Virus record (IMG/VR): IMGVR_UViG_3300022074_000054
Location: 1-54,241 of that record
Origin: a virus
Taxonomy: Duplodnaviria > Caudoviricetes
Length of the DNA stretch: 54,241 nt
Reading direction: 5' to 3' (one strand)
Shown here: piece after piece, positions 1 through 54,241 of the stretch
How positions within the stretch are numbered: position 1 is the stretch's first letter
Layout of the letters: each line of letters begins with the position of its first letter
Program-made: the position numbers and the translations under genes
The notes under the pieces: generated by a model
Database searches by the model: none
The model's input: only the letters and a program-made list of their open reading frames with translations
Told to the model about the DNA's origin: nothing

Positions 1-126
1 TGCGGTAGCGCCACCTCCTCCGCCCATTCCGCAAGTAGCTCCTGCACCAACACCTGTAGCACCGCCGCCTGCTCCTGTAGCACCGCCGCCTGCTCCCGCA
101 CCGGCAGTGCCCCCTGTTATCCCACA
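1..126. repeat. Terminal direct repeat (copy 1), circular-assembly overlap
   Basis: Bases 1-126 are identical to 54113-54238; the repeat lies inside a continuous reading frame, so the unit genome is about 54,112 bp. Confidence 0.95.
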
Positions 127-1378
127 AATTTCACCAGAGGTTTTGGCGCAAATACAACAACAGTTTAATATTCCGGCTGCGCCACCTGCACCTCCTGTAG
201 CGCCGCCAGTAGAAGTTCCTCCACCGGTTATGCAACCTGCTCCGCAACCGGTAGCGCCGCCAGTCCTCCCGTCGTTGCCGCCTGAATTGCCTCCCGAAAT
301 AATAGTGAGGGAACCGCCTCCTAGGTTTGAGGGTATTGGTAGTTTGCCGGAAGCGCCTCCAGAAGCGGTTGTTCCGCCACCGGTTCAAGTGCCTCCTACG
401 GTAGTACAACCTGCGCCCGCGCCTGCGCCTGCGGCACCCCCTGTAATTGACCCTGAAATCATTGCACAAATCCGAGAAGATTTTGGAGAAGACTTTAGAG
501 GCGGTATGCCGACTGGTATTGGCGGATTTATTGAAACACCGCCGGTGGCGCTTGCGCCGGAACCTACTGTTGAACCAACGCCGGAACCTGCGGTACAAGC
601 CGAAGGAAGCATTCCGTTACCTGACGGTAATAGTTTTGATTTGAGCAGCCTTGATCTTTCCGGTATGAGAGATTTTGATTTGTCTGACGTGGGGGGCTTT
701 ACCCCTAATTTTGATGCCGGTTTAACCTTGGGTAATACGTTTTTGACAGAACCCGTAGAAACGCCCGCGGCAACCGTAAGTTCGACGCCAGACAATGTTC
801 CCGCTACGCCGGACACGCCGGTTCTTAGCCAAGACCAGTTGGATGCTATTAATCGGTTGAACATGGATGAGTTCGGCTTTCTTGGTTCAGGCGAAGGTAT
901 GGACTTTAGAGACACGGACTATATGTTTGATGGCGGTGGTAATGATGTCTACAACCCAACGGTAAATGACAACCCGGTCCCGGACAACGCTTATCCGTTT
1001 ATTCCCGGTGGCATTGACACTAGCGAAATGACTCCAGAGCAATTAACAGGTTTAAACAATTTCTACGAGCAGTATCCCAACGGCTTTGATTTTGCCGGGG
1101 GAATCGGCATCGGCAATATTAACATTCCCAATATACCTGCGGGAACCTATGTACCCCCGGTTGATCCGGTAGGTAATTTAGGTGTTGATGATACGGGTGA
1201 TAATACTGGTGAGGATGTACCACCAATTGATGTTACGCAGCCATATGTTGTACCGAATGTTCGGGCGGCGAGTAGTTTTGGTTTAACGGGCGCACAACAA
1301 ACAGTGCCTGTCGCGCCTAATCCTTTCCAACGACCAGAGACCCAAGGGGGAATTGGTTCACTCGCTGGCGGCGGTTAA
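2..1378 (+). CDS. 3' part of a ~617-aa Pro-rich/acidic protein spanning the circular junction (true start 53637)
   Basis: Frame is continuous with the ATG at 53637 through the terminal overlap; ends in GIGSLAGGG. Confidence 0.85.
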   Translation, partial: AVAPPPPPIPQVAPAPTPVAPPPAPVAPPPAPAPAVPPVIPQISPEVLAQIQQQFNIPAAPPAPPVAPPVEVPPPVMQPAPQPVAPPVLPSLPPELPPEIIVREPPPRFEGIGSLPEAPPEAVVPPPVQVPPTVVQPAPAPAPAAPPVIDPEIIAQIREDFGEDFRGGMPTGIGGFIETPPVALAPEPTVEPTPEPAVQAEGSIPLPDGNSFDLSSLDLSGMRDFDLSDVGGFTPNFDAGLTLGNTFLTEPVETPAATVSSTPDNVPATPDTPVLSQDQLDAINRLNMDEFGFLGSGEGMDFRDTDYMFDGGGNDVYNPTVNDNPVPDNAYPFIPGGIDTSEMTPEQLTGLNNFYEQYPNGFDFAGGIGIGNINIPNIPAGTYVPPVDPVGNLGVDDTGDNTGEDVPPIDVTQPYVVPNVRAASSFGLTGAQQTVPVAPNPFQRPETQGGIGSLAGGG

Positions 1379-1401
1379 TGTAACAAACGGGGGCAACCAA
1401 A

Positions 1402-1857
1402 TTGATAGCAGAATTAGCTGCGTTTAACGCTGGATTTAATGTTTTAAAACAATTTGTCGCAAACGGTCGTGACCTGTCCGATGCCATGGGCGCTATCGGG
1501 CAAATGGTTAGCGCAAAAGAAGACTTAAAAAACCGCGCCGACAAGAAAAAGAAAAGCGTCTTATCTGTTTTAGGCGGCAAAACAGAAAATGATTTTGAAG
1601 AGTTTATGGCTCTTGAAAAAATCAACGAAATTGAAAAAGAACTGACCAGTATGATGAAACTTTATGGTCGGCCCGGATTGCATGAGGATTGGATTCGCTA
1701 TCAAGTTGAAGCACGTAAAAAACGCCGAGAAGAGGAACAAGAAAGAAAAAGAAAAAAAGCTAAAAACATGGAGTATTTTGGTATTTTCATAGCAGTTTCC
1801 ATGTGCGTATCAGGTTTTATTTTATTGATGGTGTGGGTTAAATGGCTGGCTGGTTAA
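1402..1857 (+). CDS. Hypothetical protein with C-terminal transmembrane helix (lysis-cassette neighbour)
   Basis: 151-aa ORF, TTG start after a GGGGGC RBS-like tract; basic coil followed by hydrophobic FGIFIAVSMCVSGFILLMVWV. Confidence 0.7.
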   Translation: MIAELAAFNAGFNVLKQFVANGRDLSDAMGAIGQMVSAKEDLKNRADKKKKSVLSVLGGKTENDFEEFMALEKINEIEKELTSMMKLYGRPGLHEDWIRYQVEARKKRREEEQERKRKKAKNMEYFGIFIAVSMCVSGFILLMVWVKWLAG

Positions 1858-1888
1858 TACAAAGTAACCTTTTTTCTTTATTTAAAGC

Positions 1889-1905
1889 TATAATAAGTAT
1901 AAGAC
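1889..1905 (+). promoter_or_regulatory. Putative -10 (TATAAT) and operator-like box TATAAGAC upstream of holin
   Basis: TATAAT at 1889-1894 in an AT-rich gap; box at 1898-1905 resembles the genome-wide TATGCGAT motif. Confidence 0.45.
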
Positions 1906-1927
1906 TTAATGCGGGAAATCGCAGGAG

Positions 1928-2329
1928 GTGCCCATGTTACAATCGTTAATTGGTCCAGTCACAGGTCTTCTGGACAAGTTCATTCCCGATGCGGATGAAA
2001 AAGCTAAGTTGGCTCATGAGATAGCCACTATGGCAGAAAAGCAGGCCCATGAAGCAAACATGGGCCAGTTAGAAGTTAATAAAATGGAGGCGCAACACCG
2101 AAGCGTCTTTATTGCAGGCTGGCGGCCATTCCTTGGCTGGGGCCTTTCGTTTGCCATGATCTGGCATTTTGTTTTTGTACCCATGATTACTTTTGGCTTT
2201 GCTTACGCGGGGGTTGAACCACCCGAACTACCCGCGTTTGACATGGACAGCCTGATGACTGTACTTCTGGGTATGCTCGGATTGGGCGGTTTACGCACAT
2301 TCGAAAAAGCGAAAGGGCTTACCAAATGA
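1928..2329 (+). CDS. Holin of 3TMs (GTA-type holin family)
   Basis: GWRPFLGW and LLGMLGLGGLRTFEK motifs; GGAGG RBS; directly upstream of the endolysin. Confidence 0.85.
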   Translation: MPMLQSLIGPVTGLLDKFIPDADEKAKLAHEIATMAEKQAHEANMGQLEVNKMEAQHRSVFIAGWRPFLGWGLSFAMIWHFVFVPMITFGFAYAGVEPPELPAFDMDSLMTVLLGMLGLGGLRTFEKAKGLTK

Positions 2330-2778
2330 GTTTTAAATTATCTAACCGTAGCCAAGGCAATTTAGAGGGGGTAGATGTCGGTTTAATTGCGGTTGTCGAT
2401 TACGCCATTGCCGTCACAAAAATTGATTTTGGTGTGATCTGTGGTCTCCGTACTATGGAAGAACAAGAAGCACTTGTTGCAAAAGGCGCAAGTAAAACGA
2501 TGAAATCTAAACACCTCGACGGCCACGCCGTAGACCTCATGGCCTATATTGGTTCGCGTGGATCGTGGGAACTCAATGTCTATGACGAAATAGCGGACGC
2601 TATGAAAGAGGGTGCCGAAGCCGCTGGTATCGGAGTTCGCTGGGGTGCTGCATGGCACATACCGGACATTCGTGAGTGGGACGGTACTATGGAAGACGCC
2701 ATGAATTCTTATGTAGACCTTCGTCGTTCGCAAGGTAGGCGTCCATTTATTGATGCCCCACATTTTGAATTGTGTTAA
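2326..2778 (+). CDS. Endolysin, peptidase M15 family (L-Ala-D-Glu peptidase-like)
   Basis: GLRTxEEQ, SKHLDGHAVDL (SxH...D) and DAPHFEL Zn-ligand motifs. Confidence 0.88.
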   Translation: MSFKLSNRSQGNLEGVDVGLIAVVDYAIAVTKIDFGVICGLRTMEEQEALVAKGASKTMKSKHLDGHAVDLMAYIGSRGSWELNVYDEIADAMKEGAEAAGIGVRWGAAWHIPDIREWDGTMEDAMNSYVDLRRSQGRRPFIDAPHFELC

Positions 2779-2799
2779 GGGTATAGGACGTGCTAAGAT
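2770..2799 (+). promoter_or_regulatory. Putative sigma70 promoter for the head operon
   Basis: TTGTGT-N18-TAAGAT with extended TG; operator-like TATAGGAC at 2782-2789. Confidence 0.45.
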
Positions 2800-2835
2800 A
2801 ATATCTGACATTGTTCGATATTATGCGAGAAGTGA

Positions 2836-3033
2836 ATGGATGACATTTATATAGCCGAAGCGGTCTTTCGAATCTTGAGAGAAAGGCGTCAATCGGTGAC
2901 GGATTTAATGATCTATGGGAACGTTAAATCTATGGAGCAGTATCGTGAGCTTATGGGCAACCTAGAATGTCTTAATCACGTGGAACAGGAACTCAAGGGC
3001 CTGCTAGATAAACAGGAGCGATCTAATGACTAA
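2836..3033 (+). CDS. Small hypothetical protein
   Basis: 65-aa ORF overlapping the groES start. Confidence 0.75.
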   Translation: MDDIYIAEAVFRILRERRQSVTDLMIYGNVKSMEQYRELMGNLECLNHVEQELKGLLDKQERSND

Positions 3034-3529
3034 ATCAACAAAAATTGATTTGTCTGCGGCACCAAATGCAGCATTCAACATGCAAGCAAAAACGGGTCCG
3101 TCAGAACCAATCAAAAAAGACGATAAGCCAAACTTGGCTGATGCGTATGTAGAAAAACCACGTCTCAATCCAGAGGCAATTGGTAAATCCCTTCTTGACA
3201 GAATGCCGGAACCAACCGGCTGGCGAATCTTAGTTCTTCCTTATCAAGGTAAAGCAAAAACCGCAGGTGGTATTTTCTTGCCTACGGAAGTTCAAGAAAA
3301 AAGTCAGGTATCCACGCAGGTTGGATACGTTCTAAAAGTTGGCCCGTTAGCCTATGCGGACAAAGAAAAGTTCCCATCAGGCCCATGGTGTGAAGCAAAA
3401 CAATGGGTTTTGTTTGCACGTTACGCCGGGTCACGGTTCCAAATTGATGGCGGTGAGGTTCGTATTCTTAACGACGACGAAATCCTGTCTACCATTTTGG
3501 ACCCAGAAGATATTCACCAATTAACATAA
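3026..3529 (+). CDS. groES: Co-chaperonin GroES (Cpn10) with N-terminal extension
   Basis: PTGWRILV, KTAGGIFLP mobile loop, VLKVGP, ARYAG, RILNDDEIL motifs. Confidence 0.92.
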   Translation: MTKSTKIDLSAAPNAAFNMQAKTGPSEPIKKDDKPNLADAYVEKPRLNPEAIGKSLLDRMPEPTGWRILVLPYQGKAKTAGGIFLPTEVQEKSQVSTQVGYVLKVGPLAYADKEKFPSGPWCEAKQWVLFARYAGSRFQIDGGEVRILNDDEILSTILDPEDIHQLT

Positions 3530-3541
3530 GGAGAGATTGTG

Positions 3542-4405
3542 ATGGCAGAAGCCGAGAAAGAACAAGTCGAACTAGACTTGGAGGATGCTCAAGAAACCGA
3601 AGTAGAGGTTAATGAGGATCAACTAGAATCCAGAGAGACTGATAGTAGTGACGATCAGTTTCAAAAAGCCGAGACCGCAACGCAAAAGCGAATTGACCGG
3701 CTTACAAAAAAGATGCGCGAAGCCGAACGGCGAGAGCAAGAGGCTATAAAATACGCTCAAGGCGTACAAAACGAGTCTCAACAAATAAAACAGCGTATGC
3801 AAGCTTTGGACACTAATTACGTGTCTGAATATACCAATCGCGTAACTACTCAAATGGAGCAAGCAGAAGCTGCGCTTGCGAGAGCCATTGAGATTGGTGA
3901 TAGCGCCGCTACAGTAGCCGCGCAACGAAATTTAACAGCTTTAGCTATTCAAGCTGACCGCGCAGCACAAGCAAAAGCGCAATCCGCCCGTGCGCAACAA
4001 CAAGCACAAGCGGCGGCACAACAACAAGTACGTCAACCAATGCCTGCCCAGCAGCCTAAGAGACCTGACCCTAAAGCGGAACAGTGGGCTCTTAAAAACA
4101 GTTGGTTTGGGTCCGACGAAGCCATGACTTATGCAGCCTTTGGTATTCATAAGAAACTGGTGGAGGAGGAAGGATTTGACCCGCAGAGCGATGACTACTA
4201 TACTGAATTAGACAACCGTATTGCTTCTAAGTTTAATACGGGTGCTACGGCTTCTAACAGACGACCCGCTCAGACGGTTGTAGGAGCCCAAAGAAGTACA
4301 TCTGGGCGCAGTGGGAAAAAGGTTAGACTCACCCCTAGCCAAGTCGCGATAGCGAAGAAATTGGGTGTGCCGCTTGAAGAATATGCGAAATACGTGAAGG
4401 AGTAA
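3542..4405 (+). CDS. Putative capsid scaffolding protein
   Basis: Acidic N-terminus, long coiled coil, C-terminal LTPSQVAIAKKLGVPLEEYAK; upstream of the MCP. Confidence 0.65.
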   Translation: MAEAEKEQVELDLEDAQETEVEVNEDQLESRETDSSDDQFQKAETATQKRIDRLTKKMREAERREQEAIKYAQGVQNESQQIKQRMQALDTNYVSEYTNRVTTQMEQAEAALARAIEIGDSAATVAAQRNLTALAIQADRAAQAKAQSARAQQQAQAAAQQQVRQPMPAQQPKRPDPKAEQWALKNSWFGSDEAMTYAAFGIHKKLVEEEGFDPQSDDYYTELDNRIASKFNTGATASNRRPAQTVVGAQRSTSGRSGKKVRLTPSQVAIAKKLGVPLEEYAKYVKE

Positions 4406-4410
4406 AAATT

Positions 4411-4896
4411 ATGACAGAACAAGATAAAGAGATGGGTTCCGCCATAAAGAGAACTTCTCGCGCCAACGAAACTAGGGAGAAGCAGGCAATTCGTAAGCCT
4501 TGGGCTCCCCCGTCAATGCTAGAAGCACCACCTGCCCCTGATGGGTTTAAGCATCGCTGGATTCGCGCAGAAACGCGTGGATTTGATGATACAAAAAACA
4601 TCAGTGCCAAAATGCGTGAAGGTTGGGAATTGGTCCGTAAGGACGAGTATCCTGATTTTGAATCGCCAGTTGTGGAATCAGGTAAATATCAAGGTGTCTT
4701 TGGAGTCGGCGGATTGCTTCTTGCCAGAATACCGTTAGAAACTGTTGAAGAGAGGACTGACTACTTTAATAAGCGTAGTCGGGACCAAATGGAAGCAGTT
4801 GACCACGATATGATGCGTGAGAATGCACACTCAACTATGAGGATCAGCAATGCTGATCGTCAATCTCGTGTAACCTTCGGTGGCCCAAAAAAGTAG
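4411..4896 (+). CDS. Conserved head-module hypothetical protein
   Basis: 161-aa ORF with AAGGAG RBS; WAPPSML, RWIR, EGWELV pattern. Confidence 0.75.
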   Translation: MTEQDKEMGSAIKRTSRANETREKQAIRKPWAPPSMLEAPPAPDGFKHRWIRAETRGFDDTKNISAKMREGWELVRKDEYPDFESPVVESGKYQGVFGVGGLLLARIPLETVEERTDYFNKRSRDQMEAVDHDMMRENAHSTMRISNADRQSRVTFGGPKK

Positions 4897-4922
4897 GGCT
4901 GCCCTAATTAGGAGAAACTAAA

Positions 4923-5573
4923 ATGGCAAATCAAAATACTGCCTATGGTCTTCGTCCTATCGGGCTTAATGGCTCTGCGACCAATTCTACTGGGGTAACT
5001 CAGTACGAAATCGCATCCAATAACACCAATGCTATTTATCAATACGCTATCTGTGTGCCTTTGGCCGCAGGCGTTATTGACCAAGCGGGTGCTACCAATG
5101 GTGGTACTACGCAAGCATTGGGTGTCCTGATGGGGGTGGAGTACGTCGATTCGGTTTCCAAGAAACCGGTTTTCATTAACTACTGGCCCGGATCAAACTC
5201 TGTGAGCGTTGACACAAATCACCCTGTGAAAGCGTTTGTAGCTGACAATCCAAACCAACTGTTTAAAGTAGCGTCTGACGCCACTTTGACTGACCGAGCA
5301 ACTGCTCAAGCCGCAGTCTTCGCGAATGCGTCACTTGGCACATCTGCTAGGTCAGGTTCTACCGACAACGGTAGTTCAACATCCGCCTTGGGCGTTTCAA
5401 CAATCAACACTACGGCGACGCTACCGCTTCGTATCGTAGGAATTATGGATGACGCAGCAAACAGTGATTACACTGCTGCTGGTATTCCATTGATTGTGCG
5501 ATTAAACGCTCATTTCAACGCACCAACCAGCCGTTTCGATTCGCAGACAACTGCGACTTCGACGGGCATTTAA
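4923..5573 (+). CDS. Putative capsid decoration/minor head protein
   Basis: 216-aa Ala/Thr/Ser-rich ORF with strong RBS immediately before the MCP. Confidence 0.6.
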   Translation: MANQNTAYGLRPIGLNGSATNSTGVTQYEIASNNTNAIYQYAICVPLAAGVIDQAGATNGGTTQALGVLMGVEYVDSVSKKPVFINYWPGSNSVSVDTNHPVKAFVADNPNQLFKVASDATLTDRATAQAAVFANASLGTSARSGSTDNGSSTSALGVSTINTTATLPLRIVGIMDDAANSDYTAAGIPLIVRLNAHFNAPTSRFDSQTTATSTGI

Positions 5574-5587
5574 GGAGGGTTTAACTA

Positions 5588-6496
5588 ATGGCTATTTCAA
5601 GAAGTCAACTAGCGAAAGAGCTAGAACCCGGCCTTAACGCTTTGTTCGGGCTGGAATACAACCGTTATGAGAACGAGCATGGAGAAATCTTTGAAGAGGA
5701 GTCTTCGGACAGAGCCTTTGAAGAGGAAGTTATGCTCGGTGGTTTTTCTACGGCACCCGTAAAAGGTGAAGGCACTGCCATCAGCTTTGACGATGCACAA
5801 GAAACATACACTGCTCGTTACACACACGAAACCATTGCGCTGGCATTCTCAATCACTGAGGAAGCAATTGAAGACAATCTGTATGATCGTCTTGCATCGC
5901 GCTACACCAAGGCATTGGCTCGTTCAATGGCTCAAACCAAGCAGATCAAAGCTGCCGCTATCCTGAACAATGCGTTCACAGCGGGTGCTTCTGCAATTGG
6001 TGACGGTGCAGCACTGTGTTCAAACGCGCACCCAAGCTTGTCTGGTAACCAGAGCAACCTTCTCGCCACAGCGGCTGACCTCAACGAAACTTCGCTTGAG
6101 CAGATGCTGATTGAGATTGCTGGTCTTACTGATGAGCGTGGTCTGAAAATCGCTGTACGCGGCATGAAGCTTATTATTCCTAAAGAGCTTCAGTTCATCG
6201 CAGAACGAGTTTTGAACTCAAACCTGCGTTCGGGCACTGCTGACAACGACAACAACGCCATGAAGAATATGGGTATGATTCCGGATGGAGCGGTGGTTAA
6301 CCACTTCCTGACTGACTCAGACGCATACTTCATCAAGACTGATGCGCCTAACGGCTTCAAATTCTTCAACCGTTCGCCAATTAAAACGGCAATGGAAGGT
6401 GACTTTGACACCGGCAACATGCGCTTCAAGGCTAGAGAACGTTACTCTTTCGGAGTATCGGACTGGCGTTCAGTTTTCGGTACACCCGGAGCGTAA
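5588..6496 (+). CDS. Major capsid protein (Mu gpT-like HK97 fold)
   Basis: MAISRSQLAKELEPGLNALFG N-terminus and KARERYSFG C-terminus; TAAGGAGG RBS; followed by a terminator. Confidence 0.9.
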   Translation: MAISRSQLAKELEPGLNALFGLEYNRYENEHGEIFEEESSDRAFEEEVMLGGFSTAPVKGEGTAISFDDAQETYTARYTHETIALAFSITEEAIEDNLYDRLASRYTKALARSMAQTKQIKAAAILNNAFTAGASAIGDGAALCSNAHPSLSGNQSNLLATAADLNETSLEQMLIEIAGLTDERGLKIAVRGMKLIIPKELQFIAERVLNSNLRSGTADNDNNAMKNMGMIPDGAVVNHFLTDSDAYFIKTDAPNGFKFFNRSPIKTAMEGDFDTGNMRFKARERYSFGVSDWRSVFGTPGA

Positions 6497-6549
6497 ACCG
6501 TGCTATAAAGGGGTTGCCAGTTTCATACTGATTCCTCCCTTTAGACTTG

Positions 6550-6584
6550 GAAGGGGTAACGAAAGTTGCCCCTTTCTTTTTTTT
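6550..6584 (+). terminator. Intrinsic terminator after the MCP
   Basis: AAGGGGTAAC-GAAA-GTTGCCCCTT stem-loop followed by a T tract. Confidence 0.85.
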
Positions 6585-6659
6585 CGGTAATAATGTATCC
6601 TGTCAATATCCCTGACAGCCGTATGGTACGGCTGACATAACCCACGACAGGAGATACAT

Positions 6660-7121
6660 ATGGGTACTACAACTTTTTCCGGCCCTATTAAAGCTGGAAC
6701 CATCAAAGCAACCACGGGTACTTCCCTCGGTACAAACATCAAAAACACTGGTCAAGTCGTAATGGCGCAGACTTTTGCCGTCGATCTTTCTGGCGGTGCG
6801 GTAGCGGCTCAAGTTACGAATGTTGTTATTCCAGCAAACTCACAAATTATTGATTGTGTGATTGATGTAATCACCGCAGCAAACGCCTCTACCAACTTGA
6901 GTGTTGGTGATACGGTAGGCGGTGCAGCCACCATTCTAAACACTTTTGCAAGCGGAACCACCGCGGGTCGTAAGTATCCGACTACGGAAGCTGGCGGCAC
7001 CTTAGCGTGGGAAGACACAGGAACTGCGGACATTCGTTTGACCGTTACGGCTTCTGCGGCAACAAATGCTGGAGAAGTACGTTTTACTATCTTGTACCAG
7101 CAAAACAACAACCTCGCGTAA
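6660..7121 (+). CDS. Putative virion structural protein
   Basis: 153-aa Thr/Ala-rich beta-type protein, MGTTTFSGPIK start, follows the MCP. Confidence 0.65.
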   Translation: MGTTTFSGPIKAGTIKATTGTSLGTNIKNTGQVVMAQTFAVDLSGGAVAAQVTNVVIPANSQIIDCVIDVITAANASTNLSVGDTVGGAATILNTFASGTTAGRKYPTTEAGGTLAWEDTGTADIRLTVTASAATNAGEVRFTILYQQNNNLA

Positions 7122-7133
7122 TAGGAGGTAAAC

Positions 7134-7406
7134 ATGGCTGGTTCTGATGTAAGAGCGATTCGTTTGACTGCCACCGGCTCTGCCGGTGTTGGTCCCGCAC
7201 GTATTCGACAGGTTCAAATCAAGACAACTACGGGATCACCGCGACTTACTATTACAGATGGTAATGGTGGATCGACCGTGCTTGACATGGACTTAGATGC
7301 TTCTGATACACACTCTGTAAACATTCCTGATGAGGGGATTAGGGTGTCAGACATCTATATTTCGTTGTTTACTGCGTGTACTTCTGTAACGGTGTTTCAT
7401 AGCTAA
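7134..7406 (+). CDS. Hypothetical (probable virion) protein
   Basis: 90-aa ORF with AGGAGGT RBS. Confidence 0.7.
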   Translation: MAGSDVRAIRLTATGSAGVGPARIRQVQIKTTTGSPRLTITDGNGGSTVLDMDLDASDTHSVNIPDEGIRVSDIYISLFTACTSVTVFHS

Positions 7407-7415
7407 GGTTTTATT

Positions 7416-7700
7416 ATGGCTACGACAAAAGATGCGACTCGTTTACCGTCCGGAAGGATCAAGTATAGAGGAGAAACTTTTTCGGGCTACAACAAACCGA
7501 AACGGACACCGGGTAAAACGAAAAAAAGCGCGGTTCTTGCCAAAAAAGGCAATGAAATCAAGCTGGTAAGATTTGGAGACCCTAAAATGTCTATTAAAAA
7601 AGACCAGCCGGGTAGACGTAAAAACTTCCGTGCCCGCCACAATTGTGATACGGCAAAAGACAAGTTCAGCGCCAGATATTGGTCCTGTAAGGCGTGGTGA
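7416..7700 (+). CDS. Small basic hypothetical protein
   Basis: Lys/Arg-rich; VRFGD, FRARHNC, ARYWSCKAW motifs. Confidence 0.75.
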   Translation: MATTKDATRLPSGRIKYRGETFSGYNKPKRTPGKTKKSAVLAKKGNEIKLVRFGDPKMSIKKDQPGRRKNFRARHNCDTAKDKFSARYWSCKAW

Positions 7701-7707
7701 GGGTGCA

Positions 7708-7890
7708 ATGAAGGTGGAAGAAGTTTTAGCCAAGTTAGAAAAACACGAGGCCGAATGTAATCTCCGATACCAAAGGATAGAAGAACGTCTGGACGATCAT
7801 AAAAGCAGCCTAAAAGCGTTGGATGTAAAGTTATGGGCGCTTGCGGTGTTGATTTTAATTGCGCCGTTTGTGCAGAAATTTCTGGGGTGA
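7708..7890 (+). CDS. Small coiled-coil protein with C-terminal TM helix
   Basis: Start re-assigned to ATG 7708 (MKVEEVLAKLEKHEAEC) after GAGGG; hydrophobic LWALAVLILIAPF. Confidence 0.65.
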   Translation: MKVEEVLAKLEKHEAECNLRYQRIEERLDDHKSSLKALDVKLWALAVLILIAPFVQKFLG

Positions 7891-7894
7891 ACGT

Positions 7895-8137
7895 ATGGGA
7901 TCAGTGGTTAGAACCGGACCTAAAAAAACAAAATGCCCTGACGTTACTTACATGCGCAAGGGCGGTAAGGTTTCAAAAAAATCAAAAGGGAGTAAGATTT
8001 GCCCCGAAGGTAAAGCGTGGGCAAAAAGAACTTTTGACACATACCCCTCTGCTTACGCCAATCTTGCTGCTTCTAAGTATTGCAAAGACCCTAATTATGC
8101 CAAAAAGTCAAAAGGTGGCAAAAGGAAGGGTAAGTAA
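7895..8137 (+). CDS. Small basic hypothetical protein
   Basis: ATG at 7895; YPSAYAN motif, Lys-rich. Confidence 0.7.
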   Translation: MGSVVRTGPKKTKCPDVTYMRKGGKVSKKSKGSKICPEGKAWAKRTFDTYPSAYANLAASKYCKDPNYAKKSKGGKRKGK

Positions 8138-8517
8138 TGGGAAAGCTACAGGATTGGGTTGATGAAGATTGGGTCAGAATTGATAGCCAAGGTAACATCG
8201 CAGGCAAATGCGGCACTTCTAAAAATAAAAAGAACCCTGACCGATGCCTTCCACGATCTAAAGCACAGAGTCTCAGTAAGTCTGAAAGAGCTTCGACTGC
8301 TCGTAGAAAAAAGCGTGAAGGCTCTAAAGGAAAGCAAGTTGTTTCGAACACTAAAGCGGCCAAAGTAAAAAAGATGGCCACGGGCGGCGTTGTAGAAACC
8401 AAGCCCAAAAGACCCTTTCGGGGTAAAACTAAACCCGGAAGCGCCATAGCCAGAGGCTGCGGTATGGTCATGAACAACAGGCGAAAGCGCACGAAAGGCT
8501 CGGTGACACAATCATGA
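8137..8517 (+). CDS. Basic hypothetical protein (DUF5872-like)
   Basis: LQDWVDEDW and CLPRSKAQSLS motifs; TAATG coupling to the previous gene. Confidence 0.7.
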   Translation: MGKLQDWVDEDWVRIDSQGNIAGKCGTSKNKKNPDRCLPRSKAQSLSKSERASTARRKKREGSKGKQVVSNTKAAKVKKMATGGVVETKPKRPFRGKTKPGSAIARGCGMVMNNRRKRTKGSVTQS

Positions 8518-9098
8518 ACTTAGCTTTCTATGACCAGCCTACAGAAAAAGCCATTGTAAAAGAGATTATGCAATGGTCTGAAACTGCGTTAGAACAGCCC
8601 AGTCCTTACTTTAATAATTTACCGCCTTGTCCGTATGCGCGAAAAGCCTTTATGGACGAGAAGGTCGCTATTCTTTTTAAATACGACGATTCGTATCAAG
8701 CCTTATATTCTTGCATATCGCAATTTGACGACAATTTTGATTTAGCCATCATAATTGACCTGTGCAACAATAAAATCCCAGAAGATTTCCACGAATACTT
8801 TGAGTCGATCAACGAAGCTATAGCTAATGGCATGTTTATTGACAAAGATGTTTGGGTCATGGGGTTTCATTCGGATGACGAACCCAGTGATTTTGTACAA
8901 GATATTGAGTTTGACTACGAAGAAGAGACCGAATACTGCATGATATTCGTACAGCGTTTGTCGAAGCTACAAGAAGCAGCAGACAAGTTGGACAAAAAAG
9001 GATATTATGATAGTTATGATGGTGAGTACAATGTGTCTTACATTTACAAACAACGTGAGCAACTTTACAGGAGACTGAAAAATGGCGATGAAACCTAA
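8514..9098 (+). CDS. Acidic hypothetical protein (DUF1415-like N-terminus)
   Basis: PCPYARKA and GFH motifs. Confidence 0.6.
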   Translation: MNLAFYDQPTEKAIVKEIMQWSETALEQPSPYFNNLPPCPYARKAFMDEKVAILFKYDDSYQALYSCISQFDDNFDLAIIIDLCNNKIPEDFHEYFESINEAIANGMFIDKDVWVMGFHSDDEPSDFVQDIEFDYEEETEYCMIFVQRLSKLQEAADKLDKKGYYDSYDGEYNVSYIYKQREQLYRRLKNGDET

Positions 9099-9252
9099 AA
9101 AAATGCGTGGCGCTGGTGGTGTCAAAAAAATGGAGGGTGGTGGTAGAGCCGGTATGGCAATGAAGCCACAGCGGATGAAAAAAGGCGGCACCGATTTGGC
9201 TACGATACGAAAGATGGCTAAAGACAAGGGTTACAAACTGGTTAAGGCGTAA
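9082..9252 (+). CDS. 56-aa Met/Lys/Gly-rich peptide (not in ORF track)
   Basis: GGAG RBS at ~9070; MAMKPKKMRGAGGVKKMEGGGRAGMAMKPQRMKKGGTDLATIRKMAKDKGYKLVKA; TAATG coupling to the next gene. Confidence 0.7.
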   Translation: MAMKPKKMRGAGGVKKMEGGGRAGMAMKPQRMKKGGTDLATIRKMAKDKGYKLVKA

Positions 9253-9920
9253 TGACTTTATCTAACAGCAAAGATTTTGAACTAGACGTAGCAGAATACG
9301 TCGAAGAAGCGTTCGAGCGATGCGGTCTTGAGGTGCGTACTGGTTACGACCTCAAAACCGCTAAACGTTCGCTTAATCTTTTGCTGGCAGATTGGGCTAA
9401 CCGCGGGCTAAACCAGTGGACAATCAAAGAGCGGACGCAGGCTTTAACCCAAGGAACAGGCGAATATGCGCTTAATGCGGATATTATTGACATTTTGTCT
9501 GTTGTTGTGCGTAGAGACGGAACGGATTATTCGTTGGAGCGTCTAAGTCGAGACGAGTATCTGACAATTCCGACAAAAACGACACAAAGCAGGCCGAACC
9601 AGTTTTTCTTGGATCGTCAACTAACGCCTAATTTGAAGTTGTGGCCTGTACCAGAAAACAGCACCGATGTTGTTTACTACAATGCGTTGACACGCATGGA
9701 CGATGCGGACATTTACACCAACACGCTGGATATGCCTTTTAGGTTTTATCCGTGTTTGGCGGCGGGGCTGGCCTATTACATTGCTTTGAAGAGAGCCCCC
9801 AACCGGGTTCAGATGCTCAAGGCCATGTATGAAGAAGAGTTTGACCGCGCTGCAACGGAAGATCGTGATCGTTCGTCGTTTAACGTCGTACCTAAGTATG
9901 AATACTATAGGACGGGCTAA
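9252..9920 (+). CDS. Putative head-tail adaptor / tail tubular protein
   Basis: 222 aa; RSLNLLLADWANRG, LKLWPVP, LAAGLAYYIA pattern typical of podoviral adaptors. Confidence 0.6.
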   Translation: MTLSNSKDFELDVAEYVEEAFERCGLEVRTGYDLKTAKRSLNLLLADWANRGLNQWTIKERTQALTQGTGEYALNADIIDILSVVVRRDGTDYSLERLSRDEYLTIPTKTTQSRPNQFFLDRQLTPNLKLWPVPENSTDVVYYNALTRMDDADIYTNTLDMPFRFYPCLAAGLAYYIALKRAPNRVQMLKAMYEEEFDRAATEDRDRSSFNVVPKYEYYRTG

Positions 9921-10279
9921 TGGCAAAGTTTGCATCTGGTAAAAACTCATACGCAATATCCGACCGCTCTGGTTTTCGTTATCAATACAAATTGATGAAA
10001 AAAGAGTGGAACGGCTTGCTTGTGGGTCCAGATGAGTATGAGCCGAAGCATCCGCAACTAGGTCCTTTTAGAAAAGTAGTTGATCCGCAGGCTTTGCAGA
10101 ACGCAAGACCGCAGCCGGACAACCCGACAAGCGCGTTTTTGGTGGTTACTACGAACGGAATTGTGTATTTGGGTAACGGCAACTGGAGTACCGGCGGAAC
10201 GGCAGAAATGCCGTCAGAACTAGAAAATACCCCGGCTTTGCAGGGTGCGGTGGGCACAGTATCGGTGGTGACGCCATGA
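9920..10279 (+). CDS. Hypothetical virion protein
   Basis: AISDRSGFRY and EPKHPQL motifs; coupled start and stop. Confidence 0.7.
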   Translation: MAKFASGKNSYAISDRSGFRYQYKLMKKEWNGLLVGPDEYEPKHPQLGPFRKVVDPQALQNARPQPDNPTSAFLVVTTNGIVYLGNGNWSTGGTAEMPSELENTPALQGAVGTVSVVTP

Positions 10280-10926
10280 GTTTTACCTATGACCAGCTAA
10301 AAACGGCGATTCAAGATTACGCAGAGAACGACGAAACGTCCTTTGTGAACAATCTGCCAGTATTTATACGTCAGGCAGAGGAGCGAATCCTTAAAAACGT
10401 GCAGTTGAGCCTGTTCAGGAAGAACGTCAGTGGCAATATGACGCAGGCAAATCAATTTTTAGCCTGTCCGAGTGACTTTTTGGCACCTTTTTCGCTTTCT
10501 TTTACGGACGCAAACAGCAACAAAGTATTTTTGGAGTTTAAGGACACCGATTTTGTACAATCGTTCAACCCAAACCCTGCAACAACCGGCGATCCGCGTT
10601 TTTATGCGGTATTTGACGTTGATAATTTTATTATCGGTCCTACTCCCGACGCTGCAAGAGCAGTGGAGCTACATTATTTCTATAGACCGGCAAGTTTGAC
10701 GGCGGGTGCGGGTAGCGGCACCACATGGCTGAGTGAAAACGCTCAGATGGCGATGCTGTACGGCAGCCTGATCGAAGCCTACATTTATATGAAGGGTGAA
10801 CAGGACGTTATGGCGGCCTATGAAAAAAGATTTGCGGAAGCGATGACCGGCATGAAGATGCTGGGTGAAAACAAAGAAGTCACCGATGATTATCGCACCG
10901 GTATGCTAGTGAGGCCGAAACAATGA
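10276..10926 (+). CDS. Putative tail tubular/adaptor protein
   Basis: FIRQAEERI, GPTPD, LYGSLIEAY motifs; tail-module position. Confidence 0.6.
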   Translation: MSFTYDQLKTAIQDYAENDETSFVNNLPVFIRQAEERILKNVQLSLFRKNVSGNMTQANQFLACPSDFLAPFSLSFTDANSNKVFLEFKDTDFVQSFNPNPATTGDPRFYAVFDVDNFIIGPTPDAARAVELHYFYRPASLTAGAGSGTTWLSENAQMAMLYGSLIEAYIYMKGEQDVMAAYEKRFAEAMTGMKMLGENKEVTDDYRTGMLVRPKQ

Positions 10927-11222
10927 GCTTCCCAGCATTAGAACTAGATTTGAACTCTGATTTTAAGGTGGAAGTACACACCACTCAGAATCGCGGGTTT
11001 ACTCCAGAGGAAGTTGCAGAGCGTTGTGCTGATAAGATTATATCTATCAGTGATTCTGCAAACCCTGCAATACAGGCACAGGCACATGCCTTTCGTAAGC
11101 ACATAGTTAAAGTTTTAGAATTTTATATGCGCGAAGCGATAAAAAGTGATAGAACCACCGTGTACAATGCGATTAAGGATTCTGGAAATCACGAACTCGC
11201 GGAACTAATTAGGAGACTGTAA
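10923..11222 (+). CDS. Hypothetical protein
   Basis: 99-aa ORF with ATGA overlap in the operon. Confidence 0.7.
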   Translation: MSFPALELDLNSDFKVEVHTTQNRGFTPEEVAERCADKIISISDSANPAIQAQAHAFRKHIVKVLEFYMREAIKSDRTTVYNAIKDSGNHELAELIRRL

Positions 11223-11224
11223 CC

Positions 11225-11677
11225 ATGGCTTTCAGCGGAAACTTCATGTGTACATCGTTCAAGAAGGAGCTATTGTACGGTGTCCACGACTTTGATCTCG
11301 CCAACGGCGATACATTTAAAATTGCTCTATATACAAACAGCGCCTCGTTTGATGCGTCTACTACTGCTTACACGACCTCTAATGAGGTAAGTGGCACGGG
11401 GTATAGCGCAGGCGGTGGGGCATTGACCAATGTTGACCCCACTTCGTCTGGAACTACGGCATTGACCGACTTCCAAGACGAAACCTTCTCCACGGCAACA
11501 ATTACTGCACGTGGGGCACTTATATATAATACAACTCCAAACACCACTTCTATTTCGGTAACCAATCCGTCGGTTGTAGTGTTGGACTTCGGCTCGGATA
11601 AAACGTCCACCGCAGGTGACTTTACGATTGTTTTTCCAACTGCCGATGCAAGTAACGCCATTATTCGGATAGCGTAA
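11225..11677 (+). CDS. Putative tail structural protein
   Basis: SFKKELL, FKIALYT, GYSAGG, VLDFG motifs; AGGAG RBS. Confidence 0.65.
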   Translation: MAFSGNFMCTSFKKELLYGVHDFDLANGDTFKIALYTNSASFDASTTAYTTSNEVSGTGYSAGGGALTNVDPTSSGTTALTDFQDETFSTATITARGALIYNTTPNTTSISVTNPSVVVLDFGSDKTSTAGDFTIVFPTADASNAIIRIA

Positions 11678-12570
11678 TGGCTGACGTAATCGTCCCAATA
11701 GGCGGCTGGGGCCGCTCTGGTTGGGGCGAGGGCCCGTGGTCCCAGAGTGGTTTACCACAAGCGGCGGGCTCAGTAGGTTCTGTAACGGTTGTGGCGGAAG
11801 CCAACGTACCGGTTACGGGTCTACAAGCGACTGGTAACGTAGGTGGCGTAACAGTAGTTGCGGAAGCCAACGTAGCAGTCACGGGAGTTGCTGGCACAGG
11901 CCAAGTAGGCAGTGTCGGTATTACGGCGGCAGCCAATGTAAACGTCACGGGTGTGGCGGGCACAGGCCAAGTCGGTTCGGTTGCCATTACAGGTGATGCG
12001 AATGTCCCAGTTACCGGATTAGCCGGAACAGGAGCAGTAGGCTCCGTTACGGTTACCGCAGATGCAAACGTTAACGTTACGGGTGTGTCAGGAACAGGAG
12101 CAGTAGGCTCGGTAAGCGTCGAAGCGGACGCAAATGTACCTGTCACAGGATTAGAGGCCACCGGGTCTGTTGGTTCCGTAACGATTGTTGCAAAAGCCAA
12201 TGTATTCCCAACAGGTCTTGAAGCTACTGGTGTAGTAGGCACCGCCTCTGTAGATGGCGAGGCCAATGTACCAGTAACAGGCTTGTCTTCGACAGGCACC
12301 GTTGGATCAGTATCGGTAAGCACTGGTCAGACTATTAGCGTCGGCGGGGTCAGTGGAACAGGTCAAGTAGGAAGTGTTTCTGTTAATGGAGACGCTTTAG
12401 TAAATGTAATAGGAGTCAGCGCAACAGGTAGTGTTGGTACTGTACTGGTTTACTCAAACATTGTCCCGGATCAAAATCCGGGTTATAGTGAGATTAATGT
12501 TAACCAGTCGCCATCATGGTCGGAGGATATACCAGCCCAGAGCGCAAATTGGACGCAAATAGCAGCGTGA
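11677..12570 (+). CDS. Repetitive Val/Gly/Thr-rich fibre-like protein
   Basis: About 11 tandem 21-aa repeats ANVPVTGxxxTGxVGSVxVxx; N-terminal GWGRSGWGEGPWS. Confidence 0.75.
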   Translation: MADVIVPIGGWGRSGWGEGPWSQSGLPQAAGSVGSVTVVAEANVPVTGLQATGNVGGVTVVAEANVAVTGVAGTGQVGSVGITAAANVNVTGVAGTGQVGSVAITGDANVPVTGLAGTGAVGSVTVTADANVNVTGVSGTGAVGSVSVEADANVPVTGLEATGSVGSVTIVAKANVFPTGLEATGVVGTASVDGEANVPVTGLSSTGTVGSVSVSTGQTISVGGVSGTGQVGSVSVNGDALVNVIGVSATGSVGTVLVYSNIVPDQNPGYSEINVNQSPSWSEDIPAQSANWTQIAA

Positions 12571-12581
12571 GGATAAATTAG

Positions 12582-15500
12582 ATGCCAAGTACCTATACAG
12601 TTAACCTCGGTATTGAGAAACCGGCTACTGGTGAGCAGTCGGGTACATGGGGCGACACTACAAACGTCAATTTCGATATTTTGGATCAAGCCATTAATGG
12701 CGCAGTACGGGTTACGCTTACTAGCGCGGGCTCTTCTGGTTCACCCAATGCACTTCAAATCACTAACGGTGCGACCTCAGACGGGCGCAATAAGTGGGTT
12801 GAATTTTATAGTTCAGGCGACCTTGGGGGCTCTGCTTACGTGCAGCTTGACCCAAATGACGCTGAAAAAATAGTTTTCGTAAGAAACAGTTTGGCAAGTA
12901 GCCGGTCTGTTATCTTGTTTCAAGGTACATATAACTCTGCGCGGGACTTAGAAGTCCCTGCGGGCGTTGATATGGTGGTCAAGTTTGACGGTGGCGGCGC
13001 AAGTGCGGCTACGGTCACTGACGTGTATACCAAATTACGTGTTACTGAATTAACCACTCCTACGCTTACTGCAACGACTGCCGATATTAACGGCGGGACG
13101 CTTGATAATTCTGTAATTGGCGGCACGACGGCTGCGGCTATCACGGGTACGACTATAGTTGCAAACACCAGCCTCAACATTGCAGGCGATGGCGCAACCG
13201 TAACGGGTATTAAAGACGAAGATAATATGGCGTCTAATAGCGCCACAAAGCTTGCCACCCAGCAATCTATTAAAGCTTACGTTGATTCGCAGGTTGGCAC
13301 GGTCGATACGCTGGCCGAAATTTTGGCCAACGGCAACACATCTGGATCAAACAACCTTATTATTAATAACGGTCAAGCTCTGACCTCCAACACCATTAAC
13401 GAGACTACTGCGGGCAGCGGTGTCACGATTGACAGCGTTTTGCTCAAAGATGACGTAGTCAACGCCACCGACGTAGAAACAAGCAATATTTCCGCCAATG
13501 ACGGCACACAAGTAGCAACTTTAGCCAATAGCACGGGCGTAATCACTGTTGCCTCGTCTGTTCTCACCACCACCGACATCAACGGCGGTACGATTGACAA
13601 CACTAATATCGGCGCTTCCACACCGGGAACGGGTGCTTTCACCTCTTTAAATAGTACAAACTCTCTTGTAATAACCTCGTCGGTTCCACGTGTCACACTA
13701 AATGATTCGGATGGAACAAACACACAAGGCGACATACGCCAAGTAAGCGATGCGATAGTAATTAAGTCTAGAAACGGATCATCAAATGGTGCGATAAAAT
13801 TTACTGGAGAGAACGGATCGACAGAAGTTGAGTACGCAAAGTTTGATGCTAATGGCTTGTTTATTAGCAAGCTTGGAGCTGTTTTTAATGAGGACAGTGC
13901 CAACGTAGATTTCCGCGTTGAGTCTGACAGCAACGCTAATATGTTGTTTGTTGATGCGGGTAATAATCGTGTTGGTATAGGGATGACTCCCGCTACTGAT
14001 TTTCACATAAAAGGCGTTACAACGATTGATGGTGATGGGTCTTCTCGTGCTGAAATAACCTCTAGCACTGCAAGTTCTATAGTCAGCTTGAATGTTGGTG
14101 GGTTTGACGGAACTCCGTCTGTTGCGAGAGATGTGCGATTTTTCGTAAATGCTGCCTCAAACGCTAAAACAGAAGCTATGCGCCTTGAGTCAAATCAAGA
14201 TGCTGCATTTTTGGGGAACCTTACGATCCCAGAAAAAATTACTCACACTGGGGACGCAGATACTTTTTTACAGTTCAACGCCGCTGACTCATTTAGGGTC
14301 GTCACAGGTGACGAGGAAAGGTTAAAAGCCAACAATGGCGAAGTAGTTGTCAATGATAACAGTGCGGACATGGATTTCCGCGTTGAATCAAACGGCAACG
14401 CTAATATGCTGTTTGTTGATGGTGGGAATAATAGGGTTGGGATAGGTGTCGGCGCTCCCTCAGATGTCCTTCAAGTGCATTCTGGTGCGGCAGGACGTTC
14501 AATATTTAGACATGCCTCTGGTGATGGCGGGGTGACAATTACAGGAACAGGTGCAGGTAGTGCGGCATCCTTAATTTTTGGTAACAACTGGGACAATGAC
14601 TCAGGTTCAAACTTTGTGGAGGAGTACCGCCTGTTTATGGATGGTGCTGACGACAGCCTGAAGTTTAACTACAACGCTAATGCAAGCACAGCCTTGACTT
14701 TATCAAGCGCGGGTGCGGCTACGTTTGGTTCTACTTTAACCATAGGCGGCAACTTCCTAGCTGAAAGCTCTGCAACCATTAACTCAACTATTCGTGCCAC
14801 AGGAAACAATACTAGGGCAATCGCTAATTATCAGGCGCATGATAGTAGCGGCAATGATGTAAATATGGTTATGGGTGTGTTCGGGGACGCCACTAGAGGC
14901 GAAATATCCACTAACACAAACCACACCCTGCGCCTCTATGTAAACAACACGCCGTCTAAGTATCTTGAAATTGCAACGACTGGTCAGATTTTTACAAGTC
15001 ACGGGATGGTCGTCAATGAAGATTCTAATGACAGTGACTTCCGCGTTGAGTCTAACAGCAACACGCATATGCTGTTTGTGGATGCGGGGAATGAAAGTGT
15101 CGGGATAGCCACGAGCGCGACAGGCGCTACTGGCTCTTTGGTAATTAAAGCAAACAGTGGTGCTGGTGCCATTTCAATTATCGGACGAAATAACGGCGGG
15201 ATTGGAACAATCTCGTTTTATGATGACGATGGTTCCTCAAATGTTGGCTACATTCAGGGCCGTGCTGACGACAATCAATTTAGATTGTGGACGACGACAT
15301 CTGACATTTTGTCTCTAGGTCAAAATAATACGCAAAGACTGCATTTTACAGATAACGAAGCAATACTTAATTCAAACTCTGGTTCATACAAGTTCTACAT
15401 TACTCGCACTGGCTCAACAAATCAATCTGGCTCAATGTACGCGGATGACAACACGTTTGTGTTTGATTCTACGCAAGATGAAGTATCTGGAGCTAACTTT

Positions 15501-16166
15501 TTGTTCCGTGGGACAAACGATGCTGCGAGTAATGTTTCATACTTGGAGTTAGATTATGCTGGTGGCACTACTTTCAACCAAGGTGGTTTGGCGCAGCAAG
15601 ACTTCCGCGTTGAGTCTGACAATGAATCCAACATGCTGTTTGTTGATGCTAGTGCTAACTTTGTGGCTTTCGGAAATAATGTTGCTAACCCCGCGAGCGG
15701 TTTTGCCTCACAAGGTGGAGCGGCATATACCGACACTGGGGGATTTCAGATAGCAAACAGTTCTTCTGGTGCATCGTTGGTGCTTGGGCAAAACTTTGCA
15801 ACTAACGGCTCCATTTGTGATTTTAGAAAACAATCAGTCGTGGTTGGTTCAATATCAGTTACAGGCTCCGCAACATCTTACAACACCTCTTCAGATGCTC
15901 GACTCAAAGAAAACATCGCAGACGCAGACGATGCTGGTGTCTTAATTGATGCTATACAAGTCCGTCAGTTTGATTGGATTGCAGACGGCGAACACCAGCG
16001 TTACGGCATGGTGGCTCAAGAGCTAAACACGGTTGCACCAGAAGCGGTATCTGAAGGCGAAACCGAAGAAGACATGATGGCAGTGGACTACAGCAAGCTA
16101 GTACCCATGCTCGTTAAAGAAATACAATCTCTACGTGCGCGAGTCGCACAAATTGAAAACACTTAA
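12582..16166 (+). CDS. Tail fibre/spike with C-terminal peptidase S74 intramolecular chaperone
   Basis: SDARLKENI, GMVAQEL, DYSKLVPMLVKEIQSL S74 signature; four DFRVESxxNxNMLFVDA repeats. Confidence 0.88.
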   Translation: MPSTYTVNLGIEKPATGEQSGTWGDTTNVNFDILDQAINGAVRVTLTSAGSSGSPNALQITNGATSDGRNKWVEFYSSGDLGGSAYVQLDPNDAEKIVFVRNSLASSRSVILFQGTYNSARDLEVPAGVDMVVKFDGGGASAATVTDVYTKLRVTELTTPTLTATTADINGGTLDNSVIGGTTAAAITGTTIVANTSLNIAGDGATVTGIKDEDNMASNSATKLATQQSIKAYVDSQVGTVDTLAEILANGNTSGSNNLIINNGQALTSNTINETTAGSGVTIDSVLLKDDVVNATDVETSNISANDGTQVATLANSTGVITVASSVLTTTDINGGTIDNTNIGASTPGTGAFTSLNSTNSLVITSSVPRVTLNDSDGTNTQGDIRQVSDAIVIKSRNGSSNGAIKFTGENGSTEVEYAKFDANGLFISKLGAVFNEDSANVDFRVESDSNANMLFVDAGNNRVGIGMTPATDFHIKGVTTIDGDGSSRAEITSSTASSIVSLNVGGFDGTPSVARDVRFFVNAASNAKTEAMRLESNQDAAFLGNLTIPEKITHTGDADTFLQFNAADSFRVVTGDEERLKANNGEVVVNDNSADMDFRVESNGNANMLFVDGGNNRVGIGVGAPSDVLQVHSGAAGRSIFRHASGDGGVTITGTGAGSAASLIFGNNWDNDSGSNFVEEYRLFMDGADDSLKFNYNANASTALTLSSAGAATFGSTLTIGGNFLAESSATINSTIRATGNNTRAIANYQAHDSSGNDVNMVMGVFGDATRGEISTNTNHTLRLYVNNTPSKYLEIATTGQIFTSHGMVVNEDSNDSDFRVESNSNTHMLFVDAGNESVGIATSATGATGSLVIKANSGAGAISIIGRNNGGIGTISFYDDDGSSNVGYIQGRADDNQFRLWTTTSDILSLGQNNTQRLHFTDNEAILNSNSGSYKFYITRTGSTNQSGSMYADDNTFVFDSTQDEVSGANFLFRGTNDAASNVSYLELDYAGGTTFNQGGLAQQDFRVESDNESNMLFVDASANFVAFGNNVANPASGFASQGGAAYTDTGGFQIANSSSGASLVLGQNFATNGSICDFRKQSVVVGSISVTGSATSYNTSSDARLKENIADADDAGVLIDAIQVRQFDWIADGEHQRYGMVAQELNTVAPEAVSEGETEEDMMAVDYSKLVPMLVKEIQSLRARVAQIENT
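13908..15650 (+). repeat. Four dispersed ~50-bp repeats inside the tail fibre gene
   Basis: GAYTTCCGCGTTGARTC...ATGYTGTTTGTKGATG; TTCCGCGTTGA core at 13911, 14376, 15039 and 15603. Confidence 0.9.
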
Positions 16167-16193
16167 CCAACTGTCATTAAAGGAGAAAGAAAC

Positions 16194-16544
16194 ATGGCAA
16201 TTACTACAACTTGGAGCGTCAACGACATGACGCATAATGATTCTGACGGGGGTGTAATCCTCGTTTATTGGTCTTGTGTAGCGGCAAGCGATGGTACGCC
16301 ATCCTACTCCGCTACCGAAGGCGGCAAGCTGCGTTTGACGTATGACGCGTCAAGCCCAGACTACATCCCCTACGCTGATCTTACCGAGAACGACGTATTG
16401 GGCTGGGTCTACAACAGCTTGATTGAAGGCGACGAAACGGCTGACCAAGCAAAAGCCCGTGTCGAAGCCGACCGTACAGCTAAGGTGCAAGGTCAGATCG
16501 ACCGTGCAGCAACGCAATCAGGCGGACTTCCTTGGGACGCTTAA
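16194..16544 (+). CDS. Tail-fibre-associated hypothetical protein
   Basis: YIPYADLTENDVLGWV and GLPW motifs; AAGGAG RBS. Confidence 0.7.
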   Translation: MAITTTWSVNDMTHNDSDGGVILVYWSCVAASDGTPSYSATEGGKLRLTYDASSPDYIPYADLTENDVLGWVYNSLIEGDETADQAKARVEADRTAKVQGQIDRAATQSGGLPWDA

Positions 16545-16569
16545 TTTAACTTAAATAAGGAGACTTATA

Positions 16570-16806
16570 ATGGCGAAAAATGAAAAGAAAACCATTACTG
16601 TCAATGATGTAGAACACAACATTGATGACCTGACCGAGCAACAAATTGCGATGGTTAACCACATTGCTGATCTGGATAAGAAGCTAGGAAGCCTACGCTT
16701 CAATATGGATCAGCTAAACGTAGGCCGTGAGGCTTTTGTCAACATGCTCACAGCGTCTCTTGCTGAAGCGGAGAGTGCTGAAGAAGCTGAAGTAGTGAAC
16801 GGATGA
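16570..16806 (+). CDS. Small coiled-coil hypothetical protein
   Basis: 78-aa ORF with TAAGGAG RBS. Confidence 0.72.
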   Translation: MAKNEKKTITVNDVEHNIDDLTEQQIAMVNHIADLDKKLGSLRFNMDQLNVGREAFVNMLTASLAEAESAEEAEVVNG

Positions 16807-16807
16807 T

Positions 16808-18751
16808 ATGCCCTTACAAAAGTTACAGTTCAGACCCGGAGTAAACAGAGAAACCACTTCGTATACAAACGAGGGCGGTTGGTTTGACTGTGACAAAGTA
16901 AGGTTTCGTTTCGGCACCCCAGAAAAGATAGGCGGGTGGGAAAAGTTCTCTGGCAAAAGCTTTTTAGGCACCTGTCGGGCACTACATCCTTTTGTAGCCT
17001 TAGATGGCGCAAGCTATTTGGGTGTCGGAACGCATCTAAAATATTACATCAACGAGGGCGGTGGTTATAACGACATAACGCCGCTTCGTGAAACGACGGC
17101 AGCGGGCGACGTGACGGTTGCCGCGACCAACGGCTCGTCCACATTAACTGTTACCGATAGTAACCATGGCGCACTAGAAAACGATTTTGTTACCTTTAGT
17201 GGCGCAGCGTCGCTTGGAGGTAACATTACGGCAGGTGTTCTTAACCAAGAGTATCAAATATCTCGTATTGTCAATACGAATTCGTATGAAGTCGTGGCCA
17301 GAGAAGTTGCTTCTCTTAATGACATTACAGTTGACGGTGTTTACACACCCACTCCCGTTCTTGCCAATAGCTCAGACACCGGTAACGGCGGCAGTTCCGT
17401 GGTTGGTGCTTATCAAATTCAATCCGGCTTGGATACGACCGTAGCCGGAACAGGCTGGGGCGCAGGCACGTGGTCACGCGGAGCGTGGGGTTCGAGTGCA
17501 AACCTGACTGCCGTAGGCGACATTTTGCGTATCTGGAGCCACGACAACTTCGGTGAAGATTTAATCATCAACGTCCGTAACGGTGGTATTTACTACTGGG
17601 ACAAGTCCACCAGTTCAGCCCCCTTTGCCCGTGCCGTAGAGCTAAAAGACCTTGCGGGCGCGGACGCCACAACGCCTACTATTGCCAAACAGGTCATGAT
17701 TTCGGATCGTGACCGACACGTTATTGTGTTTGGCTGTGATGCTCAAAACGACATTGGTGTTCAAGACCCACTACTTATCCGCTTTTCTGACCAAGAAAAC
17801 CCGCTGGTTTGGTCGGCACAAGCCACCAACACGGCAGGTGATCTGAGAATCGGTACGGGCTCTGAAATAATCACGGCCCTCGAAACACGGCAACAAATCC
17901 TTGTTTGGACAGATAAGTCTTTGCATTCTATGCAGTTTTTGGGCCCACCCTTTACTTTCGGTATCTCCATGATTTCCGAAAACATCACGATTGCCAGTCC
18001 TTTATCCGCTATTGCGGTAGACGACATGGTGATGTGGATGGGTGAGGAAGAGTTTTACATTTACACCGGTCAGGTGCAGAAGCTACCCTGCTCTGTCAGA
18101 GCTTATGTTTTTAACGATTTTAACCAAGATCAAGCAGAAAAAGTTACCGCAGCGGTCAACAGTTCGTATTCAGAAATATGGTGGTTTTACCCGTCTGCGA
18201 CGGTAACAAACGGCATAGTAAACCAAAATATTGATAAGTATGTGGTTTATAACTATGAAGAGCAGGTTTGGTATTACGGCAACTTGAACAGGACGGCTTG
18301 GATTGATCGGGGAATTGGTCAGTATCCAGTGGCGGCCAGCACTGACGGTTATTTGTACTACCACGAGTTTGGTACAGACGATGGCAGCGTCAACCCGCCT
18401 GCGGCCATCAGTTCTTACATTGAAAGCAGTCAAATGTCGATTGGTGCCGGTGACAACTTTGTGTTCTTGAGCAAGTTGATACCGGACGTAACGTTTGATG
18501 GCTCGACTTCACCGTCGCCCAACGTCGATTTTACCCTTGAAACCAGACGTTTTCCGGGTGCGGACTACAATCAAACCACAAGCAGTAACGTAATTCGTAG
18601 CTCTACCGTGCCCGTTGAGCAGTTTACCGATCAGGTACGGCTCCGAATGCGCGGTCGCTCGTTTGCGTTGAAAATAGAATCGGACAACACGGGTGTTGAA
18701 TGGCGGCTTGGAACACCACGTGTTGAATTAAGACCGGATGGGCGTAGATGA
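16808..18751 (+). CDS. Putative tail nozzle/stabilisation protein (P22 gp10-like)
   Basis: 647-aa beta-propeller-like protein (LIRFSDQEN, EIWWFYPS, VVYNYEEQVWYYG, RLRMRGRSF); position before internal proteins. Confidence 0.65.
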   Translation: MPLQKLQFRPGVNRETTSYTNEGGWFDCDKVRFRFGTPEKIGGWEKFSGKSFLGTCRALHPFVALDGASYLGVGTHLKYYINEGGGYNDITPLRETTAAGDVTVAATNGSSTLTVTDSNHGALENDFVTFSGAASLGGNITAGVLNQEYQISRIVNTNSYEVVAREVASLNDITVDGVYTPTPVLANSSDTGNGGSSVVGAYQIQSGLDTTVAGTGWGAGTWSRGAWGSSANLTAVGDILRIWSHDNFGEDLIINVRNGGIYYWDKSTSSAPFARAVELKDLAGADATTPTIAKQVMISDRDRHVIVFGCDAQNDIGVQDPLLIRFSDQENPLVWSAQATNTAGDLRIGTGSEIITALETRQQILVWTDKSLHSMQFLGPPFTFGISMISENITIASPLSAIAVDDMVMWMGEEEFYIYTGQVQKLPCSVRAYVFNDFNQDQAEKVTAAVNSSYSEIWWFYPSATVTNGIVNQNIDKYVVYNYEEQVWYYGNLNRTAWIDRGIGQYPVAASTDGYLYYHEFGTDDGSVNPPAAISSYIESSQMSIGAGDNFVFLSKLIPDVTFDGSTSPSPNVDFTLETRRFPGADYNQTTSSNVIRSSTVPVEQFTDQVRLRMRGRSFALKIESDNTGVEWRLGTPRVELRPDGRR

Positions 18752-19044
18752 GTAGAGGCTTAGTACAACCACTCTTTCCAAACGCACCTACTGAGTATGA
18801 CGCTCAGTACATGGCGGAGGTTGTTCGTGCCTTCTCGGTCTTTCTACAGCAAGTAAACAATCCCGGTCCTTGGCAGGCGTCAGCGTTGACTTTGCCAAAC
18901 TTACAGACCGACAACTATAACCTTCCTCTTGGTGGTGTTTTTCAGTACGGCGACGAATTGCGCATAACTGTAGCGAACAAGCCGTACCTGAGAGGATCAC
19001 AAGCAGCGGGGGCCGTGGGTAGCGTCACGGTGACAATATCATGA
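18748..19044 (+). CDS. Hypothetical virion protein
   Basis: 98 aa, ATGA overlap; ends GAVGSVTV, like the 9920 and 11677 proteins. Confidence 0.65.
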   Translation: MSRGLVQPLFPNAPTEYDAQYMAEVVRAFSVFLQQVNNPGPWQASALTLPNLQTDNYNLPLGGVFQYGDELRITVANKPYLRGSQAAGAVGSVTVTIS

Positions 19045-19271
19045 GCGATACTATTATTAATATGCCGAACGGCAGTAAATGGAAACCTTCTACTAGCACA
19101 GACGTGGTTCATTGTGCTAATTGTACTAATGAGGTGGATACAGCGGAAGAGATTGCATCTTATCCGGATGGAAACTGCCCTCAATGTGGTTCTTCATGGA
19201 CTGGAGGCGAGAACAGAAGTACAATAATACAGGTAACTATGCCTGAAAGCATAACTGGCGGAGCGGGATAA
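19041..19271 (+). CDS. Small zinc-ribbon protein
   Basis: CANC and CPQC motifs. Confidence 0.65.
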   Translation: MSDTIINMPNGSKWKPSTSTDVVHCANCTNEVDTAEEIASYPDGNCPQCGSSWTGGENRSTIIQVTMPESITGGAG

Positions 19272-21061
19272 TGGCGGAAACAGCGTTAAAGATTGAAGAA
19301 ACCGAAGAACTGGAAGTCCCGACCGGTGGTATTGGTGATTTCGTCATGGACGATGACGAAGCGGATGAGGTTTATGCTGATAAAGCTGAAGACTTTGGTG
19401 ACGACGGTATAGCTCAATTTCCTGCGCTGGCAGAGCGCATGGCAAAGTATGGCCGCAATGAAGATAACATGCTGGCCCACGTTGCGGAGGGTGAATTAGT
19501 CATCCCGGCACAATTCCTCGAAGATGAGGTAATTAAGCAACGTATCTACGATATTCTGACAGAAGCCGGGGTTGAAGACCCTGAAGCTTATGTTGTTGGT
19601 GCGAAAGCCAACGATCTTAACCCTACAACGGGCCTACCTGAGTTTTTCCTCAAGAAACTATTTAAGAAAATTGTCAAAGGCGTCAAGAAGGTTGTTAAGG
19701 CTGTTGTTAAAGTGGTCAAAAAGGTCGCTCCGATCATCTTGCCTATTGCTTTGGCGTTCACGCCTCTCGGACCTATTTACGGTGCCGCACTTGGTTCTGG
19801 TATCGGAACACTAATACAGGGCGGTAGTCTGAAAGACGCCCTGAAGTCGGCGCTTATTTCGGGTGCCGTAGGTGGTGTCACTGCTGGATTTACAGGATCA
19901 GGCAGCTTTGGACAGAACGTAGCTGATGCGGCCTCCAATTTTGGCGCTCGTGTTGGTCAGACGGTTTCTGGTGCGGGCTCTACCTTTACGGGTGGCGGCT
20001 TTACCGGAGAAGGCAATTTATTCTCGGACTTTGTACCCACTCCGGGTACGGAAGTTGCAGCCGCCGGTGATGCTGGTGCCTCACAAGCTCTTGACCCTAA
20101 TGCACCGGCACCGGCCCAAGCCAGTGTTGATGCGGGTGCTGGCAATCCTCCAGTTGCGGGTGACGCCGCGGCGGCAGGCGCGGATGCAGCGGCAGGCGTG
20201 GATGCAGCAGCGTCAGGCGCGGATGCAGCGGCACAAGGTACTCAGCTATCAACTGGAACAGAACCTCCCGGCTTTTTCAAAAGCGTTAAAGGAGCATTGG
20301 ACCCCACTGATGACGTAGGCTTCTTTGAAGGTATGGGCGATGCGTTTATGCCTGAGACCACTTCAACTACAGACGTTTTGAAAGCACAGGGCATTAATCC
20401 TGTTAACGCTACTGCGGCGCAACAAGCGGGCGCAAAAATGGTGGCGGCTGATCTTACACCTAACTTGCTTAGACGTTTCGGACCAATGGCTGCGGCAGGT
20501 ACAGTTGCAGCCGGTGGCATGGGCTTCTTTGATGTTCCAGAAGTAGAGCAAGCTAATTTCTTAGATTACAACCCTGACGGTACGCCGGTTACGGGTGCTG
20601 ATTTAATTGCAGCCGACCCCGGCAAATACCTCGTCCACAACCTTGGTCAGTTACAACTGAACCAAGAAACAGGCGAGTATGAAACCGTTGGGCAAGATAC
20701 TACGACAGAGGAAGTTGAAGATGCGGCGTATTTACCGCCTCTCATGCAGCCTGTCATGCAAAGTAATGCACCAGTAAACCAAGCTGGCTATCTTATGGCC
20801 AGCAACCCCGGCGGACCGTTTGCGCGACCATACGTGACGGCAGCCGAGGGTGGACCAATCTTCCCGCGTCGCACAGGCGGCATAGCCCCAACAGAAGGTA
20901 CTCCGGGTGAAGATAGCGTTCGAGCCATGTTAATGCCCGGTGAGTTTGTAATGACCACCGATGCTGTACGTGGCTTAGGTAACGGAAATCTTAACAACGG
21001 CATCAAGAACATGTATTCGGTTATGCGGAACCTTGAGAGTCGTGGGAGGGCTATGGCGTAA
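19271..21061 (+). CDS. Putative internal virion/DNA-ejection protein
   Basis: NPTTGLPEF followed by amphipathic basic helix KKLFKKIVKGVKK and Gly/Ala hydrophobic segments; C-terminal AMLMPGEFVMT. Confidence 0.6.
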   Translation: MAETALKIEETEELEVPTGGIGDFVMDDDEADEVYADKAEDFGDDGIAQFPALAERMAKYGRNEDNMLAHVAEGELVIPAQFLEDEVIKQRIYDILTEAGVEDPEAYVVGAKANDLNPTTGLPEFFLKKLFKKIVKGVKKVVKAVVKVVKKVAPIILPIALAFTPLGPIYGAALGSGIGTLIQGGSLKDALKSALISGAVGGVTAGFTGSGSFGQNVADAASNFGARVGQTVSGAGSTFTGGGFTGEGNLFSDFVPTPGTEVAAAGDAGASQALDPNAPAPAQASVDAGAGNPPVAGDAAAAGADAAAGVDAAASGADAAAQGTQLSTGTEPPGFFKSVKGALDPTDDVGFFEGMGDAFMPETTSTTDVLKAQGINPVNATAAQQAGAKMVAADLTPNLLRRFGPMAAAGTVAAGGMGFFDVPEVEQANFLDYNPDGTPVTGADLIAADPGKYLVHNLGQLQLNQETGEYETVGQDTTTEEVEDAAYLPPLMQPVMQSNAPVNQAGYLMASNPGGPFARPYVTAAEGGPIFPRRTGGIAPTEGTPGEDSVRAMLMPGEFVMTTDAVRGLGNGNLNNGIKNMYSVMRNLESRGRAMA

Positions 21062-24000
21062 TGGCTGAACAATCCACACAGATCGTCCGCGAAGCTCCGG
21101 AAATTGAGGCGTATAAACTCGCCCTATTAGAATCTGCAAAAGCTCTTGCCGACCAAGGACAAACTATTCCGCCCTATATGGTCGCGGAAATGTCTGGCCT
21201 ACAGATTAAGGCAACCGAACTAGCAGAAGCCGGAATTGGCGGATACCAACCTTATTTACAAGAAGCTGGGTACACGCTAGGCGATGCACAAACCGCATTT
21301 GGCGCAACCATGCAAGGCGCTTTGCCGTTTCAGACGGAAGCTGCCGATGCCATGCGTGGCGGGTTGTCTAATATCCCCGGACAAATTTCAGCCGCTCAAG
21401 CGGGTATTTCTGATGCAATTACCGCTGGCGGCGCAGCAACAACCGCGGCCCAAGGCGCATTAGACACGGCAGCAACTGGCGCAAGAACGTCTGCTGCGGG
21501 CGGCCAAGAAGCGTTAGGCGCTGCGGCGGCTAACATACCCGGCGTTATTGGCGATGTCACTCAAGGTACTGCTGCTGCAAACGCTTTGGCAGCACAAGCG
21601 GCGGCTGATGCTGCGGCTACCGGACGAGTAGACACTCTAGCCAAGCAATTAGCGACAGCCGATGCTGCATCCAGAGGTATAGCCGGTACGGTTGGCGATG
21701 CTGGTTTACAGCAAGCTGCTACAACACAAGCTGGTTTAGATGCCGCCACATTAGCTGCGCAACAAGCCGCAGCCACAGGACAAGCTGATTTAGGCACGGC
21801 TGCCGGATTGGGGCAAGGTTTTGCTACTGAGGCGGGCACCGGAGCGCGGGCCGCGGCTCAACAGGCTGGAACAGATACTGCGACTGCTATTCAAGCGGCG
21901 CGAGGTGCCGTACAGGGTGCTGGAACAGGATTACAACAAGCCGGTATTGGCGCATTACAAGCTGCTCAAGATGCAGGGACCGCGACTCAAGGCGCAATTG
22001 ATGCTGCCAGAGCGCAGGCCGCAGGTGGTCAGCAAGCGTTAGGCGCAGCCGGTTTAGCAGGAGCGCAAGCCGCTGCGGATGCAGGATTAGGCGCAAGACT
22101 TGGCGCGGCTGGAACCGCTCAAGGTTTAGCGGGCACTTCTGATGCAGCCCGTTTAGCGGCTCAACAGACGGCTCAAGGTTTAAGCGGCGTAAGTGGCGCA
22201 GCGCGGACCGCGGCTCAAGACGCTGCCGCAGGCGGGCTGGGTGCTTATGAAAGAGCTATTGGCGGAGTTGACGATATTGCGCAGGCGGCTCGAAATGTTG
22301 CAGGTCGCGCTCAAACAGGCGGACAAACAGCAGCGCAGCAAGCTGCTCAACAGACTCAGGCCGCAATTTCCGGCGCTAGGGGGATTACATCCGATGCTGC
22401 AAGAGCTTTACAACAAGCTGGAGCGTTAGGAACACAAACTGCACAACAGGGTATTGCTGGTTTAGCGGGCACTACAGGAGCATTTGATCCTACGTCTGCC
22501 GGTTCGTTCATGAATCAGTACGAAGATGCCGCTGTTCAGCAGGCTTTGGCCGACATTCAACGTGCTGGAACCATTCAACAACAGGGTGTAGCGGCACAAG
22601 CGGTTGGATCAGGTGCTTTTGGCGGGTCACGCCAAGCGGTAGCCGAGCAAGAATTACAACGAAACATATTAGAGCAACAGGGCCGTACTGCCGCAGGAAT
22701 GCGTCAGCAAGGCTTTGAAAGCGCCTCACAACGGGCGCAACAAGCGTTTGAAGCGCAGCAAGCTCGTGCGCAACAGGCCGCGCAGCTTACTGGAGCGTTG
22801 GGCGCTCAAGGATCACAGGCCGGAATGTCCGCAGCGCAAGCTGCTGGAACGCTTGGTCTATCTGCCGAAGAACTTGCGGCGCGTACTGCGCAACAGCAGG
22901 GTCAGTTGGGCTTATCTGCCGAGCAGTTAGCCGCACAAACCGGTATGAGTGCCGAGCAATTGGCGCAACAAGGTGCGTTGCAGGGTGGCCAGCTTGGTTT
23001 ATCCGCAGCACAAGCGGCGGGTCAAATCGGATTGTCCGCAGAACAACTTGCGGCGTCTAATCTGGCACAGGCCGGACAGATGGGTATGACTGCCGAGCAG
23101 TTGGCCGCATCAAACTTGGCTCAAGCAGGTCAGTTAGGTCAATCTGCCGAGCAATTGGCCGGTCAGCTTGGCATGTCTTCTGCTCAGTTGCAGGGTCAAT
23201 TAGCGGGCCAAGCGGCTCAAATGGGTATCAGCACCGAAGAACTTGCCGGACGTTTGATTGGTCAGCAGGCTCAAACGGGTATGTCTGCCCAGCAGCTATT
23301 GGCGCAGACTGCGCAACAAGCCGGTCAGTTGGGTCTGTCCGCAGAGCAATTAGCGGCTCAAACGGCACAGCAGCAAGCCGGAACACAATTGTCCGCCGAA
23401 CAACTAGCGGGCCAGTTGGGCATGAGCGCGTCTCAGCTACAAGGTCAATTGGCGGGTCAAGCCGCCGGTTTGGGCATGAGCGCCGCGCAGATGCAGCAAC
23501 AAGGCGCACAACAAGGTGGTCAGTTGGGACTTGCCGCACTACAGCAGGCGGGTCAGCTAGGCATGAACGCAGAGCAAATGGCTTCTGCAAACGCCCAAGC
23601 GTTGGCAACGACCGGTATGAATTTACAGCAGCTTGCATCACAAACGGGCCTAAGTGCCGCGCAGTTGGCAGGTCAAATGAACCAGCAGACGGGCGCATTA
23701 GCACTACAGGGCGTAAATCAGCAAGCCGATATTGCAAACCGAGCAGCACAACTGGGTATCTCAGCCGAACAGCTTGCGGGACAACTGGCCAGTCAATCGG
23801 GACAGTTGGGTCAAAGCCAAGCTCAGTTGGCTATGCAGGGTTCTCAGCAAGGCGGCGCTCTTGGTCTTCAAGGATCAGAGCTACAAGGCCGGTTGGGCGA
23901 GGGACTTGGAGCCCTTGGCACACAATACGGGCAGCTTAACTTACAACAAGCTGAAGGACTCAGCCAATTGGGTCTACGTCAGGGCGCTCTTGGCGAACTA

Positions 24001-24291
24001 CAGCAGCAGTTGGGTCAGAAAGAAGCTGGATTCTTGTTTGATGTTGGTAAGCAACAGCAGGCACAGGATCAAGCGGTACTGGAAGCGGAACGTAAGACGC
24101 AGGTCGAGCAACAATACGAGCCTTACCAGCGTGTTGGTTTCCTATCTGACATTTACAAAGGTGCGCCGTCTAGTCAGATGGCCATATCACAAACATCTGG
24201 CGGAAGCGTATCACCAGCCCAGTCTATCTTAGGCTTGGGTGTAGCAGGCTTGTCGGCAGCGGCAGGTGCAGCAAAAGCGGGGTTATTTTAA
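21061..24291 (+). CDS. Ala/Gln/Gly-rich repetitive putative ejection (pilot) protein
   Basis: 1076 aa; many GQLG(L/M)SAEQLA repeats; GAFGGSRQ motif; hydrophobic C-terminus. Confidence 0.65.
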   Translation: MAEQSTQIVREAPEIEAYKLALLESAKALADQGQTIPPYMVAEMSGLQIKATELAEAGIGGYQPYLQEAGYTLGDAQTAFGATMQGALPFQTEAADAMRGGLSNIPGQISAAQAGISDAITAGGAATTAAQGALDTAATGARTSAAGGQEALGAAAANIPGVIGDVTQGTAAANALAAQAAADAAATGRVDTLAKQLATADAASRGIAGTVGDAGLQQAATTQAGLDAATLAAQQAAATGQADLGTAAGLGQGFATEAGTGARAAAQQAGTDTATAIQAARGAVQGAGTGLQQAGIGALQAAQDAGTATQGAIDAARAQAAGGQQALGAAGLAGAQAAADAGLGARLGAAGTAQGLAGTSDAARLAAQQTAQGLSGVSGAARTAAQDAAAGGLGAYERAIGGVDDIAQAARNVAGRAQTGGQTAAQQAAQQTQAAISGARGITSDAARALQQAGALGTQTAQQGIAGLAGTTGAFDPTSAGSFMNQYEDAAVQQALADIQRAGTIQQQGVAAQAVGSGAFGGSRQAVAEQELQRNILEQQGRTAAGMRQQGFESASQRAQQAFEAQQARAQQAAQLTGALGAQGSQAGMSAAQAAGTLGLSAEELAARTAQQQGQLGLSAEQLAAQTGMSAEQLAQQGALQGGQLGLSAAQAAGQIGLSAEQLAASNLAQAGQMGMTAEQLAASNLAQAGQLGQSAEQLAGQLGMSSAQLQGQLAGQAAQMGISTEELAGRLIGQQAQTGMSAQQLLAQTAQQAGQLGLSAEQLAAQTAQQQAGTQLSAEQLAGQLGMSASQLQGQLAGQAAGLGMSAAQMQQQGAQQGGQLGLAALQQAGQLGMNAEQMASANAQALATTGMNLQQLASQTGLSAAQLAGQMNQQTGALALQGVNQQADIANRAAQLGISAEQLAGQLASQSGQLGQSQAQLAMQGSQQGGALGLQGSELQGRLGEGLGALGTQYGQLNLQQAEGLSQLGLRQGALGELQQQLGQKEAGFLFDVGKQQQAQDQAVLEAERKTQVEQQYEPYQRVGFLSDIYKGAPSSQMAISQTSGGSVSPAQSILGLGVAGLSAAAGAAKAGLF

Positions 24292-27198
24292 ATGATGAAC
24301 AGAGAAGTAATGAGCAGACAGATGTTTGCTAAAGGAGGCGCGGCGTTTCCCGACCTTAGTGGGGACGGCAACGTGACGCAAAAAGACATTTTGATCGGTC
24401 GTGGGGTTATCCCCATGCAGGAAGGCGGTATGGCTCCCATGCCAATGTCCGCGGCTCCCGGACCACAAATGATGCCTCCGGGTTTGCCTCCTATTGACCC
24501 TAATAACGTTGATATTAATCAAGCGGCACAAGGTGCCATGCAGCAAGGCATTGACCCCGCAATGCTTGAAGGCATGTTGACGCAATATTCCGCTGGTTTG
24601 GAAGACTTAGAAAACGCTGAAGATTACGAGACCGTCATGAACGGTATTCGAGGCGATGACTTACCTATTGAAAGCAGGTATCAGGAACTAGCCAGTGTTG
24701 TGGGTCCAGAAGATGCGCAACAAACTCCTGAATCGGTGCTTGCTCTGGTGCAGCCCGTCATGATGATGGCTGCGGTGGATCAAGGTATTGGAGGATTGGC
24801 CGCCGAAGAGATGAATGCCCCGATAGAAGGGGCCATGGCAGAAGGCATCATGTCTACTGTCAACATGGGTGGTCCGGAAGCTCCAGCACAGGTTCCCGGA
24901 GGGCCTGCTCCCGTAAATTTTAATCAAGGCGGTTCCGTAGCTTACATGGCGGACGGTGGTGATAGCCGCCTTGGACAAATATATCAGGACAGACAAGCCG
25001 TATATGGCGACATTTTAGGCGTCGCAGACCAAGAAGCCGAACTAGCCGACCAGACTGACATGACAAAGGCGCAGATGCTTTTTGACGTGGCTCAAGGCGC
25101 GTTAATGTTTGCTACACCCGGAGAGAGAAACATGAGCCCCGCAGAACGGCTGGCTCAAGCGTTTACACCCGTGTTGGGTAACATCAGCACTCGCGCCGGT
25201 GAACTACAGAAGTTTAAAAACGCACAAAATCAAGAAAAGCGGGCCTTGAACCTGCAAGCGTTGGGTTCAGCAGAAAACCAATTGGCCTTTGAATTAAAGG
25301 TTGATGCAGATAAAGCAGCGCAAGCCGCTGAACAAGCGTGGAAAACCAAAGAGAAAGCACTAGACCGCGGTCACGAGCTTTTGAAAATGGATAAAACGTT
25401 TGCTTTCAACCGTCAAGAAAACGAATCAAGCCAAAATTTCCAAATGCGTTTGGCAGATCGTAAGATTGAAGCTCAAAACTTATTGCAACAATTACAAGGC
25501 ACTCAGAAAAAAGAGGAAATTCAACTTCGGGGACAGTTGCAATCTGAATTAGCGCAGATCGACAACGCGTTCCAACGTAGTATGCAGCAAGACCGGTTTG
25601 ACTTTAGCAAGCTGGAGCGTTTGGACACTCAAGCTTACAACGACGAAGTACGTCAGCAGCAGTTTGCTAATCAACGAGCCATTATTGCGCTTGAGTTTGA
25701 CAATACCAAACAAGGTATTGCGCTTAGAAACCAGCTTGAGCAAGAAAACATGCGTCTTGGCAGTGAATTGCGTGTTGGTGAAAATCAAATCGCCTTTGAG
25801 AATCAGCTTGAGCGTGACAACATCTTGCATATCAACGATATTTCTAAGATGGATCACGGCCATGAGCAAAACTTGGCGCTTACGTCGCACCGCGGTGCTA
25901 TTCAACGTGAAAACCAAGAGTTGCAAAACGCCTTTACAGCCGCAGAATCGGCGCTGGATCGTGCGCAGAAAGAAAACTTGCAACTTAGCGATCAGACCTT
26001 CCGCAGACTTATGCAGGAAGAAATGCAGACCTTTACCTCCGATCAAGCTGAGATCGACAGGGCCATTGCTAAGACAAATCGTGCGTTTGACGAGGCTCTT
26101 GCAGTACGCGGAGCGGATCAGAAAGATGTTCAACTTGGTCTTAGCGAAAGAGCGCAGGCTCTGGATGAGGCATACAAGCTGGGCATGTTGAGTATTGAGC
26201 GACTTGTCGCTAACGCAACCAAGGTTGGCAGCAAAGCTAAGACAGATGAATTGACTTACCTGACTAACCCAGAGCGTATGTCACAATACGCACAAGGAAC
26301 CTTGGGTGACGAAACGGCTCTGTATGAGCAAGCGTTGCTAGATTACACCTCTGCTAACGACGTGTGGGACCCTGCGCTAGGTAAGTATGTTCAAGGCTCT
26401 GCGGGTAAATTAGCGCCAACCATTTTGGAAAGCGTTAAATCGGGCAACCCAGACTTGTATACGAAGATTACCGGTACGCAACTTGCGGAAGATGGGAGTG
26501 CTTTACCCGATGCGCCGCTTACGTTGTTAGGGGCAAATTCTCAAAACAGCGACATTATGAACGCTGACGGCACCGTTAATCTACAATCTAGTGTTTTTGA
26601 GGTTACTAGACCAAACCGATACAACCCTGAAGTAGATTACAAGCAGGTAATAGGTATGTCTCGTTTGTATCCGGGGTTGAAAAAGATTGTATCTGAAGGT
26701 TATGCGGAGGCTACGGACGGTATGCCCACCGAAGAGGCACAAATGCACTCAGAGGCACAAAAAACGCTGAATGCTTTTTCGAACGATCTTTTACAGTTTT
26801 CAACACAGATAACGGGCGACCGTGTATTAAAATTTGTGCAGGAGCTAATAGAGCAAGAAACTCAGAATTTAAGACCCGGTGGTATATTACTTAAAACAGA
26901 CTCCGATGCACGTTCGTCTCTAAAAGCTTTACGGGACGGGTTAATGCAAGGTATGCAACTAAAAGCGGCGCAATTGCCTGAATATGGTGGTAATTCTTCT
27001 GGATTAGGGGAAGCGCAGGTTAAAGCCTCCCGTGCAGCAATGGATGAAATGAAAGTCTTATTGAACGAGGTTTTAGCGTTTGAAGAAGGGTTTGGTTATA
27101 CCCCTGTTGTTCGGACGACGGAAACAGGTGCCGATCAAAGTACCTCTACTGCACGAAGCCAAATTTTAGATATGCGTAAGCAAAACAATGGGGGTTAA
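24292..27198 (+). CDS. Putative internal virion protein (long coiled coil)
   Basis: 968 aa; N-terminal FPDLSGDGNVTQKDIL (EF-hand/dockerin-like loop); helical Q/E-rich core. Confidence 0.6.
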   Translation: MMNREVMSRQMFAKGGAAFPDLSGDGNVTQKDILIGRGVIPMQEGGMAPMPMSAAPGPQMMPPGLPPIDPNNVDINQAAQGAMQQGIDPAMLEGMLTQYSAGLEDLENAEDYETVMNGIRGDDLPIESRYQELASVVGPEDAQQTPESVLALVQPVMMMAAVDQGIGGLAAEEMNAPIEGAMAEGIMSTVNMGGPEAPAQVPGGPAPVNFNQGGSVAYMADGGDSRLGQIYQDRQAVYGDILGVADQEAELADQTDMTKAQMLFDVAQGALMFATPGERNMSPAERLAQAFTPVLGNISTRAGELQKFKNAQNQEKRALNLQALGSAENQLAFELKVDADKAAQAAEQAWKTKEKALDRGHELLKMDKTFAFNRQENESSQNFQMRLADRKIEAQNLLQQLQGTQKKEEIQLRGQLQSELAQIDNAFQRSMQQDRFDFSKLERLDTQAYNDEVRQQQFANQRAIIALEFDNTKQGIALRNQLEQENMRLGSELRVGENQIAFENQLERDNILHINDISKMDHGHEQNLALTSHRGAIQRENQELQNAFTAAESALDRAQKENLQLSDQTFRRLMQEEMQTFTSDQAEIDRAIAKTNRAFDEALAVRGADQKDVQLGLSERAQALDEAYKLGMLSIERLVANATKVGSKAKTDELTYLTNPERMSQYAQGTLGDETALYEQALLDYTSANDVWDPALGKYVQGSAGKLAPTILESVKSGNPDLYTKITGTQLAEDGSALPDAPLTLLGANSQNSDIMNADGTVNLQSSVFEVTRPNRYNPEVDYKQVIGMSRLYPGLKKIVSEGYAEATDGMPTEEAQMHSEAQKTLNAFSNDLLQFSTQITGDRVLKFVQELIEQETQNLRPGGILLKTDSDARSSLKALRDGLMQGMQLKAAQLPEYGGNSSGLGEAQVKASRAAMDEMKVLLNEVLAFEEGFGYTPVVRTTETGADQSTSTARSQILDMRKQNNGG

Positions 27199-27200
27199 TA

Positions 27201-30200
27201 ATGGCAGGTGAAGCATTAGTTGAACTTACAAGGCCCCAATTTGAAAACTTGATGGAAACTCAAGGCTTGGACCAGACCGTTGACGGTATCTTGTCCATAG
27301 CCAATGAGGAGCTAGAGTTATCTGCGCCGCTTACAAGAGAAAGCTTGGCAAACGGCACACACCCTATACTAGATCAATTGGATCGTTATAAAGGTATCGC
27401 GCCAGAGCAGCGTAATGTTTCGCCTGAAGAAATACTGACCATTTTTACCAACGTAGAAGACTACGGTAAATATGACCCAGAAAAGGGCAGTTTTTCAGGA
27501 TTTAAAGCCGCCGCTTCTGGTGCGGGACGAATGGTTCCAGAAACAGTGGGAGCCGGGGTAGGTTTTAAGGCGGGTCTTGCCGCCGCAACGCCGATAGCGG
27601 CTCTGATTCCTCCCATTGGATTACCCGGATTAGCTTTGAAGGGTATTGTTTACGGTGCTGGTGGTATTGGTGGCGCTATTTTGGGAGCGTTTGGTGCGGG
27701 TGAAGCAGAAGACGCTTTGTTAGGTGAAGCCGCTCCGGTAGTGCCGTCACTAGAGCCTGCTTACCGTGGTGGTGAAACGGGCATGTTTGCGCTATCCATG
27801 TTGGCCTCCCCTTGGAAATTAGCACCTAGTGTACCGAAAGCCAAAACAGGTGCGATTGAGTTTCTTGAAAACTTCAAGCAGGTTTCTAACGGTAAGTTCG
27901 TTGACGTGGCGGATGAAGCTTTTCAGCTTGCCGCAAAAAACGCCGGACTTAGCGAGAAAGCTGCAACAAAACTATTTGAACGCGCCTCACGGGCCAGAAC
28001 TGCCGCTTCTCAAAGCGGGCCCATGTTTGGTGGAGGCGTCGGCGTTAATATAGGTATTGGGCGATTTAACCCCGCGGGCTATTTATTTGATCCACGAAAA
28101 GGCCCTGTCGGGGCTAGAGTTGTTGGTGGTATCGAGGGCGGCATTGACCGATCACTGCGTTTTGCTAGAGAAAATCCGGGAAAGTTTTTAGGTGCGGAAG
28201 GATTAGTCGCTGCCGGTTCGGGGACTGGAGCAATGATTGCTCAAGAAGTTGCTCCGTATGACGAAAGCGCCCGTATAGGTGGAGAATTAATTGGATCGTT
28301 TGTTATTCCAATTCCTGCGCAGATAGTTTTAGATTCTGGCCCAGACGCGGCCAAAGGTTTATTTAGAACGTTAAAAGCGTGGTATGGAAATGCCGCAAAT
28401 GAAACCACACGCGAGGGCCTTCTTACAGACAGCCTAAAGCGCGACAGTGCTAGTCGTATTTTACAAGCTTTGAACAAGTCCGAAGAGTTTGCAAACAAAG
28501 TAAATAAAGAAACCGGCCAACTTGAAATGACGGCGGACGAAAAACTGACGTTTTTCATTGAAGAGCTTGGGAAAGCTGCAAGTGAGCCGCGTAAAGGCCC
28601 TGACGGTGAAGACATACAGCTTACCGTGGCTAATCTGGCAAAAGCCGCGGGTTTGGACTTTTCTCCAACCTTACAAACAATTGAAAGAGAATTAGCTAAA
28701 TCTAGCGACGACCTTGCTGTAGCTACAGGCCGAGGAAGAGAAGAATTGCAAGCCGGTGCGGTACAGGCTATTCGAGCTTTAACCGCTACTAAGGACCCTT
28801 TAGCCTTGGCTTACGCAGCGCGTATCCAACAAGGGCTATACGAACAAAACATTATGGATGGCGTAGACGCCTCTGTAACAAAATTAATGGAATCTGCGTC
28901 AAAAGTTGTCGGACGAGATGTAGCTGGCGGTTCCGATAGAGTTGACCTGTCTGAAAAACTGTATGACGTACTTAAAAATCAGATTGATCTATCTAAAGTA
29001 AGAGAAAGACGCCTTTGGAATGAAGTGGGCAGCTATCCGCTTACACAATTTTACGCCAAAAACGGGCGTGAAATACAACAGCCAAACGTTTTGCAATTGC
29101 TAGACCGTCCGTCACGTGATGGGGGTCTTAATTTTGCCTCTAAAGGTGCGCAAAGAGACCTTGAAAGCACCTTATCTGGTTACCAAAAAGACATTGATGA
29201 CTTGCGTGACTACTTTCAAAACGGCACTGGACGTAACCCCGCTACTGCACAAAAGTTTTTTGAAATGCGTTCGGGTTTAATGGACCGCGCTTCAGAGTTA
29301 AGGAAAACAGGGCGCACAGTAGCTGCTGGCAGATTAGATAAAATTAACGACGCTTTGTTGCGCGATTTGACCGGGCAAAAAGACGGGGCTTCCGAAGGAT
29401 ATAACGCGGCTCGCGCATATACCTTCGCCCGAAACAACGTATTCACACGTAGCTTCTTGAGTGATCTGACTGCAACAGACCGTAACAGAGGTCTGGTTTT
29501 AGACCCACAAAATCTGCTAGATGCCGCTTTCCGCGGAGGCAACCTAAGTACCGCTAAAAGATTTGACCAAATTAAAGCGGCGGGTCGTTTCCTTGTAGAT
29601 GAAGGCGGTATTGATGAAATAGAAGCCCAGATAATGGACGCTGATTCATTGATGAGCGCGGCTTTACGTGATTCGCTGGGCAAGGTCATGGATAGCAAGC
29701 GTATACCTAATCCGGCGAACCCCGATGAAATGATTGAAACGTTTGTAGTTAATCAAACTAAATTAGATACGTGGAAAGGCCAGCCCGGAACAAAAGAACT
29801 TTTTGCCTTATTGCCTGATTTAGAGGTTGATTTGGCAGACGCGGTTAGCGCACAAAGAGCGTTTGATAACATGTTGACTGATGTATCAAACACGATGAGT
29901 CCTTCAAGGGCCAAGCAACTAGGCTTTAATGAAGAGCAAATTAACAACTTGTACAAAACAAAAGCGTTCCAAAGCGTTTTAGAGTTTGAAGACCCCGGTA
30001 AAGCAGTGGCGCAAGCCCTGTCTTCTCAGCGTCCGGGGCTGGCGCTTAATTCTCTTTATCGCATGGTCGATGAAGCTAATTACGCGAATAGTGAGTTCAC
30101 TCGTGAACAAGCAATGGCGGGTTTGAAAGCGGCTATTTATAACAACGCTTTGACTAAAGCTAACAACACCGCCGGTTTACCCAACGGTGATGCGCTGCAA

Positions 30201-31007
30201 AAAGCTTTGTTTACCGACTTACCGGGACTTGGGCAAAACGCTAAATTTTCAATGAAAGACTTTATGCTAAGTAAAGGTCTGGCTGACGAAGCAGAAATGG
30301 ATTTAGTACAAAAAGCCATCAAAACTTTACGTGGCGTGGAAGAGGCTTTTGCTACCAACAACTTTGAAAACGTCCTGTTTAAAAACCCTAGCATGGCCAA
30401 GCTGTTCTACGTCCGTATTGGTGGTGCTACTTTTGGTGCAGCCGCGCAGAACCAATTGAAGAAGTTTCTTGGTATGCCGCAAATGAGCGGCGGCCTTATC
30501 GCGGAGCAAACAGGTTCTGATCTGGTACAGCGTGTGTTGCTTCGCGGACCAGAGACACAGCGAATTAAGGTCATGACCGAAATGTTCCAAAACCCAAAGC
30601 TACTTGCTGCAATGATGAAAGACATCAACGACAAGAAACAAGCAGACGCCGCCATGTCGGCTCTTGAAAAGGTCTTTGAGCCACTGGCAAGACAAACCGG
30701 TAGAAGGCTACCCATCGGTATACGGCCTGTTATTGAGGAAGAGGATTACACTCCGCCTGAACCCGCGCCACGGCCCATGAGCCCTCCACCAAATTTACCC
30801 CCTGCTAATCAGCAAGGGTCATTGAATCCGCCTGCTTTGAATATTCCCACTCAAAGTGCGGATGCTGCGCCTATGCCCACTCAACTTGCTTCTGCGGCTC
30901 CCCAGCCATCCTCCCCTTCAGGACAAGTTGATAGGGCTAGGTTTGCAGCCTTATTCCCAGAAGACCGAGACCTTATGGGTATCGGCAGTTTGATGGGGCA
31001 AGGCTAA
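27201..31007 (+). CDS. Large putative internal virion/ejection protein
   Basis: 1268-aa helical protein with Gly/Ala hydrophobic patches; last large gene of the structural block. Confidence 0.6.
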   Translation: MAGEALVELTRPQFENLMETQGLDQTVDGILSIANEELELSAPLTRESLANGTHPILDQLDRYKGIAPEQRNVSPEEILTIFTNVEDYGKYDPEKGSFSGFKAAASGAGRMVPETVGAGVGFKAGLAAATPIAALIPPIGLPGLALKGIVYGAGGIGGAILGAFGAGEAEDALLGEAAPVVPSLEPAYRGGETGMFALSMLASPWKLAPSVPKAKTGAIEFLENFKQVSNGKFVDVADEAFQLAAKNAGLSEKAATKLFERASRARTAASQSGPMFGGGVGVNIGIGRFNPAGYLFDPRKGPVGARVVGGIEGGIDRSLRFARENPGKFLGAEGLVAAGSGTGAMIAQEVAPYDESARIGGELIGSFVIPIPAQIVLDSGPDAAKGLFRTLKAWYGNAANETTREGLLTDSLKRDSASRILQALNKSEEFANKVNKETGQLEMTADEKLTFFIEELGKAASEPRKGPDGEDIQLTVANLAKAAGLDFSPTLQTIERELAKSSDDLAVATGRGREELQAGAVQAIRALTATKDPLALAYAARIQQGLYEQNIMDGVDASVTKLMESASKVVGRDVAGGSDRVDLSEKLYDVLKNQIDLSKVRERRLWNEVGSYPLTQFYAKNGREIQQPNVLQLLDRPSRDGGLNFASKGAQRDLESTLSGYQKDIDDLRDYFQNGTGRNPATAQKFFEMRSGLMDRASELRKTGRTVAAGRLDKINDALLRDLTGQKDGASEGYNAARAYTFARNNVFTRSFLSDLTATDRNRGLVLDPQNLLDAAFRGGNLSTAKRFDQIKAAGRFLVDEGGIDEIEAQIMDADSLMSAALRDSLGKVMDSKRIPNPANPDEMIETFVVNQTKLDTWKGQPGTKELFALLPDLEVDLADAVSAQRAFDNMLTDVSNTMSPSRAKQLGFNEEQINNLYKTKAFQSVLEFEDPGKAVAQALSSQRPGLALNSLYRMVDEANYANSEFTREQAMAGLKAAIYNNALTKANNTAGLPNGDALQKALFTDLPGLGQNAKFSMKDFMLSKGLADEAEMDLVQKAIKTLRGVEEAFATNNFENVLFKNPSMAKLFYVRIGGATFGAAAQNQLKKFLGMPQMSGGLIAEQTGSDLVQRVLLRGPETQRIKVMTEMFQNPKLLAAMMKDINDKKQADAAMSALEKVFEPLARQTGRRLPIGIRPVIEEEDYTPPEPAPRPMSPPPNLPPANQQGSLNPPALNIPTQSADAAPMPTQLASAAPQPSSPSGQVDRARFAALFPEDRDLMGIGSLMGQG

Positions 31008-31855
31008 TGAGTATCTTTCAGGAATTTGGAGGCAGGTCGTCGTATTACACGGCTAACGAACTCGACCGTCTACAGAACCCTGAAAAGTACAATTACGACC
31101 AAGCCCAGTACGATGCGTTTGCGGCACAAGCGCAGAAAAAAGCCGACTCTCGGCAGGCCGCTTTGGAAGCATCGCAAGATGCTATACCGTATTCCTACGT
31201 GGGCCGCGGCACAGGAGCCACAAACCCGGCGTTTAGTTTTGCAGGATACAGTGGTCAAACGAGCGGCGGCACTTCTGGTCTGTCTGGCTTTGGTGGTCTT
31301 GCTGGTTTGTTTGGCGGAGGTTCAACAACCGAAACAACAGGAAGCACCACATCTGGTGGCGGCGGTGGCGGCGGCGGTGGCGGCGGTGGTCCACGCGACG
31401 ACCAAGGAAATGTACAACATAGAGCGGAGGGCGGCGTGATTACTTCACCGTATGCAAACCCCATGAAAATGCAGATGGGGCAGGTCAGAACAATGGAGGC
31501 TCGTTTACCGGAACCCGGTATTGGCGGGATGTTTGAAAGCTTGCAGCAGCAGTTTGGTCAACAAATGAACCAAATGCGATCTTCACCATTACGTGTTTAC
31601 ACCGATTACTTAAACCAAACTTACGTCGGGCCACAAGCGCAAGAAATGCAGGGGAAAGTTGAAGAGTTCGTAGACTTAGTAGATCAAGCCGAACGTGCGC
31701 ATTTTGGTGCAGAAGAAAGTTTTGGTTACGGACGGCCTATGCAACCACCGATGATGCAAAATCACCGCGCAGTAATGACAGAAATGCCTTTAATGCAGAC
31801 ACAAGGACCCGAATCAATGACTAGCGGCATTGCCTCACTGCCCCCTGCCTTTTAA
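31007..31855 (+). CDS. Hypothetical protein with poly-Gly tract
   Basis: 282 aa; 12 consecutive GGY codons at 31355-31390; ends GIASLPPAF. Confidence 0.7.
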   Translation: MSIFQEFGGRSSYYTANELDRLQNPEKYNYDQAQYDAFAAQAQKKADSRQAALEASQDAIPYSYVGRGTGATNPAFSFAGYSGQTSGGTSGLSGFGGLAGLFGGGSTTETTGSTTSGGGGGGGGGGGGPRDDQGNVQHRAEGGVITSPYANPMKMQMGQVRTMEARLPEPGIGGMFESLQQQFGQQMNQMRSSPLRVYTDYLNQTYVGPQAQEMQGKVEEFVDLVDQAERAHFGAEESFGYGRPMQPPMMQNHRAVMTEMPLMQTQGPESMTSGIASLPPAF

Positions 31856-31872
31856 GGATTAAAGTAAATGCT

Positions 31873-32232
31873 ATGGCAAACGTATCGGAAAACACAAACC
31901 TAACAATCCCACTCAAGAATATCTTGGGTATGATAGCCTTTACCTCTATCGCAACCATGGCGTACTTCACCATCGAATCGCGGCTCACGGCTCTCGAACA
32001 TCAACTCGAAATGACAGACGTGGACATTAAAGCGAACACAGAGTTCCGTATTCTCTGGCCTCGCGGACAGCTTGGCGCACTACCCGCAGACGCTCGACAG
32101 GACATGCTGCTTGAGGCTTTGGACAGGGATGTAAATGAGTTACGTGAATTACAAGAAAACGTTCATGAACTAACAATACGAATTGGTACAATCGAAGCTC
32201 TTCGCGATCAGCAGGAAGAGAGCAAAAACTAG
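31873..32232 (+). CDS. Hypothetical membrane-anchored coiled-coil protein
   Basis: N-terminal hydrophobic helix followed by heptads; converges on the helicase gene. Confidence 0.7.
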   Translation: MANVSENTNLTIPLKNILGMIAFTSIATMAYFTIESRLTALEHQLEMTDVDIKANTEFRILWPRGQLGALPADARQDMLLEALDRDVNELRELQENVHELTIRIGTIEALRDQQEESKN

Positions 32233-33677
32233 CGCAACCAGTCCTGCACTTCTTCGCCCAATACCTTGCCCGCTATGTCAATCTTGTTGCGTAACGCTTC
32301 CAGTATCTTTTCATCTATGGTGCCCGGAGACACTAGGTCAATGTACGTGACCTTGTTGTCTTGACCAATACGGTGCGCCCGGTCTTCCGACTGCAACCGT
32401 ATTTCTAAGTCATAGCTGTTGCTGTAATACACAACAGTGTTAGCCGCAGTCAATGTGATCCCATAACCGCCTGTCTTTGGCTGCCCCACAAAGAACCGCA
32501 GCGGGTGGTCTTTCTGTTGAAAGTTTTCCACAATTTGCTGCCGCTCGTCTTGCGGTGTAGCCCCGTAGTAGGTTGCGACCGATTCGGGCCCGAACCGGTC
32601 GCGCAGGGCAGAAGCCACCTGTTGGATGTCGTGTGTATACGTCGCCCAAATGATAGCTTTTCCCTGTAACTCTTCAGTAACGTCGAGCAGTTCGTTCAAA
32701 CGGTTGCTCTTTACCGTCTGCACCTCTCCGTCATCTGGCTGCAAATGTCCGCAGCAAATCTGTTGTAGTCGCATGATTTGTGTCAGTACGCTTGCAGTCG
32801 TGGCCAACTCGCCACTCTCAAGCTTGGCAAGCGCCAGCTTCTTCATCTGCACGTACAGTTTGACTTGTTCGGGTGTGAGGGCGACTTCCCTTCGAGTGTA
32901 AACCTTGACTGGAAGATCAAGGCAATCGACTTTTAGAACACGGTTACTGAACCGATCTAACTTTTCAGAAAGTTCGTCTAAGCGTCGATAGCCCACAATC
33001 TGCTGGAAGCTGCGGTGACCCATTTGGCGTTTCTGCACATTGGCGTACCGCGCTTGGAAAGCAAAGTAGCTGTTAAAGCCCAAAGCCTTTTCGGCAAGGA
33101 AGTTACATTGGCTGAACAGGTCCATAGGGCTCTTGGTAATAGGGGAGCCGGTCAATATCCGGCGGTATTTAGCCCGTTCCTGCAAAGCGATGATGTTCTT
33201 CGTCCTCGCAGCCTTCCTATTCTTTATTGTAGTTGATTCGTCAATAATCACAATGTTGTCGGGATTCTGGTACAGATACGCAACGGCTGCCTCTGTCCCG
33301 CGTTGTGATGAGAACGCTTCGATGTTCATTACGAAGACCTTCAATTTTGGATCACGGTCCACGATGAAATCTTTCAGGTCACTTTCATAACGCTGCGTCT
33401 TAGCCGGTATCCAGCGCATCACCTCTCTTGGTATACGCTTGGGCAAATGTATCGGCACCTCACCCTTGACCCAGTTGTCATACACCCCTTTCGGCGCAAC
33501 GATCAACGCGGCTTTTATCTTGCCTGCCTCGTACAAAGCACCCATGGTATCTATAGCTACCTTCGACTTTCCCGTGCCCATCTCCATAAGCAACGCATAG
33601 TATTCCGCGGCCCACGAGTCTTCAAAAGCTACCCGTTGGTGGTCGTATGGTTGGGTCTCATATTCGTAGCCAGTCAT
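32229..33677 (-). CDS. SNF2-family (SF2) helicase
   Basis: MEMGTGKS (motif I), IIDEST (II), LTGSP (III), GYGITLT, QSEDRAHRIGQ (VI). Confidence 0.92.
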   Translation of the reverse strand: MTGYEYETQPYDHQRVAFEDSWAAEYYALLMEMGTGKSKVAIDTMGALYEAGKIKAALIVAPKGVYDNWVKGEVPIHLPKRIPREVMRWIPAKTQRYESDLKDFIVDRDPKLKVFVMNIEAFSSQRGTEAAVAYLYQNPDNIVIIDESTTIKNRKAARTKNIIALQERAKYRRILTGSPITKSPMDLFSQCNFLAEKALGFNSYFAFQARYANVQKRQMGHRSFQQIVGYRRLDELSEKLDRFSNRVLKVDCLDLPVKVYTRREVALTPEQVKLYVQMKKLALAKLESGELATTASVLTQIMRLQQICCGHLQPDDGEVQTVKSNRLNELLDVTEELQGKAIIWATYTHDIQQVASALRDRFGPESVATYYGATPQDERQQIVENFQQKDHPLRFFVGQPKTGGYGITLTAANTVVYYSNSYDLEIRLQSEDRAHRIGQDNKVTYIDLVSPGTIDEKILEALRNKIDIAGKVLGEEVQDWLR

Positions 33678-33702
33678 TGTTGCCCCTATTTTTTAAAATC
33701 GC

Positions 33703-33736
33703 TTGACTTTAAAATTGTATAAGATATTATCCTAAA
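33703..33736 (+). promoter_or_regulatory. sigma70-like promoter in the divergent replication gap, with operator-like boxes
   Basis: TTGACT at 33703, TATTAT at 33725; TATAAGAT at 33718-33725. Confidence 0.6.
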
Positions 33737-33782
33737 TTGTCAAGGCCCAAACGGTGCCTTTAACCACGAAAGGAGAAACACG

Positions 33783-34367
33783 ATGAGTGATGACCTAAAG
33801 AGACTGATGGAGCAGGATTTTGAAAATACTGCTGCTTCGTCCGTTGATAAAATTGACCAGCAAGGGCTTACTTCGGTAGCTGCGTTGGCCAGAACAATCC
33901 GTGACAAAGAAGAACGAATCTCTTTCCTTGAGCAGTCGCTCAAAGAAGAGAAGAAGACTTTGATGAAACTCACGGATGAAGAAATGCCGTCGATGCTTGC
34001 AGAGATTGGTATGTCTTCATTTGCACTAGATGACGGTTCAACCGTCGAGGTTAAACAAACCTATGGTGCTTCCATTCTAGTTGATAAACGTCCCGAAGCT
34101 TACGAGTGGCTACGTGATAACGGATACGATGACATTATTAAAAACACTGTCGCGTGTCAGTTTGGCCGTGGTGAGGACGATCAAGCTAGTGCCTTTGCTG
34201 CTTTCGCGCAACAGCAAGGTTATGTTCCCGACCAAAAGACAGAGGTTCACCCTCAAACACTTCGTGCGTTCGTCAAAGAACGTTGTGAAGCGGGAGAGGA
34301 TTTTCCGATGGAATTGTTTGGTGCATGGGTAGGTCAACGCGCAGTTATAAAGCGAGGAAAAAAGTAA
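33783..34367 (+). CDS. Conserved replication-module protein
   Basis: AYEWLRDNGYDDIIKN and VHPQTLRAFVKE motifs; AAGGAG RBS. Confidence 0.75.
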   Translation: MSDDLKRLMEQDFENTAASSVDKIDQQGLTSVAALARTIRDKEERISFLEQSLKEEKKTLMKLTDEEMPSMLAEIGMSSFALDDGSTVEVKQTYGASILVDKRPEAYEWLRDNGYDDIIKNTVACQFGRGEDDQASAFAAFAQQQGYVPDQKTEVHPQTLRAFVKERCEAGEDFPMELFGAWVGQRAVIKRGKK

Positions 34368-35143
34368 TGACTAAGAAAAATGAAGTAGCCGAAGCGGCAA
34401 AAAACGAAGTGGCAGTGTTTAACCCTGCCATGATGGAGCAGGATGCCGGAGCAGGCATGGACAATATGGGCACAGAAGACTTAGCTCTTCCGTTCCTGAA
34501 AGTCTTGTCTGGCAACGATCCTGTATTGGATGACGAAAGTGTCGATGCTCGTAAGGGCGATATATACAACACCGTTACTGGGTTGGCGTACAAAGGAAAG
34601 GAAGGGGTGCGTGTCGTACCTTGTGCTTACCAGCGTAGGTTTATCCAGTGGGCTCCGCGTGGCAGCGGAAGCGGTGCGCCTTTGGCAATTTACGAGCCGG
34701 GACAGGAGCGTCCAAAGACAGAGCGTTCCACTGATGACAACAAAGAATACGTTGTCGGAGGTGATGGTGACTACATCGAAGAAACTCACCAGCACTTTGT
34801 ACTCCTTATCAACGAAGATGGGTCACACGAGACGGCCCTTATCGCTATGAAATCTACCCAGCTTAAAAAGAGCCGGAAGTGGAATAGCATGATGGCGTCT
34901 CGCTCAATGCAAGGTGCTAACGGGCCGTTTACCCCGCCCCGCTTTAGCCACATTTACCATCTCAAGACCATTGCCGAAGAGAACTCAAAAGGTTCGTGGC
35001 ACGGTTGGGAAATGTCCTGTGAAGGCGTCATTGAGGACGGCGCTCTGTATACCCGTGCGAAGGCGTTTGCAGAGAGCATCACCGCAGGCGATGTTGTGGT
35101 GAAACATACGGATGACGAAGAAAACGGCTCAACACCGTTTTAA
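34367..35143 (+). CDS. Putative single-stranded DNA-binding protein
   Basis: Start re-assigned to ATG 34367 (TAATG); DLALPFLKVL and MKSTQLKKSRKWN motifs; acidic tail ending PF. Confidence 0.6.
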   Translation: MTKKNEVAEAAKNEVAVFNPAMMEQDAGAGMDNMGTEDLALPFLKVLSGNDPVLDDESVDARKGDIYNTVTGLAYKGKEGVRVVPCAYQRRFIQWAPRGSGSGAPLAIYEPGQERPKTERSTDDNKEYVVGGDGDYIEETHQHFVLLINEDGSHETALIAMKSTQLKKSRKWNSMMASRSMQGANGPFTPPRFSHIYHLKTIAEENSKGSWHGWEMSCEGVIEDGALYTRAKAFAESITAGDVVVKHTDDEENGSTPF

Positions 35144-35153
35144 TGAGTCACTT

Positions 35154-35182
35154 GGCGGGGCCTAGCGCCCCGCCGTTCTTTT
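35154..35182 (+). terminator. Probable intrinsic terminator
   Basis: GGCGGGGC-CTAGC-GCCCCGCC followed by GTTCTTTT. Confidence 0.6.
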
Positions 35183-35198
35183 CCGTATGGGGGCACAC

Positions 35199-36737
35199 AT
35201 GTCAGTAGAAAAATTTATGGCCATATTTGATGGCCTGAAAGAAGCCCACGGCTACTTTAAGATCGAAAAAACTGCCGCCAATGGTAAGGCGCAAGGTAAG
35301 GCAGGCGTAACACGTGAACCCAGAACGAAGAAACTTTGGGAAAACCACTTGTCCGGCAAGGGCAATGGATTGGGTATCATCCCGATCAACGAAGACAACA
35401 TGTGCAAATGGGGTTGCATTGACGTGGACCAGTATCCACTCGACCACAAGCACCTTGTTGATAAGATAAGAAAGTTAAAACTACCTTTAGTAGTGTGCCG
35501 CAGCAAGTCAGGCGGTGCGCATTGTTTTCTGTTCTCAACCGAATGGGTTTCAGCAAAAGACATGCAGAAGTCTCTGCAACACATGTCCGCGGCCCTCGGC
35601 TATGGCGAGAGCGAGATATTTCCAAAACAGATTAAGCTGCACTTAGACCGTGGTGACGTTGGAAACTTTCTCAATCTGCCCTACTACGATCACGAGAACG
35701 GCCTGCGTTACGCATTCCTAGATGACGGCACATCTGCCGACTTAGATGAATTTATTGAGCTACACCAAAAGTTTGCTCAAACCCCAGAAGAAATTGTTAA
35801 GCTTCAGATAGTGGACACGGGTGAAAAAGACCTGCTGAAAGACGGTCCACCCTGTTTGCAGATACTGTGCAAGCAGCGCATTAGTGAAGGAGGCAGAAAC
35901 AATGGCCTATTCAATATCGGGGTTTACTTACGCAAGGCGTACCCAGATAGCTACGAATCGGAAATACTACGCTACAACATGGAGTACCTATCTCCGCCAT
36001 TGCCACTGCCAGAGGTCAACATAGTTGCCAAGCAGCTAGACCGCAAAGACTACGCTTACAAATGCTCTGACGCGCCAATCAACGCGCACTGCAACAAAGA
36101 ACTGTGCCGTACCCGTAAATTCGGCATAGGAGCCGCTGTAGCGGGCGCTACGATAGCAAACCTGCGGAAGTATAACTCTACCCCGCCTGTCTGGTTTATG
36201 GACGTTAACGGCGAACCACTGGAGCTAGACACGGATGCTCTGATGAGCCAACCGATGTTCCAAAAGAACTGCATGGAGCAACTGAACTTCATGCCCCGAT
36301 CCGTTGCCAAGCAGCAATGGGAAAGCCGGATCAGTACGCTCATGTCCGAAATGCGCGACAACGAAAGCGCGATCATGGAAGTGGCACAAGACGCCAGTAT
36401 TAGCGGGCAGTTTTACGATTACCTCGAAGAGTTTTGCAGCCACCTACAGCAAGCGCAGGATAAAGAAGAAATCCTGCTCCGCCGCCCATGGACCGATGAG
36501 GAGGAAGAGGTCACGTACTTCCGTCTCAAAGACTTTGAAAGCTATCTCAAAAAGAATAAGTTTTTCGAATATAAGTCTCACAAAATTGCGCAGCGTCTTC
36601 GTGATATTAATGGCGAGAGTATGGTTCTCAAGATTAAGGGTCGGTCTGTACGAGTATGGAAGATACCGGCCTTTGAAAGCGCCGACGTTGAGATAAAGTC
36701 GCCCGCCTTTGGTAACCAAGAGGAGGCTCCGTTTTGA
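35199..36737 (+). CDS. AEP-type primase with PriCT-like domain
   Basis: WGCIDVD (DxD), RSKSGGAH, NLPY, and EGGRNNGLFNIG PriCT motif. Confidence 0.8.
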   Translation: MSVEKFMAIFDGLKEAHGYFKIEKTAANGKAQGKAGVTREPRTKKLWENHLSGKGNGLGIIPINEDNMCKWGCIDVDQYPLDHKHLVDKIRKLKLPLVVCRSKSGGAHCFLFSTEWVSAKDMQKSLQHMSAALGYGESEIFPKQIKLHLDRGDVGNFLNLPYYDHENGLRYAFLDDGTSADLDEFIELHQKFAQTPEEIVKLQIVDTGEKDLLKDGPPCLQILCKQRISEGGRNNGLFNIGVYLRKAYPDSYESEILRYNMEYLSPPLPLPEVNIVAKQLDRKDYAYKCSDAPINAHCNKELCRTRKFGIGAAVAGATIANLRKYNSTPPVWFMDVNGEPLELDTDALMSQPMFQKNCMEQLNFMPRSVAKQQWESRISTLMSEMRDNESAIMEVAQDASISGQFYDYLEEFCSHLQQAQDKEEILLRRPWTDEEEEVTYFRLKDFESYLKKNKFFEYKSHKIAQRLRDINGESMVLKIKGRSVRVWKIPAFESADVEIKSPAFGNQEEAPF

Positions 36738-36880
36738 GCAGTCTGTCGAAGCAAGACCGTGATAAAGAAATCGTTCGGCTGATTGACAAAGAACGAATGA
36801 CAATGACCGCAGTAGCCAAGCTATTCGGTATCTCAAAGCAGAGAGTGCAACAAATATACCGAAGGGAAAAAGATGTTTAG
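36734..36880 (+). CDS. 48-aa HTH protein, sigma70 region-4-like (not in ORF track)
   Basis: AGGAGG RBS at 36721, TTG start overlapping the primase stop; MTMTAVAKLFGISKQRVQQI. Confidence 0.75.
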   Translation: MSSLSKQDRDKEIVRLIDKERMTMTAVAKLFGISKQRVQQIYRREKDV

Positions 36881-38390
36881 AATTTTTGGACCGCCGGGTA
36901 CAGGTAAGACCACAACCTTGCTCAACATGGTTGATAAGGCGCTGGAAGAGGGAACACCACCCCATCGCATTGCCTTCTTGGCCTTTACTCGAAAAGCGGC
37001 AAATGAGGCAAAAGAACGGGCGGCTGTCCGTTTTAACCTTGACCCCAAGCACGACTTAATCTTCTTCCGGACGCTGCACAGTCTGGCGCTAACCATGTCA
37101 GATATACGATCAGAGCAGGTGATGCAGGAAGAAAACTATCGGGAACTTAGTCGGGCCATTGGTGTCGAACTGGGCGGCCAAAAGAACACGTCAATAGACG
37201 ATGACGTGCCCAGCATGGTAGCCAGCAGCGACCCGATCCTTGGGCTGATTAACTTAGCCCGACTGCGCAAGGTTCCACTACGGGACCAATACAACATCAG
37301 TGACATTGAGCATGATTGGAACACCGTTAACTTTGTCGATAAGTGCTTGCGTGAATACAAAGAAAGCATGGGCCTGTTTGACTTTACGGACATGCTTGAA
37401 CACTTTGCCAACGGGGATGAAAAGTTTTGCCCAGAATTTGATCTGTGCTTTTTAGATGAAGCCCAAGACTTGTCCCCGCTCCAGTGGGACATAGCCCACC
37501 TGCTCGACCGTCGATCCAAGAAGATGTACTGCGCCGGAGACGATGACCAAGCCATCTACCGGTGGGCGGGTGCAGACGTAGACCACTTCATTAACCTGCC
37601 CGGTGGTTCAGAAATACTGTCGCAGTCTTACCGAATACCCAAACGTGTGCATGATGTGGCAGAGAATGTCGTGCGTCGCATCGCCAGACGGTTTCCGAAA
37701 GACTACGAACCCCGTAAAGAACCCGGCAATGTGACGCGGATTACTACTATCAATTCCCTCGACATGGCGCAAGGAGACTGGTTGATTTTGTCGCAAGCGG
37801 GATACCAACTCACCCCCGTGGCCAACGACCTCAAGTCCAACGGCTACCTGTTCAACTACCGCGGCAGACGGTCCATTAGCGAAAAGGTGAGCGAGGCCGT
37901 CAACGGCTGGGAGCAAGTGCGCAAAGGAAAAGAAATAACCGGCAGCGTAGCGCGTATAATATACAGCTATATGGCAATAGGTGACCGATTAACACGCGGC
38001 TTTAAAAAACTGCCGGGAGTAGATGACAACGAGCTAGTCACCTTTGACGCTCTGACCGAACACCACGGTCTAAAAGCAACAAAGGATATGATCTGGTCCG
38101 TCGCCATGGACAAGCTGCCCGATACCGACCGGGCCTATGTCACAGCACTCCTTAGAAGAGGAGAGAAGTTTAATGGGATTCCCCGCATAACAGCGTCCAC
38201 GATCCACGGATCAAAGGGCGGCGAGGCCGATAACGTCGTACTGTTCACGGACCTCAGTCCAGCAGCTGATACACAATTCCAGAAAAACCCGGACGATACT
38301 CATAGAGTTTTCTATGTAGGTGTAACCCGTGCTAAAAAGAACTTATACATTGTAGACGCAGAAGACGTATCACGGAGTTATGACCTATGA
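36873..38390 (+). CDS. uvrD: UvrD/Rep-family SF1 helicase
   Basis: GPPGTGKT, LAFTRKAA, DEAQD, GDDDQAIY, QSYR, STIHGSKGGEAD, YVGVTRAK. Confidence 0.92.
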   Translation: MFRIFGPPGTGKTTTLLNMVDKALEEGTPPHRIAFLAFTRKAANEAKERAAVRFNLDPKHDLIFFRTLHSLALTMSDIRSEQVMQEENYRELSRAIGVELGGQKNTSIDDDVPSMVASSDPILGLINLARLRKVPLRDQYNISDIEHDWNTVNFVDKCLREYKESMGLFDFTDMLEHFANGDEKFCPEFDLCFLDEAQDLSPLQWDIAHLLDRRSKKMYCAGDDDQAIYRWAGADVDHFINLPGGSEILSQSYRIPKRVHDVAENVVRRIARRFPKDYEPRKEPGNVTRITTINSLDMAQGDWLILSQAGYQLTPVANDLKSNGYLFNYRGRRSISEKVSEAVNGWEQVRKGKEITGSVARIIYSYMAIGDRLTRGFKKLPGVDDNELVTFDALTEHHGLKATKDMIWSVAMDKLPDTDRAYVTALLRRGEKFNGIPRITASTIHGSKGGEADNVVLFTDLSPAADTQFQKNPDDTHRVFYVGVTRAKKNLYIVDAEDVSRSYDL

Positions 38391-38593
38391 CCAAAATTAC
38401 ATTCAGACAATATATGGAAATGATGCAGGAGGCTGAAGCCAAATACGGCGTGGTTTACGAAAGCGAAGTTTCCAAAAGAGACTGGGATAACCCGCTCATA
38501 AAGGACGAGGACATACCCGGTCTTACCTTACAATGGGACCAAGAACTCAAAGAATGGTGCGTATTCGGCCCCCTTAACCAGACGGTACATTAA
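38387..38593 (+). CDS. Hypothetical protein
   Basis: 68-aa ORF with ATGA overlap. Confidence 0.65.
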   Translation: MTKITFRQYMEMMQEAEAKYGVVYESEVSKRDWDNPLIKDEDIPGLTLQWDQELKEWCVFGPLNQTVH

Positions 38594-38935
38594 ATGAAAA
38601 GAGAAGCATTACTTCACGCGGCAGAGAAACTTATCAACGGCCCGCGGGCCAAAGACTACGGGGACGCTTTGCATAACCATAAGCGGATTGCTGCCGGATG
38701 GAACGTAATCGTGGAGGGCGCTATGACAAGCCATGGCTTTCTAACGCCCGCACACGTCGCCTTGATGATGGACTGGGTTAAGACCAGCAGATTGGTGGAA
38801 AGCATTGACCACGAGGACTCGTGGATAGACAAAGCAGGGTACACGGCTCTGGGAACAGAATTTGTACACGAAACCAAATCATCGGGGAACACTAATGGCA
38901 AAACTACAAATGAGCATGTTCGCACCAAAAAGTGA
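38594..38935 (+). CDS. DUF6378-like phage protein
   Basis: LINGPRAKDYGD and DSWIDKAGY motifs. Confidence 0.75.
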   Translation: MKREALLHAAEKLINGPRAKDYGDALHNHKRIAAGWNVIVEGAMTSHGFLTPAHVALMMDWVKTSRLVESIDHEDSWIDKAGYTALGTEFVHETKSSGNTNGKTTNEHVRTKK

Positions 38936-40790
38936 GTGGATACCGCCGCTAGAACTGCCGGACATCACGTCAGCTAAAAAGATAGCCATCGACGTAGAAA
39001 CACGCGACCCGAACCTCAAATCAAACGGCCCCGGCTGGCCTACCGGTGACGGTGAGGTGGTGGGGTATGCCGTAGCCGTAGAAGATTGGTCGGGATACAT
39101 TCCTATCCGTCATTTTGGTGGGGGCAACCTTGATGAGAAGGTCGTCAACCGCTGGCTCAAAAAAGTATTTGAGTGTCCTGCCGATAAGATCATGCACAAC
39201 GCGCAGTATGACTTGGGCTGGATCAAAGCGATGGGCTTCCAAGTAAACGGGCGCATCATCGACACCATGGTCGTCGCGTCACTGCTGGACGAAAACCGTT
39301 TCAGCTACAGCCTGAACGCACTGGCCTACGACCATCTGGGCAAAGTTAAATCAGAGAAAGGTCTAGTGGAGGCGGCGCGGGAGTTCGGAGTCGATCCGAA
39401 AGCAGAAATGTGGAAGATGCCCGCCATGTACGTTGGACCGTATGCAGAGGGTGACGCTGAACTTACCCTCGAACTCTGGAATTACTTCTCCGTTCAACTT
39501 GGCAAAGAGGGCCTGTGGCCTATCGCTAACCTCGAACTTGACCTCCTCCCATGTCTCGTTGACATGACGATGCGGGGCGTTCGGGTAGATACGGATAAGG
39601 TCGAGCGAACTAGGGATAGCCTGCTCAAGCGGGAACGGGAAGTCGTGAAGGAGATCAAGCGCATCTGTGGCACTGATGTCGAAATCTGGGCTGCTCAGTC
39701 TCTCGCTAAAGCGTTCGATAAAGTCGGCGTCCACTACCCACGCACTGAAAAGGGCGCACCGTCGTTCACGAAACTCTTCCTCCAAGAGCATGAGCATCCC
39801 CTCGCGCAACTCGTCACCCAAGCTCGGAACCTGAACAAGACATCCGGCACTTTCATTAATACAATCATGAAACACTGCCACGCTGATGGTCGAATACATT
39901 CCCATATAAACCAAATCCGTTCCGACGATGGGGGCACGGTATCTGGACGTATCTCAATGTCCAACCCGAACCTTCAACAAATCCCGGCCCGCGACCCAGA
40001 ACTGGGACCAATGATTCGTTCGTTGTTTCTTCCAGAGGAAGGCGAACAATGGGCGGCCATTGACTTCTCGCAACAGGAACCGCGCATCTTGGTACATTAT
40101 GCGCATGTATACGGTAAAACGCGAGGCGTTGCATTGGAGGGCGCTAAAGAGTTTGTCGCTGCCTACAACGATAATCCCGACACCGACTTCCATACCATGG
40201 TGGCGGAGATGGCTAACATTCCGCGCAAGCAAGCCAAGACCATCAACCTCGGCATGATGTACGGCATGGGCGTAAACAAACTGTCCGAACAACTCGACGT
40301 GTCGGTCGAAGAAGCCAAGGGCCTGACCAAGCAATACCACGACCGCGTACCGTTCGTTAAAGGCTTGATGAACGGCGTCACCAACCGGCTGAACGAGAAA
40401 TCTTCTGGCGGCTCACTGCACTCGCTGCTGGGCCGTAAGTGCCGGTTCGATCTATGGGAGCCCGATACGTTTGCCATGAACAAGGCGCTGCCCTACCGGG
40501 AAGCCGTTGACGCCTATGGGCCCACGACCCGCCTCAAACGGGCCTACACCTACAAGGCGCTCAATCGGTTAATTCAAGCATCTGCTGCGGATATGACGAA
40601 AAAAGCGATGGTCGATCTATACAAGCAAGGCATCCTACCCATGCTTCAAATCCACGACGAAATAGCCATGTCCGTGAAAAACGTCGAGGAAGCAAACAAG
40701 GTGGCCAAGATTATGGAAACCGCGGTGCCGCTCGAAGTACCATCCAAATGCGACGTGGAGATAGGCCCGTCTTGGGGTGAGGCCAAGTGA
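38895..40790 (+). CDS. polA: DNA polymerase family A (3'-5' exonuclease plus polymerase)
   Basis: IDVET (ExoI), HNAQYD (ExoII), YAEGDA (ExoIII), DFSQQEPR (motif A), RKQAKTINLGMMYG (B), QIHDE (C). Confidence 0.95.
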   Translation: MAKLQMSMFAPKSEWIPPLELPDITSAKKIAIDVETRDPNLKSNGPGWPTGDGEVVGYAVAVEDWSGYIPIRHFGGGNLDEKVVNRWLKKVFECPADKIMHNAQYDLGWIKAMGFQVNGRIIDTMVVASLLDENRFSYSLNALAYDHLGKVKSEKGLVEAAREFGVDPKAEMWKMPAMYVGPYAEGDAELTLELWNYFSVQLGKEGLWPIANLELDLLPCLVDMTMRGVRVDTDKVERTRDSLLKREREVVKEIKRICGTDVEIWAAQSLAKAFDKVGVHYPRTEKGAPSFTKLFLQEHEHPLAQLVTQARNLNKTSGTFINTIMKHCHADGRIHSHINQIRSDDGGTVSGRISMSNPNLQQIPARDPELGPMIRSLFLPEEGEQWAAIDFSQQEPRILVHYAHVYGKTRGVALEGAKEFVAAYNDNPDTDFHTMVAEMANIPRKQAKTINLGMMYGMGVNKLSEQLDVSVEEAKGLTKQYHDRVPFVKGLMNGVTNRLNEKSSGGSLHSLLGRKCRFDLWEPDTFAMNKALPYREAVDAYGPTTRLKRAYTYKALNRLIQASAADMTKKAMVDLYKQGILPMLQIHDEIAMSVKNVEEANKVAKIMETAVPLEVPSKCDVEIGPSWGEAK

Positions 40791-41095
40791 TCCTCTAGCG
40801 GCGGCACAATGACCACGGCCCGCGTGTCAAGGTTCACGTAAGCCATGCGGATGTTAAACATCTTTTGAACGTCGCTGCGAGGGCGGTAAATGCGTGACGG
40901 TTTTGTACGGTTGGGGTTTACACGCCGACCGTCTTTTTTTGCATCAAACAAAAAAATGTCGCCCGAAGGCGACAGTGCGATGAAGTCTGCGGGACTTGGC
41001 TCTCCTATAGGTTTGAACACCCAATACCCCTGTCGAAATAAAAACTCCTCAAGGATCAGTTCACATATTTTTCCGTCGCGGTGTTTCTTGTGCAT
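40646..41095 (-). CDS. PD-(D/E)XK nuclease, Holliday-junction-resolvase-like
   Basis: GKICE...GYWVF...PADFIA...FLFDAK pattern; C-terminal extension overlaps the polA 3' end in antisense. Confidence 0.6.
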   Translation of the reverse strand: MHKKHRDGKICELILEEFLFRQGYWVFKPIGEPSPADFIALSPSGDIFLFDAKKDGRRVNPNRTKPSRIYRPRSDVQKMFNIRMAYVNLDTRAVVIVPPLEDHLASPQDGPISTSHLDGTSSGTAVSIILATLFASSTFFTDMAISSWI

Positions 41096-41206
41096 CCCAG
41101 ATCACAAACACTTTTCGGTTGCCCCACCACAATGTTGACAGGTTTTGGTTCAAAACCACGACACAATAGTTAATTTTTTATAAAATTATTCTTACACGGG
41201 TTTTTC

Positions 41207-41241
41207 TTGCATTGTTGTATATCTTCTTATATTATCCTAGA
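41207..41241 (+). promoter_or_regulatory. sigma70 promoter for the RHH gene
   Basis: TTGCAT-N17-TATTAT; degenerate operator-like boxes at 41224 and 41234. Confidence 0.6.
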
Positions 41242-41271
41242 TATATATTCGGGGGCACGAGGAAAAAATTA

Positions 41272-41463
41272 ATGGATACAACACGCTGGAAAAGCATTCT
41301 CGTCCCGCGAGAGGTGTACGAAGACATAAAAGAGCTTTCAAAAAAGGAAGGTCGAACCATTGGCGGGCAGCTACGGCTGGTTTTCGAATGGTACATGGAG
41401 ACTTCAAATGACAGAGGCGCAAGGGACAACGGGTCAGTTCCACAAAAATCTGATAAGAAATAA
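41272..41463 (+). CDS. Ribbon-helix-helix (Arc/CopG-like) DNA-binding protein
   Basis: WKSILVPREVYEDIKELSKKEGRTIGGQLRLVF: beta strand, helix, GRT turn, helix. Confidence 0.7.
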   Translation: MDTTRWKSILVPREVYEDIKELSKKEGRTIGGQLRLVFEWYMETSNDRGARDNGSVPQKSDKK

Positions 41464-41608
41464 ATGCCCGAAGTGTGAACAGACGCTCGAAGTTACAGGC
41501 AAAACCAACACCCAACTTTTTCGTAGGTGCAAGAACTGTCACCTGTCTATTGTCGATCCGCTCGACGGTGGCGAATACCCCGAAGATATTTGTGAAATAT
41601 GCGATTAA
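41408..41608 (+). CDS. Small zinc-finger protein
   Basis: GGAG RBS; CPKC, CKNC, CEIC motifs. Confidence 0.65.
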   Translation: MTEAQGTTGQFHKNLIRNKCPKCEQTLEVTGKTNTQLFRRCKNCHLSIVDPLDGGEYPEDICEICD

Positions 41609-41611
41609 GTG

Positions 41612-41641
41612 TTGCTTATCCCATACCATGCGGTCTATACT
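41612..41641 (+). promoter_or_regulatory. sigma70 promoter of the candidate sRNA
   Basis: TTGCTT-N18-TATACT; operator-like boxes at 41598-41605 and 41618-41625. Confidence 0.7.
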
Positions 41642-41647
41642 ACGCTT

Positions 41648-41717
41648 GAACATGGTAAGCATGTTCTCCGTAGTTGATGGCCCCAGTTCGGTTGCCCCCG
41701 GCTGGGGCCATTTTTTT
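41648..41717 (+). ncRNA. Candidate trans-acting antisense sRNA (~70 nt) targeting early-gene RBSs
   Basis: Intergenic; 5' hairpin GAACATG/CATGTTC, exposed TCCGTAGTTG, 10-bp stem ATGGCCCCAG/CTGGGGCCAT plus T7; complementary to six RBS regions. Confidence 0.75.
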
Positions 41718-41731
41718 AGTGAGGAAAAACT

Positions 41732-41947
41732 ATGGCTGATAAAATTTTCGTAAACGGGCTGCGCGTACAAAAACCACGCGACAATGCTCCCGACTTCGTT
41801 AAGGCAAACGTAAGCATAAATCGTGCCGAACTCATCCCGTGGCTCGAATCACAGACCGGTGAGTGGGTCAATGCGCAAGTGCTGGATAGCAAAAACAAAC
41901 CCGGCACGTGGTACGTCGAAGTTGATACGTGGGAAAAGGACAAGTAG
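41732..41947 (+). CDS. Small hypothetical protein (possible ssDNA-binding)
   Basis: GAGG RBS; KPRDNAPDFVKA and WYVEVDTW motifs. Confidence 0.7.
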   Translation: MADKIFVNGLRVQKPRDNAPDFVKANVSINRAELIPWLESQTGEWVNAQVLDSKNKPGTWYVEVDTWEKDK

Positions 41948-41949
41948 CC

Positions 41950-42120
41950 ATGGATGATCTAAACCTACGCGTGTCCGAAATCCCTTGGGTCTACGCCGTC
42001 AACCAAATCAACAAAGCCGTCACCGACTTCCAAGACCAACTGGAAAAAAGCGGTTCAGAAGAAGACCTTAAACGCAGCGCAGAAATTGAAAAGTGCTGGC
42101 AACGTATCATGCAAGGTTGA
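41950..42120 (+). CDS. Small hypothetical protein
   Basis: ATG 41950 directly after the previous stop; helical 56 aa. Confidence 0.6.
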   Translation: MDDLNLRVSEIPWVYAVNQINKAVTDFQDQLEKSGSEEDLKRSAEIEKCWQRIMQG

Positions 42121-42146
42121 CTTTTACCTATAAAATCCCATACACT
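42117..42146 (+). promoter_or_regulatory. sigma70 promoter with operator-like box
   Basis: TTGACT-N18-TACACT; ATCCCATA at 42135-42142. Confidence 0.7.
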
Positions 42147-42175
42147 ACTCCTTGTAACCCTACACGGAGAACGTT

Positions 42176-42520
42176 ATGAAAGACCTCATTACTATCGAAG
42201 AAGTGTGCCAAGTGGCACGAGTCAGCAAGCCAACCATCTACCGGAAGGTAAAGCTTGGCGAGTTTCCTGCCCCAGTCAAAGTACCAACAACCGCGACCCG
42301 CGGGCCAAAGATGGTCAACCGATGGGAAAAAGGCGCAGTCATAAACCATTGCATTCAAAACGTGCAGAAGGCAGCAACCGCCGCAGTCAATATCCCACCA
42401 GAAGACGTAGACGCCCACTGGCACACGGAACCCGAACCATGGTACGTGGAACACAAGTTTGTTCTCCAAGCCATGATTGGCGGGATGTTTGCAGCACTGG
42501 CCGTCTGGTTCTTTAAATGA
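42176..42520 (+). CDS. AlpA/excisionase-like HTH protein with C-terminal hydrophobic helix
   Basis: LITIEEVCQVARVSKPTIYRKVKLGEFPAPVK; C-terminal FVLQAMIGGMFAALAVWFF. Confidence 0.8.
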   Translation: MKDLITIEEVCQVARVSKPTIYRKVKLGEFPAPVKVPTTATRGPKMVNRWEKGAVINHCIQNVQKAATAAVNIPPEDVDAHWHTEPEPWYVEHKFVLQAMIGGMFAALAVWFFK

Positions 42521-42810
42521 CCGTAGACCTGAAAAAGAAATGGTGGGCATGGCACAAAGAAAACCCAGAGTTCTACGAGCTATTCAAAAAGTTCACCTTT
42601 CAAGCCATTCAGAAAGGACACCGTAACCTCTCCGCATGGCTCATCGTCAATCGCATCCGGTGGGAAACAATGATCGTTACCACCGGCGATGAATACAAAA
42701 TCTCCAACGACTACATCGCACTCTACGCTCGGCTGTTCATGCACGAGTTCCCAGACTACAAAGGGTTCTTCCGAACCAAACCCATGAAGCGCGTCCACAT
42801 CGACGAATAA
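42517..42810 (+). CDS. Conserved phage hypothetical protein
   Basis: ENPEFYELF, RIRWE, YKISNDYIALYARLF motifs. Confidence 0.75.
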   Translation: MTVDLKKKWWAWHKENPEFYELFKKFTFQAIQKGHRNLSAWLIVNRIRWETMIVTTGDEYKISNDYIALYARLFMHEFPDYKGFFRTKPMKRVHIDE

Positions 42811-42827
42811 CTTTTTAAAAAATTAGC

Positions 42828-42856
42828 TTGACACGTATGCGATAATATGCTAAAGT
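42828..42856 (+). promoter_or_regulatory. Strong sigma70 promoter with operator-like box
   Basis: TTGACA-N17-TAAAGT with extended TG; TATGCGAT at 42836-42843. Confidence 0.78.
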
Positions 42857-42944
42857 GCCTATATCAATCGGTTAACCCGGTCGATAGGGGGAGGGCAATT
42901 TCCCCCACGCTCTTTGACAATTTAATCAACTACGGAGAACTACG

Positions 42945-43214
42945 ATGAAGAAATTCACGTTCGAACCTTCCTATGACGCTAAAACGTTTGACAAGGAAAA
43001 CCCCAAAGAAATCGAACATCACTTCTACGGAAGCAACGCCTTTGAATGGTACACCGATGTCGATTTTCAAAAGGTCTACAACTGGTTCGCAAAGCAAGGA
43101 CACACGTTCAACATCCACTTCGTGCCCGTCCACGCTAAAGCCGACTACCAAATCGTCAACTACGTGCCACATAACGTGGACGCTCATTGGTTAGGTCAGT
43201 ACCACCCTAAGTGA
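42945..43214 (+). CDS. Early hypothetical protein
   Basis: 89 aa; own promoter, CAACTACGGAGAAC RBS and terminator. Confidence 0.78.
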   Translation: MKKFTFEPSYDAKTFDKENPKEIEHHFYGSNAFEWYTDVDFQKVYNWFAKQGHTFNIHFVPVHAKADYQIVNYVPHNVDAHWLGQYHPK

Positions 43215-43220
43215 AACACG

Positions 43221-43249
43221 GCCCCCGGTCTTCGGATCGGGGGTTTTTT
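43221..43249 (+). terminator. Intrinsic terminator with UUCG tetraloop
   Basis: GCCCCCGGTC-TTCG-GATCGGGGGT followed by a T tract. Confidence 0.88.
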
Positions 43250-43395
43250 ATGCGAGGAAGGTGACCCGCCCCCGACGTTTGATGCAGGGGTCATAACTCC
43301 CCCACTAGGAGTGAGCAAGGGCGGGCCGGGGGCCAGTATACAAGAAACACACGGGGCAGGTCGCGGGCCACGGGTCAAAGAAAGGAACGCTTCTA

Positions 43396-43626
43396 CATAT
43401 ATAGAAGCAAAATATAAAAATAAATTTTTTCGGTAAAATAGCCGTAACCGGTGTAACCGTGTAACCAGAGCAAGTAAAGCGTTGTTATATATAGAGATTT
43501 TTAGTTACATAAGTGAAAAACAAAAAAGTAACCGTACCTGAGTTTATGTAACCAGAAGGAGCAGGATTGCGTATAAGGGGGCTAAATGATTTTTTTATTT
43601 TTTTTTAATTTCTTGCCTATATATAC
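43396..43626. repeat. AT-rich non-coding region with GTAACC repeats (origin or pac candidate)
   Basis: GTAACC at 43444, 43453, 43461, 43528, 43548; inverted GTTAC at 43504; A/T tracts on both flanks. Confidence 0.6.
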
Positions 43627-43676
43627 CAAAGGGGTTTAAGTTATGGCAAACTATCGCCAAATAACTGGAGAATTAA

Positions 43677-44300
43677 ATGCCTAGTAAATCTGTTGCTCCG
43701 CCCCAGAAGAAAAGGGTGGGAAGACCGAAAGCAACTAAAGCGCAGCCGCTCACTCGAAGACAAGAACTGTTCGTGAAAGAACTGGTATCGAAGGACGGGC
43801 AGATCACTATGCGGGAGGCAGCCGTCAATGCTGGATACCCTGTTGGATCGGCGCACACTAGGGCGTATGAATTAACCAACCCAAACATAAGCCCGCATGT
43901 TGTAGCGGCAATACAAGCTTACCGTGCAGAACTGGATGAAAAGTTTGGGGTCAACTACCAACGCCATTTACGAGACCTACAAACCATTCGTGATATGGCA
44001 TTGAACAACGGTGCGTACAGCGCAGCCGTTCAAGCAGAGTACCGACGAGGGCAAGCGCAAGGTGACATCTATGTAAGTAAGAGTGAAATCCGGACAGGCA
44101 GCATCGACAGCATGAGCAAAGATGAAGTCTTGCGGGCACTCAAGGAGATTAAACAAAGCTATGCCCCGATCACTATCGACGTTACTCCCGAAGGAGAGAG
44201 CAATTCCCAAAACCGCGACAAAGCGCGAGGCCGACTTTTGGAGGCAGATGAAGACGGGGATGGAGAAGACTGGGAGGAACTTGAAGGCAACACGGCTTGA
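43677..44300 (+). CDS. terS: Terminase small subunit
   Basis: LTRRQELFVKE...EAAVNAGY...AYEL...PHVVAAI pattern of the Terminase_2 HTH. Confidence 0.78.
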   Translation: MPSKSVAPPQKKRVGRPKATKAQPLTRRQELFVKELVSKDGQITMREAAVNAGYPVGSAHTRAYELTNPNISPHVVAAIQAYRAELDEKFGVNYQRHLRDLQTIRDMALNNGAYSAAVQAEYRRGQAQGDIYVSKSEIRTGSIDSMSKDEVLRALKEIKQSYAPITIDVTPEGESNSQNRDKARGRLLEADEDGDGEDWEELEGNTA

Positions 44301-44640
44301 AACGTGGGCGATGCCCGGTGTGCCGGATGTCGTATTGTGTGATGAGCGTGGTTACTTTCATTTTGTAGAACTCAAGGCAACCGCAGGGAACGCGGTAGAC
44401 CTGAGACCCCATCAAGTGGCGTGGCTTTCCAACCATGGGCACGGCAGCGTTTGGGTGCTGGTTAAAAAACTCAAAACAAAAAACCAACCTGAACAGCTAT
44501 ATTTGTATCGCGGAGCGGACGCGGTGGATTTGAAGATGGAAGGGTTGAAGGTTAATCCGCATTACCACATCACCAGCAAGATAGATTGGAACGAAGTTTT
44601 TTCCTTGATCTGTCCCACAACATCGCATACAATCCCATAG
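44161..44640 (+). CDS. VRR-NUC / Holliday-junction-resolvase-like nuclease
   Basis: EADFW, PGVPDV, FVELKA, LRPHQVAW PD-(D/E)XK pattern; start uncertain, overlaps the terS 3' end. Confidence 0.75.
   Translation: MPRSLSTLLPKERAIPKTATKREADFWRQMKTGMEKTGRNLKATRLETWAMPGVPDVVLCDERGYFHFVELKATAGNAVDLRPHQVAWLSNHGHGSVWVLVKKLKTKNQPEQLYLYRGADAVDLKMEGLKVNPHYHITSKIDWNEVFSLICPTTSHTIP
44605..44639 (+). promoter_or_regulatory. sigma70 promoter with three phased operator-like boxes
   Basis: TTGATC-N17-TACAAT; GTCCCACA 44612, ATCGCATA 44622, ATCCCATA 44632. Confidence 0.72.
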
Positions 44641-44665
44641 TCAATAGAAAACTACGGAGGTTAAA

Positions 44666-44908
44666 GTGACAGTAATTGAAAAAGATCGGTTCGATGCGAG
44701 CCTGTATGACCAACGCCATGGCGGTCCGTTTGATCGCGGGGGTGCTGACTATTATTACGGGCGGAAATTTGAGCCGCACTACTACACTGGCGCGACGTAC
44801 AGCAGCGACAAAGTAGAAATGAAAGAGATGAGCGCGGAAGAAATCGCCGCGTACACTCGCGGGTATAACGCTGCCGAAGAAGATGGCACACAAAAAGACT
44901 GGGGGTAA
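44666..44908 (+). CDS. Early hypothetical protein
   Basis: GTG start after AACTACGGAGG; HGGPFDRGGADYYYGR and AYTRGY motifs. Confidence 0.78.
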   Translation: MTVIEKDRFDASLYDQRHGGPFDRGGADYYYGRKFEPHYYTGATYSSDKVEMKEMSAEEIAAYTRGYNAAEEDGTQKDWG

Positions 44909-44912
44909 AGCA

Positions 44913-45002
44913 GTGGGTTTTATTGAATGGATTTATAAACTTTTATTTGGGGAAGATGCTGCCGACGATCTAAGGCCAAAGCCAAATCGGAAGCGCCGAT
45001 AA
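44913..45002 (+). CDS. 29-aa peptide (not in ORF track)
   Basis: GGGGG RBS, GTG start; MGFIEWIYKLLFGEDAADDLRPKPNRKRR; fills the gap before the terminator. Confidence 0.5.
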   Translation: MGFIEWIYKLLFGEDAADDLRPKPNRKRR

Positions 45003-45016
45003 AAAAGAAAAAAATT

Positions 45017-45041
45017 AGCCCGGTTGACGCTGGGCTTTTTT
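45017..45041 (+). terminator. Intrinsic terminator overlapping the next promoter
   Basis: AGCCCGG-loop-CTGGGCT plus T tract; TTGACG lies in the loop. Confidence 0.75.
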
Positions 45042-45070
45042 ATGTCGTATAGTATGCGATATATCTTATA
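45024..45070 (+). promoter_or_regulatory. sigma70 promoter with inverted operator-like pair
   Basis: TTGACG-N18-TATAGT; TATGCGAT-AT-ATCTTATA at 45053-45070. Confidence 0.7.
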
Positions 45071-45088
45071 CAACTACGGGGGCAAACC

Positions 45089-45802
45089 ATGTTGAAAACT
45101 GTTGAATTGAGTAGAGCCGAAAAAACTAAGGGTATCGCAGTAACCTACCGCGCTGGCGACGGGGAAAAATATGCGACATGTCCGGCAGCTTGCAAAATGA
45201 ATTGCAGCGGGAAGGGATCGCGCAAGATTGATCCGGATTATCTGGACGCACTTCTGGACGCTGTTCCGCGTAAAGGTGTTTCTTTTACCTACTCGCATTT
45301 TGATCCGCGCCAATATGGCTGGGACCGAAAGCTGGCGGAAGGTAAAACCGTTATAAATTTCTCGACCGAAAACAAAGCCGCCGCAGCCGCGTCCATTATT
45401 AATGGCGTCCCGTCGGTTACTGTTGTTTCGGATGAAAGCTGGCAGGGTAAGAAAACCCAGCCCGCCGGGTGGGACGTGAAGGTAGTAAGATGCCCCGCCG
45501 AATACCGCGCCGGGTTTAGCTGCCGCGATTGTGGAAACGGTTTGCCATTGTGCGCACGTCTTGATCGCAATTATGTGATCGGATTTACTGCGCACGGTGC
45601 GAGTAAGAAAAAAGCCGCCGATCCAGAAACCCGCGGCGGATGTTATGCCGACGGCGGAAACGTTGCATTGCATTGGCGCGATACATCAAACCAAGCCCAG
45701 CCGGATGAAACCGACGGCGAAAAGCTTTTGCGGTTTGCGAAGTCTTTACCGCCGCGCAGTATTATCCGGCACCATGTCGCGGGCGATATCGGGCTTGAAT
45801 AA
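45089..45802 (+). CDS. Cys-rich GP88/DUF7227-like protein (radical-SAM-related fold suspected)
   Basis: TCPAAC, FTYSH, INFS, RCPA, SCRDC..LC, IGFTAHG, GCYA, RHHVAGD motifs. Confidence 0.65.
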   Translation: MLKTVELSRAEKTKGIAVTYRAGDGEKYATCPAACKMNCSGKGSRKIDPDYLDALLDAVPRKGVSFTYSHFDPRQYGWDRKLAEGKTVINFSTENKAAAAASIINGVPSVTVVSDESWQGKKTQPAGWDVKVVRCPAEYRAGFSCRDCGNGLPLCARLDRNYVIGFTAHGASKKKAADPETRGGCYADGGNVALHWRDTSNQAQPDETDGEKLLRFAKSLPPRSIIRHHVAGDIGLE

Positions 45803-45819
45803 CTTTTCAAAATATTAGC

Positions 45820-45850
45820 TTGCGCTATATATAACTTTATGCGATATTAT
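45820..45850 (+). promoter_or_regulatory. Promoter with operator-like box
   Basis: TTGCGC at 45820; TATGCGAT at 45838-45845 overlaps the -10 region; upstream AT tract nearly duplicates 42805-42830. Confidence 0.6.
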
Positions 45851-45902
45851 GGGGGACGGGAGCAATTCCGCCCCCGTTTTTGTTTTTACGGAGAACAATA
45901 TT

Positions 45903-47093
45903 ATGACTTATCAAACTAACGCCTTCGCGCATGGCATCGGAAACAGCGCAGTAAGTAGCCAATGGTTTAGCCGTCCAGACGATCAAAAGTTTTTATCGTT
46001 GGATAACATGCTGGCCTTTAAAAAGAGCGACGCCCAGCGGATGACAAGCCGCACGGTTGACACTCACAAAATCCAGATTGTTGGCGAGTTCGACGAAGCA
46101 AACCCAAGCCGCGGCGATTTGAGAATTGAATATGCCGACGATAATAACCGGGACCACGTGAACACCCCAACCAATTGGAGTTTTGGCCAATTGTCCCAAC
46201 TATCGGGAGCGCCTGCCGGATACCTTAAAGACTTGCCCGCACCATTGGCGGCGGACTGTATCCAATGGGGTTTGCGTTATAACCGTGGCCGCGAACTGGT
46301 GAAGGTATACGGAAGCCAATCCGACGGCGGCGACCTACGTGCGGCGACGGGTCCAGACTATGGCCGGATTTTTGACTGGGAAATATTAGAGCCGGTTAAG
46401 AACCTAGTGGACGCCAGCGGCGGACGCTGGAAAGTGCCGGGCATGATGACGGGAAGCCGCGACGGTTTAGCCGTTTACGATCCCGACGTGCCAGTAACAA
46501 TGGAAACGACCACGCTATTCGCCAGCGACCGCGACGTTTTCGTTTTCTTAGTTGACGACCGCAACCCTATCGAAGTCGGTAAGCTGCCGAACGGCGAACC
46601 CGATTTAATGTTCCGCGGGTTTTACGCTTGGAACAGTGAAACCGGTAGCAAGACGGCGGGCATTGCCGCGATGTATCTGCGCGGGGTTTGCATGAATCGC
46701 AACCTATGGGGCGTGGAAAACTTCCAAGAAATTAAGATTAGGCACACCAAATTCGCGCCGGATCGTTTCGCGATGGAAGCCCGTCCAGCATTGGAAAGCT
46801 TTGCGCATGGATCAACCGCGACATTTGTCGAAGGTGTTCAAGCTGCCAAAGCTGCCAAGATTGCGCACGATGATGAAAGCCGCTTAGAGTTTTTAAGCAA
46901 GCGGGCCGGATTATCTGGACGCATGGCAAAAGCTGCAAACGCCCGACACTTGAAAGAAGAAGGCCGCCCAGTCGAAACGGTATGGGATGCCGCGCAAGCT
47001 ATCACCGCAATAGCGCGAGACATTCCCCACCAAGACGCCCGCATTGAAGTCGAGCGAAAAGCCGGTGCGCTGCTGGATAAGGTGGCCGCGTAA
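45903..47093 (+). CDS. DUF932-family protein
   Basis: Start re-assigned to ATG 45903 after TACGGAGAAC; WSFGQL, ASDRDVFVFL, WNSETGS, LRGVCMNRNLWG motifs. Confidence 0.8.
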   Translation: MTYQTNAFAHGIGNSAVSSQWFSRPDDQKFLSLDNMLAFKKSDAQRMTSRTVDTHKIQIVGEFDEANPSRGDLRIEYADDNNRDHVNTPTNWSFGQLSQLSGAPAGYLKDLPAPLAADCIQWGLRYNRGRELVKVYGSQSDGGDLRAATGPDYGRIFDWEILEPVKNLVDASGGRWKVPGMMTGSRDGLAVYDPDVPVTMETTTLFASDRDVFVFLVDDRNPIEVGKLPNGEPDLMFRGFYAWNSETGSKTAGIAAMYLRGVCMNRNLWGVENFQEIKIRHTKFAPDRFAMEARPALESFAHGSTATFVEGVQAAKAAKIAHDDESRLEFLSKRAGLSGRMAKAANARHLKEEGRPVETVWDAAQAITAIARDIPHQDARIEVERKAGALLDKVAA

Positions 47094-47272
47094 TGGTGTT
47101 TTTAAATAAAAACCAGCGGGCCGCATTGGTCCGAGTTTGGAAACGCGGCGGCCACGGGGGAATGACATATCGGCAATTTCGCGCCACTGTCCAACCCGGA
47201 CCCGGCTGCGTGTTGGTGCGTTGGTCCGGCATGTGGTTAGGTATTGAACCCGACGGATACACGCACTCATAA
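47093..47272 (+). CDS. 59-aa early phage protein (not in ORF track)
   Basis: TAATG coupling; TYRQFR...WSGMWLGIEPDGYTHS. Confidence 0.75.
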   Translation: MVFLNKNQRAALVRVWKRGGHGGMTYRQFRATVQPGPGCVLVRWSGMWLGIEPDGYTHS

Positions 47273-47292
47273 CCGGCCCCGACTGCCAACCC

Positions 47293-47319
47293 AAAGCCCG
47301 CCATTGTGCGGGCTTTTTT
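47293..47319 (+). terminator. Intrinsic terminator
   Basis: AAAGCCCGC-loop-GCGGGCTTTTTT. Confidence 0.88.
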
Positions 47320-47327
47320 ATTGGGGA

Positions 47328-47357
47328 TTTACTTTTTCAAAAGTTATCGCATATAAT
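47328..47357 (+). promoter_or_regulatory. sigma70 promoter with operator-like box
   Basis: TTTACT-N18-TATAAT; ATCGCATA at 47346-47353. Confidence 0.7.
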
Positions 47358-47404
47358 CACATACGCGGGGGCAATAAAGCCGCCGCAACTACGGAGTAAA
47401 TAAA

Positions 47405-47821
47405 ATGGAAAATGTACACACTTTAAATATACGCCCGTCCGATATCTTATTGGATCGGGTTTTTAATCCAGCGCAAGATGCGGACATTGGCGGGGCAACG
47501 CCAAAGCAATTGGCGGAAGCTTGCGGGATCATTCCCGACTTCTTTTGCCAAGCTTGTATCGAAGCGGGTGACGCCCTAACGTTGGACGCCATCGCGGCTG
47601 GTATGGATAACGCCTACCAGTTCGGCGGTTTCTGTTATCCCTTCGGCGGTACTATTGACGATCACAACGGGACGTACCAAAGCGAACATGACGACGATCC
47701 AGCATTGCCACCGCTGGCGCGTTTCATCTTCGAAGGTTTCGAGTGTTTCGTTTATGAATACGGCATCGCCGCAATTCGTGACCGTGCAACCCGTGAAACT
47801 AAGATCGCGAGGTTTGATTGA
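47405..47821 (+). CDS. Early hypothetical protein
   Basis: 138 aa after CAACTACGGAG RBS; DPALPPL, VYEYGI, ARFD motifs. Confidence 0.78.
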   Translation: MENVHTLNIRPSDILLDRVFNPAQDADIGGATPKQLAEACGIIPDFFCQACIEAGDALTLDAIAAGMDNAYQFGGFCYPFGGTIDDHNGTYQSEHDDDPALPPLARFIFEGFECFVYEYGIAAIRDRATRETKIARFD

Positions 47822-47982
47822 TGGAAGCCGAAAAGAAAACCGAAACCACGCCCGCCCAGTCGCTGCTTTTCCAATTGCAGTTTATGGGCATGATGATGAT
47901 GAGCGGACGCCAAGACGAAGCCGACGCGGCTTATGTTAAGGCGCAGAAACTCGCCCAGCAATTGGTGGACGCTGGCCACTAA
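47821..47982 (+). CDS. 53-aa peptide (not in ORF track)
   Basis: GAGG RBS, TGATG coupling; MEAEKKTETTPAQSLLFQLQFMGMMMMSGRQDEADAAYVKAQKLAQQLVDAGH. Confidence 0.65.
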   Translation: MEAEKKTETTPAQSLLFQLQFMGMMMMSGRQDEADAAYVKAQKLAQQLVDAGH

Positions 47983-48003
47983 CGCCACCCCAGCGCCAAC
48001 ACT

Positions 48004-48028
48004 AAGCCCGCCCCGTGCGGGCTTTTTT
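48004..48028 (+). terminator. Intrinsic terminator (near copy of 47293-47319)
   Basis: AAGCCCGC-loop-GCGGGCTTTTTT. Confidence 0.88.
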
Positions 48029-48427
48029 ATTGCCTAGTGTTTCGCAGTTAAACAAGGCGGGCCCCGCCCCGCGCACCCTTCCCCAAACCTACGGGCCGCG
48101 ATCCCGTGGCCGTGGGCCGTGCCCCGTTGGCCGTTGGCGGCGGGCTCCGGTCCCCGATCCCTGACCCCAGCCGGTGAAAATTAAACCGCGGACGGCGCAC
48201 CGTGGCCGGTGCCAGTTATCCGGTGCCGGTTGCCTTCCATCCGCTGGCCGCTGGCCGTGATCCATCCGCCGGGATAATCGCGCAGGGTCCCCCGGCTATC
48301 GGGTCAAATGCCATGGAGCGAGAGCCAAAAACCGCGATCCGGGGCGCATGGCCCCGCGTTTACGGAGCGGAGGCTTGGGCCATGTTTCTCGCAAATATTT
48401 ATGCGTTATTTTGAATCAGAATTAACT

Positions 48428-48459
48428 GTCTTATATTTGTGCTTAAAATCGCATATAAT
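48428..48459 (+). promoter_or_regulatory. Putative terminase-operon promoter with operator-like boxes
   Basis: TATAAT at 48454-48459 overlapped by ATCGCATA (48448-48455); GTCTTATA at 48428; -35 is weak. Confidence 0.55.
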
Positions 48460-48467
48460 GCGTGGTA

Positions 48468-48483
48468 TGTTCCACGTGGAACA
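48468..48483. promoter_or_regulatory. parS: parS-like palindrome 1
   Basis: TGTTCCACGTGGAACA, a perfect 16-bp palindrome matching the bacterial chromosomal parS consensus. Confidence 0.85.
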
Positions 48484-48491
48484 TCGCAAAT

Positions 48492-48507
48492 TGTTTCACG
48501 TGAAACA
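48492..48507. promoter_or_regulatory. parS: parS palindrome 2
   Basis: TGTTTCACGTGAAACA, identical to the canonical Bacillus/Caulobacter-type parS. Confidence 0.9.
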
Positions 48508-48544
48508 TTGAAAACTGCGTATGAAAAATTAGCTAGGGACCCCT

Positions 48545-50008
48545 ATGAGTGCAGCGCAAAATACCTTGATCGAAGAGAAAAAACTGAAGCTTGAGCTTCG
48601 GCTTGCGCAGCTTGAAAAGAACGAGAAGTGCCGTGATGATTTTTTAACTTTCGTAAAAACAGTTTGGCCGGACTTCATCGCGGGTCGTCATCATAAAATC
48701 ATTGCAGAGAAGCTTGAAAGGGTGGCTAAGGGCGAATTGAAGCGTCTTATCATTAACATGGCACCTCGTCACACGAAGTCTGAGTTCGCATCCTTTTTGT
48801 TCCCGGCGTGGTTCATGGGCCGCGATCCGAAAAAGAAGATCATTCAGGCGACGCACACGACTGAGTTAGCGGTTAACTTTGGCCGTAAGACGAAGAATTT
48901 GATTGAGGCGGACGAGTTCAAGGAGATTTTTCCGGAGGTAAAGCTTGCGGCTGACAGTAAGGCGTCGGGTCGTTGGGACACGAACAAGGGTGGTATGTAC
49001 TACGCGGTTGGTGTGGGTTCTAACTTGGCGGGACGTGGTGGTGATTTGGTGATTATTGATGACCCGCATTCGGAGCAGACGGCGATGTCGAGTTCCGGGT
49101 TTGATGATGCGTGGGATTGGTACACGGGTGGTCCACGTCAGCGTTTGCAGCCGGGCGGCAGTATTGTTTTGGTTCAGACTAGGTGGTCTGAGAAGGACAT
49201 GACGGGTCAGTTATTACGTGCGATGGCCAAGGACCCGTTGGCGGATCAATGGGAAGTTGTGGAGTTGCCTGCTATTTTTGAGGATGGGACTCCGTGCTGG
49301 CCAGAATTTTGGAGTTTGGAAGATTTGACCGCGGTTAAGGCGTCGATTCCTCCGTCCAAGTGGAACGCTCAGTATCAGCAAAATCCTACGGGTGAAGAGA
49401 ATGCGATCATTCGTCGTGAGTGGTGGCGTGTTTGGGAGCCTGCGAAGATACCGCAGCTTGAGTATGTGATTCAGAGTTACGATACGGCGTTTAGTAAAAG
49501 GGAGACGGCGGATTATTCTGCGATTACGACGTGGGGTGTATTTTATCCGAACGAGGGTGGTTCGGGTCCCAACCTGATCCTATTGGACAGTAAAAAGGGA
49601 CGTTGGGATTTTCCTGAGTTAAAACAAGTTGCGCTTGAGAGTTACCAATTTTGGGAGCCTGATACGGTAATAGTGGAGGCCAAGGCTAGTGGTATGCCGT
49701 TGACCCACGAGCTACGGAACATGGGCATCCCGGTTGTAAACTTTACACCGAGTCGTGGTAACGATAAGGTGAGTCGAGTACACAGTGTGTCGCCATTGTT
49801 TGAAGCAGGGATGGTTTGGGCCCCCGATGAGACTTTTTCAGATGAATTAATTGAAGAGGTCGCGGCTTTTCCTAATGGAGAGCACGATGATTTGGTTGAT
49901 AGTATGACGCAGGCGCTTATGCGCTATAGACAAGGAAACTTTGTCCAGCTACCAACTGATGACTGGGAAGATGAAGAAAACCATGTTAAAGTGAAAATGT
50001 ATTATTAA
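48545..50008 (+). CDS. terL: Terminase large subunit
   Basis: MAPRHTKS Walker A, VIIDDP Walker B, VQTRW, YQQNP, SYDTA, HDDLVDS nuclease motifs. Confidence 0.95.
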   Translation: MSAAQNTLIEEKKLKLELRLAQLEKNEKCRDDFLTFVKTVWPDFIAGRHHKIIAEKLERVAKGELKRLIINMAPRHTKSEFASFLFPAWFMGRDPKKKIIQATHTTELAVNFGRKTKNLIEADEFKEIFPEVKLAADSKASGRWDTNKGGMYYAVGVGSNLAGRGGDLVIIDDPHSEQTAMSSSGFDDAWDWYTGGPRQRLQPGGSIVLVQTRWSEKDMTGQLLRAMAKDPLADQWEVVELPAIFEDGTPCWPEFWSLEDLTAVKASIPPSKWNAQYQQNPTGEENAIIRREWWRVWEPAKIPQLEYVIQSYDTAFSKRETADYSAITTWGVFYPNEGGSGPNLILLDSKKGRWDFPELKQVALESYQFWEPDTVIVEAKASGMPLTHELRNMGIPVVNFTPSRGNDKVSRVHSVSPLFEAGMVWAPDETFSDELIEEVAAFPNGEHDDLVDSMTQALMRYRQGNFVQLPTDDWEDEENHVKVKMYY

Positions 50009-50030
50009 CTTTTTATGGGAAGGCTCGTGA

Positions 50031-50768
50031 ATGAATAGTCCTGCGGTGAACCTTGGAGCGGGCGGATTCGTGTCCTATTATGAGGACGGCGGTGCAACTG
50101 TAGTGTTAGACGATACTACAGTCCCAGAGCAAGAACAACAGTTTGATGAGCGCGGTGTTGGCACTTTCTTTCTTGAACAGTATACGCCGTTTGCTTCGCC
50201 GCCGGAAGGCGCACAGTTTAATGCTGATAAACAATCAGAGATAAGAGCGTCGGGTAATCCGGGCTCCGCGGCCCGCGAAACATATTACGGGGACGACCCT
50301 ACTTTTTTTGAAACTCTTTCAAGCGATTACGGTTATCCGCTAGTTCAAGACCCTATCGCAGGTCCAAATCGTCATGGTCGGCCAGCCGGTCGCCAAGATT
50401 TGCCTACTCCTCAAGAACTAGCGGACGCCCGTGGACATGCCTTGGGCACCAGTATGGTGGCCGCGGACTACGGCCCAAAGACCGCTATGACGGTTGGGAA
50501 CCTTGGCGAAGACATCGGGTTTTCGGATCGTCGTCACCGTGCGCAAGACAAGCGCAATAACGCGGTGGGCATTTCTTTATTTAAACAAGCTGGAATTAAT
50601 GCTACACCACAACAACTAACACAGATGGTTGATGGTAAGATATTCCAGCAACTAGAGGCGATTATGGCCCGACCTGCGAATGAACGTAGGTTTGAGAGTG
50701 ACAAAGATGCGGATATGGACTTATATTTCCCGCGTGACTCTTATGGCTACTTTGTCTCGGATCATTAG
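50031..50768 (+). CDS. Hypothetical protein between terL and portal
   Basis: 245 aa; DARGHALG and DKRNNAVG motifs. Confidence 0.72.
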   Translation: MNSPAVNLGAGGFVSYYEDGGATVVLDDTTVPEQEQQFDERGVGTFFLEQYTPFASPPEGAQFNADKQSEIRASGNPGSAARETYYGDDPTFFETLSSDYGYPLVQDPIAGPNRHGRPAGRQDLPTPQELADARGHALGTSMVAADYGPKTAMTVGNLGEDIGFSDRRHRAQDKRNNAVGISLFKQAGINATPQQLTQMVDGKIFQQLEAIMARPANERRFESDKDADMDLYFPRDSYGYFVSDH

Positions 50769-50776
50769 GAGCGGCA

Positions 50777-53212
50777 ATGGCAAATGGTAAACCAAATGCA
50801 GGACTGATGGATGTACCATCGCAACTAGACGTGGACGATTTAACGGCTGAAGTAGAGCTTGAGTTGCCGGATAGTTCCAACGTTGTGATGGCTGACATCG
50901 AAGCAACTGACGTTGGTTCCATTGAGATCAGCCCAGAAGACGACGGCGGTGTCGTTATAGATTTTGACCCACAGGATCAGCGTGGCGTCAGCGACGATTT
51001 TTACATGAACTTGGCTGAAGAGATACCGGACAGGGAACTGGCCCGTATTTCAAGCGACTTGTTATCTGAGTTTGATGCGAACAAGGCTAGTCGGCAAGAG
51101 TGGGAAGATGCTTACACTAACGGTCTGGAGCTTTTGGGCTTTACTTATGATGAGCGCACCCAGCCTTTTCGTGGAGCCTCCGGAGTAACTCATCCGTTGC
51201 TTGCTGAAGCTGCTACGCAGTTCCAAGCACAAGCTTTTAACGAATTGTTACCTGCTTCGGGGCCCGTGCGCACCGTAGTAATGGGTAAGGACACTGTTTC
51301 CAAGACGCAGCAGGCGTCGCGTGTACAGCAGTTTATGAATTACTACATCACAAATGTGATGGAAGAATACACGCCGGACATGGATCAGATGTTGTTTTAC
51401 CTCCCACTGGCGGGTTCTACGTTTAAAAAGACGTATTATGATGAAACGCTGGGTCGTGCGGTATCTAAGTTTGTGCCTGCGGAGAACTTGGTTGTTCCGT
51501 ATGAGACCTCGGACCTCGAAACATGTCCTAATATTACGCAGGTTGTGCGCATGTCGCTCAACGATTTGCGTAAGCGCCAGATAAACGGCACGTATTTAGA
51601 CGTTGAGGTGTTGCCTGCCCAGAAAGAAATGTCTGATTTGGACGGTGAGTTAGATCGAATTGAGGGCATGGAGCCGAATCAGATTGATTATGACTGCACC
51701 ATTTTGGAATGCCACGTCGATTTGGATTTGGAAGGATACGAAGATTTAGACGACGACGGTGAACCTACGGGTATCAAGATTCCTTACGTTGTTACCATTT
51801 CCGAGGACAACGGTCAGGTGTTGTCGATCCGACGCAACTATCGTGAAGAAGACGAGTTGCGTAAAAAGATACAATACTTCACGCACTTTAAGTTTTTACC
51901 CGGATTCGGGTTTTATGGTTTAGGTTTGATTCACACCATTGGCGGTTTGTCACGAACTGCCACGGCGGCGCTGCGACAGTTGATCGACGCTGGTACGTTG
52001 TCCAACCTCCCTGCGGGTTTCAAAGCCCGCGGACTACGGATCAGGGATGACGATGACCCGTTGCAGCCCGGTGAGTTCCGAGATGTGGACGCACCCGGTG
52101 GGGCTATACGTGACAGCCTGATGCCGCTGCCATTTAAGGGTCCCGACCAAACCTTGTTTAATTTGCTTGGTTTTGTTGTGCAGGCCGGACAGCGTTTTGC
52201 AACGATCACGGACCTTAAAGTAGGCGACGGTAATCAGCAGGCTGCTGTTGGCACAACTATTGCTATGATGGAGCAGGGCACTCGTGTGATGAGTGCTGTT
52301 CACAAGCGGTTGCATTATGCGATGCGGCAGGAGTTTAGGATTCTGGCGCGTGTTATGTCCGAGAGTTTGCCGCAACGGTATCCGTATGCGGTTCCGGGTG
52401 GTGACGAGCGTGTCATGCAAAGCGACTTTGATGATCGTGTAGATGTCGTACCTGTAAGTAATCCTAATATTTTCAGCCAAGCGCAGCGTATTGTATTGGC
52501 GCAAACCAAGTTACAATTGGCTACGCAGGCACCGGAGCTTCACAACCTAGCTGAAGTTTTCCGAGACATGTACGAAGCGTTGGGCGTGACTGACATTGAC
52601 CGAATTATGAAGTCGGTCCCACAAGAAGAGCCCATGCCTATTGATCCGGCGCAAGAGAACATCAATGCGTTGGACATGTTGCAGCTACATGCTTTTGAGG
52701 GTCAGAACCATCAGGCGCATATTACAGCGCACTTGGTATTTGGTTCGTCGCCCATGGTTGGTGGTATGCCACCGGTTGCCATGTCGTTGCAGAAGCACGT
52801 TATGGAACACGTACAGATTGCGGCGAAAGAACAAGCGGCAGTTGCATATTTGCAACAGATGCAGCAAAAAGGTGGCCAGCCCGCAACAGACGATGAGATG
52901 CTAGAGATTGAGAAGTTGACGGCACAGTTTGTAGCGGAAGGGTTACAGCAAGTTAAAGAACTATCTGGTCAGTTGTCGGGAGCGGGCGCTCCTGATCCGT
53001 TGGTACAGCTTAAAGAGCAAGAGCTACAGATTAGGGCTCAAGCCGATCAGGCCGACCAAGCGATTGACCAAGCCAAGGTACAGCTTGACGCACAGAACCA
53101 GCAGACACGTGCAAGTCAGTTTGACCGCAGGTTGAGTTCGCAAGAAAGTCAAACACAGGCTCGTATTGATGCTGCGTTGCAGCGTGAGCTATTAAAGAAC
53201 CGAGGAGGTTAG
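50777..53212 (+). CDS. Portal protein (P22-like)
   Basis: 811 aa after terL; HPLLAEAATQFQA, LPLAGSTFKK, GFGFYGLG, RQLIDAGTL motifs; Gln-rich C-terminal helical barrel. Confidence 0.88.
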   Translation: MANGKPNAGLMDVPSQLDVDDLTAEVELELPDSSNVVMADIEATDVGSIEISPEDDGGVVIDFDPQDQRGVSDDFYMNLAEEIPDRELARISSDLLSEFDANKASRQEWEDAYTNGLELLGFTYDERTQPFRGASGVTHPLLAEAATQFQAQAFNELLPASGPVRTVVMGKDTVSKTQQASRVQQFMNYYITNVMEEYTPDMDQMLFYLPLAGSTFKKTYYDETLGRAVSKFVPAENLVVPYETSDLETCPNITQVVRMSLNDLRKRQINGTYLDVEVLPAQKEMSDLDGELDRIEGMEPNQIDYDCTILECHVDLDLEGYEDLDDDGEPTGIKIPYVVTISEDNGQVLSIRRNYREEDELRKKIQYFTHFKFLPGFGFYGLGLIHTIGGLSRTATAALRQLIDAGTLSNLPAGFKARGLRIRDDDDPLQPGEFRDVDAPGGAIRDSLMPLPFKGPDQTLFNLLGFVVQAGQRFATITDLKVGDGNQQAAVGTTIAMMEQGTRVMSAVHKRLHYAMRQEFRILARVMSESLPQRYPYAVPGGDERVMQSDFDDRVDVVPVSNPNIFSQAQRIVLAQTKLQLATQAPELHNLAEVFRDMYEALGVTDIDRIMKSVPQEEPMPIDPAQENINALDMLQLHAFEGQNHQAHITAHLVFGSSPMVGGMPPVAMSLQKHVMEHVQIAAKEQAAVAYLQQMQQKGGQPATDDEMLEIEKLTAQFVAEGLQQVKELSGQLSGAGAPDPLVQLKEQELQIRAQADQADQAIDQAKVQLDAQNQQTRASQFDRRLSSQESQTQARIDAALQRELLKNRGG

Positions 53213-53213
53213 A

Positions 53214-53432
53214 ATGAAATCAGTTGTTAAGGTCAACGGTTCCGCACCAAAAGACGGACCAAAGCCAGTCGAGTATGCACAGATTGATAAGCAGGGTCGT
53301 ATTCCATACGGCAAGACTGCTGATGCGCCGTATTCAGATATGCGTATGGAAGATGGCAAAGCGCCGGGTTCCAAGCTAACTGCACGTGGCATGGGTGCTG
53401 CAAAGCGCGGCGGTAGTTACATAGGTTGCTGA
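53214..53432 (+). CDS. Small basic hypothetical protein
   Basis: GAGGAGG RBS; [11 protein letters not shown]. Confidence 0.72.
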
Positions 53433-53433
53433 G

Positions 53434-53637
53434 ATGCCGTTAAAGAAGGGTAGTAGCAACAAAACGAAGAGCCAGAACATCAAGAAATTGATGGACGAGG
53501 GCTATGAGCAAAATCAAGCAGTTGCTATTGCTTTGTCTAAGGCTGGGGAAACGCCTGCCAAGCGTATGGCACGTGGCGGAATGGTTAAGGGGTTTAGCCC
53601 CATTGCACGGCCACAACGTTTTCAAGGAGTTTTCTGA
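53434..53637 (+). CDS. Small basic hypothetical protein
   Basis: MPLKKGSS and [11 protein letters not shown] motifs. Confidence 0.75.
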
Positions 53638-54241
53638 TGGTCGATTTTAGCAGGTTTACAATGGGCAGCCGACTTCCGGCGTTACCTGAGATAATTATAC
53701 CGCCGATAAACCCGGCGATTATTAAGCCTGCACCTGCTGTAAAAGCACCGGTAAAACAAGCGCCCATTCCGGTGCCGACTCCTGTGCCGACTCCCTTGCC
53801 GACTCCTTTGCCAACACCTGTAAACCCGCCGAAGCGTATGCCCGGTGAATCTGGCCCGATTATTGCGGAACCGAACGTGCCCCCCTTACCGATGCCTGCG
53901 CCCGCGCCAGTTCCAGTACCGCAGCCAATGCCTGCTCCCGCGCCAGCACCTGCTCCGGTTCCAGCACCTGCTCCGGTTCCTGTGCCGCCGATGCCTACGC
54001 CCGTGCCGTCGCCAACAACGATACCGGAATTAATTCTACCACCAACGCCTGTGCCGGTTAGAGAACCAGAGCGTGTAGTTTTTGAAGAGCCTCTTCCTAC
54101 ACCACCACCAGTTGCGGTAGCGCCACCTCCTCCGCCCATTCCGCAAGTAGCTCCTGCACCAACACCTGTAGCACCGCCGCCTGCTCCTGTAGCACCGCCG
54201 CCTGCTCCCGCACCGGCAGTGCCCCCTGTTATCCCACACAT
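53637..54241 (+). CDS. 5' part of the Pro-rich protein spanning the junction
   Basis: AAGGAG RBS, TGATG coupling; [23 protein letters not shown]...; no stop before the window end. Confidence 0.85.
   Translation, partial: MVDFSRFTMGSRLPALPEIIIPPINPAIIKPAPAVKAPVKQAPIPVPTPVPTPLPTPLPTPVNPPKRMPGESGPIIAEPNVPPLPMPAPAPVPVPQPMPAPAPAPAPVPAPAPVPVPPMPTPVPSPTTIPELILPPTPVPVREPERVVFEEPLPTPPPVAVAPPPPPIPQVAPAPTPVAPPPAPVAPPPAPAPAVPPVIPH
54113..54238. repeat. Terminal direct repeat (copy 2)
   Basis: Identical to bases 1-126. Confidence 0.95.

Follow-up and report, generated by a model that had tools for sequence, protein, structure and literature searches.

A candidate small RNA family of uncultured marine phages that probably switches off a set of promoter-proximal genes

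To our knowledge, only a handful of temperate coliphages have yielded small RNAs with which a phage controls its own programme, and each of these acts on one operon. The sar RNA of P22, the OOP RNA of lambda and the CI RNA of P4 are small phage RNAs that act by pairing on regulatory genes of the phage itself; of these, sar and OOP are made from the strand opposite a single target, to which they are fully complementary, and the P4 CI RNA causes premature termination of transcription. The c4 RNA of P1 and P7 governs one operon (icd-ant), located immediately downstream as part of the same transcript as c4, and its pairing is through loops. Among bacterial sRNAs, those of the 6C and mmgR types use a C-rich loop or unpaired stretch to pair with the G-rich ribosome sites of several mRNAs; as far as we know they are cellular RNAs whose targets have no dedicated tag apart from the Shine-Dalgarno sequence. 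In the part of the c4 literature drawn on here, c4 appears as a phage-encoded, trans-acting RNA that occludes a ribosome site and whose seeds and targets differ between phages, resulting in heteroimmunity (PMC12197685). The RegA and RegB proteins of T4 recognise where translation starts on many early mRNAs and shut these off jointly, RegB cutting within GGAG Shine-Dalgarno sites (PMC3014915).

The locus described here, a predicted sRNA gene of an uncultured phage, resembles c4, as far as those passages describe it, in specifying a structured phage RNA of about 70-80 nt that would pair in trans around ribosome-binding sites and whose seed and targets have diverged together. It differs from c4 in being a free-standing gene, in addressing four to six separate units via a shared extended Shine-Dalgarno tag, in combining a linear seed with one loop, and in lacking any sequence or structure match in scans with the Rfam C4 model, which gave no match at the gathering score in the whole window and none at E <= 10 in 41560-41780. 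With T4 RegB and RegA it would share the role of a phage-made factor for the joint shut-off of many early mRNAs; unlike those proteins, the specificity factor here would be an RNA, which would use base pairing to read a longer tag, and there is no homology. Unlike sar and OOP, the RNA is encoded away from its targets, on the same strand, and matches them through short seeds, so that it is not a cis-antisense RNA. Sub-threshold Rfam matches to 6C (17.8 vs 47 bits) and suhB/mmgR (12.4 vs 41 bits) reflect a shared shape. The sRNA thus works, on our reading, like c4 of P1/P7 and in outcome like T4 RegA/RegB, and is a member of neither group. In searches of openly available full-text articles, we came across no account of a phage RNA that reads one ribosome-site tag common to several operons of the same phage.

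The phage record and the predicted small RNA gene

The window, by which we mean the whole stretch of DNA analysed, is an entire IMG/VR virus entry of 54,241 bases, estimated to be ~97% complete. Nearly all of its genes lie on the + strand, the exceptions including one large minus-strand helicase. A map of gene families over 44 ORFs places portal, head, tail-fibre, DNA-ejection and holin genes together with primase, helicase and DNA polymerase; ORF 1402-1857 lies upstream of the holin gene. No integrase, partition protein or CI-type repressor was recognised among these 44 ORFs when they were scanned by family, in keeping with the preliminary description of the phage as integrase-less. Searches of the deposited phage collection, in both the near and the distant mode, gave no DNA-level match to the record. 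When polymerase proteins are compared, the cultured phage closest to it is DSL-LC04 (57.8%), followed by two Pelagibacter phages, HTVC023P and HTVC027P (~50%). The landmarks around the sRNA are as follows.

38862-40790: family-A DNA polymerase
40.9-48.4 kb: small-gene module, between the replication and the packaging genes
48545-50008: terminase

The sRNA gene itself is made up of the following elements.

41598..41625, + strand: operator-like inverted repeat TATGCGAT-N12-ATCCCATA flanking the sRNA -35, a candidate by its sequence only
41612..41641, + strand: sRNA promoter TTGCTT-18 nt-TATACT (-35 at 41612-41617, -10 at 41636-41641)
41648..41717, + strand: small RNA of ~70 nt, as judged by fold, covariance model R1 (86.5 bits) and compensatory changes
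41648-41666, + strand: 5' hairpin GAACATG/CATGTTC of 7 bp (arms 41648-41654 and 41660-41666)
41667-41675, + strand: unpaired seed UCCGUAGUU of nine bases, the complementarity reaching over 41663-41678
41676-41712, + strand: terminator hairpin of 15 bp, with loop UUGCCC at 41692-41697
41711-41717, + strand: U7 tract (T7 in the DNA)

The preliminary description had reported a promoter, a 5' hairpin, an unpaired stretch and an intrinsic terminator in this gap, and every coordinate was reproduced. The 70-nt sRNA folds at -35.3 kcal/mol (z = -5.12), a stability equalled in 0/200 shuffles. A simple promoter scan did not call the sRNA promoter, because its -35 matches at just 3/6 positions. At the level of sequence the element is an independent transcription unit with a sigma-70-type promoter and an intrinsic terminator of its own, and 41648-41717 looks like a real small-RNA gene. 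Its transcription is predicted from these features; the RNA-library data, assembled contigs from four runs of which two are metatranscriptomes and two have no recorded type, include one contig from the marine metatranscriptome run X1 that covers 40800-42321, in a form in which ends, strand and level are unreadable and which may include DNA, so that it speaks neither for nor against transcription. In several relatives the candidate operator repeat reads TGCGAT-N12-ATCGCA. A separate motif, ATCSCATA, is found at promoters in both orientations.

Beside the sRNA lie genes for an RHH protein (41272-41463) and for an AlpA-like HTH protein. Its terminator also ends the upstream RHH/zinc-ribbon operon, and the next gene begins ~14 nt past the U-tract without a promoter of its own, so that the element doubles as a cis leader and terminator. 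This downstream gene varies between relatives; the sRNA stays.

Relatives were gathered by a polymerase search that returned 80 viral contigs, in 17 of which BLAST recognised the intergenic element. In 16 relatives the -35 (TTGCWT) and the -10 are kept at a spacing of 17-18 nt, and the hairpin starts 4-7 nt past the -10, which is the predicted transcript start. The letters of the hairpin diverge widely while pairing is maintained; the unpaired CUCCGUAG is nearly invariant within the clade, and the terminator loop is likewise almost invariant across the relatives found by BLAST. Covariance model R1 matches on the gene strand in 25/81 sources (E <= 0.01), and a scan of IMG/VR for the seed and loop pattern gave 102 places, of which 80 were fetched and 63 fit R1 at E <= 1e-4. 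MAFFT alignments misplaced the divergent 5' hairpins, and model-guided alignments were therefore substituted. In one of 19 sequences, 89.9% of the cells are paired and double changes occur in 12/19 pairs; in the 63 matches (29 distinct sequences) the figures are 95.4% and 11/19, and in both cases the covariation score was reached by 0/500 shuffles. Control structures slid along the alignments left 32-51% of cells paired overall (32-46% when slid by one to three columns in the 19-sequence alignment), as against 90-95% for the structure itself. Compensatory changes thus back a conserved secondary structure.

The same seed and loop pattern, searched in 185,579 prokaryote species genomes, gave 23 matches in scattered taxa, which look like chance; 0/23 fit the model, so no prophage form with that pattern was seen. 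No cultured carrier of the RNA was found either, the best model match in phage DSL-LC04 reaching only E = 0.57 within the 25.9 kb around its polymerase. No family of Rfam 15 matches the sRNA at the gathering threshold, the best sub-threshold scores being 11.6-18.6 bits against thresholds of 39-50. By these sequence comparisons the sRNA represents a new RNA family of more than 60 members that is not in Rfam.

Complementarity to ribosome sites and its co-variation among relatives

Six ribosome sites in the window, standing 0.45-5.7 kb from the sRNA on the same strand and in separate places, are complementary to its seed region. All energies below are predicted net cofold energies.

42164..42172, + strand: target 1, ACGGAGAAC, ribosome site of the AlpA-like HTH gene 42176-42520; -2.5 kcal/mol, a weak candidate
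42925..42940, + strand: target 2, ATCAACTACGGAGAAC, covering the Shine-Dalgarno of gene 42945-43214 (89 aa, no family); -13.3 kcal/mol
44650..44659, + strand: target 3, AACTACGGAG, ribosome site of gene 44666-44908 (80 aa, GTG start); -5.7 kcal/mol
45071..45085, + strand: target 4, CAACTACGG (the seed complement) overlapping CGGGGGCAA, ribosome site of the DUF7227 gene 45089-45802; -14.6 kcal/mol
45887..45897, + strand: target 5, TACGGAGAACA, ribosome site of the DUF932 gene 45903-47093; -11.4 kcal/mol
47366..47396, + strand: target 6, CAACTACGGAG at 47386-47396, ribosome site of gene 47405-47821, in a region that includes a leader CGGGGGCAA; -13.4 kcal/mol

The complementarities first noticed by eye hold exactly: 41663-41678 is the reverse complement of 42925-42940 at 16/16 positions, 4 nt ahead of the ATG at 42945, and the five shorter matches (42164-42172, 44650-44659, 45071-45079, 45887-45897 and 47386-47396) are without mismatch. 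At every target the duplex includes a GGAG that is the sole Shine-Dalgarno-like element ahead of the start codon. A perfect sRNA complement of at least 9 nt is present in 7/63 start regions, whereas shuffled RNAs average 0.32 and never exceed 6, so that 0/2000 reach 7; this enrichment persists with the anti-Shine-Dalgarno core CTCC held fixed. Exact ACTACGGAG has 4 copies in the record, three on the + strand, each directly before a start codon, and one on the - strand, which is the sRNA. A loose count of the same word with at most one mismatch (15 vs 7.7 expected, reached by 3/100 shuffles) is not significant alone; where the copies are placed is.

In a list of 64 start regions, the six named genes and 38387 have ACGGAG-type sites, and ORF 1402 has one in the form ACGGGG. 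In these 64 start regions the structural genes have AGGAG with A/T flanks, which bears out the earlier remark that the motif is not seen at structural-gene ribosome sites; by its placement, by the start regions and by two relatives, the motif is not equally common off ribosome sites genome-wide. It had also been proposed that each target is the first gene behind its own promoter: a simple scan finds 5/6 targets behind a promoter-like site, 45903 lies behind TTGCGC...TATTAT, and the target transcription units are divided by terminators.

The predicted energies sort the targets into four strong ones (42945, 45089, 45903 and 47405) and two weaker ones (44666 and 42176): net gains are -11.4 to -14.6 kcal/mol for the four, as compared with -1.3 to -5.5 at nine unrelated start regions. 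In addition, the 42176 leader folds back on its own Shine-Dalgarno site. A genome-wide scan of duplex energies was noisy, positions outside ribosome sites reaching -19 kcal/mol, and only the 42925 site stands out in it. The preliminary reading, in which one sRNA addresses a set of six genes, is largely supported by the comparison with relatives: seed/target co-variation, the restriction to ribosome sites and the conservation of the RNA's structure, promoter and terminator speak for it. By predicted energy, 44666 and 42176 fall within the range of the controls.

Co-variation of seed and targets in relatives, which had been put forward as a check, was found between lineages, at the level of clades, with two to three seed classes. 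Counted as unique sites with duplicate contexts removed, genomes with seed CUCCGUAG have 25 CTACGGAG (CUACGGAG) at ribosome sites and 0 CTACGGGA or CTACGAAG there; genomes with seed UCCCGUAG have 22 CTACGGGA (read CUACGGGAG) at ribosome sites and 0 CTACGGAG; and contig L013, the only one with seed CUUCGUAG, has 1 CTACGAAG (CUACGAAG) at a ribosome site and none of the words of the other classes; elsewhere it forms a further duplex of 15 bp that includes two G.U pairs. The class-appropriate word stands at orthologous genes, namely those for DUF932 and DUF7227 and the gene behind the 'CTCTTTGAC' leader, and each seed switch is matched at several separate ribosome sites. When seeds were swapped among the candidate start regions of 19 genomes, and every contiguous helix was counted that reached 10 bp and contained no more than one G.U, the means per genome were 2.42 for a genome's own seed, 2.16 for a seed of the same class and 0.61 for a seed of another class; own and same-class seeds perform equally, so the co-variation is between clades, not genome by genome, and few independent seed changes underlie the signal. 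In an energy-threshold version of the swap matrix GC-rich seeds were matched everywhere, and the contiguous-helix test was used instead. Several seed/target variants pair solely through G.U wobble, and in one contig (L011) the 3.5 kb that follow the RNA contain no exact target, only the wobble site CTATGGAG.

Two near-complete relatives display the same asymmetry as the window. In that of 57,197 bases, 4/4 exact copies of CTACGGAG on the gene strand are at ribosome sites of promoter-proximal genes, all at most 8 kb downstream of the RNA; in that of 53,827 bases it is 3/3 at such sites. The sole opposite-strand copy in both is the RNA itself. By these comparisons the RNA has a conserved, unpaired seed complementary to mRNAs encoded elsewhere.

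The terminator loop is, on sequence evidence, a second complementary module, new here and absent from the preliminary description. Taken with its 3' side, the loop reads UUGCCCCCG (41692-41700), the complement of CGGGGGCAA. Of this word the + strand has three copies: one at the 45089 ribosome site, one in the leader hairpin of 47405 (47366-47374) and one ahead of ORF 1402. Two further features belong to this module.

42883..42902, + strand: leader hairpin of target 2 with GGGCAA (42893-42898), the loop complement
1388..1398, + strand: possible extra loop target CGGGGGCAACC, an 11-nt complement of 41690-41700, just before ORF 1402-1857

GGGCAA lies within -60..+20 of the seed match at 9/16 targets of RNAs with a UUGCCC loop and at 0/27 where the loop differs (chance expectation ~0.04 per interval of that length), an association across clades that amounts to one clade split plus a single co-varying example. 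The latter is contig L020, in which the loop is CCCCCAG and the ribosome site of the DUF7227 orthologue, TGGGGGCAACC, forms an 11-nt match with one co-varying position. In the leaders of 42945 and 47405 the loop complement comes first and the seed complement second, an order that fits antiparallel two-site binding. The RNA may accordingly make a loop-loop (kissing) contact first and pair through its seed next.

The proposed mechanism and its rivals

The evidence taken together suggests that one sRNA probably switches a promoter-proximal gene set off. Host RNA polymerase would transcribe the sRNA from its own sigma-70-type promoter, a protective 5' hairpin would open the molecule, and an intrinsic terminator would close the transcript. 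The unpaired seed, (C)UCCGUAGUU(GA), would then pair with an extended Shine-Dalgarno motif, (CA)ACUACGGAG, that appears to mark, within the small-gene module, the leading cistron in each of four to six short transcription units with promoters of their own. The loop UUGCCC(CCG) may pair with GGGCAA or CGGGGGCAA in the leader hairpins or the ribosome site of some targets, probably as a loop-loop first contact. The seed duplex would mask GGAG and block binding of the 30S subunit, which pairing should exclude because the duplex always includes the sole GGAG; pairing would probably also open the target mRNAs to decay, and as the sRNA accumulates the gene set would be silenced together. We consider it fairly likely that the RNA is of this kind, a trans-acting, base-pairing phage sRNA that shuts the tagged genes off jointly through seed and loop contacts. 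Repression, rather than activation, is what the predicted duplexes lead us to expect. The target promoters, like that of the sRNA, resemble host-polymerase promoters, and the simplest reading may be that a stable sRNA builds up and the set is then shut off together; 'early' timing of the set, and a role in an early-to-late switch or a carrier state, are suppositions.

Other readings of the same pairing differ in what it would be for. In one, which we regard as distinctly unlikely, the role is immunity or exclusion after the manner of P1/P7 c4 or P4 CI: a resident (carrier-state) or first-arriving phage would silence the early genes of incomers of the same seed class, and the seed/tag pairs would be immunity groups. 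The seed classes are indeed discrete and clade-specific, with matching tags, the inverted repeat around the sRNA -35 suggests separate regulation of its promoter, and the neighbouring genes encode RHH and AlpA-like HTH proteins; this has to be set against the family scan, in which none of the 44 ORFs encodes a lysogeny function of the types named above, against the prokaryote genomes, in which none of the pattern matches is real by the model, and against the closest cultured relatives by polymerase, which have no lysogeny annotation in the stretch viewed. A positive or neutral action on the leaders, be it protection from nucleases, the opening of inhibitory leaders or the guiding of processing, would suit the strong hairpins of several leaders, the 42176 leader that hides its own Shine-Dalgarno, and loop-loop contacts that could remodel leader structures; we think it very unlikely, because with the only Shine-Dalgarno-like element of each site inside the duplex, 16S rRNA cannot bind an occupied site.

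Two further explanations would do away with a trans-acting RNA. The element could be purely cis-acting, terminating the RHH/zinc-ribbon operon and serving the downstream gene as a leader, the other complementarity being functionless, and its position at the end of the one and 14 nt ahead of the other, promoterless gene is what one would then see. We nevertheless hold this to be extremely unlikely, since a plain terminator leaves the conserved promoter, the co-varying 5' hairpin and the invariant unpaired seed unexplained, as well as the clade-level co-variation of seed and targets, and since the downstream gene changes among relatives that retain the RNA. Next to no credence can be given to the motif as a DNA operator working in both orientations, or as a ribosome site serving a gene on the minus strand (ORF 41662 down to 41237). 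ATCSCATA does occur both ways at promoters, and on the minus strand the motif is followed by an ATG, in the window with an open frame of 141 codons; the DNA-level version is opposed by the strict asymmetry of the sites, every target being at a ribosome site of the gene strand and the one copy in the opposite orientation always falling inside the RNA, and by compensatory changes in the hairpin that are of the RNA type, G.U pairs included. The minus-strand frame overlaps + strand genes. As a gene it was rejected: over 37 loci the frame ranges from 1 to 141 codons, 8/37 have no start codon in the 22 nt examined past the motif, and there is no Pfam or PHROG match.

Returning to joint shut-off by one trans-acting RNA, a broader version of it can be framed, which we put forward as doubtful. 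Here the extended Shine-Dalgarno word, in one clade together with a leader loop, would be an address tag read by one RNA via two contacts; the classes GGAG, GGGAG and GAAG would have co-diversified and be orthogonal, and the system would time early shut-off and also bring about mutual exclusion or immunity among co-occurring lytic lineages.

Meaning for the biology of these phages

The comparative evidence points to one RNA with a regulon of the phage's own promoter-proximal genes and a dedicated ribosome-site tag, in an abundant group of uncultured marine phages, and thereby to a candidate protein-free mechanism for the joint shut-off of early genes. The three seed classes and their matching tags constitute natural mutant sets, and orthogonal seed/tag pairs could become compact translational switches. 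The targets (DUF932, DUF7227, the AlpA-like HTH protein and three unknowns) can now be regarded as candidates for roles in host takeover or anti-defence in which dosage has to be kept tight. If the address-tag reading were true, these phages would possess a single element that is the RNA counterpart to both T4 RegA/RegB and the heteroimmunity of P1/P7.

Promoter-associated words and A/T-rich blocks

Every promoter of the small-gene module (40.9-48.4 kb) carries, at or beside its -10 element, the word ATC(G/C)CATA or its complement TATGCGAT, and the -35 of the promoter that serves the small RNA (41648-41717, + strand; hereafter the RNA) is bracketed by an inverted pair of the form TATGCGAT-N12-ATCCCATA, which in several relatives is a perfect TGCGAT-N12-ATCGCA. 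Three of the promoters of target genes, i.e., genes whose ribosome sites are complementary to the seed of the RNA, also share an A/T-rich block (GAATAACTTTTTAAAAAATTAGCTTG) that lies immediately 5' of the -35 and extends into it.

Positions of the words and blocks in the window
41598-41625: word, as the inverted pair around the small-RNA -35
42135: word
42836: word
44622/44632: word
45053: word
45838: word
47346: word
48448: word
42805-42830: A/T-rich block
45797-45822: A/T-rich block
47326-47351: A/T-rich block
41168-41191: A/T-rich block, inverted copy

Judged by sequence, the word and its inverted pair could be an operator or, alternatively, a component of an extended -10, and the repeated block looks like an UP element.

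A separate A/T-rich stretch, non-coding and with direct and inverted repeats of the ATATATAGA type, occupies 43376-43624 ahead of a small-terminase-like gene (43677-44300) and is a possible origin or packaging site.

The RNA locus and complements to its terminator loop

A marine metatranscriptome contig that covers 40800-42321 shows 30 single-letter differences from the window, and none of the 23 with a listed position falls within 41573-41796, which holds the RNA and its promoter; this points to constraint, only as a hint because the other 7 of the 30 have no listed position.

Complements to the terminator loop of the RNA are found outside the main targets. Immediately 5' of the RNA lies the RHH/zinc-ribbon operon, whose leader begins with (C)CGGGGGCA (41250-41257), a word complementary to the loop and its 3' side and kept in three related viral records (L005 2046, L006 6485 and L059 5860). 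An 11-nt complement to the loop region, CGGGGGCAACC (1388-1398), stands immediately 5' of an ORF (1402-1857, phrog_32327) upstream of the holin gene (1928-2329).

Elsewhere, an Rfam scan of the whole window detected a Mu-gpT-DE RNA at 6610-6662 on the + strand (66.8 bits vs a gathering score of 49), flanked by the major head protein gene (5588-6496) and an ORF (6660-7121).

Target leaders and the placement of the seed

At 45852-45886, in the leader of the DUF932 gene, a GC-rich hairpin followed by GTTTTTGTTTTT forms a terminator-like element between promoter and ribosome site, a layout that recurs in the related records L006, L013 and G001. The stem directly abuts the -10, so that part of the hairpin's 5' arm may be missing from transcripts that start there.

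The seed itself is placed differently in one sub-clade of relatives (L025 9214-9281 and L028 12321-12400), where CUCCGUAG lies within the loop of a hairpin, GUGC-UCCGUAG-GCAC, rather than between two hairpins; CTACGGAG is retained at the targets.

At 42140-42172, the leader of the AlpA-like gene has an anti-Shine-Dalgarno stretch of its own, with ACUCCUUGUA paired to UACACGGAG. In another relative (L011, 6096-6140) the corresponding stretch is ACUCCGUA, a word identical to the seed of the RNA, which may hint at how the RNA originated.

What the first reader, a model, noticed from the sequence alone, without database searches (positions are those of the whole stretch)
48468..48507. Tandem host-type parS sites at the start of the terminase operon, with no phage ParA/ParB
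Seen: two perfect 16-bp palindromes, TGTTCCACGTGGAACA and TGTTTCACGTGAAACA, 8 bp apart and 8 bp downstream of a TATAAT, ahead of terL. No ParA- or ParB-like ORF was recognised. Established: this is the chromosomal parS consensus bound by ParB (Bacillus, Caulobacter), which spreads in a CTP-dependent way, loads SMC and can silence nearby promoters. Inference: the phage borrows the host ParABS/SMC system to segregate or position an episomal genome, to titrate ParB and stall host segregation, or to gate packaging-gene transcription on ParB occupancy.
Basis: partly seen in the sequence, partly recalled or inferred. Interest (0 to 1): 0.88.

Follow-up and report, generated by a model that had tools for sequence, protein, structure and literature searches.

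The report
Host-type parS sites on a lytic phage
A marine phage that has no partition genes of its own keeps two perfect copies of the bacterial chromosome "centromere" sequence in front of its DNA-packaging and virion genes, probably to recruit the host protein ParB, as Bacillus phage phi29 is known to do.

Summary
Two perfect 16-bp palindromes of the chromosomal parS consensus lie at 48468-48483 and 48492-48507. They follow a conserved promoter-like element and precede terL by 37 bp. The 54-kb virus record is 97% complete by CheckV's estimate. Six-frame searches found no ParB, ParA-type ATPase or integrase.

The sites are not chance and not an assembly artefact. In 80 TerL relatives (506 kb), 49 of 53 perfect sites lie within 300 bp upstream of terL. 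Five larger relatives each carry exactly one site, at that locus. Two independent seawater runs hold the segment without a difference.

Presence is patchy: 36 of 73 relatives with enough upstream sequence carry a site, and the TerL tree needs at least 9 gains or losses. Copy number and position relative to the promoter also vary. No phage gene co-varies with the site, so the binder is most likely host ParB.

What ParB does there is untested. My leading guess is control of the late promoter together with inheritance of a silent genome. A precedent exists: virulent phage phi29 carries host-type parS sites bound by host Spo0J. This is therefore a new variant of a known kind. Orphan parS also turned up in phi29-like 11-kb viruses, a 42-kb virus and cultured Pseudomonas phages.

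The parts
48004..48024 (+). Intrinsic-terminator-like hairpin followed by a T run. It ends the upstream replication/early gene block.
   Evidence: 8 pairs, 6 of them G-C, then TTTTATT. The last upstream ORF ends at 47982.
48040..48380 (.). G+C-rich non-coding stretch made of short degenerate repeats (CCGTGGCCGTGGGCCGTG and similar). Function unknown. It is part of the 520-bp gap in which the parS sites sit.
   Evidence: Repeat families D1-D3 and D5. Folding as RNA is no better than shuffles (z 0.2). No Rfam family reached its threshold. A similar repeat lies upstream of terL in phage DSL-LC04.
48377..48401 (+). Conserved box GGGCCATGTTTCTCGCAAATATTTA. It is present in relatives with and without parS. 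Function unknown.
   Evidence: Unique in the window. A loose form of the box was found in 62 of 70 relatives with at least 220 bp upstream. It is visible in the sequences.
48422..48449 (+). Promoter-like element TTAACT-16 nt-TAAAAT, the putative late promoter. Relatives carry the same boxes, followed by CGCATA.
   Evidence: 9 of 12 matches to the sigma-70 consensus. Conservation is seen. No transcription start was measured.
48454..48459 (+). It lies 8 bp before parS-1 and is specific to the window's subclade.
48468..48483 (.). parS-1, TGTTCCACGTGGAACA, a perfect 16-bp palindrome.
   Evidence: The same 16-mer is listed as the chromosomal parS of Pseudomonas putida in Table 1 of PMC7022226.
48484..48491 (.). 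The 8-bp spacer TCGCAAAT. In relatives it varies in sequence and length (7-8 bp).
48492..48507 (.). parS-2, TGTTTCACGTGAAACA, a perfect 16-bp palindrome.
   Evidence: The same 16-mer is listed as the chromosomal parS of Hyphomonas neptunium in Table 1 of PMC7022226.
48535..48543 (+). Conserved AGGGACCCC just before the terL start codon, probably the ribosome-binding region.
   Evidence: Present in nearly all relatives shown.
48545..50008 (+). terL (large terminase), the first gene of the virion and packaging gene block.
   Evidence: phrog_38 E 4e-112. Terminase_6C. 63% amino-acid identity to Pelagibacter phage HTVC027P TerL.
50777..53212 (+). Portal protein, downstream in the same gene block.
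   Evidence: phrog_1216 E 2e-56.

Best explanation
These are genuine, selected, host-type parS sites on a virulent-looking podovirus of the HTVC023P-like group that encodes no ParB. During infection the host's chromosomal ParB would nucleate on them and load onto phage DNA at the head of the roughly 38-kb virion and packaging gene block.

The most likely consequence acts in cis. A ParB complex sits on or next to the late promoter and ties late-gene expression to ParB occupancy. The same complex lets the host ParABS machinery carry a non-expressing phage genome into daughter cells. That would be a phi29-like persistence mode without any phage partition gene.

Shown here: the sequence identity to parS, its positional conservation, its patchy accessory distribution, the absence of a phage ParB or ParA, and the absence of a co-varying phage gene.

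Inferred: ParB binding itself and everything that follows from it.
For: 1. Both 16-mers match the chromosomal parS consensus at all 14 specified positions. Both are listed as chromosomal parS of named bacteria (PMC7022226 Table 1).

2. The site is tied to one locus. In 80 TerL relatives (506,160 bp), 49 of 53 perfect sites lie within 300 bp upstream of terL. Three more lie at -1058, where a gene sits between the site and terL. The last is my own mis-called start in L037.

3. Of ten larger records, five have exactly one site at up to 1 mismatch in 47-58 kb, always this one, and five have none.

4. Footprint. In the 10 distinct two-site upstream sequences, the 14 specified positions of both sites never vary. 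The only changes inside the sites are at positions 5 and 12, the N positions of the consensus, and these switch together in 3 of 10 sequences. The spacer changes in both sequence and length.

5. No ParB_N or HTH_ParB in the window. No ParB_N in five relatives. No ParA-type ATPase or integrase in the window.

6. None of 60 window ORFs is present in all five parS-bearing records and absent from all four parS-less ones.

7. Accessory behaviour. There are 0, 1 or 2 copies, a decayed copy in L012, at least 9 gains or losses on the TerL tree (5 forced by well-supported branches), and two positions relative to the promoter. A spreading protein explains sites on either side of a promoter better than a classical repressor does.

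8. Literature. ParB bound at parS3 and parS4 represses adjacent promoters in Pseudomonas aeruginosa (PMC5521831, abstract). A chromosomal par operon with one parS stabilises unstable plasmids (PMC7022226, passage). Phi29 carries parS sites for host Spo0J, which is involved in carrying its genome into the prespore (PMC2731898, passages).

9. The segment is not chimeric. Ten contigs from ten different IMG metagenome ids share the two-site arrangement. Contigs of two seawater runs from different studies cover 48314-48561 and 48377-48550 with 0 differences.
Against: - No binding or expression data exist. The host is unknown, so it is not shown that the host has ParB with this specificity.
- 37 of 73 close relatives, and the three outgroup phages checked (HTVC027P, 023Pt_psg01, DSL-LC04), do without the site. 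Whatever it does is dispensable.
- The co-variation test had only 5 positive and 4 negative records, and two of the negatives were about half complete. A core phage protein such as the ribbon-helix-helix protein at 41212-41463 or the TerS-like protein at 43677-44300 could still bind the site as an optional target.
- The restriction to one intergenic region could partly reflect shared ancestry and tolerance of insertions there, rather than coupling to the promoter.
- Half-parS heptamers are not enriched in the genome (19 found against 16.1 +/- 3.8 expected).
- The promoter is a consensus match only; no transcription start was measured. The RNA-library contigs gave none.
Confidence: 0.45

Rival explanations
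1. Host ParB binds, but the benefit acts in trans. Replicating phage genomes form a growing sink of parS that draws ParB, and through it MipZ, SMC or ParA, away from the chromosome origin. This stalls host segregation and division during infection. On this view the position next to terL is incidental.
For: All of the evidence for ParB binding listed under the best explanation applies here too. ParB partners that control division and chromosome organisation (MipZ, PopZ, SMC) are described in PMC7022226 (passages). Copy number varies between 1 and 2 and the exact position varies, as expected if only the presence of a site matters.
Against: If only presence mattered, sites should be scattered over the many other intergenic gaps of the genome. 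Instead, none of the perfect sites in 506 kb of relatives lies outside the region upstream of terL. One or two sites per genome make a weak sink until late in replication.
Confidence: 0.2
2. The palindromes are operators for a phage-encoded DNA-binding protein, for example the ribbon-helix-helix protein at 41212-41463 or the HTH_17 protein at 42176-42520. That protein would control the late promoter, and the likeness to parS would be a coincidence.
For: The site sits at an operator-like position next to a promoter. The phage encodes small DNA-binding proteins: RHH_5 at E 3.5e-4, below the Pfam cut-off, and HTH_17 at 27.8 bits, above it.
Against: Identity to the parS consensus at 14 of 14 specified positions, in both natural variants, is very unlikely by coincidence. 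A reversed control palindrome in tandem occurs in 0 viral contigs, against at least 109 for parS. The ribbon-helix-helix gene is present in parS-less relatives as well, and the HTH_17 gene is missing from 4 of 5 parS-bearing relatives. The same 16-mer recurs in unrelated viruses that share no such protein. The site lies downstream of the promoter in some relatives and upstream in others.
Confidence: 0.1
3. The sites act as RNA. One or two hairpins in the terL 5' leader would stabilise the late mRNA or control its translation.
For: In the window's class the sites lie between the putative promoter and the ribosome-binding region. The 106-nt leader folds better than shuffles (-32.2 kcal/mol, z -3.1).
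Against: The good fold follows trivially from two palindromes. In a second class of relatives the site lies upstream of the -35 box, so it is probably not transcribed from this promoter. A hairpin would tolerate compensatory changes anywhere in the stem, yet 14 positions are invariant and equal to parS. One-mismatch variants such as CGTTCCACGTGAAACA in L035 would break a pair.
Confidence: 0.04
4. The sites are part of the packaging signal (pac or cos) recognised by the phage terminase.
For: They lie just upstream of terL, in a 520-bp non-coding region with repeats, where many phages keep their packaging site.
Against: The TerS-like and TerL proteins are core and well conserved (61-86% and 84-87% identity across the nine larger records), yet half of the relatives have no site. 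The packaging signal must therefore lie elsewhere. The conserved boxes and G+C-rich repeats are better candidates.
Confidence: 0.05

Closest known systems
parS sites of Bacillus phage phi29 (and Nf), bound by host Spo0J/ParB
   Same: A virulent phage without its own ParB carries host-type chromosomal parS sites. Host Spo0J is involved in segregating the phage genome into the prespore (PMC2731898, passages; it cites Meijer et al. 2005, which I did not read). A script found 4 perfect TGTTTCACGTGGAACA sites in the phi29 record.
   Different: Phi29 is a 19-kb protein-primed phage of a Gram-positive spore former. It has four to five sites spread over the right half of the genome, and silencing is done by a second host protein, Spo0A. 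The phage here is a 54-kb marine podovirus related to pelagiphages, with 1-2 sites at a single locus next to the late promoter. Its host is unknown and there is no sporulation context.
Chromosomal parS/ParB (Spo0J) centromere
   Same: The 16-bp sequence is identical to the consensus TGTTNCACGTGAAACA and its GGAACA variant (PMC7022226).
   Different: It is not near a chromosomal origin, has no adjacent parAB operon, and lies on a virus. Binding, CTP-dependent spreading and SMC loading are untested here.
Partition cassettes of plasmid prophages (P1 parABS, N15 sopABC)
   Same: A centromere-like site on a phage genome. From memory, the dispersed N15 sopC sites lie near late-gene regions and SopB affects transcription there.
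   Different: Those phages encode their own ParA/ParB or SopA/SopB and use their own centromere sequence. Six-frame searches found no such gene here, and the sequence is the host's.
ParB as a local repressor at parS3/parS4 of Pseudomonas aeruginosa
   Same: parS lies in an intergenic region next to a promoter, and direct ParB-parS interaction represses transcription there (PMC5521831, abstract).
   Different: That is a chromosomal locus regulating host genes. No expression data exist for the phage promoter.

Membership tests
Chromosomal-type parS (ParB/Spo0J binding site) | 16-bp palindrome matching TGTTNCACGTGNAACA | tested here: met
   Two perfect matches. The consensus and both variants appear in PMC7022226 Table 1.
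Chromosomal-type parS (ParB/Spo0J binding site) | Specific binding by a chromosomal ParB, with CTP-dependent loading and spreading | not testable with these tools
   This needs EMSA or ChIP with ParB of the host, which is unknown.
Chromosomal-type parS (ParB/Spo0J binding site) | Located in the origin region of a chromosome, usually near parAB | tested here: not met
   The record is a 54-kb virus genome with no ParB_N, HTH_ParB or CbiA-type ParA.
Phi29-type orphan host parS on a virulent phage | Host-consensus parS on a phage that encodes no ParB | tested here: met
   The same holds for 5 of 5 relatives searched for ParB_N.
Phi29-type orphan host parS on a virulent phage | Virulent gene content (no lysogeny module) | tested here: met
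   No Phage_integrase match. The gene content is replication genes plus virion genes. A repressor cannot be excluded: small RHH and HTH_17 proteins exist.
Phi29-type orphan host parS on a virulent phage | Several sites, placed towards the genome ends | tested here: inconclusive
   There is only one locus with 1-2 sites. The physical ends of the virion DNA are unknown: all records are classed as 'linear' without end repeats.
Phi29-type orphan host parS on a virulent phage | ParB/Spo0J-dependent inheritance of the silent phage genome | not testable with these tools
   This needs an infection system.
Plasmid-prophage partition cassette (P1/N15 type) | Phage-encoded ParA and ParB next to their own centromere | tested here: not met
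   Searches found none in six frames. The flanking ORFs are an unnamed 138-aa protein and TerL.
Operator of a phage-encoded regulator | A cognate phage DNA-binding gene that occurs together with the site | tested here: not met
   No window ORF follows the presence or absence of parS across 9 relatives. The sample is small.
Terminase recognition site (pac/cos) | Present in all members that share the terminase | tested here: not met
   37 of 73 relatives with 84-97% identical TerL have no site.

The most novel reading that the evidence does not exclude
Orphan host-type parS may be a general, overlooked phage strategy rather than a phi29 oddity. Unrelated virulent phages of Gram-negative and marine bacteria would plant one or two copies of the host centromere at a control point of their genome. 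The host ParB-CTP clamp would then act as a switch. While ParB is in excess it silences the late promoter, and ParABS passes the quiet genome on to daughter cells, which would be a molecular basis for pseudolysogeny or the carrier state. Once phage replication outruns the ParB supply, the late genes fire.
Probability: 0.25. Interest if true: 0.85.

Novelty: new variant of a known kind. Interest (0 to 1): 0.66.

Why it matters
If host ParB really loads on these phage genomes, it links two fields that rarely meet: bacterial chromosome segregation (ParB-CTP clamps, SMC loading) and the infection cycle of abundant marine phages.

It would offer a concrete mechanism for how a phage with no lysogeny or partition genes could persist in slowly growing ocean bacteria, or how it times its late genes.

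The comparison set found here makes this testable. Natural relatives carry 0, 1 or 2 sites at two different positions. Cultured Pseudomonas phages carry perfect sites: phiPsa374 inside its terminal repeat, and P. putida phage Amme-3. Their hosts have well-studied ParB proteins.

Six full-text searches found only the phi29/Nf case in print. Subscription journals are largely outside that library.

Tried and rejected
- Host assignment. TerL relatives of 76% identity or more sit in MAGs labelled Verrucomicrobiota (3 MAGs, 4 contigs), Rhodobacteraceae, Halieaceae and Maricaulis. Such bins are easily contaminated by phage contigs, and the labels disagree, so I name no host. Four of five of those MAGs contain perfect parS, but some hits may be the phage contigs themselves.
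- G+C content. parS-bearing loci are slightly richer in G+C (0.51 and 0.49 against 0.47, Mann-Whitney p 7e-4). The rows are related to one another, so I draw nothing from this.
- Transcription start. All four runs laid were assembled contigs. RNA-library contigs cover terL from 48563 in one run and 48048-48406 in another. Neither shows a start, a strand, or that the DNA is transcribed.
- Physical genome ends. None of the 11 records has end repeats, and contig ends differ between records. I could not tell whether the sites lie near a virion DNA end.
- RNA readings. No Rfam family reached its threshold; a Trp-leader hit of 30 bits against a cut-off of 41 merely reflects the terminator. The G+C-rich region folds no better than shuffles.
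- Half-parS heptamers are not enriched.
- My regular expressions for the promoter boxes classified only 21 of 36 parS-bearing loci. The two position classes therefore rest mainly on reading the sequences.
- Short-query BLAST against cultured phages lists partial matches as well. Only phi29, phiPsa374 and Amme-3 were verified for perfect sites.
- Supplementary files of the HTVC023P-type papers, which may list hosts or genomes of this clade, could not be seen.

Full report
WHAT IS THERE

The window is a single IMG/VR virus record of 54,241 bp. CheckV estimates it at 97% complete, and no end repeats were found. At 48468-48483 lies TGTTCCACGTGGAACA and at 48492-48507 lies TGTTTCACGTGAAACA. The two are separated by 8 bp, a TATAAT ends 8 bp before the first, and the terL ATG is at 48545. 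They are the only perfect matches to TGTTNCACGTGNAACA in the window. With up to two mismatches a third match appears at 13682, against 0.35 expected from shuffles. Both 16-mers are listed as chromosomal parS of named bacteria in Table 1 of a review of chromosomal ParB (PMC7022226, passages read).

THE SURROUNDINGS

Nearly all genes are on the + strand.
- The block 33783-47982 holds replication and early genes: Pam3 gp33/gp34-like proteins, an AEP primase, a UvrD-type helicase, a family-A DNA polymerase, a weak ribbon-helix-helix match, an HTH_17 protein, a TerS-like protein, and DUF7227 and DUF932 proteins.
- This block ends with a strong terminator-like hairpin at 48004-48024.
- A 520-bp non-coding gap follows. 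It contains G+C-rich short repeats (48040-48380), a conserved box (48377-48401), and an A+T-rich promoter-like element TTAACT-16-TAAAAT (48422-48449). The two parS sites, a conserved AGGGACCCC and terL come next.
- After terL come the portal, major head protein, tail fibre and large virion proteins, which run round the contig ends to about 32232.
The sites therefore sit at the head of the virion and packaging gene block.

Six-frame searches of the record found no ParB_N, HTH_ParB, CbiA-type ParA or tyrosine integrase. Each model rang in 11-14 of 14 control genomes.

The nearest cultured or published phages by TerL are phage 023Pt_psg01 and Pelagibacter phage HTVC027P (63% amino-acid identity), DSL-LC04 (58%) and HTVC023P (55%). 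This places the phage in the HTVC023P-type podovirus group described in PMC9599517 (passages).

IS IT MORE THAN CHANCE, AND IS IT REAL DNA?

A TerL search of IMG/VR found 599 relatives, of which the best 80 (84-97% identity) were kept.
- These 80 loci (506,160 bp) hold 53 perfect sites. Of those, 49 lie within 300 bp upstream of the terL start. Three lie at -1058 in loci where another gene sits between the site and terL. One was displaced only by my mis-called start in L037. No perfect site lies anywhere else.
- Of the 73 loci with at least 200 bp upstream, 37 have none, 26 have one and 10 have two. Three of the "none" loci carry one-mismatch versions (L029, L035, L038).
- Of ten larger records of the clade, five have exactly one site at up to one mismatch in 47-58 kb, always this one. 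The other five have none, including one record rated 100% complete and one rated 96%.
- The two-site arrangement occurs in ten contigs from ten different metagenome ids.
- Contigs of two seawater runs from different studies cover 48314-48561 and 48377-48550 without a single difference.

The same palindrome read backwards occurs in tandem in none.

EVOLUTIONARY BEHAVIOUR

In the ten distinct two-site sequences, the 14 specified positions of both sites never vary. The only variable positions inside the sites are 5 and 12, exactly the N positions of the ParB consensus. They switch together, so the two variants swap places in 3 of 10 sequences. The spacer changes in sequence and in length.

Relatives without the site keep all the other boxes and simply have a shorter leader. 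L012 carries a decayed first copy.

Reading the sequences shows two positions.
- In the window's class the site starts 7-32 nt after the CGCATA box that follows the -10 element, so it is probably in the transcribed leader.
- In a second class (L043, L061, L069, L071, L073, L076) it ends about 33 nt upstream of the -35 box and is followed by another palindrome, TTGCCTAATAATTAGGCAA.
My regular expressions confirmed only 19 class-one and 2 class-two loci out of 36.

On a TerL tree of 85 rows, presence or absence needs at least 9 changes, 5 of them forced by well-supported branches. Three rows with too little upstream sequence were left uncounted. The deepest ingroup member (L179, 76% identity) has two sites, while the three outgroup phages have none within 2.5 kb of terL. 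The site is thus an accessory that is gained, lost and moved, but always within this one intergenic region.

WHO BINDS IT?

No ParB-like domain is present in the window or in five relatives. I compared 60 window ORFs with nine larger relatives. None is present in all five parS-bearing records and absent from all four parS-less ones. The ribbon-helix-helix and TerS-like genes occur in both groups, and the HTH_17 gene is missing from four of the five parS-bearing relatives. The sample is small and two of the negatives are about half complete.

The same 16-mer also turns up on unrelated viruses. Together with the exact match to a consensus shared by most bacterial phyla, the simplest reading is that the binder is the host's chromosomal ParB. 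I put this at about 0.75. It remains an inference, because the host is unknown. MAG labels for close relatives disagree: Verrucomicrobiota, Rhodobacteraceae, Halieaceae and Maricaulis.

WHAT IT MIGHT DO

Established knowledge:
- ParB nucleates at parS and spreads.
- A single parS with the chromosomal par genes stabilises unstable plasmids (PMC7022226, passage).
- ParB at parS3 and parS4 represses adjacent promoters in Pseudomonas aeruginosa (PMC5521831, abstract).
- ParB recruits MipZ, PopZ and SMC in various bacteria (PMC7022226, passages).

The strict restriction to the late-promoter gap, although the genome has more than ten other intergenic gaps of over 100 bp, argues for an effect in cis. 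Sites on either side of the promoter fit a spreading protein better than a classical repressor. My leading model (0.45) is that ParB occupancy damps the late promoter and lets ParABS carry a silent genome into daughter cells, with late genes released when replication outruns ParB.

A pure ParB-sink model (0.2) explains the variable copy number but not the fixed locus. The other rivals are a phage-encoded binder (0.1), RNA hairpins (0.04) and a packaging signal (0.05). Each meets specific counter-evidence, given under the rival explanations.

COMPARISON WITH WHAT IS KNOWN

The closest precedent is Bacillus phage phi29. [quoted passage not shown] 2005, was not read). A script found four perfect sites in the phi29 record. 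The kind "virulent phage borrowing host ParB through host-type parS" is therefore known.

What is new here:
- the phage type, a 54-kb marine relative of pelagiphages;
- the single locus at the late promoter and terL leader;
- the natural series of relatives with 0, 1 or 2 sites;
- the lack of any sporulation context.

Six full-text searches found no report of host-type parS on lytic phages other than phi29 and Nf. Subscription journals are largely outside that library.

WIDER PATTERN SEEN IN PASSING

- Many of the tandem-parS contigs are viruses of about 11 kb with inverted terminal repeats. One (L091, rated 100% complete) has a phi29-like gene set and a parS pair about 250-310 nt from each end, with no ParB_N.
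- A 42-kb virus with direct terminal repeats has a pair at a convergent gene junction and no ParB_N.
- Among cultured phages, phiPsa374 of Pseudomonas syringae pv. actinidiae has a perfect site inside its annotated 526-bp terminal repeat. P. putida phage Amme-3 has a perfect site as well.
These offer ready laboratory systems.

VERDICT

This is a new variant of a known kind. Interest is 0.66. Even so, the strength of the comparative signal and the apparent breadth of orphan parS among phages make it well worth a bench test.

Noticed in passing
window 48040-48380: A G+C-rich non-coding stretch of short degenerate repeats (CCGTGGCCGTGGGCCGTG and similar) lies between the early-block terminator and the late promoter. 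A similar repeat lies upstream of terL in phage DSL-LC04. RNA-library contigs of one salt-marsh run cover 48048-48406. It could be a packaging site, a replication origin or neither. It shows no RNA structure signal (z 0.2) and no Rfam match.
   Followed up: partly
window 48377-48401: The box GGGCCATGTTTCTCGCAAATATTTA is unique in the window. A loose form of it is present in 62 of 70 relatives, with or without parS. It contains GTTTCTC, one mismatch from a half-parS. Function unknown.
   Followed up: partly
L043, L061, L069, L071, L073 (about 90-110 nt upstream of terL): In these relatives the single parS lies upstream of the -35 box and is followed directly by a second palindrome of the form TTGCCTAATAATTAGGCAA. 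L076 has only a degenerate version of it. This may be a site for another regulator.
   Followed up: no
L091 (IMG/VR record G016, 11,783 bp) and about 40 similar loci: These are viruses of about 11 kb with inverted terminal repeats. L091 has a phi29-like gene set (DNA polymerase, encapsidation ATPase, upper collar connector, major head protein). In L091 a pair of host-type parS sites lies about 250-310 nt from each end, and no ParB_N was found.
   Followed up: partly
L104 11191-11229 (record G017, 42,190 bp, direct terminal repeats): An unrelated virus family of about 42 kb (G+C 0.54) has two TGTTTCACGTGAAACA sites 7 bp apart. They sit at a convergent gene junction, immediately before a terminator-like hairpin. 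No ParB_N was found in the record.
   Followed up: partly
L249 389-404 (Pseudomonas phage phiPsa374); L250 474-489 (P. putida phage Amme-3): Cultured Pseudomonas phages carry perfect host-type parS. In phiPsa374 the site lies inside the annotated 526-bp direct terminal repeat, so it is present at both genome ends.
   Followed up: partly
window 2-1378 and 53637-54239: The ORFs that run off the two contig ends have no PHROG family and no counterpart in any of nine relatives. The assembly seems to break in a hypervariable gene or genes just after the portal region.
   Followed up: no
window 42176-42520 and 41212-41463: Two small DNA-binding candidates lie in the early block. One is an HTH_17/AlpA-like protein found in only one relative. 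The other is a core ribbon-helix-helix-like protein (RHH_5, below the Pfam cut-off).
   Followed up: partly
window 3026-3529: An ORF among the virion genes matches a GroES co-chaperonin family (phrog_3188, E 1e-16).
   Followed up: no
window 48402-48492, as seen in runs X6, X15 and X16: Contigs in three runs replace 48402/3-48490/2 with 16-21 other letters and then continue into the second parS. Relatives with a single site directly after the conserved box therefore co-occur with the two-site form in the same samples.
   Followed up: no
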